A stretch of 64,000 nucleotides of DNA from an uncultured SAR116 cluster alpha proteobacterium (GTDB lineage Bacteria; Pseudomonadota; Alphaproteobacteria; Puniceispirillales; Puniceispirillaceae). Position 1 is the stretch's first letter, and the number at the start of each line of letters is the position of its first letter. Location: the NCBI GenBank assembly GCA_902596655.1, contig CACJUX010000003.1, forward strand, positions 11,649 through 75,648, read 5' to 3'. The position numbers were made by a program, and so were the translations under genes. The notes beneath the pieces are model-generated. The model was not told the origin of the DNA, made no database searches, and saw nothing but the letters and a program-made list of their open reading frames with translations. Of this stretch, positions 1 to 64,000 are shown one piece after another.

Positions 1-589
1 TTTTGGTGCCATGGGCAAGGCCTTTTTCCCGCCGGTAAAAAAACTCCCTGAAATGGTGGAACGAATGACTGATCTGGCTGGCATTGCCCGGAAGGACGGT
101 ATGATGGCGCTGGAGGGGCAAGAAGTGCCCGATCCGTTTTTTGAAAAAGGCCTGCAAATGCTTGTGGATGGCGCGGACGAGAACAAATTGGCAAGTCAAT
201 TGTCCATGGAGATCAAGTCCATGAAATCGCGTCACGAGGCTAATCAGACAATCATCAACGCTTGGGTGGATCTAGCTCCAGCAATGGGGATGATCGGAAC
301 TCTAATTGGACTGGTTTTGATGTTAGGTAATATGGCCGACCCGAAAGCTATTGGACCGGCTATGGCGGTTGCGCTCTTAACCACCCTCTACGGCGCATTT
401 ATTGCTAACATTGTCTTCAAGCCTATGGTTCTCAAACTGGAAGGCTATACCACTTACGAGGTTGTTTATCGCGAGATGGTCGTTGAGGGCCTGCGGAACA
501 TTGCTCGTGGCGAGTCACCGCGGAACATCCAAGACATTATGCTTTCCAGCTTGCCACCTAAGCTCCAAGCTGAGATGGCAGATGCTTAA
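1..589 (+). CDS. pomA: Flagellar stator subunit A (PomA/MotA family), 5'-truncated by the window edge
   Basis: The frame is open from nt 2 (FGA precedes the first Met at 11). It encodes the C-terminal half of a MotA/ExbB-type channel, with TM helices PAMGMIGTLIGLVLML and AVALLTTLYGAFIAN. A PomB-like gene follows immediately. Confidence 0.85.
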   Translation, partial: FGAMGKAFFPPVKKLPEMVERMTDLAGIARKDGMMALEGQEVPDPFFEKGLQMLVDGADENKLASQLSMEIKSMKSRHEANQTIINAWVDLAPAMGMIGTLIGLVLMLGNMADPKAIGPAMAVALLTTLYGAFIANIVFKPMVLKLEGYTTYEVVYREMVVEGLRNIARGESPRNIQDIMLSSLPPKLQAEMADA

Positions 590-626
590 GCTGATGCGCA
601 TGCTAACGAGTTGCTGGAGATAGAAA

Positions 627-1805
627 ATGGCTGATGCCACCGAAGTTGATGGTGAAGAAGAAGAAGTTGAAGAGTTTGACGAAGGGTGCCCGGAGTGTCC
701 AAAGTGTCCTCCAGTTGGTGCACCAGCCTGGATGGCAACATTTGCTGACATGGCAACCCTACTGATGGCATTCTTCGTTTTAATACTGTCATTTGCTGAA
801 TTCAACGTACCAAAGTTTAAACAAATTTCGGGTTCGCTAAAAAACGCCTTTGGTGTTCAGCGCGTCGTTCCGATCGTTGAGCAGCCAAAAGGAACGACGG
901 TTTTATCACTTAACTTTAGTCCATCACCGAATCCTTCGATTTCGACGGATATGACGCAGCAAACAACCAGCGTGACCCAGCCTGATCTTGAGTTGAAACA
1001 AAAGACAAAGGAGGACGATGGAGGAGAGAGCGAGGCAGCAGAGGATATCGTGCGCGCACTTGAAGACGCAATTGCTCGCGGGGAGATTGAGGTTGAAACA
1101 CTTGGTGAAAAGGTAGTTGTCAATTTCACTGCAACTGACGCTGAAGAGCAGGATTTGCCCCAATTGCTGCGCGAAACCCTGAACGCGATTGAAAAGGCAC
1201 AAAACGCAGCCGGCAAAACTGACCAGGAAATCCTTATTGGTGGGTTGAATGAGAAATTAGGCCAACTGATGGCTGATGCGAGTGCTGCATTGGAAGCATT
1301 GACTGCTGCTGAACAAGCAACCCAAGACGCCGTCTCCGAACAGAATGAGAAAATTGAGAAGGCAAAGATAGCAGAAGACGAACTCAAGGTTGCTCTGCGC
1401 CAAGAGATTGGTGAAGGACTTGTCGCAGTTGAACGCGACGAAGATCAGGTAATTGTAACAGTTGGAGCCGGTGGTGCCTTTGCCTCAGGATCAGCGGTGC
1501 TAACTAATTCAGCTAAGGAAATCATGTCTAAAATTGCTGGTGTCAACACGGATGGCAGCGGTAAAATTACCGTTTCTGGCCATACCGATGATGTTCCTTT
1601 GATTTTTGGTTCACAGTTCCGTGACAATTGGGACCTGGCGGCCGCTCGTTCAGCCAGCGTTGTTCAGGAACTTGAAAATACTGGCATGATCCCTGCAGGC
1701 CGGATGGAGGCCGTAAGCTATGGTGAATCAAAACCGATTGAAAGCAACAGCACCGCTGACGGGCGATCAGTAAACCGCCGGATAGAAATTGAGATTAACT
1801 ACTAG
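627..1805 (+). CDS. pomB: Flagellar stator subunit B, PomB-like (OmpA-type peptidoglycan-binding C-terminus)
   Basis: The N-terminus (CPECPKCPPVGAPAWMATFADMATLLMAFFVLILSFAEF..KFKQISGSLKNAFGVQ) parallels Vibrio PomB as I recall it: Cys-Pro motif, conserved TM Asp, plug segment. The C-terminus has an OmpA-like motif (SGHTDD..NWDLAAARS..NRRIEIEI). Confidence 0.85.
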   Translation: MADATEVDGEEEEVEEFDEGCPECPKCPPVGAPAWMATFADMATLLMAFFVLILSFAEFNVPKFKQISGSLKNAFGVQRVVPIVEQPKGTTVLSLNFSPSPNPSISTDMTQQTTSVTQPDLELKQKTKEDDGGESEAAEDIVRALEDAIARGEIEVETLGEKVVVNFTATDAEEQDLPQLLRETLNAIEKAQNAAGKTDQEILIGGLNEKLGQLMADASAALEALTAAEQATQDAVSEQNEKIEKAKIAEDELKVALRQEIGEGLVAVERDEDQVIVTVGAGGAFASGSAVLTNSAKEIMSKIAGVNTDGSGKITVSGHTDDVPLIFGSQFRDNWDLAAARSASVVQELENTGMIPAGRMEAVSYGESKPIESNSTADGRSVNRRIEIEINY

Positions 1806-2073
1806 TTTTGTTATCGGACTTTGGACTATCTCAACTAACAAATCAGCCGCCACCGATCGACAGTCTGGCAGCGGCTTTCATTTTCGTTGAAAATCAACTC
1901 GACATCTACCGGCGAAAATTCGCCTACCTGTAATATTGATGGCCTCTGCTTATGTCAGCGTGAGCGCGAAAAAGAGCACACGGCTGAAGCCGAACAAGGT
2001 ATTAAGAAAGCAGTTAAATCATTTTTTAAGAATGAATGCTAACAAGCAAAAGAGACAGCTTGAAGGCCGAGAT

Positions 2074-2946
2074 CTAATCAGGCTGCGCAGGAGTGGGAGG
2101 CGCCTCGGCCAATGGTTTGTTAGACTTACGACGGCGGCGCTTCTTTGGCTTAACTTCTTCTACTTCAGGTGACCCGACGAAGGAAGGCTTGAAGATGCTT
2201 TTTGGGTCGAATTGGCGGCAGGTTTCCTGCACTTCCTGAACTGACTTTGCGGCAATAATCATCCACATCTGGCGTTGACGCATCAGGTTGAAACTACGCT
2301 GGAGGGTCAGCTGTGCTTGACGAAAATAAAGTCCCAAAAGAACAATGACTATGACAAACAGCATCCAGCTTACAGATAGTGTTACCCCATAGATTAGGAT
2401 CACAGCGAGCAAAACTTCCCACAAGCGGTTCTGGATCAACCAAATCGGTGAAGCAAACGTCGCTGCCATCGAGGGCTGGGTGTCGATGATCACACAATTC
2501 CGATTAATGTCCCGCAGCACCTCAAAAATTCGGTATTCCTCGAGAGGTGCAATGGTAGTTTCGGCTAACTTCTTGCTTGCAGCATTTGCAATTTCAGGCG
2601 TTGCATATTCAAACGCACACCCAAGTGGCCCGCGTGCAATCACGTGGAACAAGCTTCCCTCGCGGAAAATTGTCAGAAAAATACCGGTCTGTGGATCACA
2701 TTCAAAGATCATATCCAGCAGCAGCTCAATGTCGCCATGGAAAGTCTTGCCGTCGACGGCAACGATCACATCACCAGTTTCCAAACGGAGTGTGCGTGCC
2801 CGGCAGATAGGCCTGATATCCTTAATTGAAAAAACAGTGTTTTGCGGCGTTGCAGCCGCATCATGCGAATGCGGGGTTTCGGCTGGGTTCAGCATAGTAC
2901 TTTTCCAGCCAACCACAGGAACATGCAAGGCCGTGCCAAACCCCAT
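2074..2946 (-). CDS. Hypothetical membrane protein with a PDZ-like N-terminal segment, two TM helices and a basic tail
   Basis: 290-aa ORF. LRLETGDVIVAVDGKTFHGDIELLLDMI..LTIFREG resembles a PDZ fold. The hydrophobic stretch LLAVILIYGVTLSVSWMLFVIVIVLLGLYF is followed by a KPKKRRRRKS tail. The start is uncertain (ATG 2946 or ATG 2895). It is the last gene of the leftward fliO-flhB gene string. Confidence 0.5.
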   Translation of the reverse strand: MGFGTALHVPVVGWKSTMLNPAETPHSHDAAATPQNTVFSIKDIRPICRARTLRLETGDVIVAVDGKTFHGDIELLLDMIFECDPQTGIFLTIFREGSLFHVIARGPLGCAFEYATPEIANAASKKLAETTIAPLEEYRIFEVLRDINRNCVIIDTQPSMAATFASPIWLIQNRLWEVLLAVILIYGVTLSVSWMLFVIVIVLLGLYFRQAQLTLQRSFNLMRQRQMWMIIAAKSVQEVQETCRQFDPKSIFKPSFVGSPEVEEVKPKKRRRRKSNKPLAEAPPTPAQPD

Positions 2947-3090
2947 TTCACCGGGCGGTCTGTTGAGAGATCAGCCATGTTCTCAATCAAAACCATACCC
3001 CTGTCTCCAACAAATTTGGTGTGTAATCCCCACATAATGTACCACGTTATAATCTTCTCGACCATCCTTCCTGCGGCCTGGTAGGAGAAG

Positions 3091-3828
3091 TTAGGGATAG
3101 CTGACGCGGTTGTCACGTTCCTTAAACATTTCTCTAATCGCAGCGGTCTGTTCAGACAGCGCATTTAGTTCGACCAGCATGTTTTTCTGATTCGATGCGA
3201 TGCCCTCGACGAATTTGGCGTTAGAGAAATCCTTTTTCATTCCTGAAATTACTGATTCAGTGTGGGCCTCAGTGGACTCCATCTGTGCAATCATCTTGCG
3301 GGTCTGTGAGCCAAGCTCGCCAGCGATGCCCGTGGTAATGGCATTTGCAAGCGTCTCGTTGGACTGGGCGACCTCAGTAGTGGTTTCCTTGAGGCCTGCA
3401 ATCACAGCTTCATTTGTGCGAGCAATCACCTCGCGCAACCCGCCAAGCTCCCTGATCAACGTTTCGTTCTGGACAACCAGCGTCTGCTGCGCTTCCATAG
3501 CAGATTTCATCCGATCGAGAGAGTCATTGACTGAATCAACATTTTCAGCAAAAACAACGAGTGCTTCGCGGCTGGTTGTTGTCATTGTGGTAAGATCAGC
3601 CATCGTTCGAAAATATATTAGACCAGCAAATAGCAGCGCAGCAACCGCAGCCAACATAGAGCTAGCAAAAATTATTACAGTATAGCGGTGAACATTTTTC
3701 ACGGATGCCTCCAGCTTTTTGTTATCGCGTTTGACCTTGTTAAATTCTGATGTCACGTCTGTAGCTGCATCCGCCGCATCAAGGGCAATCTTGATGCTTT
3801 CCTGCACAGCATTATACTCGGCGCTCAT
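3091..3828 (-). CDS. Hypothetical bitopic membrane protein with a long helical (coiled-coil-like) C-terminal domain
   Basis: ATG at 3828 (MSAEYN..) has a GGGAGA Shine-Dalgarno 6 nt upstream and overlaps the upstream stop as ATGA (3825-3828). It has one TM helix (YTVIIFASSMLAAVAALLFAGLIYF) followed by ~170 aa of heptad-like Ala/Glu/Thr-rich sequence. The longer 3900 start would overlap the upstream ORF. Confidence 0.6.
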   Translation of the reverse strand: MSAEYNAVQESIKIALDAADAATDVTSEFNKVKRDNKKLEASVKNVHRYTVIIFASSMLAAVAALLFAGLIYFRTMADLTTMTTTSREALVVFAENVDSVNDSLDRMKSAMEAQQTLVVQNETLIRELGGLREVIARTNEAVIAGLKETTTEVAQSNETLANAITTGIAGELGSQTRKMIAQMESTEAHTESVISGMKKDFSNAKFVEGIASNQKNMLVELNALSEQTAAIREMFKERDNRVSYP

Positions 3829-4043
3829 GCCTGTCTCCCGTTCATTTCGGTCGAAGATCGACCCCGTCTTTGCGAACCCTTTGCCTGGTGGTAAGCACAT
3901 TTCATGCCAGTCGTATCAAAAACAGTGCGTGACGGCAGAAATTGTCCCTTGAACCCAAACTTTCTACAGCCATAGGGACGTGCCGGATCATGCGTGATGA
4001 AATGAAACTGACATTCAAAACAATTTACCCGATTATCTACCAT
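3825..4043 (-). CDS. Small four-Cys (zinc-ribbon-like) protein, uncharacterised
   Basis: 72-75 aa with the pattern C-x2-C ... PYGC ... GMKC (NCFECQFHFITHDPARPYGCRKFGFKG...GMKCAYH). ATG 4043 has an AAGGGG SD upstream. Its stop overlaps the next start (ATGA). Confidence 0.55.
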   Translation of the reverse strand: MVDNRVNCFECQFHFITHDPARPYGCRKFGFKGQFLPSRTVFDTTGMKCAYHQAKGSQRRGRSSTEMNGRQA

Positions 4044-4269
4044 CTGAATCACCCCTTATCCGCATGACTAGATCGGCGATGATAAAACGTGCGCCAGCGG
4101 TAACACAGGCAAAGCCGGCAAGACCAACTGCGATACATTTGAGGAGCGGAGCATCCTCTTCATAGAGCAGAATCGCCTCAAGAATGGCATATATGCCAAG
4201 ACCATAAAAGCTAACACTACTGATCATCTCGCCAAGGCTGCGCTCATTGCGACGCTTACCAGGAACCAT
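4033..4269 (-). CDS. Small two-TM membrane protein, uncharacterised
   Basis: ATG 4269 lies 2 nt after the flhB stop (TAG 4274-4272). A strong GAAGGAGG SD sits inside the flhB 3' end. Two hydrophobic helices are present (ISSVSFYGLGIYAILEAILL, CIAVGLAGFACVTAGARFIIA). Confidence 0.55.
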   Translation of the reverse strand: MVPGKRRNERSLGEMISSVSFYGLGIYAILEAILLYEEDAPLLKCIAVGLAGFACVTAGARFIIADLVMRIRGDSDGR

Positions 4270-4271
4270 CA

Positions 4272-5426
4272 CTATACGCCTCCTTCAGGGTGGCCATTTT
4301 CATCAAACCGCATTTCCGGCGGCAAGTTGATTTCGGGCTCTTCAAGTATTTCGCCCCTGTCAATACGATAGACATAGGCCAGTATTATGGCCACCGCATT
4401 ATACAGTCCCTCAGAAATTTCCGCACCCAACTCACTGGTGAAATAGAGCGCACGCGCTAACAACGGAATCCGCAAAACCCGCACCTTGGCGATAGTTGCA
4501 CGCTCGATAATCTGCTCCGCCATCTTGCCCTTGCCCATTGCCACGACAGTTGGCGCACCCGTCTCGCCAGGCTCATATTTGAGTGCCACAGCAAAATGTG
4601 TCGGGTTGGTGATCACGGTCGTTGCTGACGCAACATTGTCGAGCGCCTCGCGCTGACGACTACCCTCAGTTGCCTGCTGCATCTGCATGCGGCGGATCTT
4701 GGCCTTGACCTCGGGCGAGCCCTCAGTCTGTTTGAATTCGTCCTTGACCTCTTTCAATGTCATTTTCAACGATTTTATATGTGTGTGACGCTGCCAAGCA
4801 TAGTCAATGGCCGCGATAATCATCAGTGCAACAAGCATAGCACCGATCATCAGCGGAAAGACCCTACCAATCTTGCCAAGTGCCGCGCCAAGCGTACTAT
4901 TGGTTAGATAGACGATACCTGGCAGATGCAGGTAGATCACCCAGGCGCCGATTCCAAAGAGCGATGCAACCTTGAGGATTGCCTTACCAAGCTCAACTAA
5001 CCCCTTCGTCGAGAACATCCGCTTGAGTCCGGACAGCAAGTTGATCCGATTACCTTTGAATTCCATTGATTTGGGCGCGAAATTAATGCCGCCAACCGCA
5101 GCCTGGGTCGCTAATGACACAAGTAGCAGTGGAATGCCAAGAACCAACGTAGCCAAAATCACTAGATAAAACCCATGTTTGAGCTTGCCAAGACCAAAGC
5201 TGCGGATGTCGGTAACGGTGTCAAATACGAACAACCTTCCCCAGACTTCGAGGATTTGCGGGACGAGCTGGGTTGACGCAACCAGCATTGCAAGACCCAT
5301 ACCTACACTGGTAAAGACGAACATCTCCTTAGAGGTCAGAACCTTTCCGTCCTCTGCAGCCTTGTCGAGCTTTCGTTGGGAGGGTTCTTCGGTTTTTTCC
5401 TGACCATCTTCATTTTCCTCAGCCAC
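4272..5426 (-). CDS. flhB: Flagellar type III export switch protein FlhB
   Basis: 384 aa with four N-terminal TM helices and the autocleavage motif NPTHFAVAL. Position follows fliR. Confidence 0.95.
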   Translation of the reverse strand: MAEENEDGQEKTEEPSQRKLDKAAEDGKVLTSKEMFVFTSVGMGLAMLVASTQLVPQILEVWGRLFVFDTVTDIRSFGLGKLKHGFYLVILATLVLGIPLLLVSLATQAAVGGINFAPKSMEFKGNRINLLSGLKRMFSTKGLVELGKAILKVASLFGIGAWVIYLHLPGIVYLTNSTLGAALGKIGRVFPLMIGAMLVALMIIAAIDYAWQRHTHIKSLKMTLKEVKDEFKQTEGSPEVKAKIRRMQMQQATEGSRQREALDNVASATTVITNPTHFAVALKYEPGETGAPTVVAMGKGKMAEQIIERATIAKVRVLRIPLLARALYFTSELGAEISEGLYNAVAIILAYVYRIDRGEILEEPEINLPPEMRFDENGHPEGGV

Positions 5427-6243
5427 TAGGCATCTCCGAAATCATGGTTTGCAAATTGGCAAGTGAGTCATCAATCAATTTGGCCATGCTGTCGCCCATA
5501 CCGGCTGCCGATAAATAAAGCAGCAGGAACACGGCAAGGAGAGAGATAGGAAAGCCAAACGAGAAAAGATTTAACTGCGGTGCTGATTTGGTAATGATGC
5601 CTATTGCAACATTTATCATCAGCAGGACCATGGCAATAGGCAGCATTATGATAGTCGCAGCAACAAACATGGTGCCTGCGGCATTAATCCCGGCGCCAAT
5701 CAGAACCTGCGGTACCAAAGAGCCACCAATGGGAAGAATGCGGTAAGATTCCATAATTGTCGCCAGCGCGATCAGGTGACCGTCCAAAGAGAGAAACAAA
5801 ACGGTCAGAAACAAATAAAGCGTCTGGCTGACAACCGGGGTTTGGCCACCAGTCTGTGGATCAATCTGGGCGGCAAAGCCAAGACCGGCGGATGCAGCTA
5901 TTTTCTCACCAGCCAACATCACAGAGGAAAACCAGATAGTCAGAACAAGTCCGGCCGTCAAGCCAATCGCCACCTCAACCATCATCATCATGACGCCTGC
6001 GGCGGTGGAGATTATTGCCGGATCAATTGAGGGCACCTGCACCGCAACAATGGCGGTGATCGTGAGGGCAAGGATTATGCGCACTTGTAACGGCAACCAA
6101 CGTGCGCCAAACAACGGTGCCGCAATGATAAAAGAACCAATGCGTAGGCTTGCCAAGAAATACTGCAGAAGCATCGTGATCACCAGATTGAGGTCAAGCC
6201 CGGGCAATCCTGTCAGTGATGGTGTGGCAAGTCCCAGCATCAA
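5419..6243 (-). CDS. fliR: Flagellar export apparatus protein FliR
   Basis: 274-aa polytopic membrane protein between fliQ and flhB. Its stop overlaps the flhB start. Confidence 0.9.
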   Translation of the reverse strand: MMLGLATPSLTGLPGLDLNLVITMLLQYFLASLRIGSFIIAAPLFGARWLPLQVRIILALTITAIVAVQVPSIDPAIISTAAGVMMMMVEVAIGLTAGLVLTIWFSSVMLAGEKIAASAGLGFAAQIDPQTGGQTPVVSQTLYLFLTVLFLSLDGHLIALATIMESYRILPIGGSLVPQVLIGAGINAAGTMFVAATIIMLPIAMVLLMINVAIGIITKSAPQLNLFSFGFPISLLAVFLLLYLSAAGMGDSMAKLIDDSLANLQTMISEMPSG

Positions 6244-6247
6244 CTGA

Positions 6248-6514
6248 TCATCCTATCCGCGTAATTTGGTCGAAGATAAAGGCGAAATAATCTGACAACT
6301 GGGTAAGCATGAAGGTTGAGAGAAAGCCAAAGGTCATAACAACTATCACCAGCTTTGGCACAAAACTAAGTGTCATCTCATTGATCGAAGTTGCCGCCTG
6401 AATGATACCGATCACCAAACCGACAATCAGCGCCACCGCAAGCAACGGACCGGCGGCAAGGATAATTTGCCAGAAGGCAATTCTAAGAAATTCAACATTC
6501 GCATCAAAACCCAT
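6248..6514 (-). CDS. fliQ: Flagellar export apparatus protein FliQ
   Basis: 88-aa two-TM protein starting at ATG 6514 (MGFDANVEF..) with a GAGGA SD upstream. The longer ORF start at 6577 would overlap the fliP 3' end. Confidence 0.9.
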   Translation of the reverse strand: MGFDANVEFLRIAFWQIILAAGPLLAVALIVGLVIGIIQAATSINEMTLSFVPKLVIVVMTFGFLSTFMLTQLSDYFAFIFDQITRIG

Positions 6515-6554
6515 TTTTTGTGTCCTCTGAAAAGGCTGCTTGTTGCTAGCGGCG

Positions 6555-7322
6555 TCAGCCGCCGGCATAGGTGGCAACGAGCGAACCCACAGTCATGGCC
6601 CATCCGTCAACAAGGACGAACAGAAGAAGTTTAAAGGGTAGTGAGACCAGCATTGGGCTCAGCATCATCATACCCAGTGACATTAGAATTGAGGCAATCA
6701 CCATGTCGATCACTAGGAACGGCAGGAATAGTAGAAAGCCTATCTGAAAGGCAGTCTTTAACTCGGAGGTTATAAATGCCGGCAGCAGCACCGTTAGTGG
6801 CACGTCCTCCGGTGAGGCATATGGCTCGTCACCAGCCATTTCGGTAAACATGACAAGGTCATTTACTCGTGTGTTGTTTACCAGAAAATCCTTCATCACA
6901 TTGGCGCCATTAACAAGCGCTTTATCCGCCGGCATCAATCCGTCGAGGTAAGGCGAGATCACCGCACTGTTAACTTCTGTGAGGGTGGGCGCCATGATGA
7001 ACATTGTTAGGAACAGGGCAATCGCCACAAGCACCTGATTTGGCGGTGTCTGTTGGGTTCCCATTGCCTGGCGAAGAATCGACAGAACGATGATAATGCG
7101 GGTGAAGGAGGTCATGCCAAGGACAAGCGACGGCAGAAGCGTCAGGCCTGTCATCAACGCCAGTATCTGCAGCGACAGCGAATAGGTGGAGCCGCCATCT
7201 GCACCACTAGCAACATTGAATGCCGGAATGCCGGCTGCCATATCCTGTGCAAGGGCAGGGTCTGCAGACAGGGCTGCCAGCAGCATAACGCCAGCCAAAG
7301 TGAGCGGGAAAAATCGGTTCAT
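6555..7322 (-). CDS. fliP: Flagellar export apparatus protein FliP
   Basis: ATG 7322 (MNRFFPL.. signal-like N-terminus) overlaps the fliO stop as ATGA (7319-7322). Conserved FliP segments are present (SFTRIIIVLSILRQAMG, FLLFLPFLVIDMVIASILMSLGMMMLSP). Confidence 0.95.
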   Translation of the reverse strand: MNRFFPLTLAGVMLLAALSADPALAQDMAAGIPAFNVASGADGGSTYSLSLQILALMTGLTLLPSLVLGMTSFTRIIIVLSILRQAMGTQQTPPNQVLVAIALFLTMFIMAPTLTEVNSAVISPYLDGLMPADKALVNGANVMKDFLVNNTRVNDLVMFTEMAGDEPYASPEDVPLTVLLPAFITSELKTAFQIGFLLFLPFLVIDMVIASILMSLGMMMLSPMLVSLPFKLLLFVLVDGWAMTVGSLVATYAGG

Positions 7323-7810
7323 TTGCCAAGTCCTAGAGATGGATTGCGCCTGCGCGCCTCGGCAATAGCGCTGGCGATCTGGTCGACATTTGTCGTACTG
7401 CAACTCTGGTCTGCCGATGACTTAGAAGTGCCGACAGGCCGGGTTTCAGGCTTCTTAGATGCTTTCTGTGATTTTGGTGACGCGGGCTTCTGTGTTGGCT
7501 TTTGGATATCCATAAGCGTCATTGGCCCATCTGCAGTGCCGGTGCTGTCTGTGCCGTTAATCACAACAACCGTTGCTGCATGGCCCTTGCCGGCATGGAT
7601 CATAAAAGTCTGGCCATCAACCTCAACAAGGTGCAACCGCTGTTGTGGCGTTAGTGCCATGTCTTCAATATGGCGCATGCGCTTCGTGCGATGAATATGT
7701 TTGGACAAACCCCCTCGAAAGCGGCGAACGATAAACAACGCCACCAGCAACAGCAGTAGAAAGGCAACCATAATGATTATCTGATTGGGCTGGATCGCAT
7801 CCACAGGCAT
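7319..7810 (-). CDS. fliO: Flagellar export protein FliO
   Basis: Single TM helix (IIIMVAFLLLLLVALFIV) followed by the HLVEVDGQTFMI segment typical of FliO. ATG 7810 has a GGAG SD and lies downstream of the sigma-54 promoter match. The GTG at 7825 is less likely. Confidence 0.75.
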   Translation of the reverse strand: MPVDAIQPNQIIIMVAFLLLLLVALFIVRRFRGGLSKHIHRTKRMRHIEDMALTPQQRLHLVEVDGQTFMIHAGKGHAATVVVINGTDSTGTADGPMTLMDIQKPTQKPASPKSQKASKKPETRPVGTSKSSADQSCSTTNVDQIASAIAEARRRNPSLGLGK

Positions 7811-7846
7811 TATAAACTCCGTCACTAGAACTCATGCCCTAAACAA

Positions 7847-7862
7847 GGCAAGGGACGTGCCA
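7847..7862 (-). promoter_or_regulatory. Sigma-54 (-24/-12) promoter match upstream of fliO
   Basis: The minus strand reads TGGCAC-GTCCC-TTGCC with canonical GG-N10-GC spacing. The -12 element is ~37 nt upstream of the fliO ATG. Confidence 0.6.
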
Positions 7863-8018
7863 GCACTGCCACGCCCCTCGGAAAAATTTACATATACCTG
7901 TTTTTAAATGACTTTTTTTATTACTTTCTACCCACCAAATGGCATTATTTGATGTCTAGTACAAAACTCCACGAGCAATGAACTAAGACAGGCAGACTTG
8001 TGTCGGAAAAATGACAGG

Positions 8019-8342
8019 CTAGAGCGATTCGACCCGGTCCTCAGGTGCTACTATCTCAGAAAAGCGGATGCCAAAGCGCTCACCGACCATGACAACTTCA
8101 CCTTTGGCAATCATCGTGCCATTTGCCAGGATGTCTAGCGGGTCACCGGCGAGGCGATCCAACTCAATCACCGATCCTTCATTAAGCCGTAAAAGGTCAC
8201 GAATTTTGATCTGCGCACTACCAACTTCAACGGTCAGAACGACGTCGATATTTTCCAGCAAGCGCATGTTGTCCATGCTGGTCCGCTCTGGGTCTGGATG
8301 CTTTTCCTCAGCGCCCACATCTGCTTCGGTATCTTCAGCCAT
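8019..8342 (-). CDS. fliN: Flagellar motor switch protein FliN
   Basis: 107 aa with a SpoA-type C-terminus (LTVEVGSAQIKIRDLLRLNEGSVIELDRLAGDPLDILANG..GEVV). Confidence 0.9.
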   Translation of the reverse strand: MAEDTEADVGAEEKHPDPERTSMDNMRLLENIDVVLTVEVGSAQIKIRDLLRLNEGSVIELDRLAGDPLDILANGTMIAKGEVVMVGERFGIRFSEIVAPEDRVESL

Positions 8343-8415
8343 CGGTCTTCCTTTCCATTCCGCCGCCGTTTTGGCGGGCGTTTTCCTGTCCCTCTTAAGC
8401 GGCGAGCGACCTTGT

Positions 8416-9387
8416 CTATTCGCTGCGGCGCTCCGTCAAGCTGATTGCCGCCTGACCACCGACTTCTCCCAGCTCACCATTGTAGAATGGAAGCTTTTCA
8501 ATCAGAATTTCGACACCCTCGCCAATTTCGATTGGAAACACGTCCCCTTCCTTGAGGCGGATAAGTTTATTCATCGATACCGTTGGCTCACTTAATCGTG
8601 CAATGAGGTCCAGCGGGATCTCAAGAACTGCACGTTCCATCCGGTCGCGCCAGGATTGATCATCATTCGCTTTGTCGGTCTGCACACGGGAGCGGAGAAG
8701 TGAGGCGATTGGTTTGAGCGTCTGCAACGGATAGATGATGTCAAAACTGGCGGCGTCAATATCCGGCAACTGCACAACAAAGGAGCAGATGATGACAAGG
8801 TCACCGCCGTCAACGAATGAGGCAAATTGTGGGTTTACCTCACGGCTGCTATGTTGAATGCTTATTTCCATGAGATCCCGCCACGACACCTCCAGCGTTT
8901 CGTTAAGGCCGGAACTAATTATTTCGATGATACGCTCTTCGGTTGCCGTGAATTCAGAGCGAGTCGTTGCTAGCGGCTTAATTTTGCCGCCGTAATAGGA
9001 GTTGGTCAGTACCGAGATGAAGGTAGGTGATAGCACAACAAGCATACTGCCACGCAATTCCTCGATCCGGCTAATGTTCAGGCTCATGAAATTCTCAATA
9101 CCGGCGGTATATTCATCGAATGTTTTAACTTCAGGCGGAAAAGAGGAGATCCGCGGCTGGATGCGTAGCATAGGCAGAAATACCTGCCGAGCCATTCGGG
9201 CGAAGCGTTCATTAATCATGCGCAGCGCATAATAATCACCAAGAAGCGAAAGATCGTCCGAGCCAAACTGAAAAGGCCGGACGTCCTTGTCCTCAGCAGA
9301 GGTCACAGAGGTGTCACTGCTGTCGTCGCTTAATCCTTCGATTAGCGCGTTGACTTCATCACTGCTCAATTTACGCGTTGATGCCAC
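8416..9387 (-). CDS. fliM: Flagellar motor switch protein FliM
   Basis: 323 aa with an N-terminal LSSDEVNALIEG (CheY-binding-type) segment and a C-terminal FliN-like domain. Position is between fliL and fliN. Confidence 0.9.
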   Translation of the reverse strand: MASTRKLSSDEVNALIEGLSDDSSDTSVTSAEDKDVRPFQFGSDDLSLLGDYYALRMINERFARMARQVFLPMLRIQPRISSFPPEVKTFDEYTAGIENFMSLNISRIEELRGSMLVVLSPTFISVLTNSYYGGKIKPLATTRSEFTATEERIIEIISSGLNETLEVSWRDLMEISIQHSSREVNPQFASFVDGGDLVIICSFVVQLPDIDAASFDIIYPLQTLKPIASLLRSRVQTDKANDDQSWRDRMERAVLEIPLDLIARLSEPTVSMNKLIRLKEGDVFPIEIGEGVEILIEKLPFYNGELGEVGGQAAISLTERRSE

Positions 9388-9456
9388 AATGCCACCTTCT
9401 CATCACCAAATCCTCACCCTGTCTGACAAACGTCCAAACAGCCAGCAGATTCCACC

Positions 9457-10032
9457 CTATTGCAACACAAACGAGGTAAAGTGAACCTCTTCCACGCCGC
9501 CGAAGCCTTCGAGGTCCTCCAGCTTCACATTCAATCCAACCCGCAAGGCCGCGGAAAGAGCATCACGGCCAGCTTGGCCTTTCACATCTTCCTCGGTGAA
9601 TTCGGAAATCACGCCGAGAATAACCGACCGTAGTGCCAGCTGATGCGCCTCAACATTGGCCATCACAGTGTCATCATACTGGGTGGAAACGCCAACGCCA
9701 ATCTGAAGCATTTTGCGCGAGCCTTGTAGATTGGTTGTGAATGTTCCTGGAAACTCATGATAGATCGTGGCAAAAACTTCCGCATTGGGCGAATCCTTTG
9801 ATTGTTTCTGCGGCGTTGCATTGTCCGCAGCTTTCTCAGCTTCCTCAGCTTCTTTCATCTTGCGCTCAATGATTTCCTCAATCTGCTCTGATGGGTCTGG
9901 CTGGGTTGAACCAAATACCACATAACCAATGCCCAAGCCGATGGCGATCAGTAAAAAACCACCACCACCAAAGATCAAAATCTTCTTGATGAGACCGCCT
10001 TTGCCACCCTCTTCTGCATCATTTTCAGCCAT
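9457..10032 (-). CDS. fliL: Flagellar basal-body-associated protein FliL
   Basis: 191 aa with a single N-terminal TM helix and a FliL-like periplasmic domain (FTTNLQGS..LQIGVGV...EVHFTSFVLQ). Position is upstream of fliM. Confidence 0.8.
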   Translation of the reverse strand: MAENDAEEGGKGGLIKKILIFGGGGFLLIAIGLGIGYVVFGSTQPDPSEQIEEIIERKMKEAEEAEKAADNATPQKQSKDSPNAEVFATIYHEFPGTFTTNLQGSRKMLQIGVGVSTQYDDTVMANVEAHQLALRSVILGVISEFTEEDVKGQAGRDALSAALRVGLNVKLEDLEGFGGVEEVHFTSFVLQ

Positions 10033-10059
10033 TGTCGATTCCTCTTTTTGACAAATTCA

Positions 10060-12009
10060 TCATGCCAGAACGTTCAACACTGCCGTTTCGCCAGGCGCCA
10101 ACGCAGTAGTCGTATCAATTTCGATATCACCTGCATCCGCACTGCCTGACAACAGTTTATTACCTTGTTCTGAATTTTTACCATCTTTATTAGCATTCTG
10201 CCCAGACGTTTGCTGGTCAGCGAACATCATTGAGCCGCCGCCATCTGCCATAGCACCGCTATCACCATTAAGGATGGCGGTGGTGGTCTGCATGTTGGTA
10301 AGACGGAGACCGGAATGTTCAAACATCTGCGCGAGCTGTGCGCGCGAGTCACGCAGCAGGCCTGCGGCCTGCTTTGTATCGGCAGCAATGCGGATGGCTG
10401 CGCGGCCGTCACGAAGGCCCATAGTCACGTGTAGTCGTCCAAGGTTGCGCGGCTCAAGAATGATCCGTACGGCCCCTGAACCATTCTGCAAACTAGTTTG
10501 TAGCCGTCGGACCATTGTATCGGCCCAGCCATTCTGCTGAACATTCAGGCGGTAAGTCGCGACGCGTTCACCACCTGCATTCTTTGCCCCAGTATCAATC
10601 ACTGGCTGGGAATCTCGCCCCTGCTGCCCGGAGCCATTGCCACTTGACTGGCCCCCATGCTGTTGCGTGACGGAAGCCGACGACGTTGTTGATTGCTGCA
10701 ATGGGTTGTTGCTATCCGATTGCGCCTCAGCAGTCATTTGGCGCGATAGGTCAAGCATCATCGGTGGGGTCACAGTACGACTGGGCGTAACATTCAGCTG
10801 TGACGTGCTCTGTGACACAGCGAGGTTTGCCTTTTGCATCATGGCATCAGCCGGTGTCATCATTCTGTCATTACGCAGCCCATCTGGCAGTTTCTGCTCA
10901 GGTCTTATCTCGAATTTGATTTCAGATTTTTCACCGACCTCAGTCTTCAATCCATTCACCAGCGCCACTTCGTCAAGCGGTGTGGACTCAGTGGTTGCGC
11001 CCCCCTTAGTTAATATTGGCTGTGCCATCTGCAGCTTTGCAATCAGACGATCATCACCGGGTGGTGGGCGCTGTATTGACGCTAGTCCTTGGCCTGAAGC
11101 TGTTTGAGGGCCCTGCAGCTGCTTTGCCACTTCCTGCATCACCGGCCCCTTGCCTGAGGCCTGTGGAGGACCCTGCAGATACTTTGCCACTTCCTGTATC
11201 ACCGAGGAAACAGCTGGTCCTTGCCCGGATTTTTGTGGTGGTCCCTGAACAATATGGGCTAGTTGGACTGGCACTGGTCCTTTTCTTGAGGACTGAAGTG
11301 GACTTTTCAATGCAGTGGGGACAAACTCATCTAACGGTAGGTCGAGCGATGAACTAGTCATGGTCTGAGAGTCAAAATCAATTATCGCCTCAGGCGCGGC
11401 TGTCACAGCATCATCGAAAGGCAGAGCTTGTTTTAAAGCCTGCCTCAGCACCGGCTTCTCTGCTGCATAAAGCAAAGTTGCGAGCTGTGGGTTGGAGAGA
11501 GCCTCGGTATTATATGCAGGCCTTGGTACAGAGCTTTCAGATCCTTCAGTCGCTTGCCTTCGCTCAATGAGCGCCGCCGCCGCCTGCTGCATTAGCTGGT
11601 TGGCAATTGTCGCTCCTTCGCTCATCGGAGAGTCGGTAAAAATCGACTTGTCAATGGTGGAGGTAGGCATTTCGGCTTCAGTAATGCTGGAGCCAATAAT
11701 CTGCTGCGCCGCAACCAAAAGCTCTGTCAAGTTCGCCATGTTATCCAGATTAATTGCACTGGCATCACTGTTTTCCTGCGTCACAGCTATACTGGGCGGC
11801 TTTGAAGAGTGTTCAACCGACGATACTACGGCAGAGCTAGCCGATCTGCAGACGGTCTCAGCAGCTCCATCCATTTCGGGCTGCATCTGCGCAAAAAGGT
11901 CAGAAAACAATGCAAGGGCCTCAGGCGACAGAGCAGCCTCTGCCTCGACTACTGGTTCGCCTGGGCCACCAACGCCTATATTACTAGATTTTCCTTCGAT
12001 ATGTGTCAT
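10060..12009 (-). CDS. fliK: Flagellar hook-length control protein FliK
   Basis: The C-terminus has a Flg_hook/T3S4-type segment (VRIILEPRNLGRLHVTMGLRDGRAAIRIAADTKQAAGLLRDSRAQL). The N-terminal and central region is long, low-complexity and Gln/Pro/Ser-rich. ATG 12009 is preferred because the GTG at 12042 lies only ~6 nt from the predicted sigma-54 start site. Confidence 0.8.
   Translation of the reverse strand: MTHIEGKSSNIGVGGPGEPVVEAEAALSPEALALFSDLFAQMQPEMDGAAETVCRSASSAVVSSVEHSSKPPSIAVTQENSDASAINLDNMANLTELLVAAQQIIGSSITEAEMPTSTIDKSIFTDSPMSEGATIANQLMQQAAAALIERRQATEGSESSVPRPAYNTEALSNPQLATLLYAAEKPVLRQALKQALPFDDAVTAAPEAIIDFDSQTMTSSSLDLPLDEFVPTALKSPLQSSRKGPVPVQLAHIVQGPPQKSGQGPAVSSVIQEVAKYLQGPPQASGKGPVMQEVAKQLQGPQTASGQGLASIQRPPPGDDRLIAKLQMAQPILTKGGATTESTPLDEVALVNGLKTEVGEKSEIKFEIRPEQKLPDGLRNDRMMTPADAMMQKANLAVSQSTSQLNVTPSRTVTPPMMLDLSRQMTAEAQSDSNNPLQQSTTSSASVTQQHGGQSSGNGSGQQGRDSQPVIDTGAKNAGGERVATYRLNVQQNGWADTMVRRLQTSLQNGSGAVRIILEPRNLGRLHVTMGLRDGRAAIRIAADTKQAAGLLRDSRAQLAQMFEHSGLRLTNMQTTTAILNGDSGAMADGGGSMMFADQQTSGQNANKDGKNSEQGNKLLSGSADAGDIEIDTTTALAPGETAVLNVLA
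11059..11250 (-). repeat. Imperfect in-frame tandem repeat inside fliK (about three ~21-24-aa units)
   Basis: Protein units are VQGPPQKSGQGPAVSSVIQEVAKY / LQGPPQASGKGPVMQEVAKQ / LQGPQTASGQGLASIQRPPPG. The corresponding ~60-70-nt DNA units are visibly similar. Confidence 0.8.
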
Positions 12010-12059
12010 TTTAAACCCGTTACAATAACATGCAAGACGCACGTTTCCGGGAAAAGCAT

Positions 12060-12075
12060 TGCAAAAACAATGCCA
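12060..12075 (-). promoter_or_regulatory. Sigma-54 promoter match upstream of fliK
   Basis: The minus strand reads TGGCAT-TGTTT-TTGCA with canonical spacing, in the fliJ-fliK gap. Confidence 0.6.
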
Positions 12076-12136
12076 GTAAAGGCAATTTGGCGATTTTTAA
12101 TTGACAGGCCTAAATTTCAGAGTCGGTCTGCCGACA

Positions 12137-12556
12137 TTAGCGGCTGGGCCGGGATCGGGACGGCAACAGCGCGGCAATGCGTTCCTCGCGCATTTTGCGC
12201 TCGTAGCGGCGGTGTTCTATTCCCTTTTTAACCGACAGCTCATGCCGATAGCGCTCGTTGGCAAGCTGTTCTTCCTGGGCGCTGACCTCAGCGTTGAGAA
12301 ACTCATTGCGGTTACTAATCGTTGTTAGCTGTTCATGGACACGCGTTGCATACCAGCTAGATGAACGGATTTGCATTGCTGTCGTAGCTCCCGGTTTGAT
12401 TTCAGTATCATCAATAATTGCGGAAAGCTGTGTCTGAATTTTGTTGGTCCGCTCGAGCTCCTCGCGCAATGTGCGCATCGCTTGGCTTTTCCGCGCCAAT
12501 TCAACTTTCTGCTTAAGCGCCAGACGTTCATAAATAGATTTACGCTTCGCCATCAT
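12137..12556 (-). CDS. fliJ: Flagellar export chaperone/stalk protein FliJ
   Basis: 139-aa all-helical, charged protein immediately downstream of fliI. Its start overlaps the fliI stop. Confidence 0.7.
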   Translation of the reverse strand: MMAKRKSIYERLALKQKVELARKSQAMRTLREELERTNKIQTQLSAIIDDTEIKPGATTAMQIRSSSWYATRVHEQLTTISNRNEFLNAEVSAQEEQLANERYRHELSVKKGIEHRRYERKMREERIAALLPSRSRPSR

Positions 12557-13881
12557 GAGGCCATGAGCTTGAGCAGTTCCGTGCGGCTGCTGTCAAAATC
12601 AGCCTTCTCATTTTCCTGCTGTTGAATATAATTCATCAAACCCGGCCAGAGCGAGACTGCAAGATCGAGTTCTGTGTCTTGTCCTGGGGAATATCCCCCC
12701 ATCAATAGCAAATCACGGTTCTCCATGTAGAGAGAGACAAGTCTGCGGAATTTGCGAGCTGCCTGCTGGTGATCAGCGCTAACAATGTCATTCATCACAC
12801 GGCTAATCGATGACGGCACATCAACCGCCGGATAAACACCCATCTGGGTCTGGTCGCGCGACAACAGAATATGGCCATCAAGAATGGCCCGTGCCGTGTC
12901 AACGACCGGATCATTTGCATCATCACCATCAGCAAGGACCGTGTAGATGGCAGTGATCGCGCCCTGCCCCTTTGCACCGGTGCCGGTGCGCTCGATCAGG
13001 CGTGGGATCATCGAGACAACCGACGGCGGATATCCTTTTGAAGTCGGCTGTTCACCCAACGCCAGGCCGATTTCCCTGCGAGCATGCGCAACCCGCGTCA
13101 GCGAGTCCATGATCAGCAACACATTCTTACCCTTATCGCGATAATATTCAGCTATGGCTGTTGCCCGCTCGGCACCACGGATACGTAGCAACGGTGAACG
13201 GTCAGCCGGCACCGCAACGACGGCGGTACGCAAGCGGGCATCGCCACCCAGGATTGTGTTCACAAAGGCGCCAACCTCGCGGCCACGCTCACCAATCATC
13301 CCGACAACGACAATATCGGCTGTCGTGTAGCGGCTCATCATCCCTAGCAGAACGGATTTACCTACACCAGAGCCAGCGATAATACCAATTCGCTGTCCCA
13401 TGCCGACGGTTAGCATCGAATTTATGACGCGTACACCGACGTCAAGCGGCTTATCCACCGGCCCGCGGGTCAGTGGATTCAGCGTCTTGCCCATCAGCGG
13501 CCAGCGATCATCAAGGTCAAAGGCTCCACCCTCATCTAATGGATTGCCAAGCGCATCTGTCACTCGGCCAAGCAGCCCGTCACCAACCGGTATGGTGGCA
13601 CCATCATCAAACAATGTTACCCGCGCGCCAACCCGGATGCGCGCGCCAAAATCATGCAAAGAGAGCAGATTATTGCCATGATGAAAGCCAATCACCTCGG
13701 CAATAGCACTTTCAGCGCCATCCGTTTCGATCCTACAAAGCGCGCCAATATTTGCCGGAAAGCCATTGCATTCTACCATCTGGCCATCATAGCGGCTGAC
13801 ATGACCGTATATTGCCATCGGCTGATCAACAGCAAGCCTGTTGACCTTGCCAATCAACATGTCACTAAGCTGATTCATCAT
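12553..13881 (-). CDS. fliI: Flagellum-specific ATPase FliI
   Basis: 442 aa with Walker A (GSGVGKS) and Walker B (VLLIMDSLTR). It is F1-beta-like throughout. Confidence 0.95.
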   Translation of the reverse strand: MMNQLSDMLIGKVNRLAVDQPMAIYGHVSRYDGQMVECNGFPANIGALCRIETDGAESAIAEVIGFHHGNNLLSLHDFGARIRVGARVTLFDDGATIPVGDGLLGRVTDALGNPLDEGGAFDLDDRWPLMGKTLNPLTRGPVDKPLDVGVRVINSMLTVGMGQRIGIIAGSGVGKSVLLGMMSRYTTADIVVVGMIGERGREVGAFVNTILGGDARLRTAVVAVPADRSPLLRIRGAERATAIAEYYRDKGKNVLLIMDSLTRVAHARREIGLALGEQPTSKGYPPSVVSMIPRLIERTGTGAKGQGAITAIYTVLADGDDANDPVVDTARAILDGHILLSRDQTQMGVYPAVDVPSSISRVMNDIVSADHQQAARKFRRLVSLYMENRDLLLMGGYSPGQDTELDLAVSLWPGLMNYIQQQENEKADFDSSRTELLKLMAS

Positions 13882-15188
13882 TGATCCGTTTTGGTCTCAT
13901 CGGCGTCTTTCGCTGCAAGGGCTGCGGCATCCTCTGTCTCGGCCTTGGGTTTTAGACCAATCGAAAAGCCACCTTCGTCTGGGGCCTTTGACGAGGCGCT
14001 GCTTTCACTTAGCTCGTTATCATCAGCACTGCTAGCTATGGCCGGTTTGGCATTTGCCGTAGTTACAATGTCTACCCCGGTGATATTTGCTTCAGCGGCA
14101 GCCGCATCGGTGATGCTGGCACCAGCTAATGAAGACACTGTTGGTCTTGTGGTGACATCATCTGCTGGCTGAACAGCCACTTTTCCACCCACTCTAGTGT
14201 GCAATTCATCCTCAATGCCGATACCGTCAATTACCAGCCTAACGTCACCTGATGCAAGCATCTCGTCAGCTTCAAGGCCACAGTTCTGTAGCTTTTCGCG
14301 CGTTGCAATGATTGGCTTTAGGGCCCGGAAATCATCAGGGTTTAAGATAATCTTCGGATGATCAGCACCCTGCTTGATAGTAGCAAGGATTGTTTCAATG
14401 CGCCCAGCGAAGGCCTCTGGCACTTCGGCAATCGCCATACCGGCACGCTCGCTGGCAAGTAAGAGAATAGCATCATGAATTTTGGCTGTCAGCGCATTTA
14501 GGTCAAGGTTTGGAGAGCTTGTGAGCGCAAGCGTCGCCTTTTCAAACCCCTGAATTGCGGTTTCCAGCTGGGCTGTCGCCTCTGCCTGACCAGCTGCGCG
14601 CCCAGCCTCATATCCCTTGTTATGGCCCGCCTTAAGGCCTATTTCCTCGCCCGAAGCGAGGCCTTCTGCAAGACCACGCTCATACTCAGCTTGTAATTCC
14701 GCAGCAGCAGAAGCAGCAGCAATTTCCTCCTCACTCGGTTCAGGCTCTGTAGCGTCCAAATTGCCAGTCTCCTGCAGCGGCGCGTCGTTTGCCACGTCAG
14801 CCGCAGCAGCGGAATCTGTGGCAATATCGTCCGCGGGTATGTCCGGTGAAATGTCACCAGCCGCCGCATGATCAGTCGCCTCGGCGGCGGTGTTGGCAGC
14901 CCCAGCATCGTCAGAAGTGGATGTTGATGCCGCCTCACTTGCGGCAGCTTCCTGCAAATCAGCCTCGCGCCGACGCTGTGCCTCCATTGCAATAGTCACC
15001 AATGTGCGTGGCTCAAAACTCTCCTTGGACTTAACTGGTATGTTGTCGGTACGGCTATAAGCCGCCTTTGACGAAAGCGAGACCAAACGCGCAATTTCTG
15101 CGTCATCAAGCTTGCCTGCGGGTATATCATCCTCGTCAAACAAGGGCTCAGTCTTTGGCACATCATTCTGAGCTTCTGCGGTTTGCAT
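13878..15188 (-). CDS. fliH: Flagellar export ATPase regulator FliH, unusually long (436 aa)
   Basis: Positioned between fliG and fliI. A central FliH-like helical region (ELQAEYERGLAEGLASGEEIGLKAGHNKGYEAGRAAGQAEA) is flanked by acidic, Ala-rich low-complexity stretches. Confidence 0.75.
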   Translation of the reverse strand: MQTAEAQNDVPKTEPLFDEDDIPAGKLDDAEIARLVSLSSKAAYSRTDNIPVKSKESFEPRTLVTIAMEAQRRREADLQEAAASEAASTSTSDDAGAANTAAEATDHAAAGDISPDIPADDIATDSAAAADVANDAPLQETGNLDATEPEPSEEEIAAASAAAELQAEYERGLAEGLASGEEIGLKAGHNKGYEAGRAAGQAEATAQLETAIQGFEKATLALTSSPNLDLNALTAKIHDAILLLASERAGMAIAEVPEAFAGRIETILATIKQGADHPKIILNPDDFRALKPIIATREKLQNCGLEADEMLASGDVRLVIDGIGIEDELHTRVGGKVAVQPADDVTTRPTVSSLAGASITDAAAAEANITGVDIVTTANAKPAIASSADDNELSESSASSKAPDEGGFSIGLKPKAETEDAAALAAKDADETKTDQ

Positions 15189-15240
15189 CGCGTCATACCT
15201 CCTTCATCAATTCTATCGGCTCACAAACTGAAATCACAGG

Positions 15241-16284
15241 TTAGACGAAATCGTCTCCACCACGACCTGCAAGAACAATGGTGCCTTCGTCAGACATTGT
15301 CCGGGCTATGTTGATAATGCGTTTCTGAGCATCCTGCACCTCAGTCAGGCGAACCGGACCAAGCGCTTCCATCTCGTCTGCTAGGTTGGCCGCAGCTCGT
15401 GAGGACATGCACGAGAACAGCTTGTCACGCAGTGGTTCATCGGCACCTTTGAGAGCAAGAACCAGATCCTCTGTCTCAACGTTACGGAGCAATGTCTGCA
15501 GGGATTTGTCATCAGAATCGAGCAGATTATCAAATACAAACATACTCTCCTGAATGGCTTGCATGAGATTGCGGTCTTCCTCGCCAATTACTTCCATGAT
15601 CAGAGCTTCAGTATCCTGTTTGGTGAAGTTCATAATCTGCGCTGCTGCCTTCACGCCGCCTACCTGTGAGGCGCGTAATGTGGCGTTTGATTTGAATTTG
15701 CGCTGCATAACATCCTCAAGTTCGCGCAGCGCTTCGGGCTGCACTGTCTCCAGCGTAGCAACACGATAGACGACATCAGGTTGCAATTCGTCAGGAAGCG
15801 ACAGCAACACGTCTGAGGCAAGACCTGCATCAAGATAAGACATCACAAGGGCGATGATCTGTGGATGCTCATCAACAACCAGTTCGGCGATTGAGCGCGC
15901 ATCCATCCAGTCAAGAATTTCGATAGGACGTTCCTGGCTGGTTGGCGTGATCCGGGTTAGGACTGATTGAGCCTTGTCATCACCAAGCGCCTTTGTCAAA
16001 ACATTTCGTATATAGTTGCCAGCACCTAGACCGAGACTGGTCTGTTCCTTGATGATGGCTAGAAATTCATCAAGCACCTGATTGACCAGATCCTGACCAA
16101 GCCCCTGAACAGAGTACATTGCCGACCCAAGATGCTGGACCTCACGAGGTGACAAGTTTTTCAGAATTTCAGCTGCTTCTTCCTCGCCAATAAGCATCAT
16201 CAGAATTGCTGATTTCTGGGTTCCCGTCAGACGCTCGAAAGCGTCCTTGTCATCGTCCTTCTTGTCCTTCTGAGCTTCAGCCAT
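15241..16284 (-). CDS. fliG: Flagellar motor switch protein FliG
   Basis: 347 aa with conserved FliG segments (LTGTQKSAILMMLIGEE, MFVFDNL, and a C-terminal charged helix region). Confidence 0.95.
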   Translation of the reverse strand: MAEAQKDKKDDDKDAFERLTGTQKSAILMMLIGEEEAAEILKNLSPREVQHLGSAMYSVQGLGQDLVNQVLDEFLAIIKEQTSLGLGAGNYIRNVLTKALGDDKAQSVLTRITPTSQERPIEILDWMDARSIAELVVDEHPQIIALVMSYLDAGLASDVLLSLPDELQPDVVYRVATLETVQPEALRELEDVMQRKFKSNATLRASQVGGVKAAAQIMNFTKQDTEALIMEVIGEEDRNLMQAIQESMFVFDNLLDSDDKSLQTLLRNVETEDLVLALKGADEPLRDKLFSCMSSRAAANLADEMEALGPVRLTEVQDAQKRIINIARTMSDEGTIVLAGRGGDDFV

Positions 16285-16356
16285 TTTACCCTCACATCTT
16301 ATTTAATCATGGTGATACCGCATTGAAGGAGTGCGATATCACTTGTGGATAACAAG

Positions 16357-18081
16357 TTACGCCATATCACTCTGTATCATTGTCTTGAAGACGTTGGACA
16401 CACGTCCTGCCTCGTCTCCAACGATCATTCTGATCACAGCAACCTTATCATCATAGGTGTTTGCTGTATCCAGCATTTCTGGTGAAATTGCAGCTTTCTT
16501 GGGCTTGAGCTTGGCCTTTATGTCCTCAAGGCTCTCACCCTCCTGGATCTCGACCTGTTCGACTTCGGCATCATCGTCAAGGCTGACCATTGCTTCACCT
16601 GGTGCACCAGCAGCGGCCGGCACCATAATGCGCGAGATCAAGGGACGAATGACACCTAAAACGACCACTGCCATGATCAAAATAGTCATACCTTGCTTCA
16701 TAAGCGTGACAGCCCATTCCATATCATACCAAGGCTTGGTTACACCCTTCAGCGTAGAAACAAAAGCCGAACTGCTCACGGTGAGACTGTCACCTCGTTC
16801 CAAATCCAGACCAATTGCATTAATGACCAGCTTCTCGATTTCAGCTAACTTTTCCTCAGGAACGGCCTGCACTTCGGTAAGGCCAGTCTCATTGTTCACC
16901 ACTTCCAAATCACGCACCAGAACAGAGGCCTGTATCCGGGTGATCTGGGTTCCAGGCTTGCGCGTTGTCGAGATTGTACGGCTTACCTCATAATTCTTCA
17001 CCTCACTGGACGAACGATTTGCAACTCCACCCTCAGTAACATTGTCACCCTGTATGTTCGTCATTTCTGTCTGCGCCGGAGCCTTGTTCGCAGTTGCGCC
17101 GGGAATGCCACGGGCGGCCAATTCCGAGGAAGTATCGGAAGAGCGCTGCTCACTGCGCAAGGCGTTGCGCTCGGGGTCAACTAGTTCCTCAGTAACTTCG
17201 CTGCGAGTGAAATCAATGCCAAGATTGACTTCTGCCATGACATTGCCGCCACCAACCATGGGGGTTACAATCGAAAGGATACGCTGGCGATAGATGTCCT
17301 CAAGGCGGATACGGTGTTCAAGCTGGGAGTCCGTCATTGCCGATGCAGCATTACGACCGGGCTGGGAGAGTAGAGTGCCATATTGATCAACGACTGTGAC
17401 CTCTCCCTTAGGCAAACTTGGAACCGAAGATGAGACTAAATGCACAATTGCGTTGATCTGCTGTCGTGACAGCGAGCGGCCGTCCTCCATCTGCACGAAC
17501 ACAGAGGCTGATGGGGGCACCGAGGCGCGGGCAAAAACAGATTTTTCGGGAATTGCAAGATGCACTCGTGCTGCTACAAGTCCCTCTATCTCACTAATTG
17601 AGCGAGCCAGTTCGATCTCCTGGCTCTGTTTAAGACGTACGTTTTCGACGGTACGGCTCGATCCCATGGGAATTTCGCTAATCGAGTCATAGCCCTCAGG
17701 AACAGAGGCCGGGAGGCCCTGTGCCGCAAGTTGCATACGGGCGGTATGGTAATCTGAGGTAGGCACCAAAATTTCACCCGTCGTTGGGTCAAGCTGAACC
17801 TGAACGCCAGAATTTTTCAGCGCCTCAACTACACGCGCCTTTTCCGCCTCAGGCATACCAGCATACAGCGTCGTCACTGGCGGCTTATTTAAAAAATAGA
17901 ATGCTGCCAAGCCAATCACAACCAAAGCCACTCCAAGAATCGCGGGCGCAGAGCGTCGGACGCTCGGATCGGATGCAATCCGGCGAACGGTGGAGAGCGG
18001 ACTATTATTTTTTACCGAGACAACTGTTGTCGTATTTGCGGTGCCGTCCTCGGGAGCTGTGATATCTGTTGCTTCGGCCAT
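16357..18081 (-). CDS. fliF: Flagellar MS-ring protein FliF
   Basis: 574 aa with N- and C-proximal TM helices and YscJ/FliF-type periplasmic domains. Position is between fliE and fliG. Confidence 0.95.
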   Translation of the reverse strand: MAEATDITAPEDGTANTTTVVSVKNNSPLSTVRRIASDPSVRRSAPAILGVALVVIGLAAFYFLNKPPVTTLYAGMPEAEKARVVEALKNSGVQVQLDPTTGEILVPTSDYHTARMQLAAQGLPASVPEGYDSISEIPMGSSRTVENVRLKQSQEIELARSISEIEGLVAARVHLAIPEKSVFARASVPPSASVFVQMEDGRSLSRQQINAIVHLVSSSVPSLPKGEVTVVDQYGTLLSQPGRNAASAMTDSQLEHRIRLEDIYRQRILSIVTPMVGGGNVMAEVNLGIDFTRSEVTEELVDPERNALRSEQRSSDTSSELAARGIPGATANKAPAQTEMTNIQGDNVTEGGVANRSSSEVKNYEVSRTISTTRKPGTQITRIQASVLVRDLEVVNNETGLTEVQAVPEEKLAEIEKLVINAIGLDLERGDSLTVSSSAFVSTLKGVTKPWYDMEWAVTLMKQGMTILIMAVVVLGVIRPLISRIMVPAAAGAPGEAMVSLDDDAEVEQVEIQEGESLEDIKAKLKPKKAAISPEMLDTANTYDDKVAVIRMIVGDEAGRVSNVFKTMIQSDMA

Positions 18082-18144
18082 TTTACTTTTATCCCTAGAT
18101 TACCATTTCTGGTTTTGTGAGCCTAATGACTGCCAATTGCTGAA

Positions 18145-18459
18145 TTACACTGGCATATTCATGATGTCTTTGTAGGCACTGAGAACCTTGTTACGGACAT
18201 TAAGCGTCATCTGAAAACCAAGCGAAGAGACTTGCTGCTGGACCATGACCTTGCTGAGATCATGCTCAGCACCCATCTCGTAAGCCTTGGTAAGGTTGGC
18301 ACTGTCTGACTGGGCAGATGCCACTTGGTTCAGCGCATCGCCGATGCGGTCGGAAAAATCAGTAACACCCGTGCCCTTGCCAAGTGTCTGCTCGGCATGT
18401 TTAAGCACTTCTTGATGCAAACTGCCAATGCTGTTTCCCACTGGTCCAATCGTAGTCAT
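18145..18459 (-). CDS. fliE: Flagellar hook-basal body protein FliE
   Basis: 104 aa with a C-terminus typical of FliE (LSKVMVQQQVSSLGFQMTLNVRNKVLSAYKDIMNMPV). Confidence 0.85.
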   Translation of the reverse strand: MTTIGPVGNSIGSLHQEVLKHAEQTLGKGTGVTDFSDRIGDALNQVASAQSDSANLTKAYEMGAEHDLSKVMVQQQVSSLGFQMTLNVRNKVLSAYKDIMNMPV

Positions 18460-18525
18460 TTTTTTCTCCCATAAGTGTCCATAAGTGTATTTAATGGTGC
18501 TACAATCACCATTGGCTAACTTAAA

Positions 18526-19713
18526 TTAACTATGCGCTGCCATTGCACCATGTGTGGATTGTGCGGTCTCATCCATTGCTAACTGCTGGCCGGCCATCAG
18601 ATGAAGACTGTCATCCGTGATGATTTCTGCCGCAGTGACTTTGCCATCGACCGACAGCACGAGCGCACGCTGCAGAACGTTTTCCAGCTCGCGCACATTG
18701 CCCGGCCAACTGTAACCGCGCAGCTTTGAAACCGCACTGTCATCAAGCCAGGGAATTGTAGCAGCTGTGTTGCAGTGACGGTTCAGCAGAAATGTGACAA
18801 TCGGTACAATGTCATCCGCTCGATCCGCAACAGCGCTGGTGTTCAGGGGAAACACGTTCAACCTGTAATATAGATCCTCGCGGAAATTGCCCTGTCGGAT
18901 TTCATTAGTCATGTTGCGATTGGTTGTAGCAACAACACGCACGTCAACAGCGACATCTGCATGCGACCCAATGGGCGTGACTGCCTTTTCCTGCAGCACC
19001 CGCAGCAGCTTTGCCTGTAATGACATCGGCATCTCAGAAATCTCGTCAAGCAGCAAGGTGCCGCCATCAGCCGCACGGAAAATACCCTTGTTTGCCGTGG
19101 ACGCGCCGGTAAAGGCTCCCTTTTCATGACCAAACAGAATGGCCTCAAGCATATTTTCTGGTATCGCCGCACAATTGACAGCTACAAAAGGTGCCTTGGC
19201 GCGTGGCGAATGATTGTGAACGAACCTGGCCAACACCTCTTTGCCAGTGCCCGTAGGACCGTTAACAAAGACAGTCACGTCTGTCCGTGCAACGCGTTTC
19301 GCAAGGTTTAAAAGGTCAAGACTCACCTTATCACCGGCGGCGACGTTTATTTCACCCGACAGCAGTGTGGCGGCGAGCTGCAGGCCATACTCATCACAGA
19401 TTGCAGTTGCCGAGTCAGATTTTGGCAGCGACAGCCTTATTAACTTGCCACCAAATTCCTCAGAAATAGCAAAGACAGGCTGGTCCTCGGCAATGATCAT
19501 TAATTGTCCAGCGCGCATTGAGCGACCCTTAGCAACAACCGCCTCCTGCCCACCAAGCTTTTTCTCGAACGCCGCGCTGCAGACAAAAATAGAAGAACGG
19601 CCATCAACCGCATCACCCCCTGCAATGGTTACATGCACCATGCGGCAGGACAGGATTGTGGCCAACCTCTCAGCGGCGGCAAATAATTCTTTCTCCAGGC
19701 AAATGCTGTTCAT
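18526..19713 (-). CDS. Sigma-54 enhancer-binding protein lacking a C-terminal DNA-binding domain (FleT-like position, first gene of the fliE operon)
   Basis: AAA+ core with Walker A (GPTGTGKE), GAFTGA loop ([12 protein letters not shown]) and WPGNVRELEN. The ~140-aa N-terminal domain has no obvious receiver signature. The ORF ends ~45 aa after the AAA+ core with no Fis-type HTH. Confidence 0.8.
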   Translation of the reverse strand: MNSICLEKELFAAAERLATILSCRMVHVTIAGGDAVDGRSSIFVCSAAFEKKLGGQEAVVAKGRSMRAGQLMIIAEDQPVFAISEEFGGKLIRLSLPKSDSATAICDEYGLQLAATLLSGEINVAAGDKVSLDLLNLAKRVARTDVTVFVNGPTGTGKEVLARFVHNHSPRAKAPFVAVNCAAIPENMLEAILFGHEKGAFTGASTANKGIFRAADGGTLLLDEISEMPMSLQAKLLRVLQEKAVTPIGSHADVAVDVRVVATTNRNMTNEIRQGNFREDLYYRLNVFPLNTSAVADRADDIVPIVTFLLNRHCNTAATIPWLDDSAVSKLRGYSWPGNVRELENVLQRALVLSVDGKVTAAEIITDDSLHLMAGQQLAMDETAQSTHGAMAAHS

Positions 19714-19752
19714 GGTATGTGACCCAAATAAAGTTTCGACTGACCCAACAAA

Positions 19753-19768
19753 GGCAGGAAGCGTGCCA
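19753..19768 (-). promoter_or_regulatory. Sigma-54 promoter match upstream of the FleT-like gene / fliE operon
   Basis: The minus strand reads TGGCAC-GCTTC-CTGCC with canonical spacing. The -12 element is ~40 nt upstream of ATG 19713. Confidence 0.6.
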
Positions 19769-19782
19769 AACTGTTTTTTTGG

Positions 19783-19861
19783 TCAAAAAAAACGTCAAAA
19801 CTGTCAAATGCTCAAACAATTCACAGTTTTTGGGGAAAATCAGCCGTTCAAAATTTTGACA
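19783..19861. promoter_or_regulatory. Array of (G)TCAAA(A/T/C) repeats plus a 12-bp perfect palindrome in the divergent activator control region
   Basis: Direct copies start near 19783, 19795, 19804 and 19812. The perfect palindrome TCAAAATTTTGA lies at 19848-19859, and a further inverted copy (TTTGAC) lies near 19895-19900. This is a candidate activator or autoregulatory binding site. Confidence 0.35.
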
Positions 19862-19885
19862 ACCCAAGCAGATTGTCGGTATGTT
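19856..19885 (+). promoter_or_regulatory. Candidate sigma-70-type promoter for the FleQ-like gene
   Basis: TTGACA (19856-19861), an 18-nt spacer, then TATGTT (19880-19885), ~40 nt upstream of GTG 19928. The -35 overlaps the palindrome. Confidence 0.3.
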
Positions 19886-19927
19886 TATCAATTATTTGAC
19901 GCCTCCTTTGTATTAGTCCTTTGTTGA

Positions 19928-21055
19928 GTGGTTGTTGACGCAGTGGCGCAGACATTAGATGACATAATCATCGGGCGATCCGCACCGGTTAAAGATCTGA
20001 AACGGCTTATTGAGATCGTTGCTACGGCGAATACCAATGTGCTTGTATTGGGAGAAACGGGAACTGGAAAGGAATTGGTGGCCCGTGCTCTGCACGCGGA
20101 GTCCGGCCGCACGGGCAAGCTGGTTTCCGTCAATTGCGCGGCAATTCCCAGCGAATTACTCGAATCTGAATTGTTTGGCCACGAAAAGGGTGCATTTACC
20201 GGCGCCGACAAGGCGCGTGCTGGCCGATTCGAAATGGCCAAGGGTGGCACATTGTTTCTCGATGAGATTGGTGACATGCCTCTGGCGCTGCAGTCAAAGC
20301 TGCTGCGGGCGCTTGAAGACAAAGCAATTCAGAGGGTCGGTGGCGGTGAGGACGTGCCGGTTGATTTCAGGCTGATTTGTGCCACCCACCAGAAAATCCA
20401 ACAGAAGGTCGATGATGGAAGTTTCCGGTCCGATCTGTATTTCCGGATCAATGTATTTCCAGTACAGGTGCCAACATTGGCTGAGCGCAGCGTTGACATT
20501 CCTCTGATTGCCGAAGCCATCCTCGGGCGTATGGCTGTCGACCAGAAAATTGTCAAACCAAAGTTAGATGATTCCGCTTGGAGCGAACTGTCCCGCTATC
20601 CTTGGCCTGGAAACATTCGCGAGCTGCGTAATGTTCTTGAACGTGCCGCGGTACTATTCGCCGGTGAACCGATCACCGGCGCACATGTAAAAGAAAATTT
20701 GCTTCGCCTCAAGGCGCCGGACCGCCGCGAGGAACAGGACGCGCTTTGGGCGGCATCAGAAGATCTAATGGGCATTGGTAGCGATGTTTTAACCGGTGTT
20801 GAACAGGCATTGCCTCACCCATCGCATTACGCCGACTGGTTCAGCTATTTCGATACGATTGATTTGCGGCGCCATCTGCGCGATGTTGAGGTGGTTTTGA
20901 TCGAAGCAGCACTGAAAAAATCCGAAGGCATGGTTAGCCAAGCAGCCAACGCGCTCAAACTGCAACGAACAACACTGATCGAGAAGATGAAAAAACTAAT
21001 GATTGAACGAACCGTGCCATCAAAAACCGAATCCAGCACCAAATTAAATTCCTAA
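19928..21055 (+). CDS. Sigma-54 enhancer-binding protein with AAA+ and HTH domains but no N-terminal regulatory domain (FleQ-like master regulator candidate)
   Basis: An in-frame TGA lies directly upstream of GTG 19928, so no N-terminal extension is possible. The AAA+ domain begins within ~15 aa (IIGRSAPV.., [30 protein letters not shown]). The C-terminus has a Fis-type HTH ([23 protein letters not shown]). Confidence 0.85.
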
Positions 21056-21070
21056 AGCTCTTTGGTGAAG

Positions 21071-21361
21071 CTAGTTCCGATAACCAGACAGGCCACGCAG
21101 CTTCGCACCAGTTACCTGTTGAAGTTGGCTCATTTCGCGGGTCATCTGCGTAATAGCCCGCGCGTTGTCAGCAGCGCAGGCTTCTAGTGCCTCAAAAAAA
21201 TGCTGATCATCATCGGGGGCGTTCGTCGCAGTGAATTCATGCAGCATGTCGCGCCTTGCAAGATCCAGATTGACGACACGGTCAAAATTTTGCGCTGCCA
21301 ACGCGGATTCAATCTGTTCGTTGAATGCAGCGAATTGATCTAGAAACTCTGATTTTGTCAT
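21071..21361 (-). CDS. Small helical protein in the fliT position (putative FliT-like export chaperone)
   Basis: 96 aa, helical and acidic. Its start overlaps the fliS stop. Assignment is by position only. Confidence 0.4.
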   Translation of the reverse strand: MTKSEFLDQFAAFNEQIESALAAQNFDRVVNLDLARRDMLHEFTATNAPDDDQHFFEALEACAADNARAITQMTREMSQLQQVTGAKLRGLSGYRN

Positions 21362-21798
21362 GATGCCCTCGTTTGCGCTTCGGCCTGTGAATTCTGTAGT
21401 CCACCTGCTGTCCTAACAGCTGTCATCCTCCAGGCATCACGAATTTCTGAAAGCGAATTAATAGCCGCCTTGATACCGTCTGGCTCCTCAGTTTTGGCAC
21501 ACTCAAGCAGTTGCTGACGCGCATATTCATAGAGCCGAAATAAATTCTCAGCTATCTCGCCGCCCGCCTCAAAATTGAGGCTGGTTTGCAGTGCATAAAT
21601 GATCGATAATGATTTTGAAAGCGCCTTGCCTCGGAGCTCCAAATCGGCATTCTTTTTCTCTAAATTGGTGAAAAAAATATTCATTGAACGGTACAGCTCA
21701 TCATACAACACACAAATAAGAGCATGTGGATCCTCTGAGTCGACAGCTGCCTCACGCTCTGAGTTTGCGTAAGCATTTAACATTTTGCTATTTTTCAT
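21358..21798 (-). CDS. fliS: Flagellin-specific chaperone FliS
   Basis: 146 aa with a FliS-type four-helix pattern (LICVLYDELYRSMN.., KALSKSLSIIYALQTSLNFEAGGEIAENLFRLYEYARQQL). Confidence 0.9.
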   Translation of the reverse strand: MKNSKMLNAYANSEREAAVDSEDPHALICVLYDELYRSMNIFFTNLEKKNADLELRGKALSKSLSIIYALQTSLNFEAGGEIAENLFRLYEYARQQLLECAKTEEPDGIKAAINSLSEIRDAWRMTAVRTAGGLQNSQAEAQTRAS

Positions 21799-21962
21799 TT
21801 TATTTGATGGCTCCCGATTTATTGTCTTACACCGAATCCCATTGGCTATGACGTCTGTTTATGCTATTGATTGATCATGACACCGTTAGTACCAGTTACA
21901 AACTCACCTCCAACCGCGGCATCAATGCCCGCGGCTTTAGGTGCCTCCGTGAATGCTTTCGA

Positions 21963-21978
21963 TGCAAACATCGTGCCA
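21963..21978 (-). promoter_or_regulatory. Sigma-54 promoter match upstream of fliS
   Basis: The minus strand reads TGGCAC-GATGT-TTGCA, a perfect consensus with correct spacing, ~165 nt upstream of the fliS ATG. Confidence 0.6.
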
Positions 21979-22245
21979 AGCGGCCGGCAAACAATGCTTG
22001 GCGTGACAGGCAAACCGGCAACCGAAACCCTCTCTCGCGACTACACGCGACAGCCACAACCGATGATTATCAGCCACCCAAGACAGGCACCATCCGCTGT
22101 TTCGAGTGAACAATTTCTGGCGGCGCGTAGTCTGATAGCCCCAGCCTATCAGCACAACATACTGGCAACAAAAATGGCTAGAATTTCCAACCTGCACGCA
22201 GAAGCACCACTTTTTCGTGATCAGGTCGACCTTTTGGCATAAGAT

Positions 22246-23976
22246 TCAATTTCTCTCTAAATCAGTTATTTTTGATTGTAACGTCAAATAAAGCTTGAAT
22301 AAATCTGCCTCGGTGACAACGCCATGAAAGACTTCAGTATCGCGGTTGACAATTGGAATGCTCTCACCGACAAAATTACTCGCCACCTCAATGGCTTGCT
22401 GTAGCGACGCATCATGTTTAATCGAAATCGGCCCTTCCATTATGTGCTGTCGCACCGGCGCACCGCCGTCTAAGCCTAAAAGCTCATGCAACGCAACCTT
22501 GCCTATAAATTTGTTACCATCTTCATCCAAAACGTAGCCCTCGGTGGCCTCAGCGGCAACGAGTGCGGCAATCGCGCAGTCGACGTTGGCATCCCTGGAA
22601 AAGCGGACATAGTCAGGGCTAATAATGTCCATCACTGGCGTCTCCATCATCTCGATATGGCCACGCCCCTGCGAAACATCGATCTTGCGGTCAAGCAGTT
22701 GTCTGTCAAAGAATGAATGGCCAAAAATAACATTCGAGACCATTGTGCTAACCACAACACTAAGCATGGCAGCAAGGGCGAATTCGTAGCTCATTGTCAT
22801 TTCCAAAATAATCAAAACACCTGCAACTGGGGCTCCAATGACGGCAGCTGCAACTGACGCCATACCACAAATGGCAAGTCCCGGCCCCGTACCCGAAAGT
22901 CCGACAAGGGCTAAAAGGCGACCCACAATTGCACCTGCCGTTACTCCGACAAACATTGCTGGCGAAAAGACACCGCCAAACATGCCAAAACCAATGCAGA
23001 GCGCTGTCACAGTCAGCTTAAGAAATAAAAGAAGAAGAAGATAGATTTCGTCAAATGCTCCATTTAAGACAGCAGCGACCGTGTCGCCACCGAGCCCCAG
23101 CACCTCGGGAACAAACATACCGACACAGCCCGTAAGCGCGGCAGCAGTAAAGAGCAGGCGCGCCGGAGACCAGCCAGAACTACCAGCAAAGGCAGCAGAG
23201 CGGCGCAAGCTCTGCATGAACAAAACCGCCAGTAGGCCAAAAACTGGACCAGCGATCAGCGCAGCAGGAAGAAGCTCAATCAGATTTGGTGCCAAATCAT
23301 CGAGCATAAACAATGGGTTGGTACCAAAAATCCATTTGCTGACCCATGCAGCAGTGATACTAGCAATTGCAATGGGGGCAATGGCCCGCAGTGAAAAATG
23401 TCTCAATATCGCTTCATGCGCAAAGACCACGCCAGCAATTGGCGCATTAAAACCAGCAGCAATTGCGCCAGCTACGCCGCAACCAATAAAGACATCAGTA
23501 GTGATGTTGGAACCAGTTATTTGGCGAATGAAACTACCCATCGTAGCTCCAAAATGTACCAGCGGACCGTATTGACCTACCGACGCACCACCACTAGCTG
23601 AAATAAAGGCAGCTAGCGTCGAGGCAAAGCCTTGTTTGACATCCAGTTCGTTATCCGTTCGGTGTGCGGCATAAATGCTGTCAGCTGGCCCATGCCAACG
23701 TGCGACACCAAATAAACGACGCACTAACAGAATTGCACAAGCGGCTATCAACAAGCTTAGCAGCGGACCAAAAGCAAGTGGCACACCACCAATATGCAAC
23801 ACGAGAAAATTTGTTGACGCTCGCAGCCCCGAGAGCCATTGGACCCCAAGAACAAAACCATTGGAAACGAAAGCCATAACAAAACCAAAACCAAGGCCCG
23901 TAATAATCACCGCAATCAGCGTGCGTAATAAGACCAGCCTTTGTTTATCAGACTTGGCGTCTGCTTGAACCATCAT
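22246..23976 (-). CDS. ClC-family voltage-gated chloride channel / Cl-/H+ antiporter with a C-terminal CBS pair
   Basis: 576-aa polytopic protein with ClC-like selectivity segments (GGASVGQYGPLVHFG, GFNAPIAGVVFAHE, GGVFSPAMFVG). The ~150-aa C-terminus is CBS-like. Confidence 0.9.
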   Translation of the reverse strand: MMVQADAKSDKQRLVLLRTLIAVIITGLGFGFVMAFVSNGFVLGVQWLSGLRASTNFLVLHIGGVPLAFGPLLSLLIAACAILLVRRLFGVARWHGPADSIYAAHRTDNELDVKQGFASTLAAFISASGGASVGQYGPLVHFGATMGSFIRQITGSNITTDVFIGCGVAGAIAAGFNAPIAGVVFAHEAILRHFSLRAIAPIAIASITAAWVSKWIFGTNPLFMLDDLAPNLIELLPAALIAGPVFGLLAVLFMQSLRRSAAFAGSSGWSPARLLFTAAALTGCVGMFVPEVLGLGGDTVAAVLNGAFDEIYLLLLLFLKLTVTALCIGFGMFGGVFSPAMFVGVTAGAIVGRLLALVGLSGTGPGLAICGMASVAAAVIGAPVAGVLIILEMTMSYEFALAAMLSVVVSTMVSNVIFGHSFFDRQLLDRKIDVSQGRGHIEMMETPVMDIISPDYVRFSRDANVDCAIAALVAAEATEGYVLDEDGNKFIGKVALHELLGLDGGAPVRQHIMEGPISIKHDASLQQAIEVASNFVGESIPIVNRDTEVFHGVVTEADLFKLYLTLQSKITDLERN

Positions 23977-24111
23977 AAATCCAATGCTGATTTAAAAATT
24001 GAACAAAAATAGATAGTTATGCAAATCTATTTTTCACTCAGCCAGCAATACTCCCTGTTGTTAGATAAAGCCTAATGTTTGTTGACCAAAATCGCACGGA
24101 TTTTTGCACCG

Positions 24112-24127
24112 CGGCATAAAAATTGCA
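24112..24127 (+). promoter_or_regulatory. Sigma-54 promoter match upstream of fliD
   Basis: CGGCAT-AAAAA-TTGCA with canonical GG-N10-GC spacing, ~100 nt upstream of ATG 24230. It lies downstream of the TTG 24104 ORF-track start, which argues against that start. Confidence 0.55.
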
Positions 24128-24229
24128 GGTTTGTGTCGTAACGTTTCAAGAAACAGCAATCGGGTCAGCTATCGAGATCAGCAGCTAAACCTTTTGCCAA
24201 AGGTCAAAACCAGAAAGCAGATTGACACC

Positions 24230-25858
24230 ATGGCAACCGACTATCTGTCAGCGTTAAATGTGGGTACGGGACTAAATACAACTGAGATTATAGACTCACT
24301 TGTCGAGGCCGAGCGCGCGCCAAAGGCAAAAATGATTAACGACAACAAAGCAGAACGCACAGTTGCTATTTCTAGTCTCGGTTCTGTAAAAACTGGGTTC
24401 GAGTCTTTTGACACTTCACTTGAAAACCTCGATGGAACCACCGGTCTAAACATCTCTTCGACTATCACAGCCGTAGATTTAGCTTTTGCTGATAGCAAAG
24501 TTGCAAAGGCCTTTAGTCATCAAATTGGTGTCTCACAACTAGCTTCTGCGCACACATTAGTTTTTGGGGGCTATTCGGGCGAAAGTGCGGCCATCGGCAC
24601 AGGAACTCTGAATTTTTCATTTGGTACATGGGCATCAGATGGAAGTTTTTCAGCAAATTCGGATCGCACCGCAACTGACGTCACAATTTCGTCAACTAAC
24701 TCAACTTTGGCAGGTCTAAGAGATTCAATAAATGATGCAGATTTGCAGGTCACAGCATCAATAATTAGAACTGATGACACAAATTATGCTTTAGCGCTTA
24801 AATCGCGCGAGGGTGCTAGTCATAGCCTACAAATTTCCGCGACTGAAAATCCCGGTGGAAGTGGCCTTAGTTCCCTCGCCTACACATCAGTTGATAATTC
24901 TATCCAAAGTTTAGCTGGTGCAAATGCAATAATGACTCTTGACGGTGTCTCGATCACTCGCCAATCCAACGTAATTGATGATCTCGTCGATGGTGTCTCG
25001 ATGACACTGAATTCTACGACCAGTCAAAATGGAACAATCACTGCAGCGTATGACAGTAGCACTGCACTGACAGCAATGAAAACATTGGTGGACGAGATAA
25101 ACAAAATTCAAACTGAGCTTCGTTCACTCACTACACGCGGCATCAACGGTCAAGAAGCAGGTGCTCTAGCGAGCGACAGTCTTGTAAAATCGCTTCAACG
25201 TCAACTGAGCGCTTACACAACGACCCCCATTATCGGCTTTGGAAATTCGTCAGTATATCTTGCAGAATTTGGTGTAACAACCAACCGCGACGGGTCAATA
25301 AGCCTTGATGAAACGACATTTAATACGCAGTTTGCTGCAAAACCAGATGATTTTTCAGCCATCATGCAAAGCCGTGTCACGACTGATACTAACCTCGTGA
25401 AAGGAACTGTGACTGGCAGTCTATACAAACCTGGCATATACGCTTTTGATATTGCGAACGACGGCAGTGCAACATTAGACGGCACAGCGATGACTCAAAC
25501 TATAAGCCGTTATAGTATAGTGTCGGGGGATGCCGCAGGGCTGATATTGGACGTAACAGGCGGTGGTCTGGACACAAACATCTATATTGGTACTAGTCTT
25601 TTGGACAGTCTTCGGACGTTTTCACAAAACATCGTGAAAACTGGCAGTGATTTAAATACAAAGATTACTCGATATAATGACGATCTGATTAAGTATTCGG
25701 ATCAATTAACAAGTTTAGACGAGAGTGTAGCGGCCGCAAGGGCGCGTTATGTGGCAAAATTCAACGCAATGGAAAAGGTTTCCGCTAGCATGAAGAAAAC
25801 CGGTGAAAGTCTGACCAATATGATGGACGCTTGGAAAGCTACTATGAAAAACAAATAG
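24230..25858 (+). CDS. fliD: Flagellar filament cap protein FliD
   Basis: The N-terminus (MATDYLSALNVGTGLNTTEIIDSLVEAERAP) and the C-terminal helical region (RYVAKFNAMEKVSASMKKTGESL) are typical of FliD. A central IN-type segment is present (IMTLDGVSITRQSNVIDDLVDGVSMTL). Confidence 0.9.
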   Translation: MATDYLSALNVGTGLNTTEIIDSLVEAERAPKAKMINDNKAERTVAISSLGSVKTGFESFDTSLENLDGTTGLNISSTITAVDLAFADSKVAKAFSHQIGVSQLASAHTLVFGGYSGESAAIGTGTLNFSFGTWASDGSFSANSDRTATDVTISSTNSTLAGLRDSINDADLQVTASIIRTDDTNYALALKSREGASHSLQISATENPGGSGLSSLAYTSVDNSIQSLAGANAIMTLDGVSITRQSNVIDDLVDGVSMTLNSTTSQNGTITAAYDSSTALTAMKTLVDEINKIQTELRSLTTRGINGQEAGALASDSLVKSLQRQLSAYTTTPIIGFGNSSVYLAEFGVTTNRDGSISLDETTFNTQFAAKPDDFSAIMQSRVTTDTNLVKGTVTGSLYKPGIYAFDIANDGSATLDGTAMTQTISRYSIVSGDAAGLILDVTGGGLDTNIYIGTSLLDSLRTFSQNIVKTGSDLNTKITRYNDDLIKYSDQLTSLDESVAAARARYVAKFNAMEKVSASMKKTGESLTNMMDAWKATMKNK

Positions 25859-25863
25859 GCGTA

Positions 25864-26361
25864 TTAAATAATATCCAGCACGCTAAGTTGCTTTGCCGCC
25901 AATTCAGCCATTTTTGGCATATTTTCTTCATTTTCAAGGTTCCATCCAAGTGGTGCTTTCGGCACGGTGTTTGATCTTAGCGCAAAAACATAAGCCCGGA
26001 AGGATTTAGCGGTGCCGTCCAAATTTATATCAGGAGCTTTCAAACCATCTTCCAATGCTCCAAAAAGTGGTTTGAGCTTTCGCGGTTTTCCAACCGCCTC
26101 ATTCATCAACCTGTAAAAACAGAAGTCGTTAAGTAACTCAACGGCCATATCACCAGCTTCAATTTCTGCTAAAAAAAGCAGCATCGCTTCAGCTGGACCC
26201 AAAATACTCTCGGCAGGCACTTCATTGTAAATCTCAGACAAACCTTCTGAGTATTTATTCGCAAACGCGTCGATACCTATCTCAGAGCTCAAATACTCTG
26301 ATGCGGCGCGGGCAACGGCAATATCAAATATCCAATTCGGACAGTACATCGCTTCCCTCAA
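25864..26361 (-). CDS. Hypothetical protein (orphan, no recognisable motif)
   Basis: 165-aa ORF on the strand opposite to fliD and the flagellin gene, visibly AT-richer than its neighbours. I recognised no family. Confidence 0.4.
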   Translation of the reverse strand: MREAMYCPNWIFDIAVARAASEYLSSEIGIDAFANKYSEGLSEIYNEVPAESILGPAEAMLLFLAEIEAGDMAVELLNDFCFYRLMNEAVGKPRKLKPLFGALEDGLKAPDINLDGTAKSFRAYVFALRSNTVPKAPLGWNLENEENMPKMAELAAKQLSVLDII

Positions 26362-26480
26362 AGCATGGTATTTCTTTGAAACTTACCCAAATTATCCAAA
26401 CTACCTAAAACATTAGGTTGATAGCACAACCACTACAGAAAAATAAAGTAGAAGAAAAACAAATTCCACAAATCATATTT

Positions 26481-26505
26481 TATGAAAAATCAAAAATTTT
26501 TCATA
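26481..26505. repeat. Perfect 10-5-10 inverted repeat in the flagellin upstream region
   Basis: TATGAAAAAT-caaaa-ATTTTTCATA, ~140 nt upstream of the flagellin ATG in a very AT-rich gap. Confidence 0.6.
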
Positions 26506-26553
26506 TAAAATACAATAATTTCAGATAATTAAAATATTTTTCGGGAGAATGAC

Positions 26554-26579
26554 TAACTATTTTTGCTCATAGTCGTTAC
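26554..26579 (+). promoter_or_regulatory. Weak sigma-28-like promoter candidate upstream of the flagellin gene
   Basis: TAAC-N14-GTCGTTAC, compared with the canonical TAAA-N15-GCCGATAA. The same GTCGTTA box preceded by CATAGT recurs upstream of flgM. Confidence 0.3.
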
Positions 26580-26646
26580 CGAATGCGAGAACCGACGCGT
26601 ATTTGCGTGAAAACCATTTGACCAATTACTGGAAAGGACCAGAAAA

Positions 26647-29073
26647 ATGGCAATGAACATTAACACTAATGTTGGCGCTCTGATGGCATCAGCCGCCGCA
26701 AACTCCGTCAACAAGTCGATGGAACAATCAATGGAGCGGCTTTCTACTGGCCTGCGGATTAACTCTGCAGCCGATGATGCAGCTGGTTCAGCAATCACAA
26801 GCCGTCTCACATCTGAGATTAAAGGAACAAACCAAGCTATTCGTAATGCTATGGATGCCCAAGCAATGATCGAAACTGCTGAGGGTGCTCACATCGAGGT
26901 TGAGGCAATTCTTCAGCGCATGCGCGAGTTAGCCGTTCAGGCTGCCAACGATACAAATTCTGATTCAGATCGTGGAAATCTGCAGCTTGAGATCTCACAG
27001 CTTTCAGCTGAAATTGACCGCATCGCAGAGACCACAACATGGGCGGGCGTTAGCTTGTTGAATGGTAGTGACACCAGTTCCGATAAGTCGCTTTCTTTTC
27101 AAATTGGATCAGGTCCGGGTATAGGTGAGACCGTCACCCAGACAATCAGCTCTATAAATGCAAAAGCACTTGGTGTTACAGGTAATGCTGTTGCTCCCGA
27201 GGTTGAGTCCAACTACGTATCTGTGACCGGTGAGGGAGTTTTGGCGACCGAAGGTAATACAATCACATTTGGCGGAAAATTCAATGCAGGGGACGTGTAT
27301 AAAGTCACGATTGGCAACAAGCAACATTCAGTTACTGCTACAACTGGTGACGGATACACCGATGATGCTTCTGGTCTCGCAGCGCAATTAACAGACGCAA
27401 TTCGTGCAGAGCAAATCTCTGGCACAAACCAGCATGAGGGCATCACAGTTGTTGATCACGGAGATGGTTCACTCTCAGTATTTGCCGAACCCGAAATAAC
27501 AAAAGTGAAAGCTGAAGAAGGTGGTGCTGCTGATACGCAGACACTAACCTTCAACGAAGCCGACAAAACCTTTACGGTTGGCGGCACACATGAAGACGGG
27601 GACATCTACAAGCTCACAATCAACGGCGTTGACGTTGCAGTAACTACTGATAACACTACTAACAGTGAGTATAATGCAACAAAAGCTGGTGTTGCTGCTG
27701 AAATCGTCGCAACTATCAATGCTGCCGCAGGTGGTTTGGCTGAACTGGCGACTGGTGGTGTTAGAGCATTCGTCGATGGTGATGACCCCACAAAGTTCCG
27801 CGTTGTGCAAGACGTCTTATTCAGCGCTGAGGAATATACGGCAATAACTCCCGGGGTTTCACCAACAATAACTGCAGCAGAAGTATCGGGAGCCTCAACA
27901 ATAGATTTTGCGAACACACCTAGTGAAGGCGATAAATTCACCACCACGATCAACGGTGTCACAGTTGAAATCGAGCTGACAGCTGACGACGGCTATGACC
28001 GTACAGCTACCGGTGCAGCGCTGAAGATGGAGGCTGCCATACAAGCCAAAATTGATAGCGGTGAACTTAAGGGCGTCACAGTTGGATCCACTAATGCGCA
28101 AATTACAGTCACGCAAAGTGGTACTACCGTTGAAGTTGGCACACCCGAAGTCATTGACGTTAGTTCTAGTGGTTTGATTGCGCAATACTCCGATGCAAAC
28201 TCCAGATTCGAGTTTGATACCGGTGCCAACTTCACAGCTGGTACAAAAGGTACTCTTGCAAATGGCGACACGGCTCGAGTGAGTATCAATGGCGTTACCA
28301 TTGAAGTAATAACCGATACGACTGACGGTTATGACGATAGCGCTGATGGTTTGGGCAGAGAGATGACAGACCTCATCAACAATAATGAGGAACTCAAAGC
28401 TCAGGGTATCACTGCGGCATTCACTAAAGCGGACAGTGGCAACTTAGCAGCTTTGGTAACGCTATCTTTCACACCACAGCTATCCAAAACTCAGTTTGTC
28501 AAAGCTGAAGACATTTCTACCAGCCAAAACGCTGCCGATATGTCAACAACGTTGACACTCAATAAGAGTGCTTTCGCACACGGTGACCAGCTTTCGGTTG
28601 ACGTTGAGGGCACAAAAATTGAGCTCACAATCGACACATCAGACAGCTTTGCGGATGATAAGGCTGGTGTAGCAGCACAGATTAAGACAGCTATCGATGC
28701 GCAAGGCATCAATGGTGTAACGGTTACTGATAATGGTGACGGTTCAATCTTGATCGAAAAGCCATCTGCGGCCAATGTGACTAGTGCAGTAGCTGCAACA
28801 AAGACCATTGAGGTTATCGACGCTGCATTCGTAACGTTGAACACGCAGCGGTCTTCACTTGGTGCGATTTCTAATCGCTTAGATAGCACAGTCTCTAACC
28901 TGACAAACGTTGTAACGAACCTTGAAAGCGGTCGTGCACGTATCCAGGATGCAGACTTTGCTGCAGAGAGCACAAACCTTGCCAAGCAGCAGATCCTCCA
29001 GCAGGCTGCAACTTCAATGCTGGCTCAGGCAAATGCTTCTAAGCAATCTGTACTTAGCCTTCTGCAGGGCTAA
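26647..29073 (+). CDS. fliC: Flagellin (808 aa, large hypervariable region)
   Basis: N-terminal D0/D1 (MAMNINTNVGALMA..LSTGLRINSAADDAAG) and C-terminal D1/D0 (LGAISNRLDSTVSNL..ATSMLAQANASKQSVLSLLQG) are conserved. The ~530-aa central region is built of repeated modules. Confidence 0.95.
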   Translation: MAMNINTNVGALMASAAANSVNKSMEQSMERLSTGLRINSAADDAAGSAITSRLTSEIKGTNQAIRNAMDAQAMIETAEGAHIEVEAILQRMRELAVQAANDTNSDSDRGNLQLEISQLSAEIDRIAETTTWAGVSLLNGSDTSSDKSLSFQIGSGPGIGETVTQTISSINAKALGVTGNAVAPEVESNYVSVTGEGVLATEGNTITFGGKFNAGDVYKVTIGNKQHSVTATTGDGYTDDASGLAAQLTDAIRAEQISGTNQHEGITVVDHGDGSLSVFAEPEITKVKAEEGGAADTQTLTFNEADKTFTVGGTHEDGDIYKLTINGVDVAVTTDNTTNSEYNATKAGVAAEIVATINAAAGGLAELATGGVRAFVDGDDPTKFRVVQDVLFSAEEYTAITPGVSPTITAAEVSGASTIDFANTPSEGDKFTTTINGVTVEIELTADDGYDRTATGAALKMEAAIQAKIDSGELKGVTVGSTNAQITVTQSGTTVEVGTPEVIDVSSSGLIAQYSDANSRFEFDTGANFTAGTKGTLANGDTARVSINGVTIEVITDTTDGYDDSADGLGREMTDLINNNEELKAQGITAAFTKADSGNLAALVTLSFTPQLSKTQFVKAEDISTSQNAADMSTTLTLNKSAFAHGDQLSVDVEGTKIELTIDTSDSFADDKAGVAAQIKTAIDAQGINGVTVTDNGDGSILIEKPSAANVTSAVAATKTIEVIDAAFVTLNTQRSSLGAISNRLDSTVSNLTNVVTNLESGRARIQDADFAAESTNLAKQQILQQAATSMLAQANASKQSVLSLLQG
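27253..28761 (+). repeat. Five tandem ~75-90-aa IN-motif-like modules in the flagellin variable region
   Basis: The units are centred on VTIGNKQHSV, LTINGVDVAV, TTINGVTVEI, VSINGVTIEV and VDVEGTKIEL. Each is followed by a DGY/D-rich loop, an Ala-rich helix (e.g. ASGLAAQLTDAIRAE, KAGVAAQIKTAIDAQ) and a G(I/V)TV..D.GDGS strand. Confidence 0.75.
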
Positions 29074-29093
29074 GATTAACAAAAAAACGGAAA

Positions 29094-29116
29094 GGGCGGC
29101 GTTGCCGCCCTTTTTT
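29094..29116 (+). terminator. Rho-independent terminator after the flagellin gene
   Basis: GC stem GGGCGGC / GCCGCCC with a 3-nt loop, followed by TTTTTT, ~20 nt after the stop codon. Confidence 0.8.
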
Positions 29117-29410
29117 GTGTTTTTATTATAGCTTTGTATGAAGCAAACTTATTGCTGTATGTTTCTAATTACTACTCGCTCCTTCACCCAAGCCTAATTC
29201 TTTCAAGCGTAAGTTACACAGCCAACTAACATTAGATTGTTAATAAAAAATCGCTGAATTACTTCAACATGGTTTAGTAACTAGCCTGACCCAATTGCTA
29301 GATTTAAATTAAACAACCAATTATCTTTCTGAAATCAACAATAGATTTCTCGATATTTTTACCACCAATGATATGTTTACAGATTAGGAGCGATTGGCGT
29401 TTTTTATGCG

Positions 29411-29812
29411 GTGAATAAGATTTCTTCAAAAATATTTATAGATAATTTTAAGCCTAACAGACCCCTAACGACTAATTTGAAGCAGTATTTGCCTTTTACA
29501 GCGCCTTTCATGCCATGCGCCGATGGGGAATTGCATGATAATGAGGTAGAAAAAATCCCTGTGATTGGCAAAAACACTTGGGAAAATTTCAACAAAAAGC
29601 AATTTGTTATATCCTTTAAATACCGTTTTAACCTGCTAACTGAAGCTGACGAGATGCTCTTTACTGAGCGGGAGACACGCACTCTCGAAACATTTTCAAA
29701 AATGAAACACTCGTCTGAAAATGAAACGCATGCTCTATCGGCATTTTTCTGTCAGTTGGCTGTTGCAGATAGTGTATTTCATAAAGAAGAAGCGCCATTC
29801 ATCGACAAATAA
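29411..29812 (+). CDS. Hypothetical protein in the AT-rich island (GTG start)
   Basis: 133-aa ORF in a visibly AT-rich ~1.1-kb stretch between the flagellin terminator and the flgL 3' end. No family recognised. An AGGAG lies ~19-23 nt upstream of the GTG, so the spacing is poor. Confidence 0.3.
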   Translation: MNKISSKIFIDNFKPNRPLTTNLKQYLPFTAPFMPCADGELHDNEVEKIPVIGKNTWENFNKKQFVISFKYRFNLLTEADEMLFTERETRTLETFSKMKHSSENETHALSAFFCQLAVADSVFHKEEAPFIDK

Positions 29813-30228
29813 ATTGATGCAATTAATTTCAAAAAGCCCTTTGGATTGTTTGCTGACAACGAACTAAATTATAGGCAATTGATGGCATCTGAGTTGCAAC
29901 ACACAATCTCTGGGCATGTTGGCAACAATGGGATCAGACTTAATGATCAAAAATGGAGATGTCCGAACTGAAAGAAAAACCAGTTTGTTGCTCGGCAATA
30001 ACAAGAAATCGCGCGGAGATGCGTTTTCGTATCTATCGCGATAAATTGTAAAAGAACTTTCATAAAGCATAGGTCGAATGCCAATATTTAAATTTGGCTA
30101 ATCTTTATATCACTCCATTCCGAAACGATCTCGCTTTAAGATTTTCACCAAACGACCATTAAGTGAGTGTTGAAGTTGCCTAACCAAATCAAATGGTCAG
30201 AAATATCGATATAACAACAGTTTTTCTA

Positions 30229-31509
30229 TCACCTAATGTAATCAAAAAGAGTTTGTGAACCTATCTTTACAAATGCCTGCTGAGCTGCATCGCGATTCAC
30301 AATTTGTGACTGTAGTTCTGTTATAAGCGCGGCAAGATCAGCATCTTCAATAGAAGAAATATTTTCAGTCATTAAAAGAAGTCTCCTATCAATAACCTCC
30401 TGTTGCATTTCGCCTTTGCGTATTTGCGCACCAACCGATGTCCTTTCAACATTGATATGCTCTAATACACTTTTCAAACGGGCTATGCCTGCATTAGAAT
30501 TAGCCAAAGGCGTGGCGACGCCAGACTCCAGGTCAACTTTGACACCCTCATCCACACTTGCCTGTAAGCTCAACATTGTTGCACCTGTAACGCCAGTTTC
30601 AGTCGCAGTTAGGCTAAAATTCGTACCGTCCTCTCGTGCAAAGATAACTGTATTATTGTCTAATTTGGCGCTAAAACCTTTTTTGTTATCAAGTTTTTCA
30701 AATGCCTCCATCACTGCAACCATAGCCTCATCGCCATCGCCTGCGTTGAGTGGCAGTGTATTAAATTGTAAATCATCATCTGCACCAAAATTTTCACCCG
30801 TCAAATTAATGTGCAGCACCTCACTACCTTCAGCCTTTACACCATTTTCCTGAAAATTAAGAGTAATATTGGCTTGTTTGATAGTGTTTTGATTGAGATT
30901 ATTTTCAATGATTTCAAAAATCTTGAAAACACTTGTGGCTGAACCACCAGCCTTTGCCCGCAGAAAAATTCCTGCACCGTCTACACCTGTATCCATTTTC
31001 ATGGATTCTGACACCTGAACAGCATGGATGCCCCTATCACCCTTGTATTCGACGGCACCCTCAGAGTTTTCTACAAACGGCATCACACCAACTTTGTAGC
31101 CGCTAAAAAGATAATCACCTTTCTCATCCGTTGCATTGGCAATGCCCTTAAGGCCCTCCTTTAATTGGCCAATTTCTTTAGCTATGGCCTTTCTATCAGA
31201 AGGACTGTAGGTGTCATTATTAGCCTGAATTGATAACTCATAAGCTCGTGTAATTATGTTCGCAGCATCACCCAGCATATTTTCTACAAGTGTTAATCGC
31301 TTATCCGCACGTTGAATATTTGTAGCAAATCTCTCAAGAACGACTTTTTGTCCCTTAACAAATGATATGTTCGCCGCTGCAACAGGATCATCAGACGCTT
31401 TCATCACGTTCTTACCCGTCGCGATTTTTGCTTGTGTCTGCTGAATTTGACCTGTCAGCGATTTAAAGCGCTCAATGGATTGCTCGTTATATAATTTGGT
31501 ACTGATCAT
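30229..31509 (-). CDS. flgL: Hook-filament junction protein FlgL (HAP3)
   Basis: 426 aa with flagellin-like N- and C-terminal helices (SDDPVAAANISF.., RTSVGAQIRKGEMQQEV..EDADLAALITELQSQ). Position follows flgK. Confidence 0.9.
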   Translation of the reverse strand: MISTKLYNEQSIERFKSLTGQIQQTQAKIATGKNVMKASDDPVAAANISFVKGQKVVLERFATNIQRADKRLTLVENMLGDAANIITRAYELSIQANNDTYSPSDRKAIAKEIGQLKEGLKGIANATDEKGDYLFSGYKVGVMPFVENSEGAVEYKGDRGIHAVQVSESMKMDTGVDGAGIFLRAKAGGSATSVFKIFEIIENNLNQNTIKQANITLNFQENGVKAEGSEVLHINLTGENFGADDDLQFNTLPLNAGDGDEAMVAVMEAFEKLDNKKGFSAKLDNNTVIFAREDGTNFSLTATETGVTGATMLSLQASVDEGVKVDLESGVATPLANSNAGIARLKSVLEHINVERTSVGAQIRKGEMQQEVIDRRLLLMTENISSIEDADLAALITELQSQIVNRDAAQQAFVKIGSQTLFDYIR

Positions 31510-31533
31510 AATTTAACGTCCTCAATCGCTGAG

Positions 31534-34500
31534 TTATCTGAAGCTCTCAAGCAGTGAATTAAATAGTTCACGAGCAGTTGAAAGGACCCTAGCAGATGCT
31601 TGGTAAGCTTGCTGCTGCTCAATAAGATTGGCGGCCTCTGTATCAAGATTAACGCCAGAAAAACTTGCCTCTGCCTCTAAGCTAGCATCTTTGAGCGCTA
31701 TTGCGGCATTTGCACCCAACTCACTGGCCTGAACTAGGCTTCCTAGTTTCGACATCGTTTCACTGAAAATTTTTTGAAACCCGCCCCTACCATCGCTTCG
31801 ACCGTTCCCACTTTGCAGGCTTGTTAAGTCAAGCATTGCAGTGGCATCGCCAATACCCTCGCCGTTGTCGGCGATGTGAAACTCATCACCGTCCACCAAT
31901 GCACCAAAAAAAGTAACGTTGAAGCCCTCAGCTTCACAACTTCCATTGGAGTCTAGCGTCCGATTAGCAAGCGAAGTTCCAGATTGCGTATCAATAAATT
32001 CAACATAGCCTGTTTTTTCATCAAGAACTTTAATCATTATGTCTCGGTGAAGTTTGGGACCCTCAACTGGTATTGCGTCGTATTGTAGAGAGAGTTTTTT
32101 CGCGCCATTGTTGCCAACAATAATAATCAGTTCTTCATCTGGTAAATTTGACAAGGTGAGGCGTTCTCCAACGTTGCTTTTTGCAGTACCAGTGAATTGT
32201 GGCGCTTCAATTTCACTGTTGAGAGAATTGGCTTTTAACATCGCGCCCTGACGGACGAGATCAAAATCTAAAGCGGTATAGCCACTGCCAATAGTGGTAG
32301 AGGATGTTGCAACTCCTGATGTTAGATCTACCGTTCCGTCTGGCCAGATATTTGCCTGAAGGGTAATCGCAGTGGACCCTACTGTTCCCCCCTCAGTCAT
32401 CGTAAAATTAAAGTTGCCACCATCGGGCCTTGTGAACCACAACACATCATTGTCTCCAATGTGCGCAGAATATCCATTTTTATCAGAAAGGCTATCAAAC
32501 GCGTCTTTAATGGCAACCAGAATTTCAGTTTCGTCACCGGATGCCAACGCCGCTGTGGTGAATGTCAGGTCTCCAGTTACTCCACCTAACCCGTCATCCA
32601 GTGTAATTTGAAGTGTCTCATTTCCTTCAGCAGCGACTCCCCCTGTTTTAAAATCCAATCCAATCCAAGCTTGGTTTGAGTAAAAATTTGTTGGCACTTC
32701 ATCATTTTGCATGATCCCAAAACGCTGCGCAGCAGCCGTATTGTTTGCAATTAAACCGTCATCAACCACAGTAATTTCCGACTTGCTGAGTGTACCACCA
32801 TTTGAGGCAACCTGTAGCTTCAAGTTGGCATCAAAAAAAGCGTTTAATCTCCCTGGCTCGCCACCACTAACAATCACCTCACCATCAATCATTGTTAAGC
32901 TATACTGTTGTCCTTCAAATGACAGGTAGACAACATCACCATCTACTGGCGGCGTTTCCATCTCCCCGGAAATCAGATTGCCCGCGCTTGAATAAGACAA
33001 ATTAACCGCGTTATCGGGACCACCACTAACGGTGATGTTGCTGCCATCGCTTGTGAATATATAGGTGCCCCCTTGATAGCCAACGGTCATCGACCCAGCG
33101 CTGTTTATCGCACTTTCTGTTAAGCCAACATCGCTGAGAGTGAAGGAATATGGAGTTTTAAGACTTACAAGGCCCTCAATATAAGCGGAAGGTGCATTCT
33201 TCCGTAATTCTCTGGCCACTGCAATCGCGACATCTGCGCCTGTTGTTCCGGCTACATCATCGCGATCAACCGTAGCACTCAGGCCGTCAATGTTTACTGA
33301 ATATGATACTTGTTTGGCTGACGCAAATTTTCCATTTGGAGAGGCTTCATTCGTATCAATGCCCTCCAAATAGTCAAAGGTTATGGAAGAATTTGAGGTA
33401 CTAAAATCAGTGTCTATTAAAATTTCAGACTGCGAGGCGGATCTCTGGATCTCCACATCCATATAGCCAGAAACGCCAGATTCGTTCCGATAGTCTCCGT
33501 TATAAACAGCGCCAGAGTTAAAAGCTCCACTCTCATCCATCTGAGACTGCCAGTAAGCTATTTTCGTGTCAGTTGGTGTACTGCCTGCTATGTGCCTGCC
33601 TTCCCGCGTAAAAATTTGGATATTGGAGGCCTCATCAATTTTGTTGGTTATTACAGCTGACACTGTCCTTCCAGTCGTAAGTGAGATGCCACCAGAAGAA
33701 AAGCGATTATCTGACAGACTGATAGTCAAATTACCGTCGGCACCAGAAGCAAAACCACCAAGCTCTGATAATTTTACAGCCGAACCGTCACTTACCTTTA
33801 CACCGGTCAAACTACCAACATTAAGCAAATCAGAAATTTGCCTCATGTTTCGCCAACCGTCACTATCTTCATTGAAATTGGATTGATCTAACGTAAATTT
33901 GAATTCCTCGGTGACGTCATTGTCATTAGCGTCCTTGGAAATAATTTTCAGAGAAAGGTGAGTAGCGCTCAGCATGTCCGCGTCACTTAACCCAAATTTC
34001 ATGCTAGATTGTTGGGATAATGAAAATAAATCAATTGATGTAAATTCAGCAGGAATGACAGTAACAGGTCCGCCGGTTAAAAATTGTGTGGCGGAAATTA
34101 TTGATCCGTCATTCGAGAACGTATCAGCAGCAGACGGCAGACCAGTGGATGAAGATTGATTACTTGTTGTGGCGGCCATTTCAGCATCACTGCGGTTTGC
34201 AGCATCAGCTGAAACAAGCAATGGTGAAGCTGCAGCAAATTCGTGCGGACGCCTAATTGAGACCCCAACGCCGGAAGCTGTGCCTGAGATTGGATCTATC
34301 ACAAATTGATCAAAGTTTTCGGCCTTACCCCTAAATTGAATAGCCAAGCCAGGTAGATCCACCTTTGCTCTGCCGCTTGTTACGAGGGTTCCATCTTCTT
34401 TGCGTCCATTCCAAAGTTCACTTTTCGCATCATATGAAAAAGTGATTTTATCAGATGTCAGCAAACTAAAATCATGAATTTCAGCTTCTGCTTTCGCGGC

Positions 34501-35520
34501 ACCAGCATTCGTTGGATTCTCGGTCAAATTTATATCGATATCTTGAAATAAATTTTTCCCAGGAAGGCCCTCTAAGTCCAATCCACTTTTATGTAAGAGA
34601 TTCATGTCTTGAACAAATTTGAAGGCAAGGTGATCAATTTCGTTCATGACACTTGATATTACTGCGTAGCTCTCAGCAAACCCAGCCAAGCTGCCGTCAC
34701 TAACCTGAGAAGTGTAAATATTGTCCACGCCCGGTCCGACAACATAAGAAAGATGTGTCTCACTTGGATCCAACCCCAACAATCTGAAGGAATTGTTATC
34801 AACGAGGACGGGCCCACTTCCAGATGTACCAATCTTTAAATTAGCAGCGCCACTTTCAGCCAAAGAAACACTCATTCCAGCGGAAGTTGTAATTTGGTCA
34901 ATTAATGCATCGCGCCTATCTAACAACGCGTTATTGACTTTGACCCTTCCAGCCGCCGCAATTTGTTGATTCAATAAACTGAGTTCCTCAGTTAGCATAT
35001 TCAATGAGGCCAATTCTTGTTTGGCTTGAGTGATAATGCCTTCCTTTAACTGCGACACAATTTTAGAAACATCGGTGAAATTGTCAGCCACCATCTTAGC
35101 ATCTTCCAGCGCAACAACCCTCGGCGCCAGATCCGATGGTGCGGTTGCTATTTCTTGTAAACTAGAAAAAAACTGACCGATTGTCGTTCCAAGATTGGAT
35201 TCGCCTGGCAGCAGAATGTCCTCTAATTGCTTCAAGCCCGCGTAAAGAGCTTCCTTGGACTCTGCACTCGCGGTCGCGCTTCTCGCTTTATTCAACAAAA
35301 ATTCATCGAAAGATCTTCGAATGCCAGTGATACGCACTCCAACACCAGTTTGTCTTTGAATGCCAGTGACGCTTCCTGTGCCAGCAGGAATTTCCTCAAG
35401 GCCTGCTTCGCGTCTCTTATATCCATCGGTATCAATATTGGCGATATTCTGACCCGTGACGGCCAACGATTGGCGATATGCCTGCAGGCCAGATTTACCA
35501 ATGTCAAAAAGGTTGGCCAT
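31534..35520 (-). CDS. flgK: Hook-filament junction protein FlgK (HAP1), giant (1328 aa)
   Basis: The N-terminus has the rod/hook motif (QNIANIDTDGYKRRE). The C-terminus is FlgK-type (VNLDTEAANLIEQQQAYQASARVLSTARELFNSLL). Position is between flgJ and flgL. Confidence 0.9.
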   Translation of the reverse strand: MANLFDIGKSGLQAYRQSLAVTGQNIANIDTDGYKRREAGLEEIPAGTGSVTGIQRQTGVGVRITGIRRSFDEFLLNKARSATASAESKEALYAGLKQLEDILLPGESNLGTTIGQFFSSLQEIATAPSDLAPRVVALEDAKMVADNFTDVSKIVSQLKEGIITQAKQELASLNMLTEELSLLNQQIAAAGRVKVNNALLDRRDALIDQITTSAGMSVSLAESGAANLKIGTSGSGPVLVDNNSFRLLGLDPSETHLSYVVGPGVDNIYTSQVSDGSLAGFAESYAVISSVMNEIDHLAFKFVQDMNLLHKSGLDLEGLPGKNLFQDIDINLTENPTNAGAAKAEAEIHDFSLLTSDKITFSYDAKSELWNGRKEDGTLVTSGRAKVDLPGLAIQFRGKAENFDQFVIDPISGTASGVGVSIRRPHEFAAASPLLVSADAANRSDAEMAATTSNQSSSTGLPSAADTFSNDGSIISATQFLTGGPVTVIPAEFTSIDLFSLSQQSSMKFGLSDADMLSATHLSLKIISKDANDNDVTEEFKFTLDQSNFNEDSDGWRNMRQISDLLNVGSLTGVKVSDGSAVKLSELGGFASGADGNLTISLSDNRFSSGGISLTTGRTVSAVITNKIDEASNIQIFTREGRHIAGSTPTDTKIAYWQSQMDESGAFNSGAVYNGDYRNESGVSGYMDVEIQRSASQSEILIDTDFSTSNSSITFDYLEGIDTNEASPNGKFASAKQVSYSVNIDGLSATVDRDDVAGTTGADVAIAVARELRKNAPSAYIEGLVSLKTPYSFTLSDVGLTESAINSAGSMTVGYQGGTYIFTSDGSNITVSGGPDNAVNLSYSSAGNLISGEMETPPVDGDVVYLSFEGQQYSLTMIDGEVIVSGGEPGRLNAFFDANLKLQVASNGGTLSKSEITVVDDGLIANNTAAAQRFGIMQNDEVPTNFYSNQAWIGLDFKTGGVAAEGNETLQITLDDGLGGVTGDLTFTTAALASGDETEILVAIKDAFDSLSDKNGYSAHIGDNDVLWFTRPDGGNFNFTMTEGGTVGSTAITLQANIWPDGTVDLTSGVATSSTTIGSGYTALDFDLVRQGAMLKANSLNSEIEAPQFTGTAKSNVGERLTLSNLPDEELIIIVGNNGAKKLSLQYDAIPVEGPKLHRDIMIKVLDEKTGYVEFIDTQSGTSLANRTLDSNGSCEAEGFNVTFFGALVDGDEFHIADNGEGIGDATAMLDLTSLQSGNGRSDGRGGFQKIFSETMSKLGSLVQASELGANAAIALKDASLEAEASFSGVNLDTEAANLIEQQQAYQASARVLSTARELFNSLLESFR

Positions 35521-35523
35521 AGT

Positions 35524-35832
35524 TTACTTCGCCTGCTCACCAAGCTGACGCACCAGTGCATCTGCAATTCCAAGATTGATCTTATCCGACAAATTGTCAG
35601 CATATTCGCGATCAAGCATTTCCTCGTAGGTTGTCTTTGCAGAACTTCCAAAAAGATCCTCGGCAAGTTTTGTCTTGCGCGACTGCTTCATGAATTCATT
35701 CAAGAAAATCGCTTCAAATTTCTCAGCGGCAGCGCGCAGATCGTCATTTTCAGTTGGACTTTTGAAAACCTTTTGATCTGCTTGCATCAAGCTGGCCTGC
35801 ATGTCTGCTGGGATAATATTTACGTCAAGCAT
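35524..35832 (-). CDS. flgJ: Rod-binding protein FlgJ (single-domain, no muramidase domain)
   Basis: 102 aa with the rod-binding motif AAEKFEAIFLNEFMKQSRKT. The ORF stops before any glucosaminidase-type domain. Confidence 0.8.
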   Translation of the reverse strand: MLDVNIIPADMQASLMQADQKVFKSPTENDDLRAAAEKFEAIFLNEFMKQSRKTKLAEDLFGSSAKTTYEEMLDREYADNLSDKINLGIADALVRQLGEQAK

Positions 35833-35846
35833 CGAGAATACCCCGT

Positions 35847-36980
35847 TTAAATTACAATAATTTCGGCACGCAATGCGCCCGCCTCACGCAGAGCACCAAG
35901 TATTTCAACTAGATCAGAAGCACCAGCACCAACAGCATTGATTGCGTCAACAATGTCAGAGAGCTCAACGCCAGTATCAAATACAAATGCTCTCGCAGTC
36001 TCCTCTTCAACATCCAATTCAGTGTCATCTATTGTTGTCTCACCACCGGGGGTCACTGTGGCCCCCGCCTCAGTGGTGGTAACAGTTGGATCACCCTTGA
36101 CCACTTTCTTGTCTTCTTTAACTTTGACAGTAAGAGAGCCGTGAGTGACTACAGCTGGGGTGACACGGACATCACCACCAATAACAATTGTACCACTACG
36201 AGCATTGACAATAACTTTCGCAGCAGGTCGCGCAGGTTCCACCTCAATATCTTGGAGCAGGCTGACAAAGGATACTTTCTGACCAGGGTCAGCTGGCGCA
36301 CGAACCTTGATGGATGAAGAATCGAGGGCAACTGCAACCGTTGGCCCAAAAACTTCATTTATTGCGTCGGCCACCTTTATTGAGGTGCTAAAATCCGATT
36401 GGTGCAAGTTTAGGATAATGTTATCCAATGTTTGGAAGGGTGTTTCTACCATCCGTTCAACCGATGCACCGCCGGGTATTCTACCGACAGTTGGGATGTT
36501 TACGGTCAATGATGACCCGTCGTTTCCAGTCACACCTAAGCCACCAACGGCAAGATTTCCCTGCGCCACGGCATAAGTTTCACCGTCAGCGCCCAACAAA
36601 GGTGTCATTAGCAAAGTGCCACCACGAAGAGATTTGGCGCCACCAATTGCCGAAATGGTAACATCCAAACGCTGACCGGTTTTGACGAAAGCCGGCATTT
36701 CAGCAGTCACCATCACAGCAGCCGCATTAGCAGCCGTGATATTGCCGACATCAGTCACTAGGCCAAATTGTGATACCATTGATTGCAACGATTGTTTGGT
36801 CAACCCATTCCCACCATCACCAGACCCTGCAAGTCCGACAACGATGCCATAGCCAACCAGCTGATTGGACCTGACACCAGCAATTGATGTCAGATCTTTG
36901 AGGCGGTCACCGAAGGCGTTAGTTAAACCGCAGACTAACAGCGCTGTGGCGATTGCAATTATTTCTAGGGTTTTAAGCAT
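35847..36980 (-). CDS. flgI: Flagellar P-ring protein FlgI
   Basis: 377 aa with a signal peptide. Conserved segments [30 protein letters not shown] and [15 protein letters not shown]. Confidence 0.95.
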
Positions 36981-36994
36981 TGTTTACTCCATCC

Positions 36995-37684
36995 CTAAAA
37001 AGGTGAGATCGCTCTCATCGTTCTGCTGAGCCAACCCTGACGGGAGGAGTCCGCAACCTCGCCGGCACCCACATAGGTGATTTCAGCATCGGCAATGCGG
37101 TTTGATACAATCAAATTGGTGGCGGAAATATCCTCCGGACGAACAAGGCCCGTTAATCTGACATATTCGTCACCGTTATTCAGGCGCAGTTTCTTCTGAC
37201 CTGCAATCTCCATGTTTCCATTTTCAAAGACACGGGTCACCGTCACGGTCAAAAACCCTGTCAGCGAGTTTGACTGAGCCGCGCTGCCGGATCCAGAAAA
37301 GCTACGAGAAGTACCTGCTTTAAGCGGATCCGTTCCCTTGTCAAAGCCACCGGTAAAAATGTTTGGAATTCCAACTGGAAGGTCAACATCAAAAGCGTCA
37401 GTCTTGGCCGAGGCTGCGGTCTGCGATTTTGTAGCCGCGAAAGTTTCCGACAGGCTTACGGTAAGAATGTCACCAACTTCACGCGCCCGGCGGTCCGTTG
37501 CAAACAAACCTCCCTTAGATGCTACATAGATTGCGCCAGTGGGTGCGCCATGATCTTCAGGCATGTGAGCTTCAGGATAGATGGGATCAAACGCGTAGGA
37601 TGCTTGATTTTCGACATAGGTGGAGCAACCACTCAAAAGTAGTCCAAGTGCAAGGATAAAAAATACTAAAAAACGATCATACAT
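36995..37684 (-). CDS. flgH: Flagellar L-ring lipoprotein FlgH
   Basis: ATG 37684 gives MYDRFLVFFILALGLLLSGC (lipobox). Conserved FlgH core is present (DRRAREVGDILTVSLSE, ITVTRVFENGNMEIAGQK). The longer 37747 start would overlap flgG. Confidence 0.9.
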   Translation of the reverse strand: MYDRFLVFFILALGLLLSGCSTYVENQASYAFDPIYPEAHMPEDHGAPTGAIYVASKGGLFATDRRAREVGDILTVSLSETFAATKSQTAASAKTDAFDVDLPVGIPNIFTGGFDKGTDPLKAGTSRSFSGSGSAAQSNSLTGFLTVTVTRVFENGNMEIAGQKKLRLNNGDEYVRLTGLVRPEDISATNLIVSNRIADAEITYVGAGEVADSSRQGWLSRTMRAISPF

Positions 37685-37709
37685 GAGTTTTACCTGATGA
37701 TTCTGATGT

Positions 37710-38498
37710 CTACAGGTTTTGCGAGATAAACCGAAGCATCTCATCAACTGAAGTGATTGATTTTGAGCTTACTTCATACGCGCGCTGTGTCTCGATCATC
37801 TCGACCAGCTCCTGAACGACATTAACGTTTGCAGCCTCAAGCGACCCCTGAATAAGACGCCCCAGGCCCTCTTCCTGAGGGTTGCCCACAATGGGGTCGC
37901 CACTTGTGTCCGTTCGGGTAAAGAAACTCTCACCAACTGGTTGCAGGCCAATGCGGTTTGTGAAATCAGCAATTGTAATTTGGCCAACCGCTTCAGCGTT
38001 GTCAGCACCCTGCTGGAGAACGCTAATGATGCCGTCCCGTGATATGTTGATTTGTGATGCACCGGCTGGAATTTGAATCTCAGGCTGAACAACATAACCA
38101 CTCGCCGTGGTCAGTGTGCCCTCAGCATTGGTCGAGAATGAACCATTTCTTGTGTAGCCAATACGCCCATCAGGAAGAAGCACCTGAAAGAACCCAGTTC
38201 CCTCAATTGCAAGGTCCAAAGAATTATCTGTAGTTATCATGCTACCTTGGGACATGTTTTTCTGGGTATTGACGATACGTGCGCCAGTGCCAACCGAAAA
38301 GGAGGAGGTCAGATTGGTTTGTGCTGTTGTCTGGTCGCCAGCAACTCGGCGAACCTGATACAGCAATGTTTCGAAATTGGCACGGTCACGCTTAAAGCCA
38401 GTAGTGCTGACGTTCGCCAGATTGTTGGCGATGATCTGCATGCGAGTTTGCTGGGCGTTGAGGCCAGTCTTGGCCACGTGCATCGAACTGGTTGACAT
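37710..38498 (-). CDS. flgG: Distal rod protein FlgG
   Basis: 262 aa with N-terminal ANNLANVSTTGFKRDR and C-terminal LEAANVNVVQELVEMIETQRAYEVSSKSI. Confidence 0.95.
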   Translation of the reverse strand: MSTSSMHVAKTGLNAQQTRMQIIANNLANVSTTGFKRDRANFETLLYQVRRVAGDQTTAQTNLTSSFSVGTGARIVNTQKNMSQGSMITTDNSLDLAIEGTGFFQVLLPDGRIGYTRNGSFSTNAEGTLTTASGYVVQPEIQIPAGASQINISRDGIISVLQQGADNAEAVGQITIADFTNRIGLQPVGESFFTRTDTSGDPIVGNPQEEGLGRLIQGSLEAANVNVVQELVEMIETQRAYEVSSKSITSVDEMLRFISQNL

Positions 38499-38575
38499 CA
38501 GTTTTCTCCTGCAAGAAATGTTAATTAGTCAAAGGGTAGCAAGAGACGTGCCAAACCAAAACGGCAGAGTCAGAA

Positions 38576-39331
38576 TTAGCTAGGCATTCGCATTAGACTG
38601 GCACCAGCTTCGTCTGCCTCAGTGGCAGATGATATCAACTTAATGTTGACCTCATAGGCACGCTGGTCCTCAATCGTGTTGACGAGTTCCTCAGTGATGT
38701 TAACGTTGCTGAGTTCAACATGTTTTTGGACAATTGTCGGCACTTGATCGGCCAGTGGGAGGCCCCCACTCTCAGCCCTAATTTCGCCATCTTCAAATTT
38801 TTTTAACCTCTCACCGGCGCCCGATGTCATGCCAATCGTGGCGACGAATATTTTAGTCCCCGGCTCGGAGCCAAGTGGCTGCACAAAAATATCTCCGTTA
38901 TCTGCAATCTGGATAGACCGATATGCGCCAATCTTTATCGGTGTGAGATTCTTATCCAAAAAAAGATGCTTTGAGCCATTGATCAAGAAGCCATCATTAT
39001 TGACATTTAGATCGCCTCTTCGGGTCAGTGAGGGGGCGCCAGGCCCCTTCACCATAAAATAACCATCGCCTCTCAAAGCAACATCCATATCACTACCGGT
39101 TTGAGAAAGCGTGCCGGGCTCTGACTCAAAAATATTACTATCATCTCGGACTGCCAGGGCCCTTGTTTGGAAGGTGTTCTCGGCCATCAAGAATGCTGAC
39201 CCAACTGATTTAGTTCCCAAATCACGCCTGTAGCCAGGAACATTAACATTGGCCATATTTTGGGCGCGCACCGACCGATTGTCATAGATATTGTTCAGCG
39301 TATTGAAAGCTGTATAAATCAACCTATCCAT
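38576..39331 (-). CDS. flgF: Proximal rod protein FlgF
   Basis: 251 aa with N-terminal AQNMANVNVPGYRRD and C-terminal ELSNVNITEELVNTIEDQRAYEVNIKLI. Position is between flgE and flgG. Confidence 0.85.
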   Translation of the reverse strand: MDRLIYTAFNTLNNIYDNRSVRAQNMANVNVPGYRRDLGTKSVGSAFLMAENTFQTRALAVRDDSNIFESEPGTLSQTGSDMDVALRGDGYFMVKGPGAPSLTRRGDLNVNNDGFLINGSKHLFLDKNLTPIKIGAYRSIQIADNGDIFVQPLGSEPGTKIFVATIGMTSGAGERLKKFEDGEIRAESGGLPLADQVPTIVQKHVELSNVNITEELVNTIEDQRAYEVNIKLISSATEADEAGASLMRMPS

Positions 39332-39364
39332 AACATTCTCCTGCCCTTCCTAAAACCTTAACGA

Positions 39365-42300
39365 TTACATCCGGATATTAATGATTGTCTGGGTCAGACC
39401 AGTTGTTGTTTCAATAGCCTTTGCAGATGCCTGGAAGTTTCGCTGAGCAGTAATCAGATTGACCAACTCTTCAGTGATATCAACGTTGGAACGCTCGAGC
39501 GAACCAGACAGAATGTTGCCAAAGCCCTCAGAACCAGCCTCTCCGACCTGCGGCGCACCAGAAACAGCTGTCTCCGTGTAAGTCGCGTTACCAATCTGTT
39601 TCAAACCGTTTTGGTTGTTGAAGTTGGCTACAACGATCTTACCAAGTGGGTTATTCTGACCATTCGTGTAGTTTGCCCGGATTGTACCAGATGAGTCGAT
39701 CTCGATACCATCGAGACGTCCCGAAGTAAAACCATCCTGCTCAACCGTTAGCACCGAGAAGGGCTGCGCCAGCTGTGTAGAGGTTGAGAAATCAACATCC
39801 AATGAGATCGACAGTCCCTCACCCTGCTTTTCGTAATGCACTAAGTTTTTTGGGCTAACAAGCTTACCTGTCTTATCAAAAGTCAATTCACCCTCATCGA
39901 TGTATAGAGGGAAATAACCATCAACGATATTCTCAGGAGGGTTGGTTACAACCTCGCCATCTGCGTCAACGAAAAGAGCAACCCCATCTTTGTCCGTCGC
40001 CTGAACCAGATTAAAAATCTCCGGGACAGTCCCAACGCCCAAAGGTACCTCATCAAGGCCGAGGCGGGCAGCGCCTTTAACTTTAATTGTCGAGTCTGAG
40101 CCCGTGGTGCCTGATGAAAAAGTGAAGTTATTGGAGTCGCTGCTGTAAGAGACAGTCACACCACCAATCTGCACACCTGTTACCGGATCAACAATCTGGT
40201 TTATGCGTGTCTGCAATGCTTCAGCCAATGTTGTGCCAACATAGGATGTTGCCGGCACTTCAATGATCCCGCTAATGCCGTTCACCGAGACATTAAAGAT
40301 ATTGTCACCAGCCTGATTTGAAAGTTTGAAAACATTAGTGAGTGGTTCATTCGCGCTAGCACCAACTGCAGTAGCCGAAGTTGCTTTGAGACCTTTACCA
40401 GAAGTAAAAAGAAAGCCGTTCTTTGAGGCTCCCACGCCAAATAAGGAATTATCACCATTACCGATGACAGTGGCATCAACATCATAAGGTTGGGCCACAC
40501 GAGCGCCTGTTGTCGCACTGATCGCGTAACGGCCAACCTGAATATTAGAAGCTTTCTGATCAGTGCTAACACCATTGGCACCATTAGCTGCGATTGCCTC
40601 TCCTGTGGTGCCGCTCGAGATTGTAAAGTTCTGTAGTTCACTATTATAAGCGACATTGACACCAAATCGTTTATCGTTCGGCTGGATTTCTTCTCCTGTG
40701 GCCGTGAAGGCTGAGCCAAAGTAAACCTCACCACCCCGGATCGCCACGCGCTGTGCGTTATCAGCATTGGTCAGACCCAAATTGTTTGTGCCTGTCTGTG
40801 TGGCTGAGCCATAGGCAGAAAAAGAGTTAAAGTTACTGTCGGTACCTGACCCCAGCACTGTACGATCAACCTCAAATTTCAGACGCTGGTTGATTGAATC
40901 ATAGCCAACTTTTACAGGTGGATTTTTCTCATCAACCCAATCAACAGAGCTTTTTTCACCCACGGTACTTTCAATAGCTGTATTGCTAAGCGCGGAATAT
41001 GTTCCTTCCTCACCTTCCACACTTACTGAAAATACGTTCGTGGTAAGGGTAGTTGTTATCGAAACCTCGGCATTGTCATCGCGCGATATAAAGAGTTTTG
41101 TGATGGTAGCGTCGGCCGGTGCAGGGTCCACATTAGCAACCGTTGAACCCACATTCCTCCAGTTATCCGCAGTGGTTTCAGCAACCACATCACCGGCAGC
41201 GTTGACAAAGGTAAAGGAATAACCCTTTAGATCTACTCCATCTAGAGCTGTCACCAGAGCTGCCATGGGTGTTCCAGCATCACCATTCGCAAGAGCCCCA
41301 GTCGCAATGGTCAAATCATTCGAATTATCAGAACCACTGCTTAAAACTATATTCATGGTTTCTCCACCACCTAAAGTAGCTGCTGCCGGTTCAGTGACCA
41401 CCAATTGTCTATGAAAATTCTGCAAACCAAGAGAAGTCAATTTAGTCGCTAAAGTAGTAGCTCCATTTAGTTCCTCCGCAGTATTGTCGATCCTCCAAGC
41501 GCTCGCAACAAATGCGCCTTTTTCAGTGGTGTTTTCTGTTGTGCTCTGAAGTTCCCTCATCACAATTTTTTGGCTCGAATATATCTCTCTTGCACCTTCA
41601 TATACAGGCGATGTACCCTCAAAAAATGCTTCCATGGTTGGCTCATCATCGGTGGGGCTGGTAAGCGCAAAAATGTCCGTTGCAGTTCCAACAGTGATGT
41701 TGAAATCCTCATCAGCAACAGCAAGTCCAGAAGTACTAACGTCGATATATCCTGCATTACCTCCATCTGCAGGCGTAACCGAATTTATAACGAGGGTCCG
41801 CCCATTAAGGTCACCACGTAATCCGGTATCACCTGCAAGCATCAGGCTTCTTCCTTGCTCAAAATTAGTTGTATCAGCAACGTAGATGCGGAGCCTATTT
41901 TCGGTAGCAGCAAACTCGATCAAGTTTGTTCCATTGCCGCTAACGGCCTCTGCTTCTTTGAACACCGATAAAGCTGGACGTTTGTTGAAATATGAGTGGA
42001 CCATAAAGTGCTTATCTGTAGGGTCATCGGTTCGCTCAACCTCAATCATAGTAGAATACTCATAAGGTTCAGCGATTGCCTCACCTTTTGTTTTGACGAA
42101 TTGCAATCCACCAACACCAAGAGGATCATCTGAAAATTCACGGCCATACTCATTGAGTGTTTCATTGATACGAATTTGCGAATGAGCGAGAAACTGTTCC
42201 TTTGTAAAATCTGGCGATGTGCCAGAAATCGAGAAGTCGCTTCCCATAGCTTCAGTAACAAAGCTGTCTGTTCCCAAAAGCTCCACAGCAATTTTATTTG

Positions 42301-43549
42301 TCAAGTTCGAGACTGTTCCATCTGCACCAACACGCTGGAAATCGAATGTGATGGTGTCGTCAACATTCTGCTCAACCTGGAACTTGCGGTCATCACCATA
42401 GGCAGCGTTGATTGCGCGCTCCACCTCGGCGGCTAATTGCGTAGCGTTATAGAGGCCAGGGTTAATGTCAATGCTAACTGGCTGGTCTGAGTCATCAACA
42501 TTGACCAGAAGGAAATCCTTGCCCCAGTAAACATCACTTCCAGTGTTGCCGGCTTCACGTGTTGCTTTGAATTGAAGTGGGTCGGTAACAATCTCAACAA
42601 GCTTGTCACCCTCCTCACCAAAGTCGAAACTACTCGACTCACCAGTGACCGATGCCGGCTGTGACGGCACTTTTGTCTGCAGATCGTCGAGTTTGTAAAG
42701 CGGTGAGCCCTTACCCTCAATGAAGTAGTTGTCATCAGGAATAGAAGTTGTCTGTTGACCAAATCGGTCAACGAAGATTTGATTGCCCGCATCATCAACT
42801 GCACTAACAAGATCCGGGTCAATTATAGTGTCATTAATTACCAAACGAGTATCGTATTTGTTTGTCGGGTCTTCGGCAGTTGCTGCTTGCGTCTTGATAA
42901 AATAGACCGTTGCAATTGTTGGATTACCCAAATCATCAAAGATTGTAATCGATGTTGAATTAGAAAAAGTGTTTGGGTCATTCGGATTAAACTCATACCC
43001 ATCCGAGAAAGCAGATCTATCAGTTACGACGTCAGATGCCGCATTGACGTTCACACCAAGAGTTATGTTTGACGTCGCCTGAGGATCACCAGAAGTAACC
43101 GGCAATTGCAGAGGAACTGCACTGTCAAGATCCTTTGCGGTCACAGAACCGTCCGTGTTAACCGGATATGTGAGAAGAAATTGACCTGCAGAATCAACCA
43201 CATAACGGTCGTTGTTTACACTTAATGATCCGTTTCGAGTGTAAACTGTTTGGCTAGCGGTCAAAGATGGCTTGAGGGCAAAGTAACCCTGACCGGATAT
43301 CGCAAGATCAAGTGCGTTAAGAGACGAGGCGATGTTACCCTGGGTAAACTGCTGCTTGATACCCTTTAGGATAGTACCAGAACCAATTGATGATGAAGCA
43401 TTCTGCAACGGTGAAGTCGCAAAAATATCACCAAACTCGACGCGGCTTCTCTTGAAGCCCGTAGTGCCAACGTTGGCGATATTGTTAGACGTCGCCGAAA
43501 TATCAGCCGACGATCCATTCAATCCTGTCAATGCGGTATAAAATGACAT
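39365..43549 (-). CDS. flgE: Flagellar hook protein FlgE, giant (1394 aa)
   Basis: N-terminal SNNIANVGTTGFKRSRVEF and C-terminal LERSNVDITEELVNLITAQRNFQASAKAIE hook/rod motifs. It sits in the canonical flgD-flgE-flgF slot as one uninterrupted ORF. Confidence 0.9.
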   Translation of the reverse strand: MSFYTALTGLNGSSADISATSNNIANVGTTGFKRSRVEFGDIFATSPLQNASSSIGSGTILKGIKQQFTQGNIASSLNALDLAISGQGYFALKPSLTASQTVYTRNGSLSVNNDRYVVDSAGQFLLTYPVNTDGSVTAKDLDSAVPLQLPVTSGDPQATSNITLGVNVNAASDVVTDRSAFSDGYEFNPNDPNTFSNSTSITIFDDLGNPTIATVYFIKTQAATAEDPTNKYDTRLVINDTIIDPDLVSAVDDAGNQIFVDRFGQQTTSIPDDNYFIEGKGSPLYKLDDLQTKVPSQPASVTGESSSFDFGEEGDKLVEIVTDPLQFKATREAGNTGSDVYWGKDFLLVNVDDSDQPVSIDINPGLYNATQLAAEVERAINAAYGDDRKFQVEQNVDDTITFDFQRVGADGTVSNLTNKIAVELLGTDSFVTEAMGSDFSISGTSPDFTKEQFLAHSQIRINETLNEYGREFSDDPLGVGGLQFVKTKGEAIAEPYEYSTMIEVERTDDPTDKHFMVHSYFNKRPALSVFKEAEAVSGNGTNLIEFAATENRLRIYVADTTNFEQGRSLMLAGDTGLRGDLNGRTLVINSVTPADGGNAGYIDVSTSGLAVADEDFNITVGTATDIFALTSPTDDEPTMEAFFEGTSPVYEGAREIYSSQKIVMRELQSTTENTTEKGAFVASAWRIDNTAEELNGATTLATKLTSLGLQNFHRQLVVTEPAAATLGGGETMNIVLSSGSDNSNDLTIATGALANGDAGTPMAALVTALDGVDLKGYSFTFVNAAGDVVAETTADNWRNVGSTVANVDPAPADATITKLFISRDDNAEVSITTTLTTNVFSVSVEGEEGTYSALSNTAIESTVGEKSSVDWVDEKNPPVKVGYDSINQRLKFEVDRTVLGSGTDSNFNSFSAYGSATQTGTNNLGLTNADNAQRVAIRGGEVYFGSAFTATGEEIQPNDKRFGVNVAYNSELQNFTISSGTTGEAIAANGANGVSTDQKASNIQVGRYAISATTGARVAQPYDVDATVIGNGDNSLFGVGASKNGFLFTSGKGLKATSATAVGASANEPLTNVFKLSNQAGDNIFNVSVNGISGIIEVPATSYVGTTLAEALQTRINQIVDPVTGVQIGGVTVSYSSDSNNFTFSSGTTGSDSTIKVKGAARLGLDEVPLGVGTVPEIFNLVQATDKDGVALFVDADGEVVTNPPENIVDGYFPLYIDEGELTFDKTGKLVSPKNLVHYEKQGEGLSISLDVDFSTSTQLAQPFSVLTVEQDGFTSGRLDGIEIDSSGTIRANYTNGQNNPLGKIVVANFNNQNGLKQIGNATYTETAVSGAPQVGEAGSEGFGNILSGSLERSNVDITEELVNLITAQRNFQASAKAIETTTGLTQTIINIRM

Positions 43550-43613
43550 CTTCTCTCTCCTGTAAGACCTTCATGGCCCCTAATCGGCCCTTCGATGTAC
43601 CCTGTTTTCTTTG

Positions 43614-44318
43614 TTACTTTATTGCACTGCGAAATTTCGTTACGTCTGCAGCCCTGATCTCGCCATAGTCACGGACGTCTAGCATCACCCCTGTCAGAGA
43701 GTCACCCTTTGAGGCGGCAAGCACCTCTGCAAATACGGATGGTGTCAATGCCTCCTTGCCACTGCCAAAGTCGGCGTAGGCCTCAATGCGAACGGCCTGA
43801 CCACTGTTAGCCATTTCCTCAGGCATATCTTCCCAAGAAAAACCAACGAGACCGGCAGGCTGCGCACCTAGATCAATTGAATGCATAATCTGACCGTTGT
43901 CATCAGTGAACACCAGACTTGTAGAGGTCGATGACCGAGGTAACTCAAGCATGCCGTGGATTTCACCCCTGTCATCAGGGCGTGCATAATTGCCAGGCAC
44001 CATAACAGAGTTTCCAAGCATGTTTGACGCCGTTGCGATACGGAACTCAGACAGTTGGTCGGCGATTCCCTTAAGGGTTTGGCTCATCTCCGTGATACCT
44101 GTTACCTGAGAGAATTGTGCCATCTGCTCCACCATTGCCGTATTGTCCATAGGGGCAAACGGATCCTGGTTCTGCAGCTGAGTTGTCATGAGCTTCAAAA
44201 AATCAGACTGACCGAGTGAGTCAGCGTTCTTCTTCTGAGCCGCCTCCTCCTGATTTACACCTAATTTCTTTAGAATGCTGTCAAGTTGCGTTTGGCTTGC
44301 TGGGTCTATCGTACTCAT
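43614..44318 (-). CDS. flgD: Hook capping/scaffold protein FlgD
   Basis: 234 aa with the FlgD N-terminal motif (LGQSDFLKLMTTQLQNQDPFAPMDN..MAQFSQV). Confidence 0.9.
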   Translation of the reverse strand: MSTIDPASQTQLDSILKKLGVNQEEAAQKKNADSLGQSDFLKLMTTQLQNQDPFAPMDNTAMVEQMAQFSQVTGITEMSQTLKGIADQLSEFRIATASNMLGNSVMVPGNYARPDDRGEIHGMLELPRSSTSTSLVFTDDNGQIMHSIDLGAQPAGLVGFSWEDMPEEMANSGQAVRIEAYADFGSGKEALTPSVFAEVLAASKGDSLTGVMLDVRDYGEIRAADVTKFRSAIK

Positions 44319-44335
44319 TCATGCTCTCCGTTGGC

Positions 44336-44752
44336 TTATTTGCCCATATTGATGGTGCGCATCATCAGGGCGCGTAGGGTGGTAACCACCTCGACATTAT
44401 TTTGATACTGACGATTGGTTTCCGTCATTTCGATGAACTCTTCTTCAATATTCACTGCGGCTTGATAAACGAACCCACTCTCATCCGCGATTGGATGATT
44501 AGGCATGTAGACACGCTCAGGTTTTCTATCTGTGGTTGTTATGCCCTCAATTGAAGTTGTTGATATCCCTGACTCTTTTACCGTGTCTGCATATTGTGTT
44601 ACAAATACAGGCTTCATCGCCCGGTATGCTGTCTCTTCTGAGGCCGCAACGTTGCCAGCATTGGCAAGGTTGCTGGCGATCGTATTCAGGCGCACAAGTT
44701 GGGCGGCCATCGATCTGCCGGCAATGTCAAAAACATTTCTAATTTCAGCCAT
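44336..44752 (-). CDS. flgC: Proximal rod protein FlgC
   Basis: 138 aa with LNTIASNLANAGN and a C-terminal NIEEEFIEMTETNRQYQNNVEV. Confidence 0.95.
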   Translation of the reverse strand: MAEIRNVFDIAGRSMAAQLVRLNTIASNLANAGNVAASEETAYRAMKPVFVTQYADTVKESGISTTSIEGITTTDRKPERVYMPNHPIADESGFVYQAAVNIEEEFIEMTETNRQYQNNVEVVTTLRALMMRTINMGK

Positions 44753-44760
44753 GATGCCCC

Positions 44761-45147
44761 CTATTCACCCCGGATTGCCGACAACAAGCCGTTGATACGG
44801 TTGTTGAGGAAGGTGAGCGAAGTCTGGTATCGAATGACGTTTTCGGAAAATTCCATCTGCTCTACATTCATCTCGACAGTGTTACCATCGCGCGAGGCAC
44901 TGAGTGGCTGACGATAGAGCATTTCCTTGCCGCTGCCCTTGGCGAGAACAGGAAAATGCTTCTCATTAGTCGTACGCAGCGGTCCATCGCGCTGGACCTT
45001 GCGCATTTCTGCGTCAAAATCGATATCACGCGCCTTAAAATGCGGCGTCGCGGCATTGGCTATGTTAGAGGCGAGGACCTTATTTCGCTTTGAGCGCAAG
45101 GACAGCGCTGTCGAGTGGAGATCCAGATATTCACTGATTCCCTTCAT
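44761..45147 (-). CDS. flgB: Proximal rod protein FlgB
   Basis: 128 aa with LASNIANAATPHFKARD and VEMNVEQMEFSENVIRYQTSLTFL. Confidence 0.9.
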   Translation of the reverse strand: MKGISEYLDLHSTALSLRSKRNKVLASNIANAATPHFKARDIDFDAEMRKVQRDGPLRTTNEKHFPVLAKGSGKEMLYRQPLSASRDGNTVEMNVEQMEFSENVIRYQTSLTFLNNRINGLLSAIRGE

Positions 45148-45272
45148 TGCTTGTCCTTTCTTCCAATTTTCTAATGCTTACCTGTTGGTTTCATTTGTAC
45201 TTTTGGCCGTCACGTGACAGTCTCAAATAAACGTTTTTTACTGTCTCGCGGACCTGCCGTTGGTCCGGAATT

Positions 45273-45288
45273 TGCAAGTAGGATGCCA
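45273..45288 (-). promoter_or_regulatory. Sigma-54 promoter match upstream of flgB
   Basis: The minus strand reads TGGCAT-CCTAC-TTGCA with canonical spacing, ~125 nt upstream of the flgB ATG in the divergent gap. Confidence 0.65.
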
Positions 45289-45311
45289 AACACAACTACG
45301 AGGAAAAAAAA

Positions 45312-46433
45312 ATGGCTTCGGCGACAATCTCCAATAGTGGCGGTCCGGGCTCGACCATCCAGTTGGCACCAGAGACAATAAGAGTACGTGACGCTGTGAT
45401 TGCACGCTGTGAAAAACAGACACTTGAGCAGATGAATGAGTTCGTTAAATCGCTGCTGGCAAATGAGACTGACGAACTAAAACGGCTTGGAGTTCTGGCC
45501 GCGCGCGTCTTTATTTTACGTCAACGCATTCAAAGCCTTGGTGCAGAAGGCCAAATCATTGATGCTAAGGATCTACTAGATGAAACCCTTGTCTCAGATA
45601 CGGCAACTACCGCTGCCGAGGCACCACCAGAAGAGCTGGCGGAGAGTGGCTGGACCCGACTGCGCATATTGAAAGAATGCAAGGTCGGCGATGTTCGCTT
45701 CTTTAAAGGGGCAATTGTTGATGTCCGCGCTAATGAAGCCGAGGCATTGATCCAGAGTGGTAATGCAGAACTCCAGCAGGCGGGCGATGCTGACGCAACC
45801 GCACCCACCGCAAAGAACGATGTTGTCGCGCCCCCCGAAAAAGCGACCCCTGAAGAAACGCCAGCTGCAGAGGATGCAGCAATAACAAAAACACTGGAAG
45901 CCAGCTCGACTGTAAAGGCGAGCCAGGCAGAGGCCGACCCCAAACCTTCCGGTGAGCCAGTGCCAGACACGCCCCCAGCCAATGCCGCTCTCTCAATTGA
46001 TATGGACACCCCATTTGAGGATAAATCCACCCCCGGCCTAAGCGATGAAGAACGTGCCGATGAAGCCATGGAGGCGATCTTCGCAGCTGCTGACAAGCAG
46101 GAAGCAGAAATCGCCGAGGCTGCTGCGAAGGCTGCTGCTGAAGCTGAGGCTGCCGCGAAGGCTGCTGCTGATGCTGAAGCTGCTGCGCGTGGTATCATTG
46201 ATGACACCATAGAACCAGAAATAGACGCCGCGCCCGCAGCAGAAGATGCCGCGCCCTCAGAATCACCCGAGGTCACAAGTGGCGAGACAGGAGTAGCGGC
46301 GAACGATGAGCAGCCTAAACTAGATGCAACTGAAATCGGCGTCGACTCAACCGATCTGGAAGAACTTGCCGCCTTTGCCGGTCTCACTGGCGATCCCATC
46401 ACGCCCAAGGGTGGTGATGACGAGGCAAAATGA
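45312..46433 (+). CDS. Hypothetical acidic protein with a ~140-aa N-terminal domain and a long Ala/Glu/Pro/Asp-rich tail
   Basis: ATG 45312 has a GAGGA SD ~8 nt upstream. Its stop overlaps the next start (ATGA at 46430). The tail contains AEAAAKAAAEAEAAAKAAADAEAAA. I consider the antisense 292-aa ORF an artefact. Confidence 0.6.
   Translation: MASATISNSGGPGSTIQLAPETIRVRDAVIARCEKQTLEQMNEFVKSLLANETDELKRLGVLAARVFILRQRIQSLGAEGQIIDAKDLLDETLVSDTATTAAEAPPEELAESGWTRLRILKECKVGDVRFFKGAIVDVRANEAEALIQSGNAELQQAGDADATAPTAKNDVVAPPEKATPEETPAAEDAAITKTLEASSTVKASQAEADPKPSGEPVPDTPPANAALSIDMDTPFEDKSTPGLSDEERADEAMEAIFAAADKQEAEIAEAAAKAAAEAEAAAKAAADAEAAARGIIDDTIEPEIDAAPAAEDAAPSESPEVTSGETGVAANDEQPKLDATEIGVDSTDLEELAAFAGLTGDPITPKGGDDEAK
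46116..46190 (+). repeat. 30-bp in-frame tandem repeat (about 2.5 copies)
   Basis: GAGGCTGCTGCGAAGGCTGCTGCTGAAGCT / GAGGCTGCCGCGAAGGCTGCTGCTGATGCT / GAAGCTGCTGCGCGT, encoding EAAAKAAAEA-type units. Confidence 0.85.
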
Positions 46434-46774
46434 GGACCCTGGTCCGCACTAGGTTCTACCTTGCCGCAGGTATCCTGTTGCTGTCAGCCTGCGACGAGTT
46501 TAACCGTTTCAAACAGGAAAAATATGAATGTGCATGGAATCCTGCAGGGATTCTGGAGATTGAATTGCGCTCAACTAAGGTTGATGCCGATGCGAATATT
46601 GTGACAGTTGAAGGAAATCAGATTGGCAAACTTGTTTTCAGCGATGACCGAGAGCTGATAATTGAAGCGCCGGAGCTTATTATCCGAATTGACCGGGATA
46701 AGTCACTCATCAAGGCCACAAGAGTTACCCGATATTACGAAATGCGGTGCAGGAAGACTGAGTTTAAAATGTAA
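46430..46774 (+). CDS. Hypothetical small lipoprotein
   Basis: 114 aa with signal peptide and lipobox (AAGILLLSAC). It is translationally coupled to the acidic protein gene. Confidence 0.55.
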   Translation: MRTLVRTRFYLAAGILLLSACDEFNRFKQEKYECAWNPAGILEIELRSTKVDADANIVTVEGNQIGKLVFSDDRELIIEAPELIIRIDRDKSLIKATRVTRYYEMRCRKTEFKM

Positions 46775-46790
46775 TTGGGAGCGCTAGACG

Positions 46791-47210
46791 CTAGGATTTG
46801 CGTTTCTTGCCATGAAACGTAACAAGTGCCTCCGCCTCTTCGATGGGCAACCCCGTCTTTTCGGCGATTTCTGCCTTTGAGGCGCCACTGCGTGCCATTT
46901 CGATAGCGCGGCTGGTTCCAACCTCACCCCTGACCTCATCACTCAAATGCCCCATTTCACGGCGCATTGTTTCAATGCTAACTGTGTTCTCAGCGGTTGC
47001 AATGCGCACCTGATCTGCCATATCAGCCACGCGGAACAAAACGCCAGAGTTATGGTCGGCCTGTTTTTCAAGATTATTGAGATAGTTCTCGAGCGCCTCG
47101 ATCTGCTTTAGCAATGCGCTGTATTTTAAAAGTAGCGCAACAAAGGATGCGCCAACACCTATTAGGGTCAGGATAAGAATGATACCAGTGGGGCTAGCTA
47201 ATTCAGACAT
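46791..47210 (-). CDS. Membrane-anchored coiled-coil protein with a C-terminal HTH-like segment (DUF2802-like, a family often found in flagellar loci)
   Basis: N-terminal TM helix (IILILTLIGVGASFVALLL), a coiled coil, and a C-terminus AIEMARSGASKAEIAEKTGLPIEEAEALVTFHG. Family assignment is from memory only. Confidence 0.5.
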   Translation of the reverse strand: MSELASPTGIILILTLIGVGASFVALLLKYSALLKQIEALENYLNNLEKQADHNSGVLFRVADMADQVRIATAENTVSIETMRREMGHLSDEVRGEVGTSRAIEMARSGASKAEIAEKTGLPIEEAEALVTFHGKKRKS

Positions 47211-47311
47211 CTCAGGTTGCTACCATAACAATAACCTACGAAAGACTAACACATTGTAGATGCCGCTAATAGCGTTGGTGTCATCAAACACCGTTGGCTT
47301 TTCCTCATCCT

Positions 47312-47620
47312 TCAGGATGTTGTCTCCATCGCACGCCGCATGTACGCCTCAAAATCCTCAGACCAGGAAAGGCGCGCCCGGGTTTTGGTTTCAAGTGTAT
47401 TTATCGATTCGAGGAGATTTATGAGACGCTGCTGATCATCGGTTGACAGACCATCGTCGTGCAAACTTAACTCTACCACTGGCCAATCCTCGGCCAGGAG
47501 CTTCTCGATTGCCTTGGTGGCGGCCAGAAAGGCCGGCCCATCTCCGACAAGCAGTTTTGCACCCTCAATCTGATCATTGAGAGCGTCCAAAAAACCTTTA
47601 AGGTTTTTTTCACCATTCAC
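47312..47620 (-). CDS. Small helical acidic protein downstream of flgM (FlgN position; assignment uncertain)
   Basis: 102-aa ORF directly after flgM. I recognised no FlgN signature motif. Call is by position only. Confidence 0.3.
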   Translation of the reverse strand: MNGEKNLKGFLDALNDQIEGAKLLVGDGPAFLAATKAIEKLLAEDWPVVELSLHDDGLSTDDQQRLINLLESINTLETKTRARLSWSEDFEAYMRRAMETTS

Positions 47621-47640
47621 TTTTCAAACAGTCTCTCGTC

Positions 47641-47940
47641 TCAGGTTTTCAAATCTCTGTATGCATCCATCAGGGCATCAGAAATCAAATCCACATCGAC
47701 CGGATATTTGCCCTGTGCAATCGCATTCTTGATCCGGCTGACAGCTTCACTATCAATTGGTGGATTGGCCGAAAGCTGGGAAACGAGTTGCGGCGATGCT
47801 GCCTCACTGACCTTGACGGTGTCACGGCCCGCGGGCGCTACTTTTGCAGATTCAGGTGTGCTGGAGCCGCCCTTGCTATCAAGATCACGGCCTTTCTGCA
47901 CTTCAACCCGATTGACTATATTGTTAATGGAATTAACCAT
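47641..47940 (-). CDS. flgM: Anti-sigma-28 factor FlgM
   Basis: 99 aa with a disordered N-terminal half and a C-terminus IDSEAVSRIKNAIAQGKYPVDVDLISDALMDAY typical of FlgM. A strong GAGGAGG SD is present. Confidence 0.8.
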   Translation of the reverse strand: MVNSINNIVNRVEVQKGRDLDSKGGSSTPESAKVAPAGRDTVKVSEAASPQLVSQLSANPPIDSEAVSRIKNAIAQGKYPVDVDLISDALMDAYRDLKT

Positions 47941-47962
47941 CGGTTTAGCCTCCTCAGATTAA

Positions 47963-47989
47963 CTAACGACACACTATGGTGATATTTTA
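47963..47989 (-). promoter_or_regulatory. Weak sigma-28-like promoter candidate upstream of flgM (inside the flgA 3' end)
   Basis: The minus strand reads TAAA-N15-GTCGTTAG. It shares the CATAGT..GTCGTTA box with the flagellin upstream region. The predicted leader would be very short. Confidence 0.3.
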
Positions 47990-48861
47990 GCGTTGGTAGA
48001 GATTATTTTTTTATTTTTTATCTGACCTACAATGACAATCCCGCTCTTAACATTTTGGACTTTGATCCATTCACCAAATTGGCCATTTTCAAGTGCTATT
48101 CCTAACATATCCACGCTGATACCGCCAGCCTGATTCTGGATCACCACCTCATCATCCTCTTCAACCAACCATTTTGGCTTCAGATGTCGTGCTTGAATTG
48201 GCTTTCTGGCTGTCACGCTGGTTTTCAGCTTCCTGCCAATGATATCCACAGGGTCAAAAAAGACGCCGCTTGCAGCATTTACCGGCACCACAATTGTGAT
48301 GATATCACGCGGCATGATCACGTCATCGCGTGACATGCTGCGTCCAAGTGCAAGAATATTCATCATCTCAACCTGACCCCGGCGTTTTGCAGCTTTTGCC
48401 GGTGCATTTGCAATCGTTTTTGCCCTCACTGTATACCCTATGGTCCCGGCGCTACCATCTGTCAATTTCTTTGGCATGGCTTTTGCTTTTTGCGCTGTCT
48501 TCAGATTGGTCCGCACCATCACTGCCCAACCGCCTTCATCACCACAAGACACTCTGACAGTTTTCCAAGAACCAAACATCTGCTCAACACTTAAGCCTGT
48601 CTGACAGCCCAGAAATTTGCGTGATTTGCTCAACCGTGGCGATACCGGCAGCCCCTTTGCCGACATGGTCTCAACAATCAGCTTGTTGATATCAGCGCCA
48701 AGAATTGGTGTCTGTGATGACGCTGACGTCTGTTCAATGCCAGCAAGGACAAAGAGAAAGACAATCAGTCCGAGCCTTTGCTTAGCCACCAATAAAGTAG
48801 ATCTGATCACTGCGACCACCTCCCGATGACGAGCCTTTCCCGGATGATTTCCCCAATACAA
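47974..48861 (-). CDS. flgA: P-ring assembly chaperone FlgA
   Basis: The C-terminal FlgA/SAF-type region reads VVIQNQAGGISVDMLGIALENGQFGEWIKVQNVKSGIVIVGQI. A signal-like segment LGLIVFLFVLAGIEQTSA is present. The start is uncertain (ATG 48861 overlaps the upstream ORF by 80 nt; GTG 48789 is the alternative). Confidence 0.8.
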   Translation of the reverse strand: MYWGNHPGKARHREVVAVIRSTLLVAKQRLGLIVFLFVLAGIEQTSASSQTPILGADINKLIVETMSAKGLPVSPRLSKSRKFLGCQTGLSVEQMFGSWKTVRVSCGDEGGWAVMVRTNLKTAQKAKAMPKKLTDGSAGTIGYTVRAKTIANAPAKAAKRRGQVEMMNILALGRSMSRDDVIMPRDIITIVVPVNAASGVFFDPVDIIGRKLKTSVTARKPIQARHLKPKWLVEEDDEVVIQNQAGGISVDMLGIALENGQFGEWIKVQNVKSGIVIVGQIKNKKIISTNAKISP

Positions 48862-49228
48862 GATCGCGGATTTCGTTCAAGGAAGGCAGGTGCAGAACTT
48901 TGTCAGCAAAAAGAAAATTAGCATTTCCCCGTACAAAGGCATGCTTGTTCACCTTGACAATAGCCATCTTGACAACAGACAGATCGAGCCCACTGTCACC
49001 ATAGTAATTAGTGATGATATGGCTCAATGTCTCAGCCTCGGCAACCTTGTGCTTTACCGAATGATTGGCATTCTCGATGAACGGGTGGTCACTGTTGACG
49101 CCATCTACCGTCTCACCAGCAAATGTCGGATATTCCAGAACAACGATGGGCGCCGATTGCGCGACTGCCGCCTGTGCTAAAAACAGGCCGACGCCTGCAG
49201 CCGCAAGGATATAGAGGGCTTGTTTCAT
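48782..49228 (-). CDS. Secreted LysM/FimV-N-terminal-like peptidoglycan-binding protein
   Basis: Signal peptide (ILAAAGVGLFLAQAAVAQ). A LysM-like segment HKVAEAETLSHIITNYY...MAIVKVNKHAFVRGNANFLFADKVLHLPS. A Gly/Ser-rich tail. Its start overlaps the upstream stop (TAATG). Confidence 0.55.
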   Translation of the reverse strand: MKQALYILAAAGVGLFLAQAAVAQSAPIVVLEYPTFAGETVDGVNSDHPFIENANHSVKHKVAEAETLSHIITNYYGDSGLDLSVVKMAIVKVNKHAFVRGNANFLFADKVLHLPSLNEIRDLVLGKSSGKGSSSGGGRSDQIYFIGG

Positions 49229-50406
49229 TACTTCAGCTCCATAAATTCTATCACCTGCCCGGCCAGACCCGCAGCTTCGCGTTGGCTATTTAACGGGGTC
49301 AAAGTTGAGGTCATTGGGCCAGCAGCACTCACCCGCAGAATTTGCCAAGGTGTATCGGTACCACTGGCAACGGCTAATGAGTTTACCCCTACACCATGAT
49401 GTGTGCCAAGGGGTGTAGTCAATTTACCATCCGCAAAATTGAGCGTAGATTTCAGCGGGCGGCAGAGCAATTTTGCAGCGAAATCAGAAATATAATCAGA
49501 GAGCGGTTCGCGCATGTCAGACAGAATGGCATGCCGTTTTGGCCGGCTAATGACGTCGAGTGATCGGATAAGACTATTCTGCTCAATATCAATAATTTTA
49601 GTCAGTTGATGTTCCAGCAACTGCTCATAACCCTCGCCAGCAAGCAGGCGTAACGTGAGCTGCATGGTCATCCGATAGTTCGAAACGCCAAAACCCCGTG
49701 ATACCTCGCCAAAAAGATTGATCTGTGGAAGGATGGCATAATTCCCCTGGCTAACCCGAACCCGGCCTGAGGTAAGGGCGGTATAGTCAAAAGCGTCATT
49801 GCTGCGTGCGAGTGCGGCAGGATCCAGCCTTGTGCCCGTAGCTGATTGCACCTTCAGCGATGGCTGATCATCAAGTAGTATGACAACGTCGCGGATCGCG
49901 ATATCGGCAAATTGACGAGCCCATGCTGGCGCTGTTGCAGCGACCCTGATTGTGGGCGCATAAATTGTGACATTGCTGTGGCTACGAGCATTGCATTGCG
50001 CGTTGGGCAAATCGCCAACCGCAGCTTCGACAGTCACCGCGTAATGCTCTTCCTCGACAACCTCATTGACAATTCGATAGTCGAGGATGCGGCTGGCTGG
50101 CCGCACAACGAAATGATCATCAATTGCTGTGTCGGTGGTTATAATGGAAAACCCGTTGATTTCTGCACCACCCCGAAGCGCCGCCGTATACAGCGCGTCT
50201 TCCAGCGCCATTATTCGAGCTTCTTGTTCCGCGTCCTGATGCATGATTACAGCCCGCCCAGTCGTCTGAACGAATTCAAACCCACTAGCGGACGCCTGTA
50301 TTCCACCAAGCAGAAAGAACGTTAGTCCAAGAACAGCGCGCAGGGCCCGCGAGGCCAGAATGGATCGGGCGCTGATTTTCAAGTGATTGAGGGCAAGCTT
50401 TGCCAT
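49228..50406 (-). CDS. FlgT-like periplasmic protein (candidate H-ring component)
   Basis: 392 aa with a signal-like N-terminus. The segment VQTTGRAVIMHQDAEQEARIMALEDALYTAALRGGAEI resembles the FlgT/LPP20-type N-domain. Its size and its neighbourhood with flgP and flgA match Vibrio and R. sphaeroides FlgT. Confidence 0.5.
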   Translation of the reverse strand: MAKLALNHLKISARSILASRALRAVLGLTFFLLGGIQASASGFEFVQTTGRAVIMHQDAEQEARIMALEDALYTAALRGGAEINGFSIITTDTAIDDHFVVRPASRILDYRIVNEVVEEEHYAVTVEAAVGDLPNAQCNARSHSNVTIYAPTIRVAATAPAWARQFADIAIRDVVILLDDQPSLKVQSATGTRLDPAALARSNDAFDYTALTSGRVRVSQGNYAILPQINLFGEVSRGFGVSNYRMTMQLTLRLLAGEGYEQLLEHQLTKIIDIEQNSLIRSLDVISRPKRHAILSDMREPLSDYISDFAAKLLCRPLKSTLNFADGKLTTPLGTHHGVGVNSLAVASGTDTPWQILRVSAAGPMTSTLTPLNSQREAAGLAGQVIEFMELK

Positions 50407-50417
50407 AATCTTTCCGT

Positions 50418-50999
50418 CTAACCAACCTGGGTGCGAGCTGTGCTCATTAAATGGCTAATCATTTCACGATCAATTTCCAGGACGATTTCATAAGTGTCGG
50501 ATCCAGTCGGGTTAATGCGAACAGTACGCGCTCCACGGATGGTGCCGGAAACAACACCGCGGAACGTATCATTCTGTACCATCAGGTCAATTACGGTTGT
50601 CGAACTATCTACCTTCAGGCCATGAATTTGCTCAGCAAGATCCCGCATCGCTGCCATACGAGCAGACCGGATCGCCATCAGCCGCTTCTGCGAGTCTGTT
50701 TTACCAGGCTGCGATGACACAACGGCATAACCCACAGCGGTCAATGTTGGCACTTCTTCTGCTGTAGCATCAAAAACTTCCTTTATCGAAGCAAGTGATT
50801 GGGCTTGTGTACTGTCCATCGTCGGCGCTTGGTCCATTACCGGCGCTTGTGGTGTGACTGTTGCCATACCAAAATGGCTAGGTGTGTGGCAACCAGCAAG
50901 AGCAAGCATGGCACAGGCAGCAAAAGTAAGCTTTGCCGGGCTTTTTTGGGCGGCTGAGATGCGCTTTGCATCTGCAGCAGTCGCAGAGGTGAATGTCAT
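50418..50999 (-). CDS. flgP: FlgP (LPP20-family outer-membrane lipoprotein, basal-disk/H-ring associated)
   Basis: ATG 50999 has an AAGGA SD. Lipobox MLALAGC. LPP20/FlgP core: LTAVGYAVVS...QKRLMAIRSARMAAMRDLAEQIHGLKVDS...GTIRGARTV...YEIVLEI. Confidence 0.7.
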   Translation of the reverse strand: MTFTSATAADAKRISAAQKSPAKLTFAACAMLALAGCHTPSHFGMATVTPQAPVMDQAPTMDSTQAQSLASIKEVFDATAEEVPTLTAVGYAVVSSQPGKTDSQKRLMAIRSARMAAMRDLAEQIHGLKVDSSTTVIDLMVQNDTFRGVVSGTIRGARTVRINPTGSDTYEIVLEIDREMISHLMSTARTQVG

Positions 51000-51052
51000 G
51001 GCGCGTCCTTTTTCTAACAAATCATGAGGCGGTTTAACTTCTGACAGACCAA

Positions 51053-51068
51053 TGCATTAATCATGCCA
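51053..51068 (-). promoter_or_regulatory. Sigma-54 promoter match upstream of flgP
   Basis: The minus strand reads TGGCAT-GATTA-ATGCA with canonical GG-N10-GC spacing, ~55 nt upstream of ATG 50999. Confidence 0.5.
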
Positions 51069-51130
51069 AGCCCCGGTCATTCGGAAAAATCTAATGGGAA
51101 AGACAGGCTAACTACTCAGAAATCGATGAT

Positions 51131-51146
51131 TGGCACGCATCTTGCC
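51131..51146 (+). promoter_or_regulatory. Sigma-54 promoter match upstream of flhA
   Basis: TGGCAC-GCATC-TTGCC with canonical spacing, ~190 nt upstream of the flhA ATG. It is divergent from the flgP promoter. Confidence 0.6.
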
Positions 51147-51337
51147 TTGTCTACTCATGTGCGCCGTGTCCGTAAGTTCCCACTGCGCAAATTTTTTTAG
51201 TGTAGCAAGTTGTGTGCAAATTCGATGGAATCGGAATTAAAAATGAAATTTCAGATGGTTAATAAATTTCAACCCCCTAGAATTCCGGCAGCATTTACCT
51301 GCTGGAATTTTGACGCCATTAGTACAGGAGTCCTGTC

Positions 51338-53440
51338 ATGGAAATGACACTCGCCCGTCTAGGATTGAACAATCCAAAAGCCATACTTACCAGTTCGGTA
51401 ATGCCGCTTGGCATTTTGGCGCTGGTCGCAATGATGGTGCTGCCGCTTCCAGTGTTCCTGCTTGATACGTTTTTTATCTCGAATATTTTGGTATCACTGC
51501 TGATCTTGATGGTTGCTATGCATACTGACAGGCCGCTTGATTTCTCCAGCTTTCCCAGCCTGCTGTTGATTGCAACAATTTTGCGGCTCGGCCTGAACGT
51601 TGCCTCAACAAGAATTGTCTTGAGCGAGGGTCATACCGGCCCCGATGCTGCTGGCCAGGTGATTGAAGCATTCGGTGAATTTGTCATTTCCGGTAACTAT
51701 GCTGTCGGTATTTTTGTCTTTATCATCCTGATCATTATCAATCTGATTGTGATTACCAAAGGTGCTGGCCGCGTCTCTGAGGTATCGGCCCGCTTTACTT
51801 TGGATGCTATGCCTGGAAAGCAGATGGCCATTGATGCCGATCTGAACGCCGGTGTTCTTACTAATGAAGAAGCCAAGAGCAGGCGCGAAGAAATTTCACA
51901 GGAAGCAGATTTTTATGGCGCTATGGATGGTGCCTCTAAATTCGTCAAGGGTGACGCTATTGCCTCAATCCTGATCCTGATTATCAATATTGTCGGCGGC
52001 TTGACCATTGGCCTGACTCAGCATGACCTTCCCGTCGGCCTTGCCGCCGAAACCTATGTGCTACTTTCAATTGGTGATGGTCTCGTTGCCCAGATCCCGT
52101 CGTTACTGTTGGCGATCTCAACTGCCATCATAGTAACTCGTGTTTCCGCTACGCATAATATGGCAGAAAATATAGGCAAGCAGGTCAGCCTGTCCCGCGC
52201 CTGGATCCCCGTTGCTGGCGTTCTCACACTGATCGGATTCGTTCCGGGCATGCCAAATTTGCTGTTTCTGATTGCCGCCGCAATTGCTGCGGGGATCGGC
52301 TATTGGTCGCACATACGCGAAAAACTCTCCCATGGTGCTGAGAACGAGATGCAAACAGCCGAGATTGAGGAGGAAAAATCCCCCGACATGATCGAACTGG
52401 ATGATATTGCCGACAACTCGCCAATTTCAATCCAGCTTGGCTACGGCCTTGTTGAAATGGTTGAGGAGGAAACCGGCGGACCGTTGACAAACCGAATCAC
52501 CGGGATTCGCCGGCAAGTTTCAAAGGCACTTGGCTTTGTCGTGCCACCGATTCGGATTCGCGATGACATGACCCTTGATGCCAACACCTATCGCATACGT
52601 GTTGGCCAGACAATCGTTGGTGAGGACAGGATCTATCCTGACCGAAAACTCGCTATACCGGGTGATAACACGACCATCAAGATTGAAGGCATCGAGGTCA
52701 AGGACCCCTCCTTCGGTATGGATGCCATATGGATTGGTGCCCATCAGCAGGCCGAGGCTGAGGCCAAGGGCTATGTGGTGGTGCTGCCGGAGTCGGTCAT
52801 GGCCACTCATCTCTCACAGATGCTGCATAAATATGCCAGTCAGCTGATTGGTCAGGATGATGTTCAAGGACTACTAGACAATCTGGCGCAAGCCGCGCCA
52901 AATCTGGTTGAGTCAGTTGTGCCAAAGCTGGTGCCATTGCACACACTTACCGGTATTTTGCGCCTACTGCTTGAGGAGCGCATTCCGATCAGCGATTTGC
53001 GCCGCATCCTCGAGACACTGCCTGGCCTTGCGTCTCGAAATCTTGGAATGGCCGAGACCGCTGAAGCTCTGCGGCCGGCGCTTGCTGGTCTACTGATCCA
53101 GCAGGTGGCCCCGCTCAATCAAGCACTACCGGTAATGACACTTGAGTCTGATCTGGAACATATGCTGATCTCTATGGCACGCCAGAGCGGCGAGGAAGGC
53201 CTTGTCATCGACAATTCGCTGGCCGAACAGCTGCTACGCAAAATCGTGCAGACAAATGAGGAGCTGAGTGCCGATGGAAAACAGTCGGTCATGGTCGTAT
53301 CACCTGCAATCCGGCGCGTATTTTCGCATTTCATCAGACAGCATGTCGACGATCAAATCGTGCTGGCATTCACCGAATTACCAGAAACCAGAAAGATTGA
53401 AGTTGTTGCAACAATCAGCAATGCGGAACAGCCAGCCTGA
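51338..53440 (+). CDS. flhA: Flagellar type III export gate protein FlhA
   Basis: 700 aa with an N-terminal polytopic domain including FVKGDAIASILI and a large C-terminal cytoplasmic domain. Unmistakable FlhA/InvA family. Confidence 0.97.
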   Translation: MEMTLARLGLNNPKAILTSSVMPLGILALVAMMVLPLPVFLLDTFFISNILVSLLILMVAMHTDRPLDFSSFPSLLLIATILRLGLNVASTRIVLSEGHTGPDAAGQVIEAFGEFVISGNYAVGIFVFIILIIINLIVITKGAGRVSEVSARFTLDAMPGKQMAIDADLNAGVLTNEEAKSRREEISQEADFYGAMDGASKFVKGDAIASILILIINIVGGLTIGLTQHDLPVGLAAETYVLLSIGDGLVAQIPSLLLAISTAIIVTRVSATHNMAENIGKQVSLSRAWIPVAGVLTLIGFVPGMPNLLFLIAAAIAAGIGYWSHIREKLSHGAENEMQTAEIEEEKSPDMIELDDIADNSPISIQLGYGLVEMVEEETGGPLTNRITGIRRQVSKALGFVVPPIRIRDDMTLDANTYRIRVGQTIVGEDRIYPDRKLAIPGDNTTIKIEGIEVKDPSFGMDAIWIGAHQQAEAEAKGYVVVLPESVMATHLSQMLHKYASQLIGQDDVQGLLDNLAQAAPNLVESVVPKLVPLHTLTGILRLLLEERIPISDLRRILETLPGLASRNLGMAETAEALRPALAGLLIQQVAPLNQALPVMTLESDLEHMLISMARQSGEEGLVIDNSLAEQLLRKIVQTNEELSADGKQSVMVVSPAIRRVFSHFIRQHVDDQIVLAFTELPETRKIEVVATISNAEQPA

Positions 53441-53489
53441 ACCGGGTCGCGGATTACCTGAGAAATTTTTATAGGGAAGGACAGATAGT

Positions 53490-54707
53490 ATGACCACCAT
53501 CAGAGTTTCAGCGTTAGACACAGCGCAAGCCATGGACGAGATAGCGGCAAAACTTGGTGCTGACGCGATGATCATCGACACATTCAAACGCGATGGGAAG
53601 ATCGAGATGATCGCGACTGACAATGCCGAGGAGCATTTCAAATCAGAGTCGCAAATGACATCGGGCTATGGTTCGGCAAAGGTGCTGCCCTATGAAGCAC
53701 GGAAACAGGACATTCATCCGAGCGCCGCTGAGGTAATGGCCGAGATGCAGCATGCGGACGAGGAACACTTGCCGAGTTTCAACGAGATTTTTGATCAGAA
53801 AATGGTTAACACCGCAACATTTTCCGAGGACGGAAGGACAACAACTGCTAGATCCAGCTACCCTGGCACTTCAGCTGAAAAGGAGGCGCTTAAGCGTGCG
53901 CTTGAGGACATCAAGGCGATGTTGAACGGTATGATGATCACCCAGCCAAGCGGCTTGAAGGAACAGTTCGGCCACACGGCGGCTGTGAAGTTGCGGCAAT
54001 CCGGTTTTAGCGAGAAAATTATTGCCGAATTGCAGATGCAATTCGACGGTGTGGACAATGAAACGGCTAGGGACGCATTCATAAATGCGATTGCGCAGAA
54101 ACTGGTTCGGACCGATACCACCGACCTGCTTGAACGGCGGCTGATCTGTGTAGTTGGCAGCTCTGGATCTGGCAAAACCACACTCGCCAGCAAGATTGCC
54201 GCCTATTGCAAGGAACATGCGATCATAGACCGCATCATGCTTGGTGCCGCCACCGGCAGGGGAGTTAATGCCAGTGACGAGATCAAGGATTTCGCCCGGC
54301 TGATGAATATGAAATCGATCAATTTCAGCGTTGATGAGTTGGCCGTGCGCATGCGAGAGACCAGCAACCGGATGATTGTCGACATTTCAGCAGCACCAGA
54401 ACAGGCTGTCGACGCCATCACCGCCTGCTGCCGGGATCTTGGCGCGAAAAAGGTTGCCGTTGTTCAGGCCTTGCCAGGGGGAAGCAGCGCAACCATGATT
54501 TCCCATCAATGTGCGCATTATTTTAGCCTCAATCCAATGATTGCGCTGACCAAGCTAGATGAATGCGAAGCCATGCCAGCCGAGTTGTCAGCATTGGCAA
54601 TGGATGGTTCAGGCATTGGTCTCTTAACAGGCACCAAATCGATTGTTGGTGGAATTGCAATTGCGACAAGTCAAATCTTGACGCAGTATCTTAGAGAAAA
54701 CGCATAA
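53490..54707 (+). CDS. flhF: SRP-type GTPase FlhF (flagellar placement), with atypical G2/G3 motifs
   Basis: Positioned between flhA and flhG. G1 (VVGSSGSGKTT) and G4 (LTKLDE) are present, but the expected DTxR and DTAG positions read AATGR and VDISA. Confidence 0.85.
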   Translation: MTTIRVSALDTAQAMDEIAAKLGADAMIIDTFKRDGKIEMIATDNAEEHFKSESQMTSGYGSAKVLPYEARKQDIHPSAAEVMAEMQHADEEHLPSFNEIFDQKMVNTATFSEDGRTTTARSSYPGTSAEKEALKRALEDIKAMLNGMMITQPSGLKEQFGHTAAVKLRQSGFSEKIIAELQMQFDGVDNETARDAFINAIAQKLVRTDTTDLLERRLICVVGSSGSGKTTLASKIAAYCKEHAIIDRIMLGAATGRGVNASDEIKDFARLMNMKSINFSVDELAVRMRETSNRMIVDISAAPEQAVDAITACCRDLGAKKVAVVQALPGGSSATMISHQCAHYFSLNPMIALTKLDECEAMPAELSALAMDGSGIGLLTGTKSIVGGIAIATSQILTQYLRENA

Positions 54708-54722
54708 CGCAGAATGTGAGAC

Positions 54723-55535
54723 ATGGTGATGACAACTTCGATCGTTGTAGCAAGTGGCAAGGGCGGTGTTGGCAAGACTAGCATCGCGGTCAATCTCGGG
54801 CTGACGCTCTCGCGCATTGGACGACGCGTGGCGCTGCTTGACGCTGATTTTGGGATGGCCAATGCCCATATCCTGCTCGGAGTGAACCCTGAGCATTACA
54901 TCATTGACGCAATGAAAGGTAAGGTCAGCATCGCCGAAGCGATGTGTGAGGCGCCGTTGGGGCTGAAATTCGTCTCTGGTGGTAGCGGCCTTCTTGAAAT
55001 GCTCAATCTTGATGAAAAGACCCGTTACCAGTCAATCCGGATGATGGATGAGCTCAGCTCGCAGACAGATTTGCTGGTGGCAGACGCGCCGGCTGGCGCT
55101 TCCGACAGCTCGATTGCCTTTGTGACCGCGGCTGACCGAGTGGTGGTTGTGCTAGTTGGCGAACCAACAAGCTTTCTTGATGCCTATGCGCTTATCAAGG
55201 CGGCTAATATTGAGAGTAAGGTTCGCAATTTCTGCGTCATCGTAAATATGGCACGCAATGACACTGAGGCCAAAAACCATTTCAATAAATTCAATGATAT
55301 CGTTTCACGTTTCCTTGATGTGCATCTGAACTATGTCGGCAATGTCCCCTATTCCCAGCGAATGAAGCAATCCGTGGTCAAACGTAAGCCTATAGGGCTT
55401 GGTGATCAGGAATGGGCAGAGAATCGCAAATTCAAGTCAATTTCGAAGGCAATCATGGACTCGCCGGCGAACGAACAGGCGGGAGTCCGGTTCTTTTCTA
55501 ACAGCGCCGTTCTGGCAGAATCGGAGCCTGCATAG
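54723..55535 (+). CDS. flhG: MinD/ParA-type ATPase FlhG (FleN), flagellar number regulator
   Basis: Deviant Walker A (ASGKGGVGKTS) and MinD-like core. Position is between flhF and fliA. Confidence 0.9.
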   Translation: MVMTTSIVVASGKGGVGKTSIAVNLGLTLSRIGRRVALLDADFGMANAHILLGVNPEHYIIDAMKGKVSIAEAMCEAPLGLKFVSGGSGLLEMLNLDEKTRYQSIRMMDELSSQTDLLVADAPAGASDSSIAFVTAADRVVVVLVGEPTSFLDAYALIKAANIESKVRNFCVIVNMARNDTEAKNHFNKFNDIVSRFLDVHLNYVGNVPYSQRMKQSVVKRKPIGLGDQEWAENRKFKSISKAIMDSPANEQAGVRFFSNSAVLAESEPA

Positions 55536-56257
55536 TGAGAAACCAGTATCTTGACCAGAAACCCGATGTCGAGGAGCTGATCACCAGCCATATGGAACTG
55601 GTGCGCCAGATTGCCTGGCATATGCATGGCCGCGTACACGCCTCAACCGAAATTGATGATCTGGTGCAGATAGGTTATTACGGACTGGTGCTAGCAGCTC
55701 AGAATTACACAGTGCAGGAAGGGGCAACTTTTGCCAGTTATGCCAGCCTGCGCATCCGCGGCAGCATCGTGGATCATCTGCGAAAAAACTCTAATCTGTG
55801 CCGCACCACAATTCAGATGCAGCAGCAAGCCAATCGTGCCGAGCGTGAGCTGCAGACACAGCTTGGCCGTTCTCCCTCCAAAGAGGAAATCGCCAAGAAA
55901 ATTGGCATTACCGAAGACGAGATGATGGGCTGGGAACAGGCATTTCAAGCAAACATCCATCAATCACTTGACAGCGTCTATGATGATTTTTCCATATGGT
56001 TTGTCTCGCCAGAGAATACGCCTGAGGAAAATATCAGTGACAGCCAGTTGCGCGATGTGCTCAAAAGAGCCCTCAAGACACTGCCACAACGCGAAGCGTT
56101 GGTTATCCAGCTCTATTATGTCGAGGAGCTAAACGTTTATGAAATTGCCGAAGTGCTGGAAGTCACAACCGGGCGCGTCTCGCAGATCAAGAAGGCGGCC
56201 ATTGGGAAGTTGCGCAGTTTCATGCAGCAGGTTGATGGGGACGAGTTGACCGAATGA
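55535..56257 (+). CDS. fliA: Flagellar sigma factor FliA (sigma-28)
   Basis: 240 aa with sigma-70 region 2 (DDLVQIGYYGLVLAAQNY), region 3 and region 4 (LNVYEIAEVLEVTTGRVSQIKKAAIGKLR). The GTG start overlaps the flhG stop. Confidence 0.9.
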   Translation: MRNQYLDQKPDVEELITSHMELVRQIAWHMHGRVHASTEIDDLVQIGYYGLVLAAQNYTVQEGATFASYASLRIRGSIVDHLRKNSNLCRTTIQMQQQANRAERELQTQLGRSPSKEEIAKKIGITEDEMMGWEQAFQANIHQSLDSVYDDFSIWFVSPENTPEENISDSQLRDVLKRALKTLPQREALVIQLYYVEELNVYEIAEVLEVTTGRVSQIKKAAIGKLRSFMQQVDGDELTE

Positions 56258-56661
56258 CCGATAATTGGCAACAAACCAACGAAATCAGTATGGCGGTCCA
56301 GAGTGCGGAAATGCGTGTTCCAAGCCTTGTTGGCGGGCGACATCTCCTCCTATCTTGCCGCTTGGTGAATATCGCCCGCGGCAACTGCAGGCTGGAAGTA
56401 CACCCAACGCGTGATGATGAGGCAGGTGAGAATATACTGCATATTCCGGTAGACCGGCCTGTTATGCGGGGCGTTCTGCATGTTGCACCGGACTTGTTTG
56501 CCAAGATGAGCACAGATGTCATGCGTAGCGGCAGCCGCCCAGTCAATATCGTGGTGACGCTTGCCGATGTGCTGGCCGTCAACATTGCCGGCGATTTGCT
56601 TATTGATGAAGAAACCAGCATAAAGATTGCTGATGCCAGCTTTGTCTTTTCAATGAAATAA
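56254..56661 (+). CDS. Hypothetical protein translationally coupled to fliA
   Basis: 135-aa ORF whose ATG overlaps the fliA stop (ATGA at 56254-56257). No family recognised. Confidence 0.5.
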   Translation: MTDNWQQTNEISMAVQSAEMRVPSLVGGRHLLLSCRLVNIARGNCRLEVHPTRDDEAGENILHIPVDRPVMRGVLHVAPDLFAKMSTDVMRSGSRPVNIVVTLADVLAVNIAGDLLIDEETSIKIADASFVFSMK

Positions 56662-56675
56662 GGGTTGGGAATGGC

Positions 56676-57485
56676 TCAGCCAATTAGCCGTTTAGACATA
56701 TCCACCGCCGCTTGCAGCAGGCGTGATGACGCGGAATAAGCCTGTTGGGCCTGCATCATCTTCGTCAACTCATCTGTCATGTTGATGTTTGACATTTCTA
56801 AATTGCCGCTTTGAATGTCGCCAAAATTTTCAGACCCTGCTGTACCGAAAGTAGGCAGGCCTGATTTTTCAGTGGTGACGAACTGACCGCTACCGATCGA
56901 TTTTAAACCAGCAACATTGCTGAATCTGACCAGTGCAATCGTCCCAATTTCAACAATTTCCGAGGGAGCAGCACTCTTGTTGGCCACTTCAGTGCCATAA
57001 ACCGCTTCGATGACGCCACCTTGGGATATATTTACTGCCGTTAACAATTGTCTTTGGCCGTCGAGATTAAACCTTTGTATGGGAATGAAGATTGGCTGGC
57101 CCTCTGAATCGATCAAAGAGCGTCCATCCCATGCCACTACGCGTCCATCGTCCTCCAGCCGCATAGATCCATCTCGGGTAAAAACAACTGGATTTGCATC
57201 ATCTGGGTTGGTTGTCACAAACATACCAAGCCCAGATACAGCCAGATCAAGTTCATTTGCGGTAGGCTTAAGGGCACCCTGCGAATGCTGGCGACGTGGA
57301 CCATCTGTGCGCGCGCCCTGTCCAAGGTCAATCCCAGGAAGTGAACCCAAGCCCACACCATAGGTATCATAAAAATCTGCACGGCTTTTCTTGAAGCCGT
57401 TCGAGCCCGCATTTGCGATATTATGCGATACGACAGATAGATTGTGGGATGCAGCCTCGAGGCCATTGCGGATCGTTGGTATCAT
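56676..57485 (-). CDS. Additional flagellar rod/hook-family protein (FlgF/FlgG-like paralogue) outside the flgB-L operon
   Basis: ATG 57485 has a strong AAGGAAGGA SD. N-terminal VVSHNIANAGSNGFKKSRADF and C-terminal NLEMSNINMTDELTKMMQAQQAYSASSRLL family motifs. ~270 aa. Confidence 0.8.
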   Translation of the reverse strand: MIPTIRNGLEAASHNLSVVSHNIANAGSNGFKKSRADFYDTYGVGLGSLPGIDLGQGARTDGPRRQHSQGALKPTANELDLAVSGLGMFVTTNPDDANPVVFTRDGSMRLEDDGRVVAWDGRSLIDSEGQPIFIPIQRFNLDGQRQLLTAVNISQGGVIEAVYGTEVANKSAAPSEIVEIGTIALVRFSNVAGLKSIGSGQFVTTEKSGLPTFGTAGSENFGDIQSGNLEMSNINMTDELTKMMQAQQAYSASSRLLQAAVDMSKRLIG

Positions 57486-57608
57486 GATGGTCCTTCCTTT
57501 ACTTAAACCGTTTCTTCCAATTTTCATGCCAAAACAGCCCAGACGCAGTAATTTTGATAAAAATTCGAAAATCCTTCATGGACCTGACGACGCAAACCGT
57601 CGCCAGAT

Positions 57609-57624
57609 TGGCAAAGCAGTTGCA
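57609..57624 (+). promoter_or_regulatory. Sigma-54 promoter match upstream of the orf128 / MotX-like gene pair
   Basis: TGGCAA-AGCAG-TTGCA with canonical spacing, ~70 nt upstream of ATG 57696. Confidence 0.6.
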
Positions 57625-57695
57625 AAATCTGCAAAATAAGGCATTCTATTGCTACTAATTTAAAGTTCTATAATTCACTGCAAATAGGGCATGCA

Positions 57696-58082
57696 ATGAG
57701 TAGCAATCCGCCTAATGCGCTTGTTCCAGCTAACAAGAACTCTCCACCGATGGTGCGCGAAGAGTCAGCGCCTGGTGGTTTTCGTCTGGCTGCAGAGGAT
57801 GTTAGATTTGCCAGCCGAGAAGAAGTGAAAAACCGGTTGCCAGATATTCTTGGCAAAGCGCTTGCGCTGATATGGATTGATCGCGAGTTTCATAACACCT
57901 TTGCCCGCGATCCACAGGGAACGCTGGAGTCTCAGGGCATTTTCCTGCCTGACAACATGATGATCGAATTTCAGAAACCTAATAGCGATAGGCCGCGTAT
58001 CGTTGTCTATGAAACTCGGCCGAATTCCAAATTCAAGCTGCGTGTTTTCTATCTTCAGCTTGTGATGATGGCCGGCCGGTAA
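57696..58082 (+). CDS. Hypothetical protein with a nitrile-hydratase-alpha/NHLP-leader-like segment
   Basis: 128 aa. The segment SREEVKNRLPDILGKALALIWIDREFHNTFARDPQGTLESQGIFLPDNMMIEFQ follows the W-D-x-x-F ... DP ... G-h-x-h-P pattern of NHLP-type domains. Its stop abuts the next ATG (58084). Confidence 0.5.
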   Translation: MSSNPPNALVPANKNSPPMVREESAPGGFRLAAEDVRFASREEVKNRLPDILGKALALIWIDREFHNTFARDPQGTLESQGIFLPDNMMIEFQKPNSDRPRIVVYETRPNSKFKLRVFYLQLVMMAGR

Positions 58083-58083
58083 C

Positions 58084-58713
58084 ATGTGCGGAACGAGGAT
58101 GCACGCCATCCTGATTGTGGCAGTAGCGCTATTTTTTTCACTGCTCACCGGCACACCGGTCAACGCACAAACCAATGATAGCGATGCGATCTTTATTGAA
58201 GCAGTAACTGCGGTAAAAAATAAGAATTATGGACATGCGGTAAAGCTGTTTTCTAGCCAGGCCAAAGACAACCAGCATGATGCACAATATAATCTAGCCG
58301 TGCTTTTAAAAGCTGGTAAAGGTGCACCGCAGGATTTTCTAAAAGCCCTTACCTGGGCATGGGCAGCACATCTTGGCGGAATCGAGGCAGCCGCGGATCT
58401 TTCGGAAGAACTACTTGATCTCATTCCCGAAAAATCTATCGAAGCAGCAAGAGCGGCCGTTGCCGAGCGTTTGCGTGCGCGAATCGATGACGGTGAAAAG
58501 CCAGCCGTGATGCAATTTGCCCGCTTCCATGCCGAGCTCAATGAAGAGGCTGACTACGAACGGGCCTACATCTGGTACTCGATTGCCGCAGCCATTGGGC
58601 TTGATGGAGCATTCAAAGCTCGTGACGATACACGGGGTGATATCGACGAGGAAAAAATTGTGGAGCTTCAGGTCGAAGCTGGCACGATTTTTGAAACTCT
58701 TACATTTAACTAG
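58084..58713 (+). CDS. Secreted Sel1-repeat protein, MotX-like (candidate T-ring component of a sodium-driven motor)
   Basis: 209 aa with a signal peptide (ILIVAVALFFSLLTGTPVNA). Sel1-like repeats are present (AQYNLAVLLKAGKGAPQDFLKALTWAWAAHLGG; YERAYIWYSIAAAIG). Size, architecture and flagellar context match Vibrio MotX. Confidence 0.5.
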   Translation: MCGTRMHAILIVAVALFFSLLTGTPVNAQTNDSDAIFIEAVTAVKNKNYGHAVKLFSSQAKDNQHDAQYNLAVLLKAGKGAPQDFLKALTWAWAAHLGGIEAAADLSEELLDLIPEKSIEAARAAVAERLRARIDDGEKPAVMQFARFHAELNEEADYERAYIWYSIAAAIGLDGAFKARDDTRGDIDEEKIVELQVEAGTIFETLTFN

Positions 58714-58764
58714 TGACGGGAAGAGCGCCCTCACTTAAACGCGCCTGATGGCTTGGAGAAAAAA

Positions 58765-58971
58765 ATGCAGGTGAAAGTTCATTGGATTATTGACGGCGTT
58801 GCCGAAATGGATGCTGAGACCATTGAAAATGCTGAGAAAAATGTTGAGACAATTTTGGGCAAGCTGGTTTCGGACAATCCGCAGCTAGTGGAAACACTTG
58901 GTGCACGAGCGATTCAAGGCAAGGCCTATTTGCCTGGCTCAGAAGAAGATAAAGATATCGAAAACAGCTAG
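58765..58971 (+). CDS. Small acidic hypothetical protein
   Basis: 68 aa from ATG 58765, with a GGAG SD 7 nt upstream. No family recognised. Confidence 0.35.
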   Translation: MQVKVHWIIDGVAEMDAETIENAEKNVETILGKLVSDNPQLVETLGARAIQGKAYLPGSEEDKDIENS

Positions 58972-59256
58972 AGAATCAGCGAAAATCACACTGATACTGT
59001 TTGTCTCGAACCTTATTGCTGGCAGCGTTTTTGCCGCTGCACAAACCTATGTTCCCAAAATTGCGTTAGACAAAAAGGATCTGGAGGCCTTTCGCCTGAG
59101 AAAGGGTAGGCCATCGGACAAAATCGCTGAATGCCGCTATTTGCGCTAAGCCAGAGCAAGGACGTGTTCATGACCCTCGAAGTGCCGAGCACCGACTGCA
59201 TGCGCGAATTCCAATGCGAACGTGAGAAGAAGTAGCCACTTGCAAGGAGGCAACGC

Positions 59257-59982
59257 CTACCGGGTACGGCAGTCAATACCGTTGAAATCTCCAAGACTGT
59301 CGAGGTCATCGACATATTCAAAGCCCGCTTCGGCAAGGCGTGGGCGCATATCATAAAGATCAAGTCCAAGCTCGCCATTTGCGAGTTTGCGGCGTTTGCC
59401 CTCTTCGTCATCAATCCGCTGCTGCGCTGCCGCCATCACCTGACCTGCCTGTTTGCGCGCAACAATTGTCACCCCATCATCATCGGCGCAGACCACATCA
59501 CCAGGAAAAACAAGCTGCCCGGCACAGACCACCGGCACATTTACCGCGCCAAGCGTATTCTTTACCGTGCCCTTTGACGAGATGGCGCGGGACCAGACAG
59601 GGAATGCCATCTGTTGAAGATGAGCAATATCACGAACGCCTGCGTCAATCACCAAACCCTTCACACCCCGTGCCTGTGCCGAGGTAGCGAGCAGATCACC
59701 AAAGAACCCGTCGGTATTATCCGTAGTCAGCGCAACAACAAGAATATCCCCCGGCTGACATAGTTCAATCGCCACATGTACCATCCAGTTGTCGCCGGGC
59801 TGTGCCAGAATGGTCACCGCCGTGCCCCCAATCTGGGTACCAGGATAAATTGGGCGCATATAAGGTTTCATGAGCCCAATGCGCCCCTGCGCCTCATGCA
59901 CGCTCGAGGCGCCAACCTCACCAAGCTGCGCCGCCAGAGTGGCCGAAGCCCGCTCAATATGTCTTACGGCTACTGTTTTCAT
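59257..59982 (-). CDS. RraA-family protein / 4-hydroxy-4-methyl-2-oxoglutarate-type aldolase
   Basis: From ATG 59982 (MKTVAV..). RraA/HMG-aldolase signature segments are present ([61 protein letters not shown]). Confidence 0.8.
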
Positions 59983-60096
59983 GCCGCTCTCCTCAAGAAA
60001 TGAAGCCTGCGCCAAGCCTAAATGATCAGCAAACAGGGGCAAGTGAGAAATTTAATGTGCTTAGATTACCAAAACCACGAAAGGCCACGCCTGGCA

Positions 60097-60795
60097 TCAG
60101 TCGAAACGGCTTAGGATCTGATCCAGCGGTTTTTTCACCTTTGCCACAGCCGGAATACGAGCGTCTGCCGCCGGGTGGCCAACGGCAAGGATCATCAGCG
60201 GTTTGTTGGATTTTGGTCGGCTGCAGATATCGGTGAGAAAGTGCATTGGACACGGCGTGTGTGTTAGACAGGTAAGGCCGGCCAGATGCAGTGCCGAGAT
60301 CAGAAAGCCAGATGCGATACCAACACTTTCCGGCACATAGTAGTTCTTGTAACGGGTGCCGTCATCGAATTGTCCATAGCGCTCGGCAAAAATGACGATC
60401 AGCCAAGGGGCGTCAACCAGATGCGGCTTGTCAGGGCCGGTGCCAATTGGTTCAAGCGCCCTGATCCATTCGTCCGCACTTTCACGGCTGTAGAATTTGC
60501 GTTCCTCTGCTTCTGCAGCCTTGCGAATATCAGCCTTCATCTGCAGGTTGCCAATCAACGCAAAATGCCAAGGCTGATGGTTCGCTCCGCTCGGGGCCAG
60601 ACCGGCCGTCTGGATGCAATCCTCAATGATGCTGCGCGGCACAGGCCGGGGATCAAAATCACGCACGGAGTGGCGTTGCCGCATAACAGCCAGATGCGCA
60701 CTGGCAGCAGCGATCATTTCGGTGTCACTACGCTGCATGCGGTCAGGAAGTGGTTTGGGGTCGTAGGACAGGGTCTCACGGGCAAACATCATCAC
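60097..60795 (-). CDS. Nitroreductase-family flavoprotein (iodotyrosine-deiodinase-like subgroup)
   Basis: The segment MRQRHSVRDFDPRPVPRSIIEDCIQTAGLAPSGANHQPWHF is a typical nitroreductase N-terminal motif. Confidence 0.8.
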   Translation of the reverse strand: MMMFARETLSYDPKPLPDRMQRSDTEMIAAASAHLAVMRQRHSVRDFDPRPVPRSIIEDCIQTAGLAPSGANHQPWHFALIGNLQMKADIRKAAEAEERKFYSRESADEWIRALEPIGTGPDKPHLVDAPWLIVIFAERYGQFDDGTRYKNYYVPESVGIASGFLISALHLAGLTCLTHTPCPMHFLTDICSRPKSNKPLMILAVGHPAADARIPAVAKVKKPLDQILSRFD

Positions 60796-60935
60796 TCCTT
60801 TTTCTTTTTAATTTGTGCCTACTGGACATTCTGACGCGCTTTTGTCACCGCATCAACTCTGCTACTTTTGCGCTCAATGTTCGAAAGCCGTATAAAGCCG
60901 TCTACCTTTATCCTGAAACAGAAGAGTTCTTAACA

Positions 60936-62093
60936 ATGTTCAACCCTGCGATTGCCACCCTGACCGCTCCCCCCGTCTCTGTCGTTCAGGATTGGCGTGC
61001 CTCTTACAATGGCGACAGAGGAGTGTTGATCGACATGAGTCAGGCTGTTCCAGGCTATGCGGCACATCCCGATATGCTGGCAGCGCTGGCCGAGGCGGCA
61101 GCAACGCCTGACGCGTCACGCTATGGCCGCGTTGAGGGCGATAACGGGCTGCGCACCGCCTATGCAGCACATTTGAATGAGATTTATGACAGCGCAGTCG
61201 AGATGAGCGAAATCCATATTACTGCTGGCTGCAATCAAGCATTTGTCGCCGCAGCGCTGGCGGTGGCTGGCCGCGGTGATGAAATCCTTATGACACGCCC
61301 CTGCTATTTCAACCATGAATCTGCGCTTGGTATGCTAGGGATCAATATTTCCCATGTCGATTGTCATATGGAAAACGGAATGCGTCCGCTGGTAGCAGAT
61401 ATTGATGCTGCCATCGGTCCCAAGACACGGGCGCTAGCCATCGTCTCACCAAACAATCCCTGTGGAACAATTTATCCAGCCGATTTACTCGATGGGATTT
61501 TTAATCTGTGCTGTCAGCGGGGCATCTGGCTCATTCTGGACGAAACCTATCGTGACTTTCTGCCTTTGGATATGAGCCAGCCACATCGGCTGCTGGGCCA
61601 TGATGGATGGCAGGATACGCTTATCCAGCTCTATAGTTTTTCAAAATCCTACTGTATGCCCGGCCACCGGCTTGGCGCGGTAACCGGCGGGATGGCTTTG
61701 ATTGCTGAAATGGCCAAAATCATTGACAATATTCAGATCTGCGCGCCGCGCGCAGCGCAAATCGCAGTCAGGCCAATGCTGCTTCAGCTTGCTGGCTGGC
61801 GGCAGGAAAACCGGGAGCGGATTGCCGCACGCTCAGATTTGTTTTCGGAAATCATTGCCAGCACAGACGGGTGGACTCTATTGAGCACAGGAGCCTATTT
61901 CGGCTATGTGAAACATCCCTTCTGCGGCACAGCTTCAATCGAGGTTGCGCAGGAAATGGCCCGCAAAATTGGTGTGCTGACCATCCCAGGGACATTCTTT
62001 GGCGATGGGCAGGAGGAATATCTCAGGTTCGCCTTCGCCAATGCGAGCCGGAATGTCATTGCCAAACTTTCTAAACGCCTATCTTATCTGTAA
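60936..62093 (+). CDS. Class I/II PLP-dependent aminotransferase
   Basis: From ATG 60936 (MFNPAIATL..). Fold-type I motifs are present (SPNNPCGT, LILDETYRDF) and a PLP-Lys segment (YSFSKSYCMPGHRLG). The longer 60750 start overlaps the divergent nitroreductase gene. Confidence 0.85.
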   Translation: MFNPAIATLTAPPVSVVQDWRASYNGDRGVLIDMSQAVPGYAAHPDMLAALAEAAATPDASRYGRVEGDNGLRTAYAAHLNEIYDSAVEMSEIHITAGCNQAFVAAALAVAGRGDEILMTRPCYFNHESALGMLGINISHVDCHMENGMRPLVADIDAAIGPKTRALAIVSPNNPCGTIYPADLLDGIFNLCCQRGIWLILDETYRDFLPLDMSQPHRLLGHDGWQDTLIQLYSFSKSYCMPGHRLGAVTGGMALIAEMAKIIDNIQICAPRAAQIAVRPMLLQLAGWRQENRERIAARSDLFSEIIASTDGWTLLSTGAYFGYVKHPFCGTASIEVAQEMARKIGVLTIPGTFFGDGQEEYLRFAFANASRNVIAKLSKRLSYL

Positions 62094-62142
62094 TCAATTG
62101 AATTTTTTGAACAAACAGGAATGTTGTTTTATCCAAAGGCCG

Positions 62143-63132
62143 CTATCTATCATAGAGCCCAAGCCTTTCCGCTTGCAACTTGAGCAACGCAGTGACATTT
62201 CGAAGTGCGGGTGTGTCGATGCCTAATTTGTTAGCTACTTCAATGACCGCTGTCATCAAGGGATCGATCTCTAACGGTCTACCAGCTTCAATATCCTGAC
62301 GGGTTGATGGCTTGTGGCCGATGATATTGGCGGCTCCCTCTATACGTTTTTCTATAGAGACATTGAATCTAGCTCCTAAAGCCTCACCCACTTGCTGAAC
62401 TTCTCTCATGATAGTCTCAATTAAGCGACGGGTTCCGGGGTCTCCACCAATTTCGTCTAAGGTAGCACCCGTGAGGGCCGATACGGGATTAAATGAACAA
62501 TTGCCCCAGAGTTTTATCCAAATTTCATCACGTAATTTAGCTTTTTGTGGAGCTTTGAGCCCGCCAGAAATCAACAGTGATGACAACTCTTTCAAGCGGT
62601 CCGAAGCCTCCATTGAGGGCTCACCTAATGTGAAGCGGTCTCCGCTTAAATGTTTGATCACTCCAGGTTCAACAATCTCACACGCCGGGTAAACAACGCA
62701 ACCTATCGCTTTTTCTGGGCCTATTTCATGCCAAATTTTTCCATTTGGATCCACTGCGTCAATCGGCAAATCATCAAGCGAAGTTCCAGTATTAGCTTTG
62801 TAGAAATACCACCAAGGTAAACCATTTACCGCGGAAACAACAGTTGTGTTAGGGCCAATTAAAGGTTTCAGTTCGTTTATTATTCTAGTAATCCCGTGAG
62901 CTTTTACTGCAATTATGATATAGTCCTGGACACAAAAATCACCTGCTTTTTCACTGGCCGCAAGATTAAAAGTCGATCTACACCCATCTCTTATTATTGA
63001 CAAACCATCATTTAAAATCGCCTCCAAATGAGGTCCGCGAGCGACTAAACTAACGTTCGCACCAGCCTCGTAAAGAGACCCGGCAAGAAAACCACCTATG
63101 GCACCAGCACCGAAAACACAGACTTTTGTCAT
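62143..63132 (-). CDS. 2-dehydropantoate 2-reductase (ketopantoate reductase, PanE/ApbA family)
   Basis: N-terminal Rossmann motif (KVCVFGAGAIGGFLAGSL) and a C-terminal ApbA-type helical domain (KLWGNCSFNPVSALTG). Confidence 0.8.
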   Translation of the reverse strand: MTKVCVFGAGAIGGFLAGSLYEAGANVSLVARGPHLEAILNDGLSIIRDGCRSTFNLAASEKAGDFCVQDYIIIAVKAHGITRIINELKPLIGPNTTVVSAVNGLPWWYFYKANTGTSLDDLPIDAVDPNGKIWHEIGPEKAIGCVVYPACEIVEPGVIKHLSGDRFTLGEPSMEASDRLKELSSLLISGGLKAPQKAKLRDEIWIKLWGNCSFNPVSALTGATLDEIGGDPGTRRLIETIMREVQQVGEALGARFNVSIEKRIEGAANIIGHKPSTRQDIEAGRPLEIDPLMTAVIEVANKLGIDTPALRNVTALLKLQAERLGLYDR

Positions 63133-63154
63133 TTTATTTCCATTCTAACTTCAC

Positions 63155-64000
63155 TCAATTTTCAAGGCCCAACTTTTTTGCCAATCCTATTCTTTGCAAC
63201 TTTCCGGTCGAGCCTTTCGGGATTTCATCAACAAAGCAAATATGCTTGGGTATTTTGAATTTAGCCAATTTTTCGGACGCATATTCAAGAAGTTCTTTCT
63301 TAGTCAATTCCTCATTATTATGGAGAATAATTGCGGCCCCTATTTCCTCTCCAAGCATCTTATCATTTACCGCAAATGTAACGACTTGTTGAATTGCAGG
63401 ATGATCCATCAACACGTTATCCACCTCTAGAGGCGAGATTTTTTCACCTCCGCGATTTATAATCTCTTTCAATCTTCCAGTAATTTTTAAGTATCCGTCG
63501 TCATCAATCAAACCTTGGTCACCAGTCCTAAACCAACCATCCGTGAAGCTGGTGAGATTCGCTTCCGGGTTATTCTCATATCCGGGAGTCACATTATCAC
63601 CTTTGATGCAAACTTCTCCCTCCTCGCCCCTTCGTTTTTGCCCTCCATGCTCATCCATTATACAGACAGCTGGCGAAGTAATTATTCCCACAAATCCAGC
63701 TTTTTGCATATTTGCACCAAGTGGATTAGAGGTCATCTGATGCGTAGCCTCAGTCATTCCATAAGCTTCAACAATTGGGCATGCGAAAATCTTGTTCAGT
63801 TCCTCAAAAACTGCCGGAGGGAGTGATGCCGAAGACGAGCGAATCAGTCGTAACTCGAGGTCTCTGCATTTTTGAATGTTTCTCCTTGCTCGAAGAAGCA
63901 ATGCTTGGTGCATGGTCGGCACACCAGAAAACCAAGTGATTTTTTCTTCAACCGCCATGTCGAGGAAGCTGATGGCGTTAAATCCCGGAAGACAGCACAC
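63155..64000 (-). CDS. AMP-dependent synthetase/ligase (acyl-CoA synthetase family), 5'-truncated by the window edge
   Basis: C-terminal adenylate-forming motifs are present (YGMTE, WFRTGDQGLIDDDGYLKITGRLKEIINRGGEKISPLEV, PKGSTGKLQR). The ORF is open to nt 64000. Confidence 0.9.
   Translation of the reverse strand: MCCLPGFNAISFLDMAVEEKITWFSGVPTMHQALLLRARRNIQKCRDLELRLIRSSSASLPPAVFEELNKIFACPIVEAYGMTEATHQMTSNPLGANMQKAGFVGIITSPAVCIMDEHGGQKRRGEEGEVCIKGDNVTPGYENNPEANLTSFTDGWFRTGDQGLIDDDGYLKITGRLKEIINRGGEKISPLEVDNVLMDHPAIQQVVTFAVNDKMLGEEIGAAIILHNNEELTKKELLEYASEKLAKFKIPKHICFVDEIPKGSTGKLQRIGLAKKLGLEN

Follow-up and report, generated by a model that had tools for sequence, protein, structure and literature searches.

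A putative outer domain shared by the hook protein and both hook-filament junction proteins of an uncultured SAR116 bacterium

The hook protein FlgE and the hook-filament junction proteins FlgK and FlgL, all encoded in the window analyzed here (the whole stretch of 64,000 nucleotides from contig CACJUX010000003.1 of an uncultured SAR116 cluster alphaproteobacterium), carry a module of ~120-135 residues whose three copies are homologous as judged by sequence. We consider it probable that the module is a domain that is autonomous and confined to one lineage, that it was copied among the genes for flagellar axial proteins by insertion of the whole domain, and that it is an outer and most likely structural element.

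The host proteins were named by scores above curated NCBIfam cut-offs, which FlgL, FlgK and FlgE all exceeded (Table 1), in agreement with the names given in the initial annotation, whose nucleotide coordinates were also converted correctly into residue numbers (arithmetic from the gene ends). Pfam Flagellin_N covered residues 8-139 of FlgL, FlgK_D1 covered residues 96-325 of FlgK, and FlgE contained FlgE_D2, Flg_bbr_C and Flg_bb_rod. The equivalog NCBIfam models for FlgE scored slightly under cut-off (373.6 vs 400) because of an insert of ~970 residues emerging from D2. A non-canonical insert of ~740 residues was present in FlgK.

Table 1. Flagellar genes and module copies in the window (nucleotide positions of the whole stretch)
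Feature	Nucleotides	Strand	Residues	Evidence and remarks
flgL, hook-filament junction protein 3	30229-31509	-	426 aa	TIGR02550, 247.6 bits (cut-off 127.2)
FlgL module copy	30493-30891	-	207-339	A2 HMM, 163.4 bits; found by six-frame scan
flgK, hook-filament junction protein 1	31534-35520	-	1328 aa	TIGR02492, 248.2 bits (cut-off 170.75)
FlgK module copy	32284-32685	-	946-1079	A2 HMM, 175.9 bits; within the large FlgK insert
flgE, hook protein	39365-43549	-	1394 aa	TIGR03506 (FlgE/F/G subfamily), 274.4 bits (cut-off 70.25)
FlgE module copy, divergent	41036-41386	-	722-838	A2 HMM, 30.2 bits; profile positions 17-127
fliC, flagellin	26647-29073	+	808 aa	Pfam Flagellin_N and Flagellin_C; context, not a module carrier
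fliC, five tandem outer units	27256-28782	+	204-712	Unit HMM, 74-96 bits; outside the module family
fliD, filament cap	24230-25858	+		Pfam FliD_N and FliD_C; context, without a module copy, unlike relatives

The likeness of the FlgL and FlgK copies was evident from direct comparison. BLASTP aligned FlgL residues 212-345 with FlgK residues 950-1084 with 59 of 135 identities (44%), one gap, a score of 100 bits and E=2e-26, which bears out the earlier count of about four in ten identical positions with a single-residue gap. Both copies contain the motifs AFdxLxDKKGYS and FTRxDGxNF. Pairwise alignment of the FlgE copy, by comparison, was restricted to residues 728-778, with 42% identity to FlgK (E=0.001) and 35% identity to FlgL (E=0.07). 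As these scores are marginal and the host proteins are all rich in T, S, G, A and D, one might suppose that the FlgE similarity, or even that of all three segments, reflects chance or composition. However, a match of E=2e-26 between FlgL and FlgK does not fit this explanation, nor do the profile comparisons. We counted as members of the module family those proteins with a significant match to the A2 profile over most of its ~133 positions, and FlgK, FlgL and FlgE all belong to it. The A2 profile was built from 12 module copies, with no FlgE sequence included, and the score of FlgE (30.2 bits) has to be compared with best scores of 10.3 bits among 3000 global shuffles and 8.4 bits among 3000 local shuffles, and with 1.5 bits for reversed FlgE. 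When A2 was compared with a profile made from FlgE only, hhalign gave 94.9% probability and E=4.6e-8 over 59 columns, which correspond to the first half of the module. The profile alignment that had been proposed as a check on the three segments was therefore significant, and the divergent FlgE copy that the initial annotation had pointed out is real. Scanning the entire window in all six frames, we found exactly three module copies, all on the minus strand.

The FlgE copy is well conserved over its first half and strongly diverged over its second; it retains ALDGVDLKGYS and is without FTRxDGxNF, and for this reason may not make the same contacts as the other copies. The earlier alignment of FlgE was right as to homology, but not in placing ITKLFISRDDNAEVSITTT on the FTRxDGxNF strand pair across an insertion of ~30 residues. 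Both profile alignment and the AlphaFold model favored a collinear alignment, in which this stretch pairs with the last two strands.

The copies are also not of recent origin. FlgL and FlgK module DNA was 50% identical, with 33% identity at third codon positions, and orthologous FlgL, FlgK and FlgE copies were present in independent metagenomes, at the same sites in independently assembled sequences. These data agree with the original reading of an old event and argue against an assembly artefact, or a duplication of very recent date, as the source of the FlgL/FlgK pair. Together with the shuffles and the hhalign result, they lead us to regard chance, artefact and recent duplication as refuted, with next to no probability left for any of them. 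In a neighbor-joining tree the copies clustered by host protein, with weak bootstrap support. Among FlgL orthologs the module was 43% identical compared with 66-67% for the flanks, a fast evolution that is typical of exposed domains, and the FlgE copy was ~76% conserved in two FlgE fragments (P0021 and P0022). The copies are old and would now be evolving together with their host proteins. The closest relatives of FlgL were found in MAGs annotated as Gammaproteobacteria, and an identical FlgL is also present in NCBI assembly GCA_902616315.1.

The module lies outside all parts of FlgK, FlgE and FlgL that could be aligned to solved structures. Legionella FlgL (5yti) aligned to residues 4-214 and 327-424 of FlgL only, and residues 213-314 of 5yti are replaced by the module; the FlgL copy fills the slot that other FlgL proteins use for D2. 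Solved FlgK structures aligned to residues 1-501 of FlgK only, and solved FlgE structures to residues 4-233 and 1202-1393 of FlgE only. In every host, the module is flanked by the N- and C-terminal segments of the conserved inner tube (D0/D1, with D2 in addition in FlgE), and from such a location it should stick out on the outside of the hook and both junction rings once these are assembled. We infer surface exposure from this position and from published models of the outer domains of FlgL, FlgK and flagellin.

The initial annotation had allowed for the possibility that ordinary FlgK, FlgL or FlgE proteins carry the module as a common domain with an existing annotation. Instead, a Pfam hmmscan of the three segments returned zero families at E<=10, and the NCBIfam scan gave the module no name. 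PF07196 (Flagellin_IN), a motif common to flagellins and hook-associated proteins, was unmatched in the three segments, and the scan did not list it for the flagellin repeats either. The AlphaFold model of the FlgL copy (pLDDT 78.6, pTM 0.76) was β-rich, with the order strand-strand-strand-helix followed by five strands, the predicted helix comprising the 11 residues 56-66. The FlgE copy was modeled with the same order of elements and a low-confidence loop in place of one strand (pLDDT 61); because the other copies were part of its input alignment, it is no independent confirmation of them. Foldseek searches with these two models found no match in the PDB at E<=1e-3 (TM-scores 0.3-0.5), the weak top matches being FliD D2-D3 (5h5v), FliD 9m6h and outer domains of phage sheaths and nozzles. 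Lectin domains were also among the weak fold matches, and the FlgE model weakly matched CbpD of P. aeruginosa (7sqx, E=0.016).

The known system closest in arrangement is the D2 domain of the junction proteins. D2 of Xanthomonas FlgL (5ZIZ/5ZJ0) resembles D2 of Burkholderia FlgK (4UT1), and a quasi-homotypic contact between FlgL and FlgK was proposed; FlgL D2 "decorates" the ring and was described as a helix-free all-β sandwich whose eight strands form two sheets (Hong et al. 2018, PMC6155364). Like this D2, the module is an accessory domain common to both junction proteins, and in FlgL it is likewise inserted in the D1 helical region, where it would face the ring exterior (PMC6155364). It might therefore be asked whether the module is nothing new, being the ordinary FlgL/FlgK β-sandwich diverged past sequence recognition; it is β-rich, and its position in FlgL is the one that D2 has in the Legionella and Xanthomonas proteins (PMC6155364). 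We find this very unlikely. The FlgK protein also has its canonical region up to residue ~500 (aligned to 4ut1 residues 63-515), and its module is located ~450 residues beyond that region, in the extra insert, i.e., it is additional to the canonical part. With the module profile, no PDB chain of FlgL or FlgK was found at E<=1, and 4UT1, 5ZIZ and 5YTI were absent from the best 50 Foldseek matches. The predicted 11-residue helix, in a model of eight strands plus helix, has no counterpart in the description of the all-β D2 (PMC6155364). Moreover, the likeness within the D2 pair is structural only (PMC6155364), whereas that of the module copies is plain in sequence at 44% identity, and FlgE, FliD and flagellins also have members of the module family.

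The window's own flagellin and filament cap protein were not members of the family. With the A2 HMM, FliC scored 4.6 bits and FliD 3.1 bits, within the reversed-sequence null (3.9-4.8 bits). It had been suggested that the module resembles the repeat unit of flagellin; at the sequence level this was not borne out, as the flagellin unit profile (A3) and the module profile gave a probability of 1% and E=0.05 over 15 columns by hhalign, and the flagellin unit HMM scored at most 4.1 bits on FlgK, FlgE and FlgL. We therefore rejected this kinship at the sequence level. Because neither FliC nor FliD of the window has the module, the family covers only hook and junction in this genome. The idea that a single family decorates the entire axial structure accordingly fails for this organism, although it gains support from relatives, in which FliD and flagellins are carriers.

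These further hosts were revealed only by an exhaustive HMMER scan of 1.84 billion representative proteins; word-indexed searches found one close fragment with the FlgL module and two with the FlgE segment. The scan returned 15 matches, 12 of them flagellar: FlgL, FlgK, flagellins and a FliD fragment with three copies (P0002). The other three (P0009, P0013 and P0015; 1178-2026 aa) were rejected as non-flagellar repeat proteins scoring ~7 bits for most repeats; their totals are high because the repeats are many, and the best single stretch among them, in P0015, reached 17.8 bits. Metagenomes were scanned with five canonical module copies as the query. Carriers in relatives included flagellins (P0010, P0014, P0016 and L026), FlgK orthologs (P0004, L025, L026, L028 and L029) and FliD of L025 and L026, with ~6 copies each; in L025, the block of copies (~2.2 kb) is situated between the equivalents of FliD residues ~458 and 501. 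The FlgK, FlgL and third FliD copies share a strong signature (AFdxLxDKKGYS and FTRxDGxNF), and the FlgE, other FliD and flagellin copies are more diverged. Across copies from four host proteins, R87, D89, G73 and the DKKGY motif, all in turns, were near-invariant.

Among syntenic metagenome contigs the module was either wholly present or wholly absent, with always one copy in FlgK and often none in FlgL. For example, FlgL of L025, L026 and L029 is without exactly this segment, residues ~205 and ~327 being joined directly. These natural variants indicate that junctions can be assembled without the module, at least as far as FlgL is concerned. It was found neither in 21 GTDB loci with FlgL ~33% identical nor in scanned IMG/VR contigs. 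On the evidence of these searches, the module is restricted to a narrow clade of uncultured marine bacteria.

The most probable explanation, as stated above, is that the module spread by insertion of the whole domain among genes for extracellular axial proteins, FlgE, FlgK and FlgL being the carriers in this genome and FliD (tandem arrays) and flagellins additional carriers in relatives. A structural role is the most likely one, an assignment that we make with low certainty. Flagellin (808 aa), the hook protein and FlgK are greatly enlarged in this organism and the module would add an outer layer, in which like-with-like lateral contacts, e.g., between FlgK and FlgL across the junction, could stiffen or smooth the transition from the hook to a thick filament. 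As a precedent for such a role we counted the decoration of the ring by FlgL D2 and its proposed D2-D2 contact with FlgK (PMC6155364). A stronger version would be a self-associating "universal coat", in which like-with-like contacts join the hook, the FlgK and FlgL rings and, in relatives, the filament and cap, thereby spanning the transition in symmetry and stiffness. Spread from gene to gene would then have been selected, since closure of the coat needs the module on every segment. We regard this version as unlikely. With FliC and FliD of the window lacking the module, no homotypic layer can run unbroken from hook to cap in this organism, and in no sampled genome was the module seen on all five proteins (the flanks of L025 and L026 end before flgE).

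A rather unlikely alternative is that the module is an adhesin- or lectin-like binding domain, presented wherever the flagellum is exposed and attaching cells to particles, polymers or hosts, and that it spread because each axial gene is a suitable display scaffold. The near-invariant charged and aromatic turn residues in four host proteins are more than a spacer would require, the weak fold matches include CbpD (7sqx), lectin domains and the outer domains of phage sheaths and nozzles, and FliD, a known adhesin in other bacteria, carries ~6 copies in relatives. However, no significant match to a characterized binding domain was found in sequence or fold, the conserved turn residues may equally be structural, and the conserved motifs are gone from FlgE, whose copy far outnumbers the others once the structure is assembled.

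The differences in presence and copy number between close lineages, and the faster evolution of the module than of its flanks (43% vs 66% identity), might instead point to a variable shield that gives hook, junction and cap a changed antigenic or receptor surface, flagellotropic phages or grazers being examples of what it would guard against; gain, loss and change in copy number would then reflect diversifying selection and not mechanics. Yet such variability is general to exposed domains and does not discriminate between roles, and the strong conservation of motifs across host proteins argues for a specific structure that is retained, so that we judge a shield distinctly unlikely and continue to favor an outer structural domain.

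No part of the flagellum is less understood or more variable than the outer domains of its axial proteins, whose origins have mostly been inferred from resemblance in fold. Exchange of such domains among flagellar genes has already been proposed, and the module is a new and unusually clear case of it. Flagellins gained domains related to FliD D2 or to hook-associated proteins by recombination among flagellar genes (PMC11532411), and the module similarly represents outer domains added by re-use of domains already in flagellar genes. Unlike that case, which concerns flagellins and the level of fold (PMC11532411), the exchange is here readable directly in sequence, in three non-flagellin proteins (the hook and both junction proteins) of one genome, and in five proteins across the clade when the cap and flagellin of relatives are included. 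A further difference from the flagellins (PMC11532411) is that the module has natural presence/absence variants at defined sites, and these whole-copy variants are in effect a clean experiment of nature on the acquisition of decorations by axial proteins. The initial annotation's remark that such sharing had not been seen described thus applies to the module, which is unannotated, but not to the principle (PMC6155364, PMC11532411). Current understanding is not overturned by the shared module; the HMM defined here can now be used to annotate a domain that has no existing family.

The head of FliD (D2-D3; E. coli 5H5V, 9M6H) was the best fold match in the PDB and is, like the module, an exposed β-rich domain of an axial protein. 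The match was weak (E=3e-3 to 0.2, TM-score 0.32-0.42), and the module has no sequence likeness to FliD of the window (3.1 bits). Outer domains of phage sheaths and nozzles (Agrobacterium phages Milano and 7-7-1; gp23 of cyanophage P-SCSP1u, 8I4M) resemble the module in being exposed add-ons on helical or tubular assemblies. These fold matches were also weak, with TM-scores of 0.41-0.63 in PDB and BFVD and none significant, and a marginal profile match was seen to residues 159-238 of 8I4M (E=0.02).

Finally, marine Oceanospirillales with giant flagellins and thick filaments (PMC6248924) resemble the present organism in having an enlarged flagellin with tandem outer units. In that study FlgK was not discussed, and FlgE and FlgL served only to tell flagellins apart (Thomson et al. 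2018, PMC6248924). In the present organism the enlargement is in the hook and junction proteins, and the module family is distinct from the window's flagellin units. With a hook protein of 1394 aa and a FlgK of 1328 aa, both exceptionally large, this clade is a target for cryo-EM.

A large flagellar gene cluster makes up the window. Its hook protein FlgE and junction protein FlgK are about two to three times as long as their solved homologues (1394 aa versus 402-851 aa, and 1328 aa versus 553-673 aa). These homologues align only to the flanks, i.e., to residues 4-233 and 1202-1393 of FlgE and residues 1-501 of FlgK, which means that very large insertions occupy the surface-exposed variable region of both. 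Pfam recognises only the core domains and no family in the inserts (~970 residues in FlgE and ~740 in FlgK).

Flagellar genes, module copies and neighboring features of the window
Feature	Position	Strand	Remark
fliK	10060-12042	minus	660 aa; upstream of fliD/fliC
fliH	13878-15188	minus	436 aa; upstream of fliD/fliC
fliS, two sigma-54 activators, fliF, fliG, fliI			upstream of fliD/fliC
CLC-type chloride channel gene	22246-23976	minus	with CBS domain
fliD	24104-25858	plus	mechanical ORF
ORF	25864-26361	minus
fliC	26647-29073	plus	flagellin, 808 aa
FliC outer units	27256-28782	plus	aa 204-712
ORF	29411-29812	plus
flgL	30229-31509	minus
FlgL module	30493-30891		exactly in the slot of D2 in other FlgL proteins; Legionella FlgL (5yti) aligns to 4-214 and 327-424
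flgK	31534-35520	minus	junction protein
FlgK module	32284-32685		~450 residues past the canonical region, within the extra insert
flgE	39365-43549	minus	hook protein
FlgE module	41036-41386		middle of the 234-1201 insert
ORF	45312-46433	plus
ORF	46430-46774	plus
flgB, flgC, flgD		minus
flgF, flgG, flgH, flgI, short rod-binding FlgJ-like gene		minus

The initial annotation proposed that FlgL, FlgK and FlgE share one module, the FlgE copy being more divergent, and its nucleotide coordinates agree exactly with the residue numbers given there. BLASTP gave a single strong local match between FlgL 212-345 and FlgK 950-1084 (59 of 135 positions identical, 44%, one gap, E = 2e-26), which bears out homology of these two copies. 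The pairwise match of FlgE was restricted to residues 728-778 (E = 0.001 to FlgK and 0.07 to FlgL), and its membership was borne out by profiles. When the FlgL and FlgK copies were combined with one orthologue fragment into a profile, FlgE scored 13.7 bits against it, and none of 3000 shuffles reached 10 bits. Against A2, a profile of 12 module sequences that was built after copies from other proteins had been gathered and that leaves FlgE out, FlgE 722-838 scored 30.2 bits over profile positions 17-127, versus null maxima of 10.3 bits for global shuffles, 8.4 for local shuffles and 1.5 for reversed FlgE. In hhalign, FlgE profiled together with two orthologue fragments also matched the first 59 columns of A2 (94.9% probability, E = 4.6e-8). 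A six-frame scan found these three copies in the window and no more. Between the FlgL and FlgK copies, DNA identity is 50% overall and 33% at third codon positions, so synonymous sites are saturated and the duplication is old, as had been suggested.

None of the three segments matched a Pfam-A family even at E <= 10, and the module is thus without existing annotation. Searching PDB sequences with the module profile yielded no convincing relative; the best match was a designed protein (E = 0.0026), and a cyanophage P-SCSP1u nozzle protein (8i4m_A, residues 159-238) matched weakly (E = 0.02). When 1.84 billion representative proteins were scanned exhaustively with HMMER, only 15 matched at E <= 1e-3, 12 of them flagellar: FlgL and FlgK orthologues, a FliD C-terminal fragment with three module copies (P0002), three flagellins (P0010, P0014 and P0016) and short fragments. 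The other three were rejected as unrelated repeat proteins, whose repeats mostly scored ~7 bits (best 17.8) and whose totals arose only from many repeats. As judged by these searches, the module is very rare and confined to proteins of the flagellum.

An AlphaFold2 model of the FlgL copy, made with A2 (pLDDT 78.6, pTM 0.76), predicted three strands, a helix and then five strands. For the FlgE copy, the model was weaker (pLDDT 61), with the same element order and a low-confidence loop in place of one strand; this agreement is not independent, as the input alignment included other module copies. Foldseek detected nothing in PDB at E <= 1e-3 for either model. Among the best matches of both were the E. 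coli FliD D2-D3 head (5h5v), FliD 9m6h and phage tail sheath outer domains, with TM-scores of 0.3-0.5. In BFVD, the module model m3c17f085c403 weakly resembled outer domains of tail sheath and of tail tubular B proteins of phages (predicted phage structural proteins, TM-score 0.5-0.63). The predicted fold thus corresponds to no recognisable known domain and bears at most a distant likeness to other accessory domains exposed on flagella and phage tails. The weak phage matches hint at a possible pool of decoration domains common to both; no module was found in IMG/VR.

Additional copies occur in relatives. In the syntenic long-read metagenome contigs L025 and L026, whose genes are broken by frameshifts, FliD has ~6 copies in a block of ~2.2 kb between the equivalents of window FliD residues ~458 and ~501, FlgK has one strong copy and one to three weaker ones, and the L026 flagellin has one or two. 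The module is also present in FlgK of locus L028 (71% identical) and FlgL of L030 (58% identical). In FlgL of L025, L026 and L029, residues ~205 and ~327 abut and the module is cleanly absent, though the adjoining FlgK has one. In a neighbor-joining tree, copies cluster by host protein (support 57% for FlgK, 100% for FlgE and <50% for FlgL with the third FliD copy), and the canonical copies (FlgK, FlgL, third FliD copy) are set apart by a 99% split from a divergent group (FlgE, first FliD copy, flagellins). Between orthologues, the FlgL module is 43% identical versus 66-67% for its flanks. The overall pattern is consistent with an ancient insertion of the whole domain into each gene and vertical descent thereafter, along with tandem copies arising locally within FliD and an absence from FlgL in some lineages. 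In the FliD array (L025 8441-10571; L026 8545-10675; L023 11-1760), the ~6 copies fall into two similar groups of three, suggestive of the tandem duplication of a triplet; an N run interrupts the array in the L023 scaffold, and copy number is uncertain there.

A kinship of the module with the flagellin repeats had also been suggested. Window FliC has five tandem outer units of 74-90 residues, each scoring 74-96 bits with the unit HMM, and the flagellin fragment P0010 has three. The unit profile had no Pfam match and a single, marginal match among PDB sequences (phage protein gp76 of 9zdk, residues 88-152, E = 0.0056). Its hhalign probability against the module was 1%, and the module HMM scored 4.6 bits on FliC and 3.1 on FliD, both within the null. 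On these comparisons the units are a different family, and the strand-strand-helix-strand likeness holds as a pattern only. In this genome the family covers hook and junction, not filament or cap, and no single genome sampled so far is known to have it on all five proteins. The initial interpretation thus stood in part: homology, age and missing annotation were upheld, whereas the link to the flagellin repeats of this genome and, for this genome, coverage of the entire axial structure were not.

On the best-supported reading, axial proteins have re-used the module among themselves as an exposed decoration. Exposure would follow from position, as FlgL D2 lies outside the tube in published models, as do the outer domains of flagellin and FlgE (PMC6155364); residues 213-314 of 5yti correspond to the FlgL module by position, not by sequence. 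The R, D, G and DKKGY positions are near-invariant across host proteins, which might point to a function in binding (adhesin), and a role as an antigenic or phage shield is also conceivable. We favor a structural role, in which the module would add an outer layer and might make lateral contacts of like with like, above all where FlgK meets FlgL. In its favor are the joint enlargement of flagellin, hook protein and FlgK, the FlgK and FlgL copies, which resemble each other most and, from the known axial order, would be neighbors in the assembled junction, and a D2-D2 contact proposed for ordinary junction proteins (PMC6155364). A strict requirement is argued against by module-less FlgL variants, by loss of one signature motif from the FlgE copy and by window FliC and FliD, which are without the module.

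The principle has precedents. Xanthomonas FlgL D2 structurally resembles Burkholderia FlgK D2 (PMC6155364), and some flagellin outer domains resemble FliD D2 or hook-associated protein folds, with recombination among flagellar genes as the proposed source (PMC11532411). Marine Oceanospirillales have giant flagellins of repeats (PMC6248924); FlgK is not a subject of that study, and FlgE and FlgL appear in it only for telling flagellins apart. The module is not the canonical D2: it comes on top of the canonical FlgK region, its predicted fold includes a helix, and neither sequence comparison nor Foldseek matched it to a solved D2. It therefore represents a new domain family and an unusually clear case of a known principle. 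Our incomplete coverage of the literature revealed no account of a single sequence-recognisable domain common to FlgE, FlgK and FlgL.

Several other features of the cluster were observed. The mechanical fliD ORF has a TTG start and 42 extra residues unlike FliD; since FliD models begin aligning at residue 43-55, the true start is probably the ATG at 24230 (MATDYLSAL...). The CLC channel gene lies between fliS and fliD inside the cluster, a placement also seen in L025 and L026. G+C content is 0.42-0.45 over fliD, fliC, flgL and flgK (24001-36000), 0.47-0.48 over flgE and 0.49-0.53 over most of the window, the most A+T-rich genes being those with the largest variable outer regions. The four ORFs in or beside the cluster (114-373 aa) had no significant Pfam match; the 133-aa one after fliC is also a gene call in the NCBI assembly contig (L027). 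FliK and FliH are presumably long relative to typical sizes, and FliK could be a long hook-length ruler matching the enlarged hook protein.

What the first reader, a model, noticed from the sequence alone, without database searches (positions are those of the whole stretch)
39365..43549. Giant 1394-aa hook protein FlgE with roughly 1100 extra residues between canonical termini
The ORF sits in the canonical flgD-flgE-flgF slot. It has the hook/rod N-terminal motif (NNIANVGTTGFKRS) and C-terminal motif (LERSNVDITEELVNLITAQRNFQASAKAIE), yet it runs uninterrupted for 1394 codons. From general knowledge, enterobacterial hooks are about 400 aa and the large epsilonproteobacterial hooks are roughly 700-900 aa, so this one is far outside the usual range. 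The extra sequence is Thr/Ser/Asp/Gly/Asn/Val-rich and beta-type. It contains recognisable sub-modules, for example IN-like units near nt 42335-42487 and 40100-40297, rather than simple low complexity. That implies a hook with several additional outer domains per subunit, so a much thicker or decorated hook.
Basis: partly seen in the sequence, partly recalled or inferred. Interest (0 to 1): 0.75.

Follow-up and report, generated by a model that had tools for sequence, protein, structure and literature searches.

The report
Giant multi-domain flagellar hook protein
This is a real, strongly conserved gene for a flagellar hook protein three times the usual size, found in SAR116 and other marine Alphaproteobacteria, and its roughly 960 extra residues fold into outer domains that should make an unusually thick hook nobody appears to have studied.

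Summary
The ORF is real: minus strand, 39365-43549, 1394 aa, 147 kDa, between flgD and flgF. Its ends form a normal 435-aa Vibrio/Pseudomonas-type FlgE core (D0, D1, D2). A 959-residue block (residues 262-1220) is inserted inside D2. It is not an artefact. The identical protein occurs in a second assembly. At least 305 stretches encoding relatives were found in species-representative genomes (SAR116, PS1/Parvibaculales, Rhodobacterales), and the ORFs recovered from the 80 kept are 1244-1763 aa. Synonymous sites are saturated while modules A and C stay 93-98% identical. AlphaFold2 folds residues 140-1270 confidently (pLDDT 87.6). The insert has three parts: conserved module A, hypervariable module B that carries all length variation, and conserved module C. 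The insert has no significant Pfam match. Its sequence occurs almost only in FlgE proteins. It does not resemble Campylobacter D3/D4. Module C weakly resembles H. pylori FliD and phage tail-sheath domains. Part of B is shared with the neighbouring giant FlgK and FlgL. The likely function is an extra concentric shell giving a hook about 33-36 nm wide, but this is inferred. One caveat is a conserved 283-aa D2-less FlgE/FlgG-like paralogue nearby. I found no paper describing hooks this size. Verdict: a new variant of a known kind.

The parts
39365..43549 (-). flgE, giant hook protein: 1394 aa, 147.2 kDa, pI 4.25
   Evidence: ORF list and translation. Pfam and NCBIfam. Molecular weight. 100% identical protein in a second assembly.
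43130..43549 (-). Residues 1-140: N-terminal D0, Dc and D1 segment
   Evidence: Flg_bb_rod 3-33 and LlgE_F_G_D1 83-127. 92-98% identity across 55 homologues. No FlgG-specific insertion.
42767..43129 (-). Residues 141-261: N-terminal part of D2
   Evidence: The PDB FlgE sequences 9yee and 8z5u align to query 4-221/233. NCBIfam FlgE equivalogs align to 1-234/261. The model shows beta strands at 161-261, and Foldseek matches FlgE D2 domains with probability 0.97-1.00.
42140..42766 (-). Residues 262-470: module A, a conserved alpha/beta insert domain
   Evidence: No Pfam hit at E <= 10. 83-88% mean identity over residues 251-400, falling to 58-65% by 401-500. dN/dS 0.005-0.016. The model has helices at 369-384, 430-439 and 450-471, with block pLDDT 77-95, mostly about 90. 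Present in all complete giant FlgEs.
40970..42139 (-). Residues 471-860: module B, a hypervariable all-beta region holding all length variation
   Evidence: Identity falls to 19-58%, with 35-48% gaps at 701-850. Insertions and deletions of 15-350 aa map to about 507-870, all inside module B or at its C-terminal border. dN is about 10 times that of A and C. A profile of 681-860 hits FlgK 964-1020 (E = 2.7e-8) and FlgL 231-338 (E = 1e-5).
39890..40969 (-). Residues 861-1220: module C, the conserved family-defining insert, partly duplicated internally
   Evidence: Found in every protein that shares the insert. 93-95% identical to the closest species while dS > 1. The motif at 962-990 matches 1130-1161 (E = 1e-6 and 5e-5). 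Foldseek: H. pylori FliD 6iwy probability 0.99, phage PhiTE tail 9cba probability 0.90. Sub-threshold Flagellin_IN match at 1085-1148.
39365..39889 (-). Residues 1221-1394 plus stop: C-terminal part of D2, then D1 and D0
   Evidence: The PDB FlgE sequences align to 1245-1393. Flg_bbr_C 1348-1392. 86-99% identity.
43614..44318 (-). flgD, hook cap, normal size (234 aa)
   Evidence: Pfam FlgD, FlgD_ig and FLgD_tudor. Immediately upstream of giant flgE in 65 of 74 related loci.
38576..39331 (-). flgF, proximal rod (251 aa)
   Evidence: NCBIfam FlgF models. Immediately downstream in 64 of 74 loci.
31534..35520 (-). flgK, giant hook-filament junction protein (1328 aa, 140 kDa); shares a decoration domain with FlgL and with FlgE module B
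   Evidence: TIGR02492 248 bits against a cut-off of 170.75. FlgK_D1. FlgK 950-1084 matches FlgL 212-345 at 44% identity, E = 1e-25. FlgE-B2 profile hit.
30229..31509 (-). flgL (426 aa), carrying the shared domain at residues 212-345
   Evidence: TIGR02550 247.6 bits.
26647..29073 (+). Large flagellin (808 aa, 83 kDa)
   Evidence: Flagellin_N and Flagellin_C. NCBIfam flagellin models.
10060..12042 (-). fliK, hook-length ruler (660 aa)
   Evidence: Pfam Flg_hook, E = 2.5e-14.
56676..57527 (-). Extra D2-less FlgE/FlgG-like paralogue: 283-aa ORF, probably 269 aa starting at Met15
   Evidence: TIGR03506 188.6 bits, but no equivalog cut-off reached. Lacks the FlgG-specific insertion, as FlgE does. 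Best PDB matches are FlgG at 1e-30 and FlgE at 2e-27. 566 homologues of about 260-283 aa. Same position next to fliA in a genome that is 37% identical.

Best explanation
This is the hook subunit FlgE of a Vibrio/Fla1-type polar flagellum in a SAR116-clade alphaproteobacterium.

The core is an ordinary 435-residue FlgE: D0 and D1 build the inner tube, and D2 sits outside them. A loop of D2 carries a nested 959-residue insertion of several folded domains. Conserved modules A (262-470) and C (861-1220) bracket a hypervariable, length-variable module B (471-860).

Shown here: the gene is real and under strong purifying selection. The insert folds. The insert's sequence occurs almost only in FlgE proteins. 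The architecture is conserved in several orders of marine Alphaproteobacteria.

Inferred: each of the roughly 120 subunits exported through the flagellar type III channel polymerises on the usual 11-protofilament lattice through D0 and D1. The extra domains would then form further concentric shells around D2, as D3 and D4 do in Campylobacter. That would give a hook about 33-36 nm across, against 18 nm in Salmonella and 28 nm in Campylobacter.

In this reading, conserved A and C make the extra contacts within and between protofilaments that stiffen and strengthen the joint. B is the outermost, solvent-exposed layer, free to vary under pressure from phages, grazers or other surface interactions. 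Together with the giant FlgK, the enlarged FlgL and the 808-aa flagellin, the whole external axial structure would be thick.
For: Identity as FlgE: Pfam D0, D1, D2 and C-terminal domains. TIGR03506 scores 274 bits against a cut-off of 70, and FlgE equivalogs align to residues 1-261 and 1221-1393. The polar-hook FlgE structures 9yee and 8z5u align at E = 7e-69 and 2e-65 to residues 4-233 and 1245-1393. There is no FlgG-specific insertion. The flgD-flgE-flgF slot is conserved in 57 of 74 loci.

Reality of the gene: an identical protein sits on a contig of a different assembly. 305 stretches encode relatives in the species-representative genome collection, including the complete genome of the cultured strain Seohaeicola saemankumensis, and the ORFs are 1244-1763 aa. 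dS is 1 or more against the closest species, while A and C are 93-98% identical, with dN/dS of 0.005-0.025 where dS could be estimated.

Folded outer domains nested in D2: the AF2 model has pLDDT 87.6 and pTM 0.80, with D2 strands at both ends. Foldseek matches only FlgE D2 domains with high probability.

Layering: conservation is high in A and C and low in B, with all length variation in or at the edge of B. This is the pattern reported for the surface-exposed variable regions of D3 and D4 in C. jejuni (PMC5097172).

Precedent for function: deleting D3 and D4 in C. jejuni and the 28-nm hook; the giant R. sphaeroides FlgK1 is needed to handle load (PMC7277832). The mass-scaling estimate gives 33.4-35.8 nm.

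Whole-system enlargement: FlgK is 1328 aa and the flagellin 808 aa, and a domain is shared among FlgE, FlgK and FlgL.
Against: No image, proteomic or expression evidence is available, so hook diameter, packing and mechanical role are all inferred. I had no model coordinates and could run no multimer prediction, so I could not check whether the extra domains fit on the hook lattice or which of them touch.

Module C folds less confidently on its own (pLDDT 77, pTM 0.53), so the domain boundaries are approximate. FlgE equivalog cut-offs are not reached (373.6 against 400), although the split alignment explains this.

A conserved D2-less FlgE/FlgG-like paralogue sits in the same cluster. I could not search the rest of the genome for another flgE.
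Confidence: 0.72

Rival explanations
1. The protein is the hook subunit, but the extra domains are not mainly mechanical. They would form a protective or interactive coat: a protein 'sheath' that hides the conserved hook core from flagellotropic phages and grazers, or that mediates adhesion to particles or algae. The hypervariable module B would be the functional surface.
For: Module B evolves about 10 times faster than A and C and carries all the length variation, including whole-domain gains of up to 350 aa. One part of B is a domain shared with FlgK and FlgL, which suggests a common surface layer along the axial structure. Structural matches are to decoration-type domains of phage tail sheaths and to the outer domains of H. 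pylori FliD.
Against: About 570 of the 959 extra residues (A plus C) are as conserved as the core, which points to fixed structural contacts rather than an arms race. dN/dS in B is still well below 1, at 0.17 in the one comparison where it could be estimated. No lectin, adhesin or enzyme family was detected. The two roles are not exclusive.
Confidence: 0.2
2. The working hook, or its proximal part, is built by the small D2-less FlgE/FlgG-like paralogue at 56676-57527 (minus strand). The giant protein would be a minor, distal or conditionally used hook component.
For: The paralogue lacks the FlgG-specific rigidifying insertion, as FlgE does. It reaches only the FlgE/F/G subfamily model and no FlgG or FlgF equivalog. 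It keeps its position next to fliA in a distant genome. JGI annotates its homologues variously as FlgE or FlgG. From general knowledge, D2-less hook proteins exist (Bacillus subtilis FlgE, about 264 aa).
Against: The giant gene occupies the flgD-flgE-flgF slot in 57 of 74 loci. Its D0 and D1 core is the most conserved protein in the operon: 80-90% identical across orders, against 41-45% for FlgF and 48-64% for FlgD. The paralogue's best full-length structural relatives by sequence are FlgG rod proteins. It lies outside the flgB-L operon.
Confidence: 0.06
3. The long ORF is an assembly or annotation artefact: a chimeric join, or a decaying gene read through.
For: The source is probably a single-cell or metagenome assembly, and the middle of the gene has no database domain.
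Against: The identical 1394-aa protein sits on a contig from another assembly. 120 listed homologues of 1209-1599 aa have the same four Pfam domains. Orthologues occur in complete genomes. dN/dS is far below 1 throughout. GC content is uniform, 0.456-0.478 across the modules against 0.489 for the window. The fold is confident.
Confidence: 0.01

Closest known systems
Campylobacter jejuni / Helicobacter pylori FlgE with extra domains D3 and D4 (718-865 aa; PDB 5jxl, 5az4)
   Same: It is a hook protein in which extra domains are nested inside D2 and form outer concentric layers. The hook is wider and stiffer (28 nm against 18 nm), and the exposed outer parts are variable (PMC5097172).
   Different: This insert is about twice as large (959 aa against roughly 450 extra). 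It has no sequence similarity to D3 and D4: only the C-terminal core aligns, and TIGR02489 scores 140 bits against a cut-off of 412.85. It has no structural similarity either (5jxl Foldseek probability 0.02). It appears to be an independent acquisition in a different phylum-level lineage.
Vibrio/Pseudomonas-type polar-flagellum FlgE (434-437 aa; PDB 9yee, 8z5u, 9wx3)
   Same: It is the closest solved relative of the core (E = 7e-69 and 2e-65). The 435-aa core is the same size, the D2 fold matches (Foldseek probability 1.00), and the gene cluster is of the same type, with FlgT, an LPP20/FlgP-like protein, FlhF/FlhG and a sigma-54 activator.
   Different: Those proteins have nothing between the two halves of D2. 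This one has 959 residues there.
Giant flagellins of Bermanella marisrubri and Oleibacter marinus (over 1000 aa; thick filaments)
   Same: It is an axial flagellar protein with conserved termini and a huge inserted outer region, in marine bacteria. Experiments showed that the extra mass gives a thicker filament (PMC6248924).
   Different: That work concerns the filament protein in Gammaproteobacteria. Its only FlgE mention is in a supplementary-file legend, and it does not discuss giant hooks. No sequence similarity between the FlgE insert and the window's own 808-aa flagellin was found.
Rhodobacter (Cereibacter) sphaeroides Fla1 FlgK1 (1363 aa, bulky hook-associated region)
   Same: It belongs to the same kind of horizontally acquired gamma-type flagellar cluster in an alphaproteobacterium. 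The axial protein is tripled in size by a central non-conserved region, and that region is required for swimming under load (PMC7277832). The window has the equivalent giant FlgK of 1328 aa.
   Different: In R. sphaeroides the hook protein FlgE1 is an ordinary 423 aa. Here the hook protein itself is giant too.
FliD cap outer domains / Flagellin_IN motif (PF07196), and phage tail-sheath decoration domains
   Same: Module C gives Foldseek probability 0.99 to H. pylori FliD (6iwy) and 0.90 to the phage PhiTE tail (9cba). The whole model gives probability 1.00 to two myophage sheath proteins. A full-length but weak Flagellin_IN alignment falls at residues 1085-1148.
   Different: E-values are marginal (2.9e-3 at best in the PDB), TM-scores are about 0.2 and identity is 13-21%. 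The Pfam score of 9.9 bits is far below the 22.7 cut-off. This is a fold-level resemblance, not membership.

Membership tests
FlgE (flagellar hook protein) | N-terminal D0 rod/hook motif (Flg_bb_rod) and C-terminal Flg_bbr_C helix | tested here: met
   PF00460 at residues 3-33 (27.1 bits, cut-off 20.7). PF06429 at 1348-1392 (57.4 bits, cut-off 23).
FlgE (flagellar hook protein) | D1 domain and a D2 domain (D2 distinguishes FlgE from the rod proteins FlgF and FlgG) | tested here: met
   PF22692 scores 38.7 bits and PF07559 FlgE_D2 59.8 bits against a cut-off of 22.7. Foldseek matches the FlgE D2 structures 9wx3, 8z5y, 1wlg and 3a69 at probability 0.99-1.00.
FlgE (flagellar hook protein) | Lacks the FlgG-specific insertion in the Dc region that makes the rod rigid | tested here: met
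   In the MAFFT alignment with the window's FlgG, FlgE has a gap where FlgG has its extra segment.
FlgE (flagellar hook protein) | Gene sits between the hook cap gene flgD and flgF in the flgB-L operon | tested here: met
   The same order is kept in 57 of 74 related loci.
FlgE (flagellar hook protein) | Reaches NCBIfam's curated FlgE equivalog score | tested here: inconclusive
   The best equivalog, NF004238, scores 373.6 bits against a cut-off of 400. The alignment is split into residues 1-234 and the C-terminus by the insert. The subfamily model TIGR03506 is passed (274.4 against 70.25).
FlgE (flagellar hook protein) | Polymerises into the hook | not testable with these tools
   This needs hook purification with mass spectrometry, or imaging.
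Epsilonproteobacterial large FlgE (D3/D4 type) | Sequence and fold of the D3 and D4 domains | tested here: not met
   TIGR02489 scores 140 bits against a cut-off of 412.85, aligning only the ends. 5jxl aligns only to query 1202-1393. Foldseek probability to 5jxl is 0.02.
Flagellin_IN motif (PF07196) | Pfam model match above the gathering score | tested here: not met
   Residues 1085-1148 score 9.9 bits, E = 1.1, against a cut-off of 22.7. The unit at 345-415 has no match. Nothing appeared when the insert was scanned as five pieces.
Giant-FlgE insert family (defined here: modules A and C) | Module C, and usually module A, sit between the two halves of D2 in a protein with FlgE termini | tested here: met
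   An exhaustive HMMER search of the insert against 1.84 billion representatives gave 357 hits. Every complete hit has FlgE ends and is 933-1650 aa. The one exception, P0141, has no FlgE ends.

The most novel reading that the evidence does not exclude
Several of the ocean's abundant motile Alphaproteobacteria (SAR116, PS1, RCA-type roseobacters) build an 'armoured' flagellum. In this reading a continuous protein coat runs from the cell surface along hook, junction and filament. It is made by outer domains of a giant FlgE, a giant FlgK, an enlarged FlgL and a large flagellin, with one decoration domain shared among FlgE, FlgK and FlgL and a hypervariable outermost layer shaped by phage or grazer pressure. 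The conserved D2-less FlgE/FlgG-like paralogue would build a thin adaptor or proximal hook segment where the roughly 35-nm hook cannot fit, giving a two-protein hook.
Probability: 0.15. Interest if true: 0.8.

Novelty: new variant of a known kind. Interest (0 to 1): 0.6.

Why it matters
The hook is the universal joint of the flagellum, and its mechanics are thought to be finely tuned. Only one class of enlarged hook, in Campylobacter and Helicobacter, has been studied, and there the extra domains proved essential for withstanding high torque.

This is a second, independent and much larger elaboration: 147 kDa per subunit, up to 1763 aa in relatives, and a predicted width of about 33-36 nm. Its carriers are not niche organisms. 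They include SAR116, PS1 and roseobacter lineages that are major components of surface-ocean bacterioplankton.

If the prediction holds, the known size range of hooks widens. It would also give a natural system for asking how flexibility is kept in a very thick joint, and how export and length control cope with a 1400-residue subunit. The hypervariable outer layer points to a surface that may matter for phage and grazer interactions in the sea. Cultured carriers exist, so the prediction is directly testable.

Tried and rejected
- **Pfam on the insert.** Scanning it as five overlapping pieces and as three short units at E <= 10 found no domain, apart from one sub-threshold Flagellin_IN match. 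The 'IN module' idea is therefore not adopted as membership.
- **Internal repeats.** BLAST self-comparison found none. hhalign of the family profile against itself found only a 22-column motif. Local HMMs confirmed a short C1/C2 repeat. The insert is not a tandem array.
- **Similarity to the window's own proteins.** No similarity to the flagellin or FliD was found. Only FlgK and FlgL share a piece with module B.
- **Alignment for folding.** I rebuilt it from session protein ids.
- **Whole-model PDB fold search.** It returned only D2 matches. Folding module C alone lowered confidence (pLDDT 77) but gave the FliD and phage-tail leads.
- **A second flgE elsewhere.** I could not search the rest of the source genome. 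I also could not test whether the 283-aa paralogue co-occurs strictly with giant FlgE, because it lies 13 kb from flgE and flanks are limited to 10 kb.
- **Literature.** Searches for giant or large FlgE, SAR116 or Puniceispirillum hooks, thick hooks and FlgE outer domains found nothing relevant. Subscription journals are not covered, so absence is not proof.
- **Misassembly.** Considered and rejected (see rival 3).

Full report
**1. The observation.** The ORF exists exactly at 39365-43549, but on the minus strand. It starts with ATG, runs for 1394 codons, and has a GGAG ribosome-binding site 7-10 nt upstream. Pfam finds the rod/hook N-terminal motif (3-33), the FlgE/F/G D1 domain (83-127), FlgE_D2 (59.8 bits against a cut-off of 22.7) and the C-terminal helix (1348-1392).

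The gene lies in a complete flagellar cluster. On the minus strand are flgB, flgC, flgD, flgE, flgF, flgG, flgH, flgI, a rod-binding FlgJ-like gene, flgK and flgL. Also present are fliC and fliD, fliE through fliR, flhB, motAB, flhA, flhF, flhG, fliA, flgM, flgA, FlgT and an LPP20/FlgP-like gene. This is a Vibrio/Fla1-type polar system.

**2. Where the extra sequence is.** NCBIfam FlgE equivalogs align to residues 1-234/261 and 1221-1393. The closest solved FlgEs by sequence are the 434-437-aa polar-hook proteins 9yee and 8z5u, which align to 4-233 and 1245-1393. Residues 1-261 plus 1221-1394 therefore make a 435-aa core of normal size. The excess is 959 residues (262-1220), inserted inside D2. 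The protein is 147.2 kDa, acidic (pI 4.25) and free of cysteine.

**3. It is not an artefact.**
- The identical protein sits on a contig of a different assembly, GCA_902526675.1.
- The database search returned 4051 hits. The best 120 are 1209-1599 aa, and nearly all carry the same four Pfam domains; the few that lack an end domain are among the shortest. They include proteins on complete genomes of cultured SAR116 strains: LSUCC0684 (1390 aa) and Ca. Puniceispirillum marinum (1575 aa).
- A scan of one genome per species found 305 stretches that encode relatives. In the 80 best that were kept (77 loci), the complete ORFs are 1244-1763 aa. They come from SAR116/Puniceispirillales, PS1/Parvibaculales (IMCC14465) and Rhodobacterales (LSUCC0031, Planktomarina, Lentibacter, and Seohaeicola saemankumensis ac14 at 1763 aa).
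- The order flgC-flgD-flgE-flgF-flgG is kept in 57 of 74 loci, and the rest are mostly cut by contig ends.
- Against the closest species, synonymous sites are saturated (dS of 1 or more). Modules A and C are nevertheless 93-98% identical, with dN/dS of 0.005-0.025 where dS could be estimated.

**4. Anatomy of the insert.** The alignment of 55 homologues divides it into three parts:
- Module A (262-470) is well conserved over its first ~140 residues (83-88% mean identity) and falls to 58-65% toward its C-terminal end.
- Module B (471-860) is hypervariable. Identity falls to 19-58%, and gaps reach 35-48%.
- Module C (861-1220) is conserved.

All length differences between family members map into or next to B. 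They include insertions of 115-350 aa near residue 507 in the P. marinum group, about 280 aa of extra sequence in Seohaeicola, and deletions in IMCC14465. dN in B is about ten times that in A and C, but the one measurable dN/dS is still 0.17.

AlphaFold2 on residues 140-1270, with a 68-sequence alignment, gives mean pLDDT 87.6 and pTM 0.80. In the model, D2 strands lie at both ends (161-261 and 1212-1269). Module A is alpha/beta, B is all-beta, and C is beta-rich with one helix (1105-1116). The insert is therefore a set of folded domains nested in D2, not low complexity.

**5. What the domains resemble.**
- Pfam finds nothing in the insert at E <= 10. The only exception is a sub-threshold but full-length Flagellin_IN alignment at 1085-1148 (9.9 bits, E = 1.1).
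- An exhaustive HMMER search of the insert against 1.84 billion representatives returns only 357 proteins. Every complete one has FlgE termini and is 933-1650 aa. The one exception is P0141, a 2492-aa protein with ALTTAQ repeats, a FlgE D2-like domain, segments resembling modules A and C, and a FlgD Ig domain, but no FlgE ends. The insert's sequence is thus almost entirely specific to FlgE.
- Foldseek of the whole model against the PDB gives high-probability matches only to FlgE D2 domains. The Campylobacter hook 5jxl scores probability 0.02, so these are not D3 or D4.
- Against viral models, two myophage tail-sheath proteins match with probability 1.00.
- Module C folded alone (pLDDT 77.2) matches H. 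pylori FliD (6iwy, probability 0.99, E = 2.9e-3) and the phage PhiTE contracted tail (probability 0.90).
- C contains a short internal repeat, 962-990 against 1130-1161.
- A profile of B2 (681-860) hits the window's FlgK (964-1020, E = 2.7e-8) and FlgL (231-338, E = 1e-5). FlgK and FlgL share that domain at 44% identity.

Taken together, the outer domains look like the decoration domains used on other helical assemblies. One of them has been exchanged among three axial proteins of this flagellum.

**6. How it most likely works.** What is shown: this is a FlgE with a large, folded, selected insert in D2. What follows is inference.

On the conserved 11-protofilament lattice, D0 and D1 build the tube and D2 the first outer layer. 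Domains nested in D2 must then lie further out. This is what happens in C. jejuni, where D3 and D4 widen the hook from 18 to 28 nm, add contacts within and between protofilaments, and are needed for a hook robust enough to swim (PMC5097172).

Scaling cross-sectional area by subunit length from those two structures predicts 33-36 nm here. The conservation pattern suggests that A and C make the fixed lattice contacts and that B is the exposed, tolerant surface.

The neighbouring genes fit a uniformly thick external structure:
- FlgK is 1328 aa. The R. sphaeroides Fla1 homologue of 1363 aa gives a visibly bulky junction and is needed under load (PMC7277832).
- FlgL carries an extra domain.
- The flagellin is 808 aa.

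In R. sphaeroides the hook protein itself is only 423 aa. A giant FlgE is therefore an additional step beyond that known system.

**7. Rivals.**
- (a) The coat is mainly protective or adhesive rather than mechanical. This is plausible for module B and is not exclusive with the main reading.
- (b) The hook, or its base, is made by a second protein. The window holds a 283-aa D2-less FlgE/FlgG-like paralogue (probably 269 aa) at 56676-57527 on the minus strand. It lacks the FlgG-specific insertion, reaches no equivalog cut-off, has about 566 homologues, and keeps its place beside fliA in a genome only 37% identical. I rate this rival low. The giant gene holds the canonical slot, and its core is the most conserved protein of the operon: 80-90% across orders, against 41-45% for FlgF and 48-64% for FlgD. 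Only proteomics can settle it.
- (c) Artefact. This is rejected (section 3).

**8. Novelty.** The proteins are in public databases under generic names such as 'flagellar hook-basal body complex protein'. The literature I could search calls the 865-aa C. jejuni FlgE 'one of the longest' (PMC5069557). [quoted passage not shown] The giant-flagellin study's only FlgE mention is in a supplementary-file legend, and it does not discuss giant hooks. Eight searches found no description of hooks of this size.

I therefore class it as a new variant of a known kind: an enlarged hook protein, independently evolved, about 1.6-2 times larger than any characterised one, and widespread in abundant marine Alphaproteobacteria. 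Interest is 0.6. A flagellum specialist would be surprised by the size and the distribution, and cultured carriers make it directly testable. The underlying principle, outer domains nested in D2, is already established.

Noticed in passing
window 31534-35520 (-) and 30229-31509 (-): flgK is also giant (1328 aa, 140 kDa). FlgK 950-1084 and FlgL 212-345 share a domain (44% identity, E = 1e-25), and a profile of FlgE module B also hits it. So one decoration domain is shared by three axial proteins. The R. sphaeroides FlgK1 of 1363 aa, with its bulky junction, is the known precedent.
   Followed up: partly
window 56676-57527 (-): An extra FlgE/FlgG-like protein without D2 (283-aa ORF, probably 269 aa from Met15) lies outside the flg operon, beside fliA. 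It lacks the FlgG-specific insertion and reaches no NCBIfam equivalog cut-off. It has about 566 homologues of 259-283 aa, annotated inconsistently as FlgE or FlgG. It keeps the same position in a distant genome (L079). Its role is unknown; it could be an adaptor or a proximal hook segment.
   Followed up: partly
window 26647-29073 (+): The flagellin is large (808 aa, 83 kDa), with about 575 residues between its Flagellin_N and Flagellin_C domains. No similarity to the FlgE insert was detected.
   Followed up: partly
flgE core compared with its neighbours, loci L014, L019, L031, L032, L071: The FlgE D0/D1/D2 core is 80-90% identical between SAR116, PS1/Parvibaculales and Rhodobacterales. In the same loci FlgD is 48-64%, FlgF 41-45%, FlgC about 57% and FlgG about 68% identical. 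Either the core of this FlgE is unusually constrained, or the gene or cluster has moved horizontally among marine Alphaproteobacteria.
   Followed up: no
protein P0141 (from the representative search; not in the window): This 2492-aa protein has 28 ALTTAQ repeats, a FlgE_D2 domain, segments resembling modules A and C, and a C-terminal FlgD Ig-like domain, but no FlgE D0 or D1 ends. It is the only non-FlgE context found for the insert domains.
   Followed up: partly
window 10060-12042 (-): FliK, the hook-length ruler, is 660 aa, against 405 aa in Salmonella according to a preprint abstract seen. I did not examine whether this implies a longer hook.
   Followed up: no
window 49228-51020 (-), 53490-56257 (+), 18526-19713 (-): The cluster carries Vibrio/Fla1-type accessories: FlgT, an LPP20 (FlgP-like) lipoprotein, FlhF, FlhG, FliA and a sigma-54 activator. 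That suggests a motor with outer-membrane disk or ring structures, which fits a high-torque system.
   Followed up: partly
window 57696-58082 (+): A 128-aa ORF next to the flagellar cluster has a weak match to the NHLP leader-peptide (RiPP precursor) family: 22.5 bits against a cut-off of 50.9.
   Followed up: no
window 45312-46774 (+), 2074-3900 (-), 12137-12556 (-): Several ORFs inside the flagellar cluster have no Pfam match: 373, 114, 290, 269 and 139 aa. The 139-aa ORF sits where fliJ would be expected.
   Followed up: no
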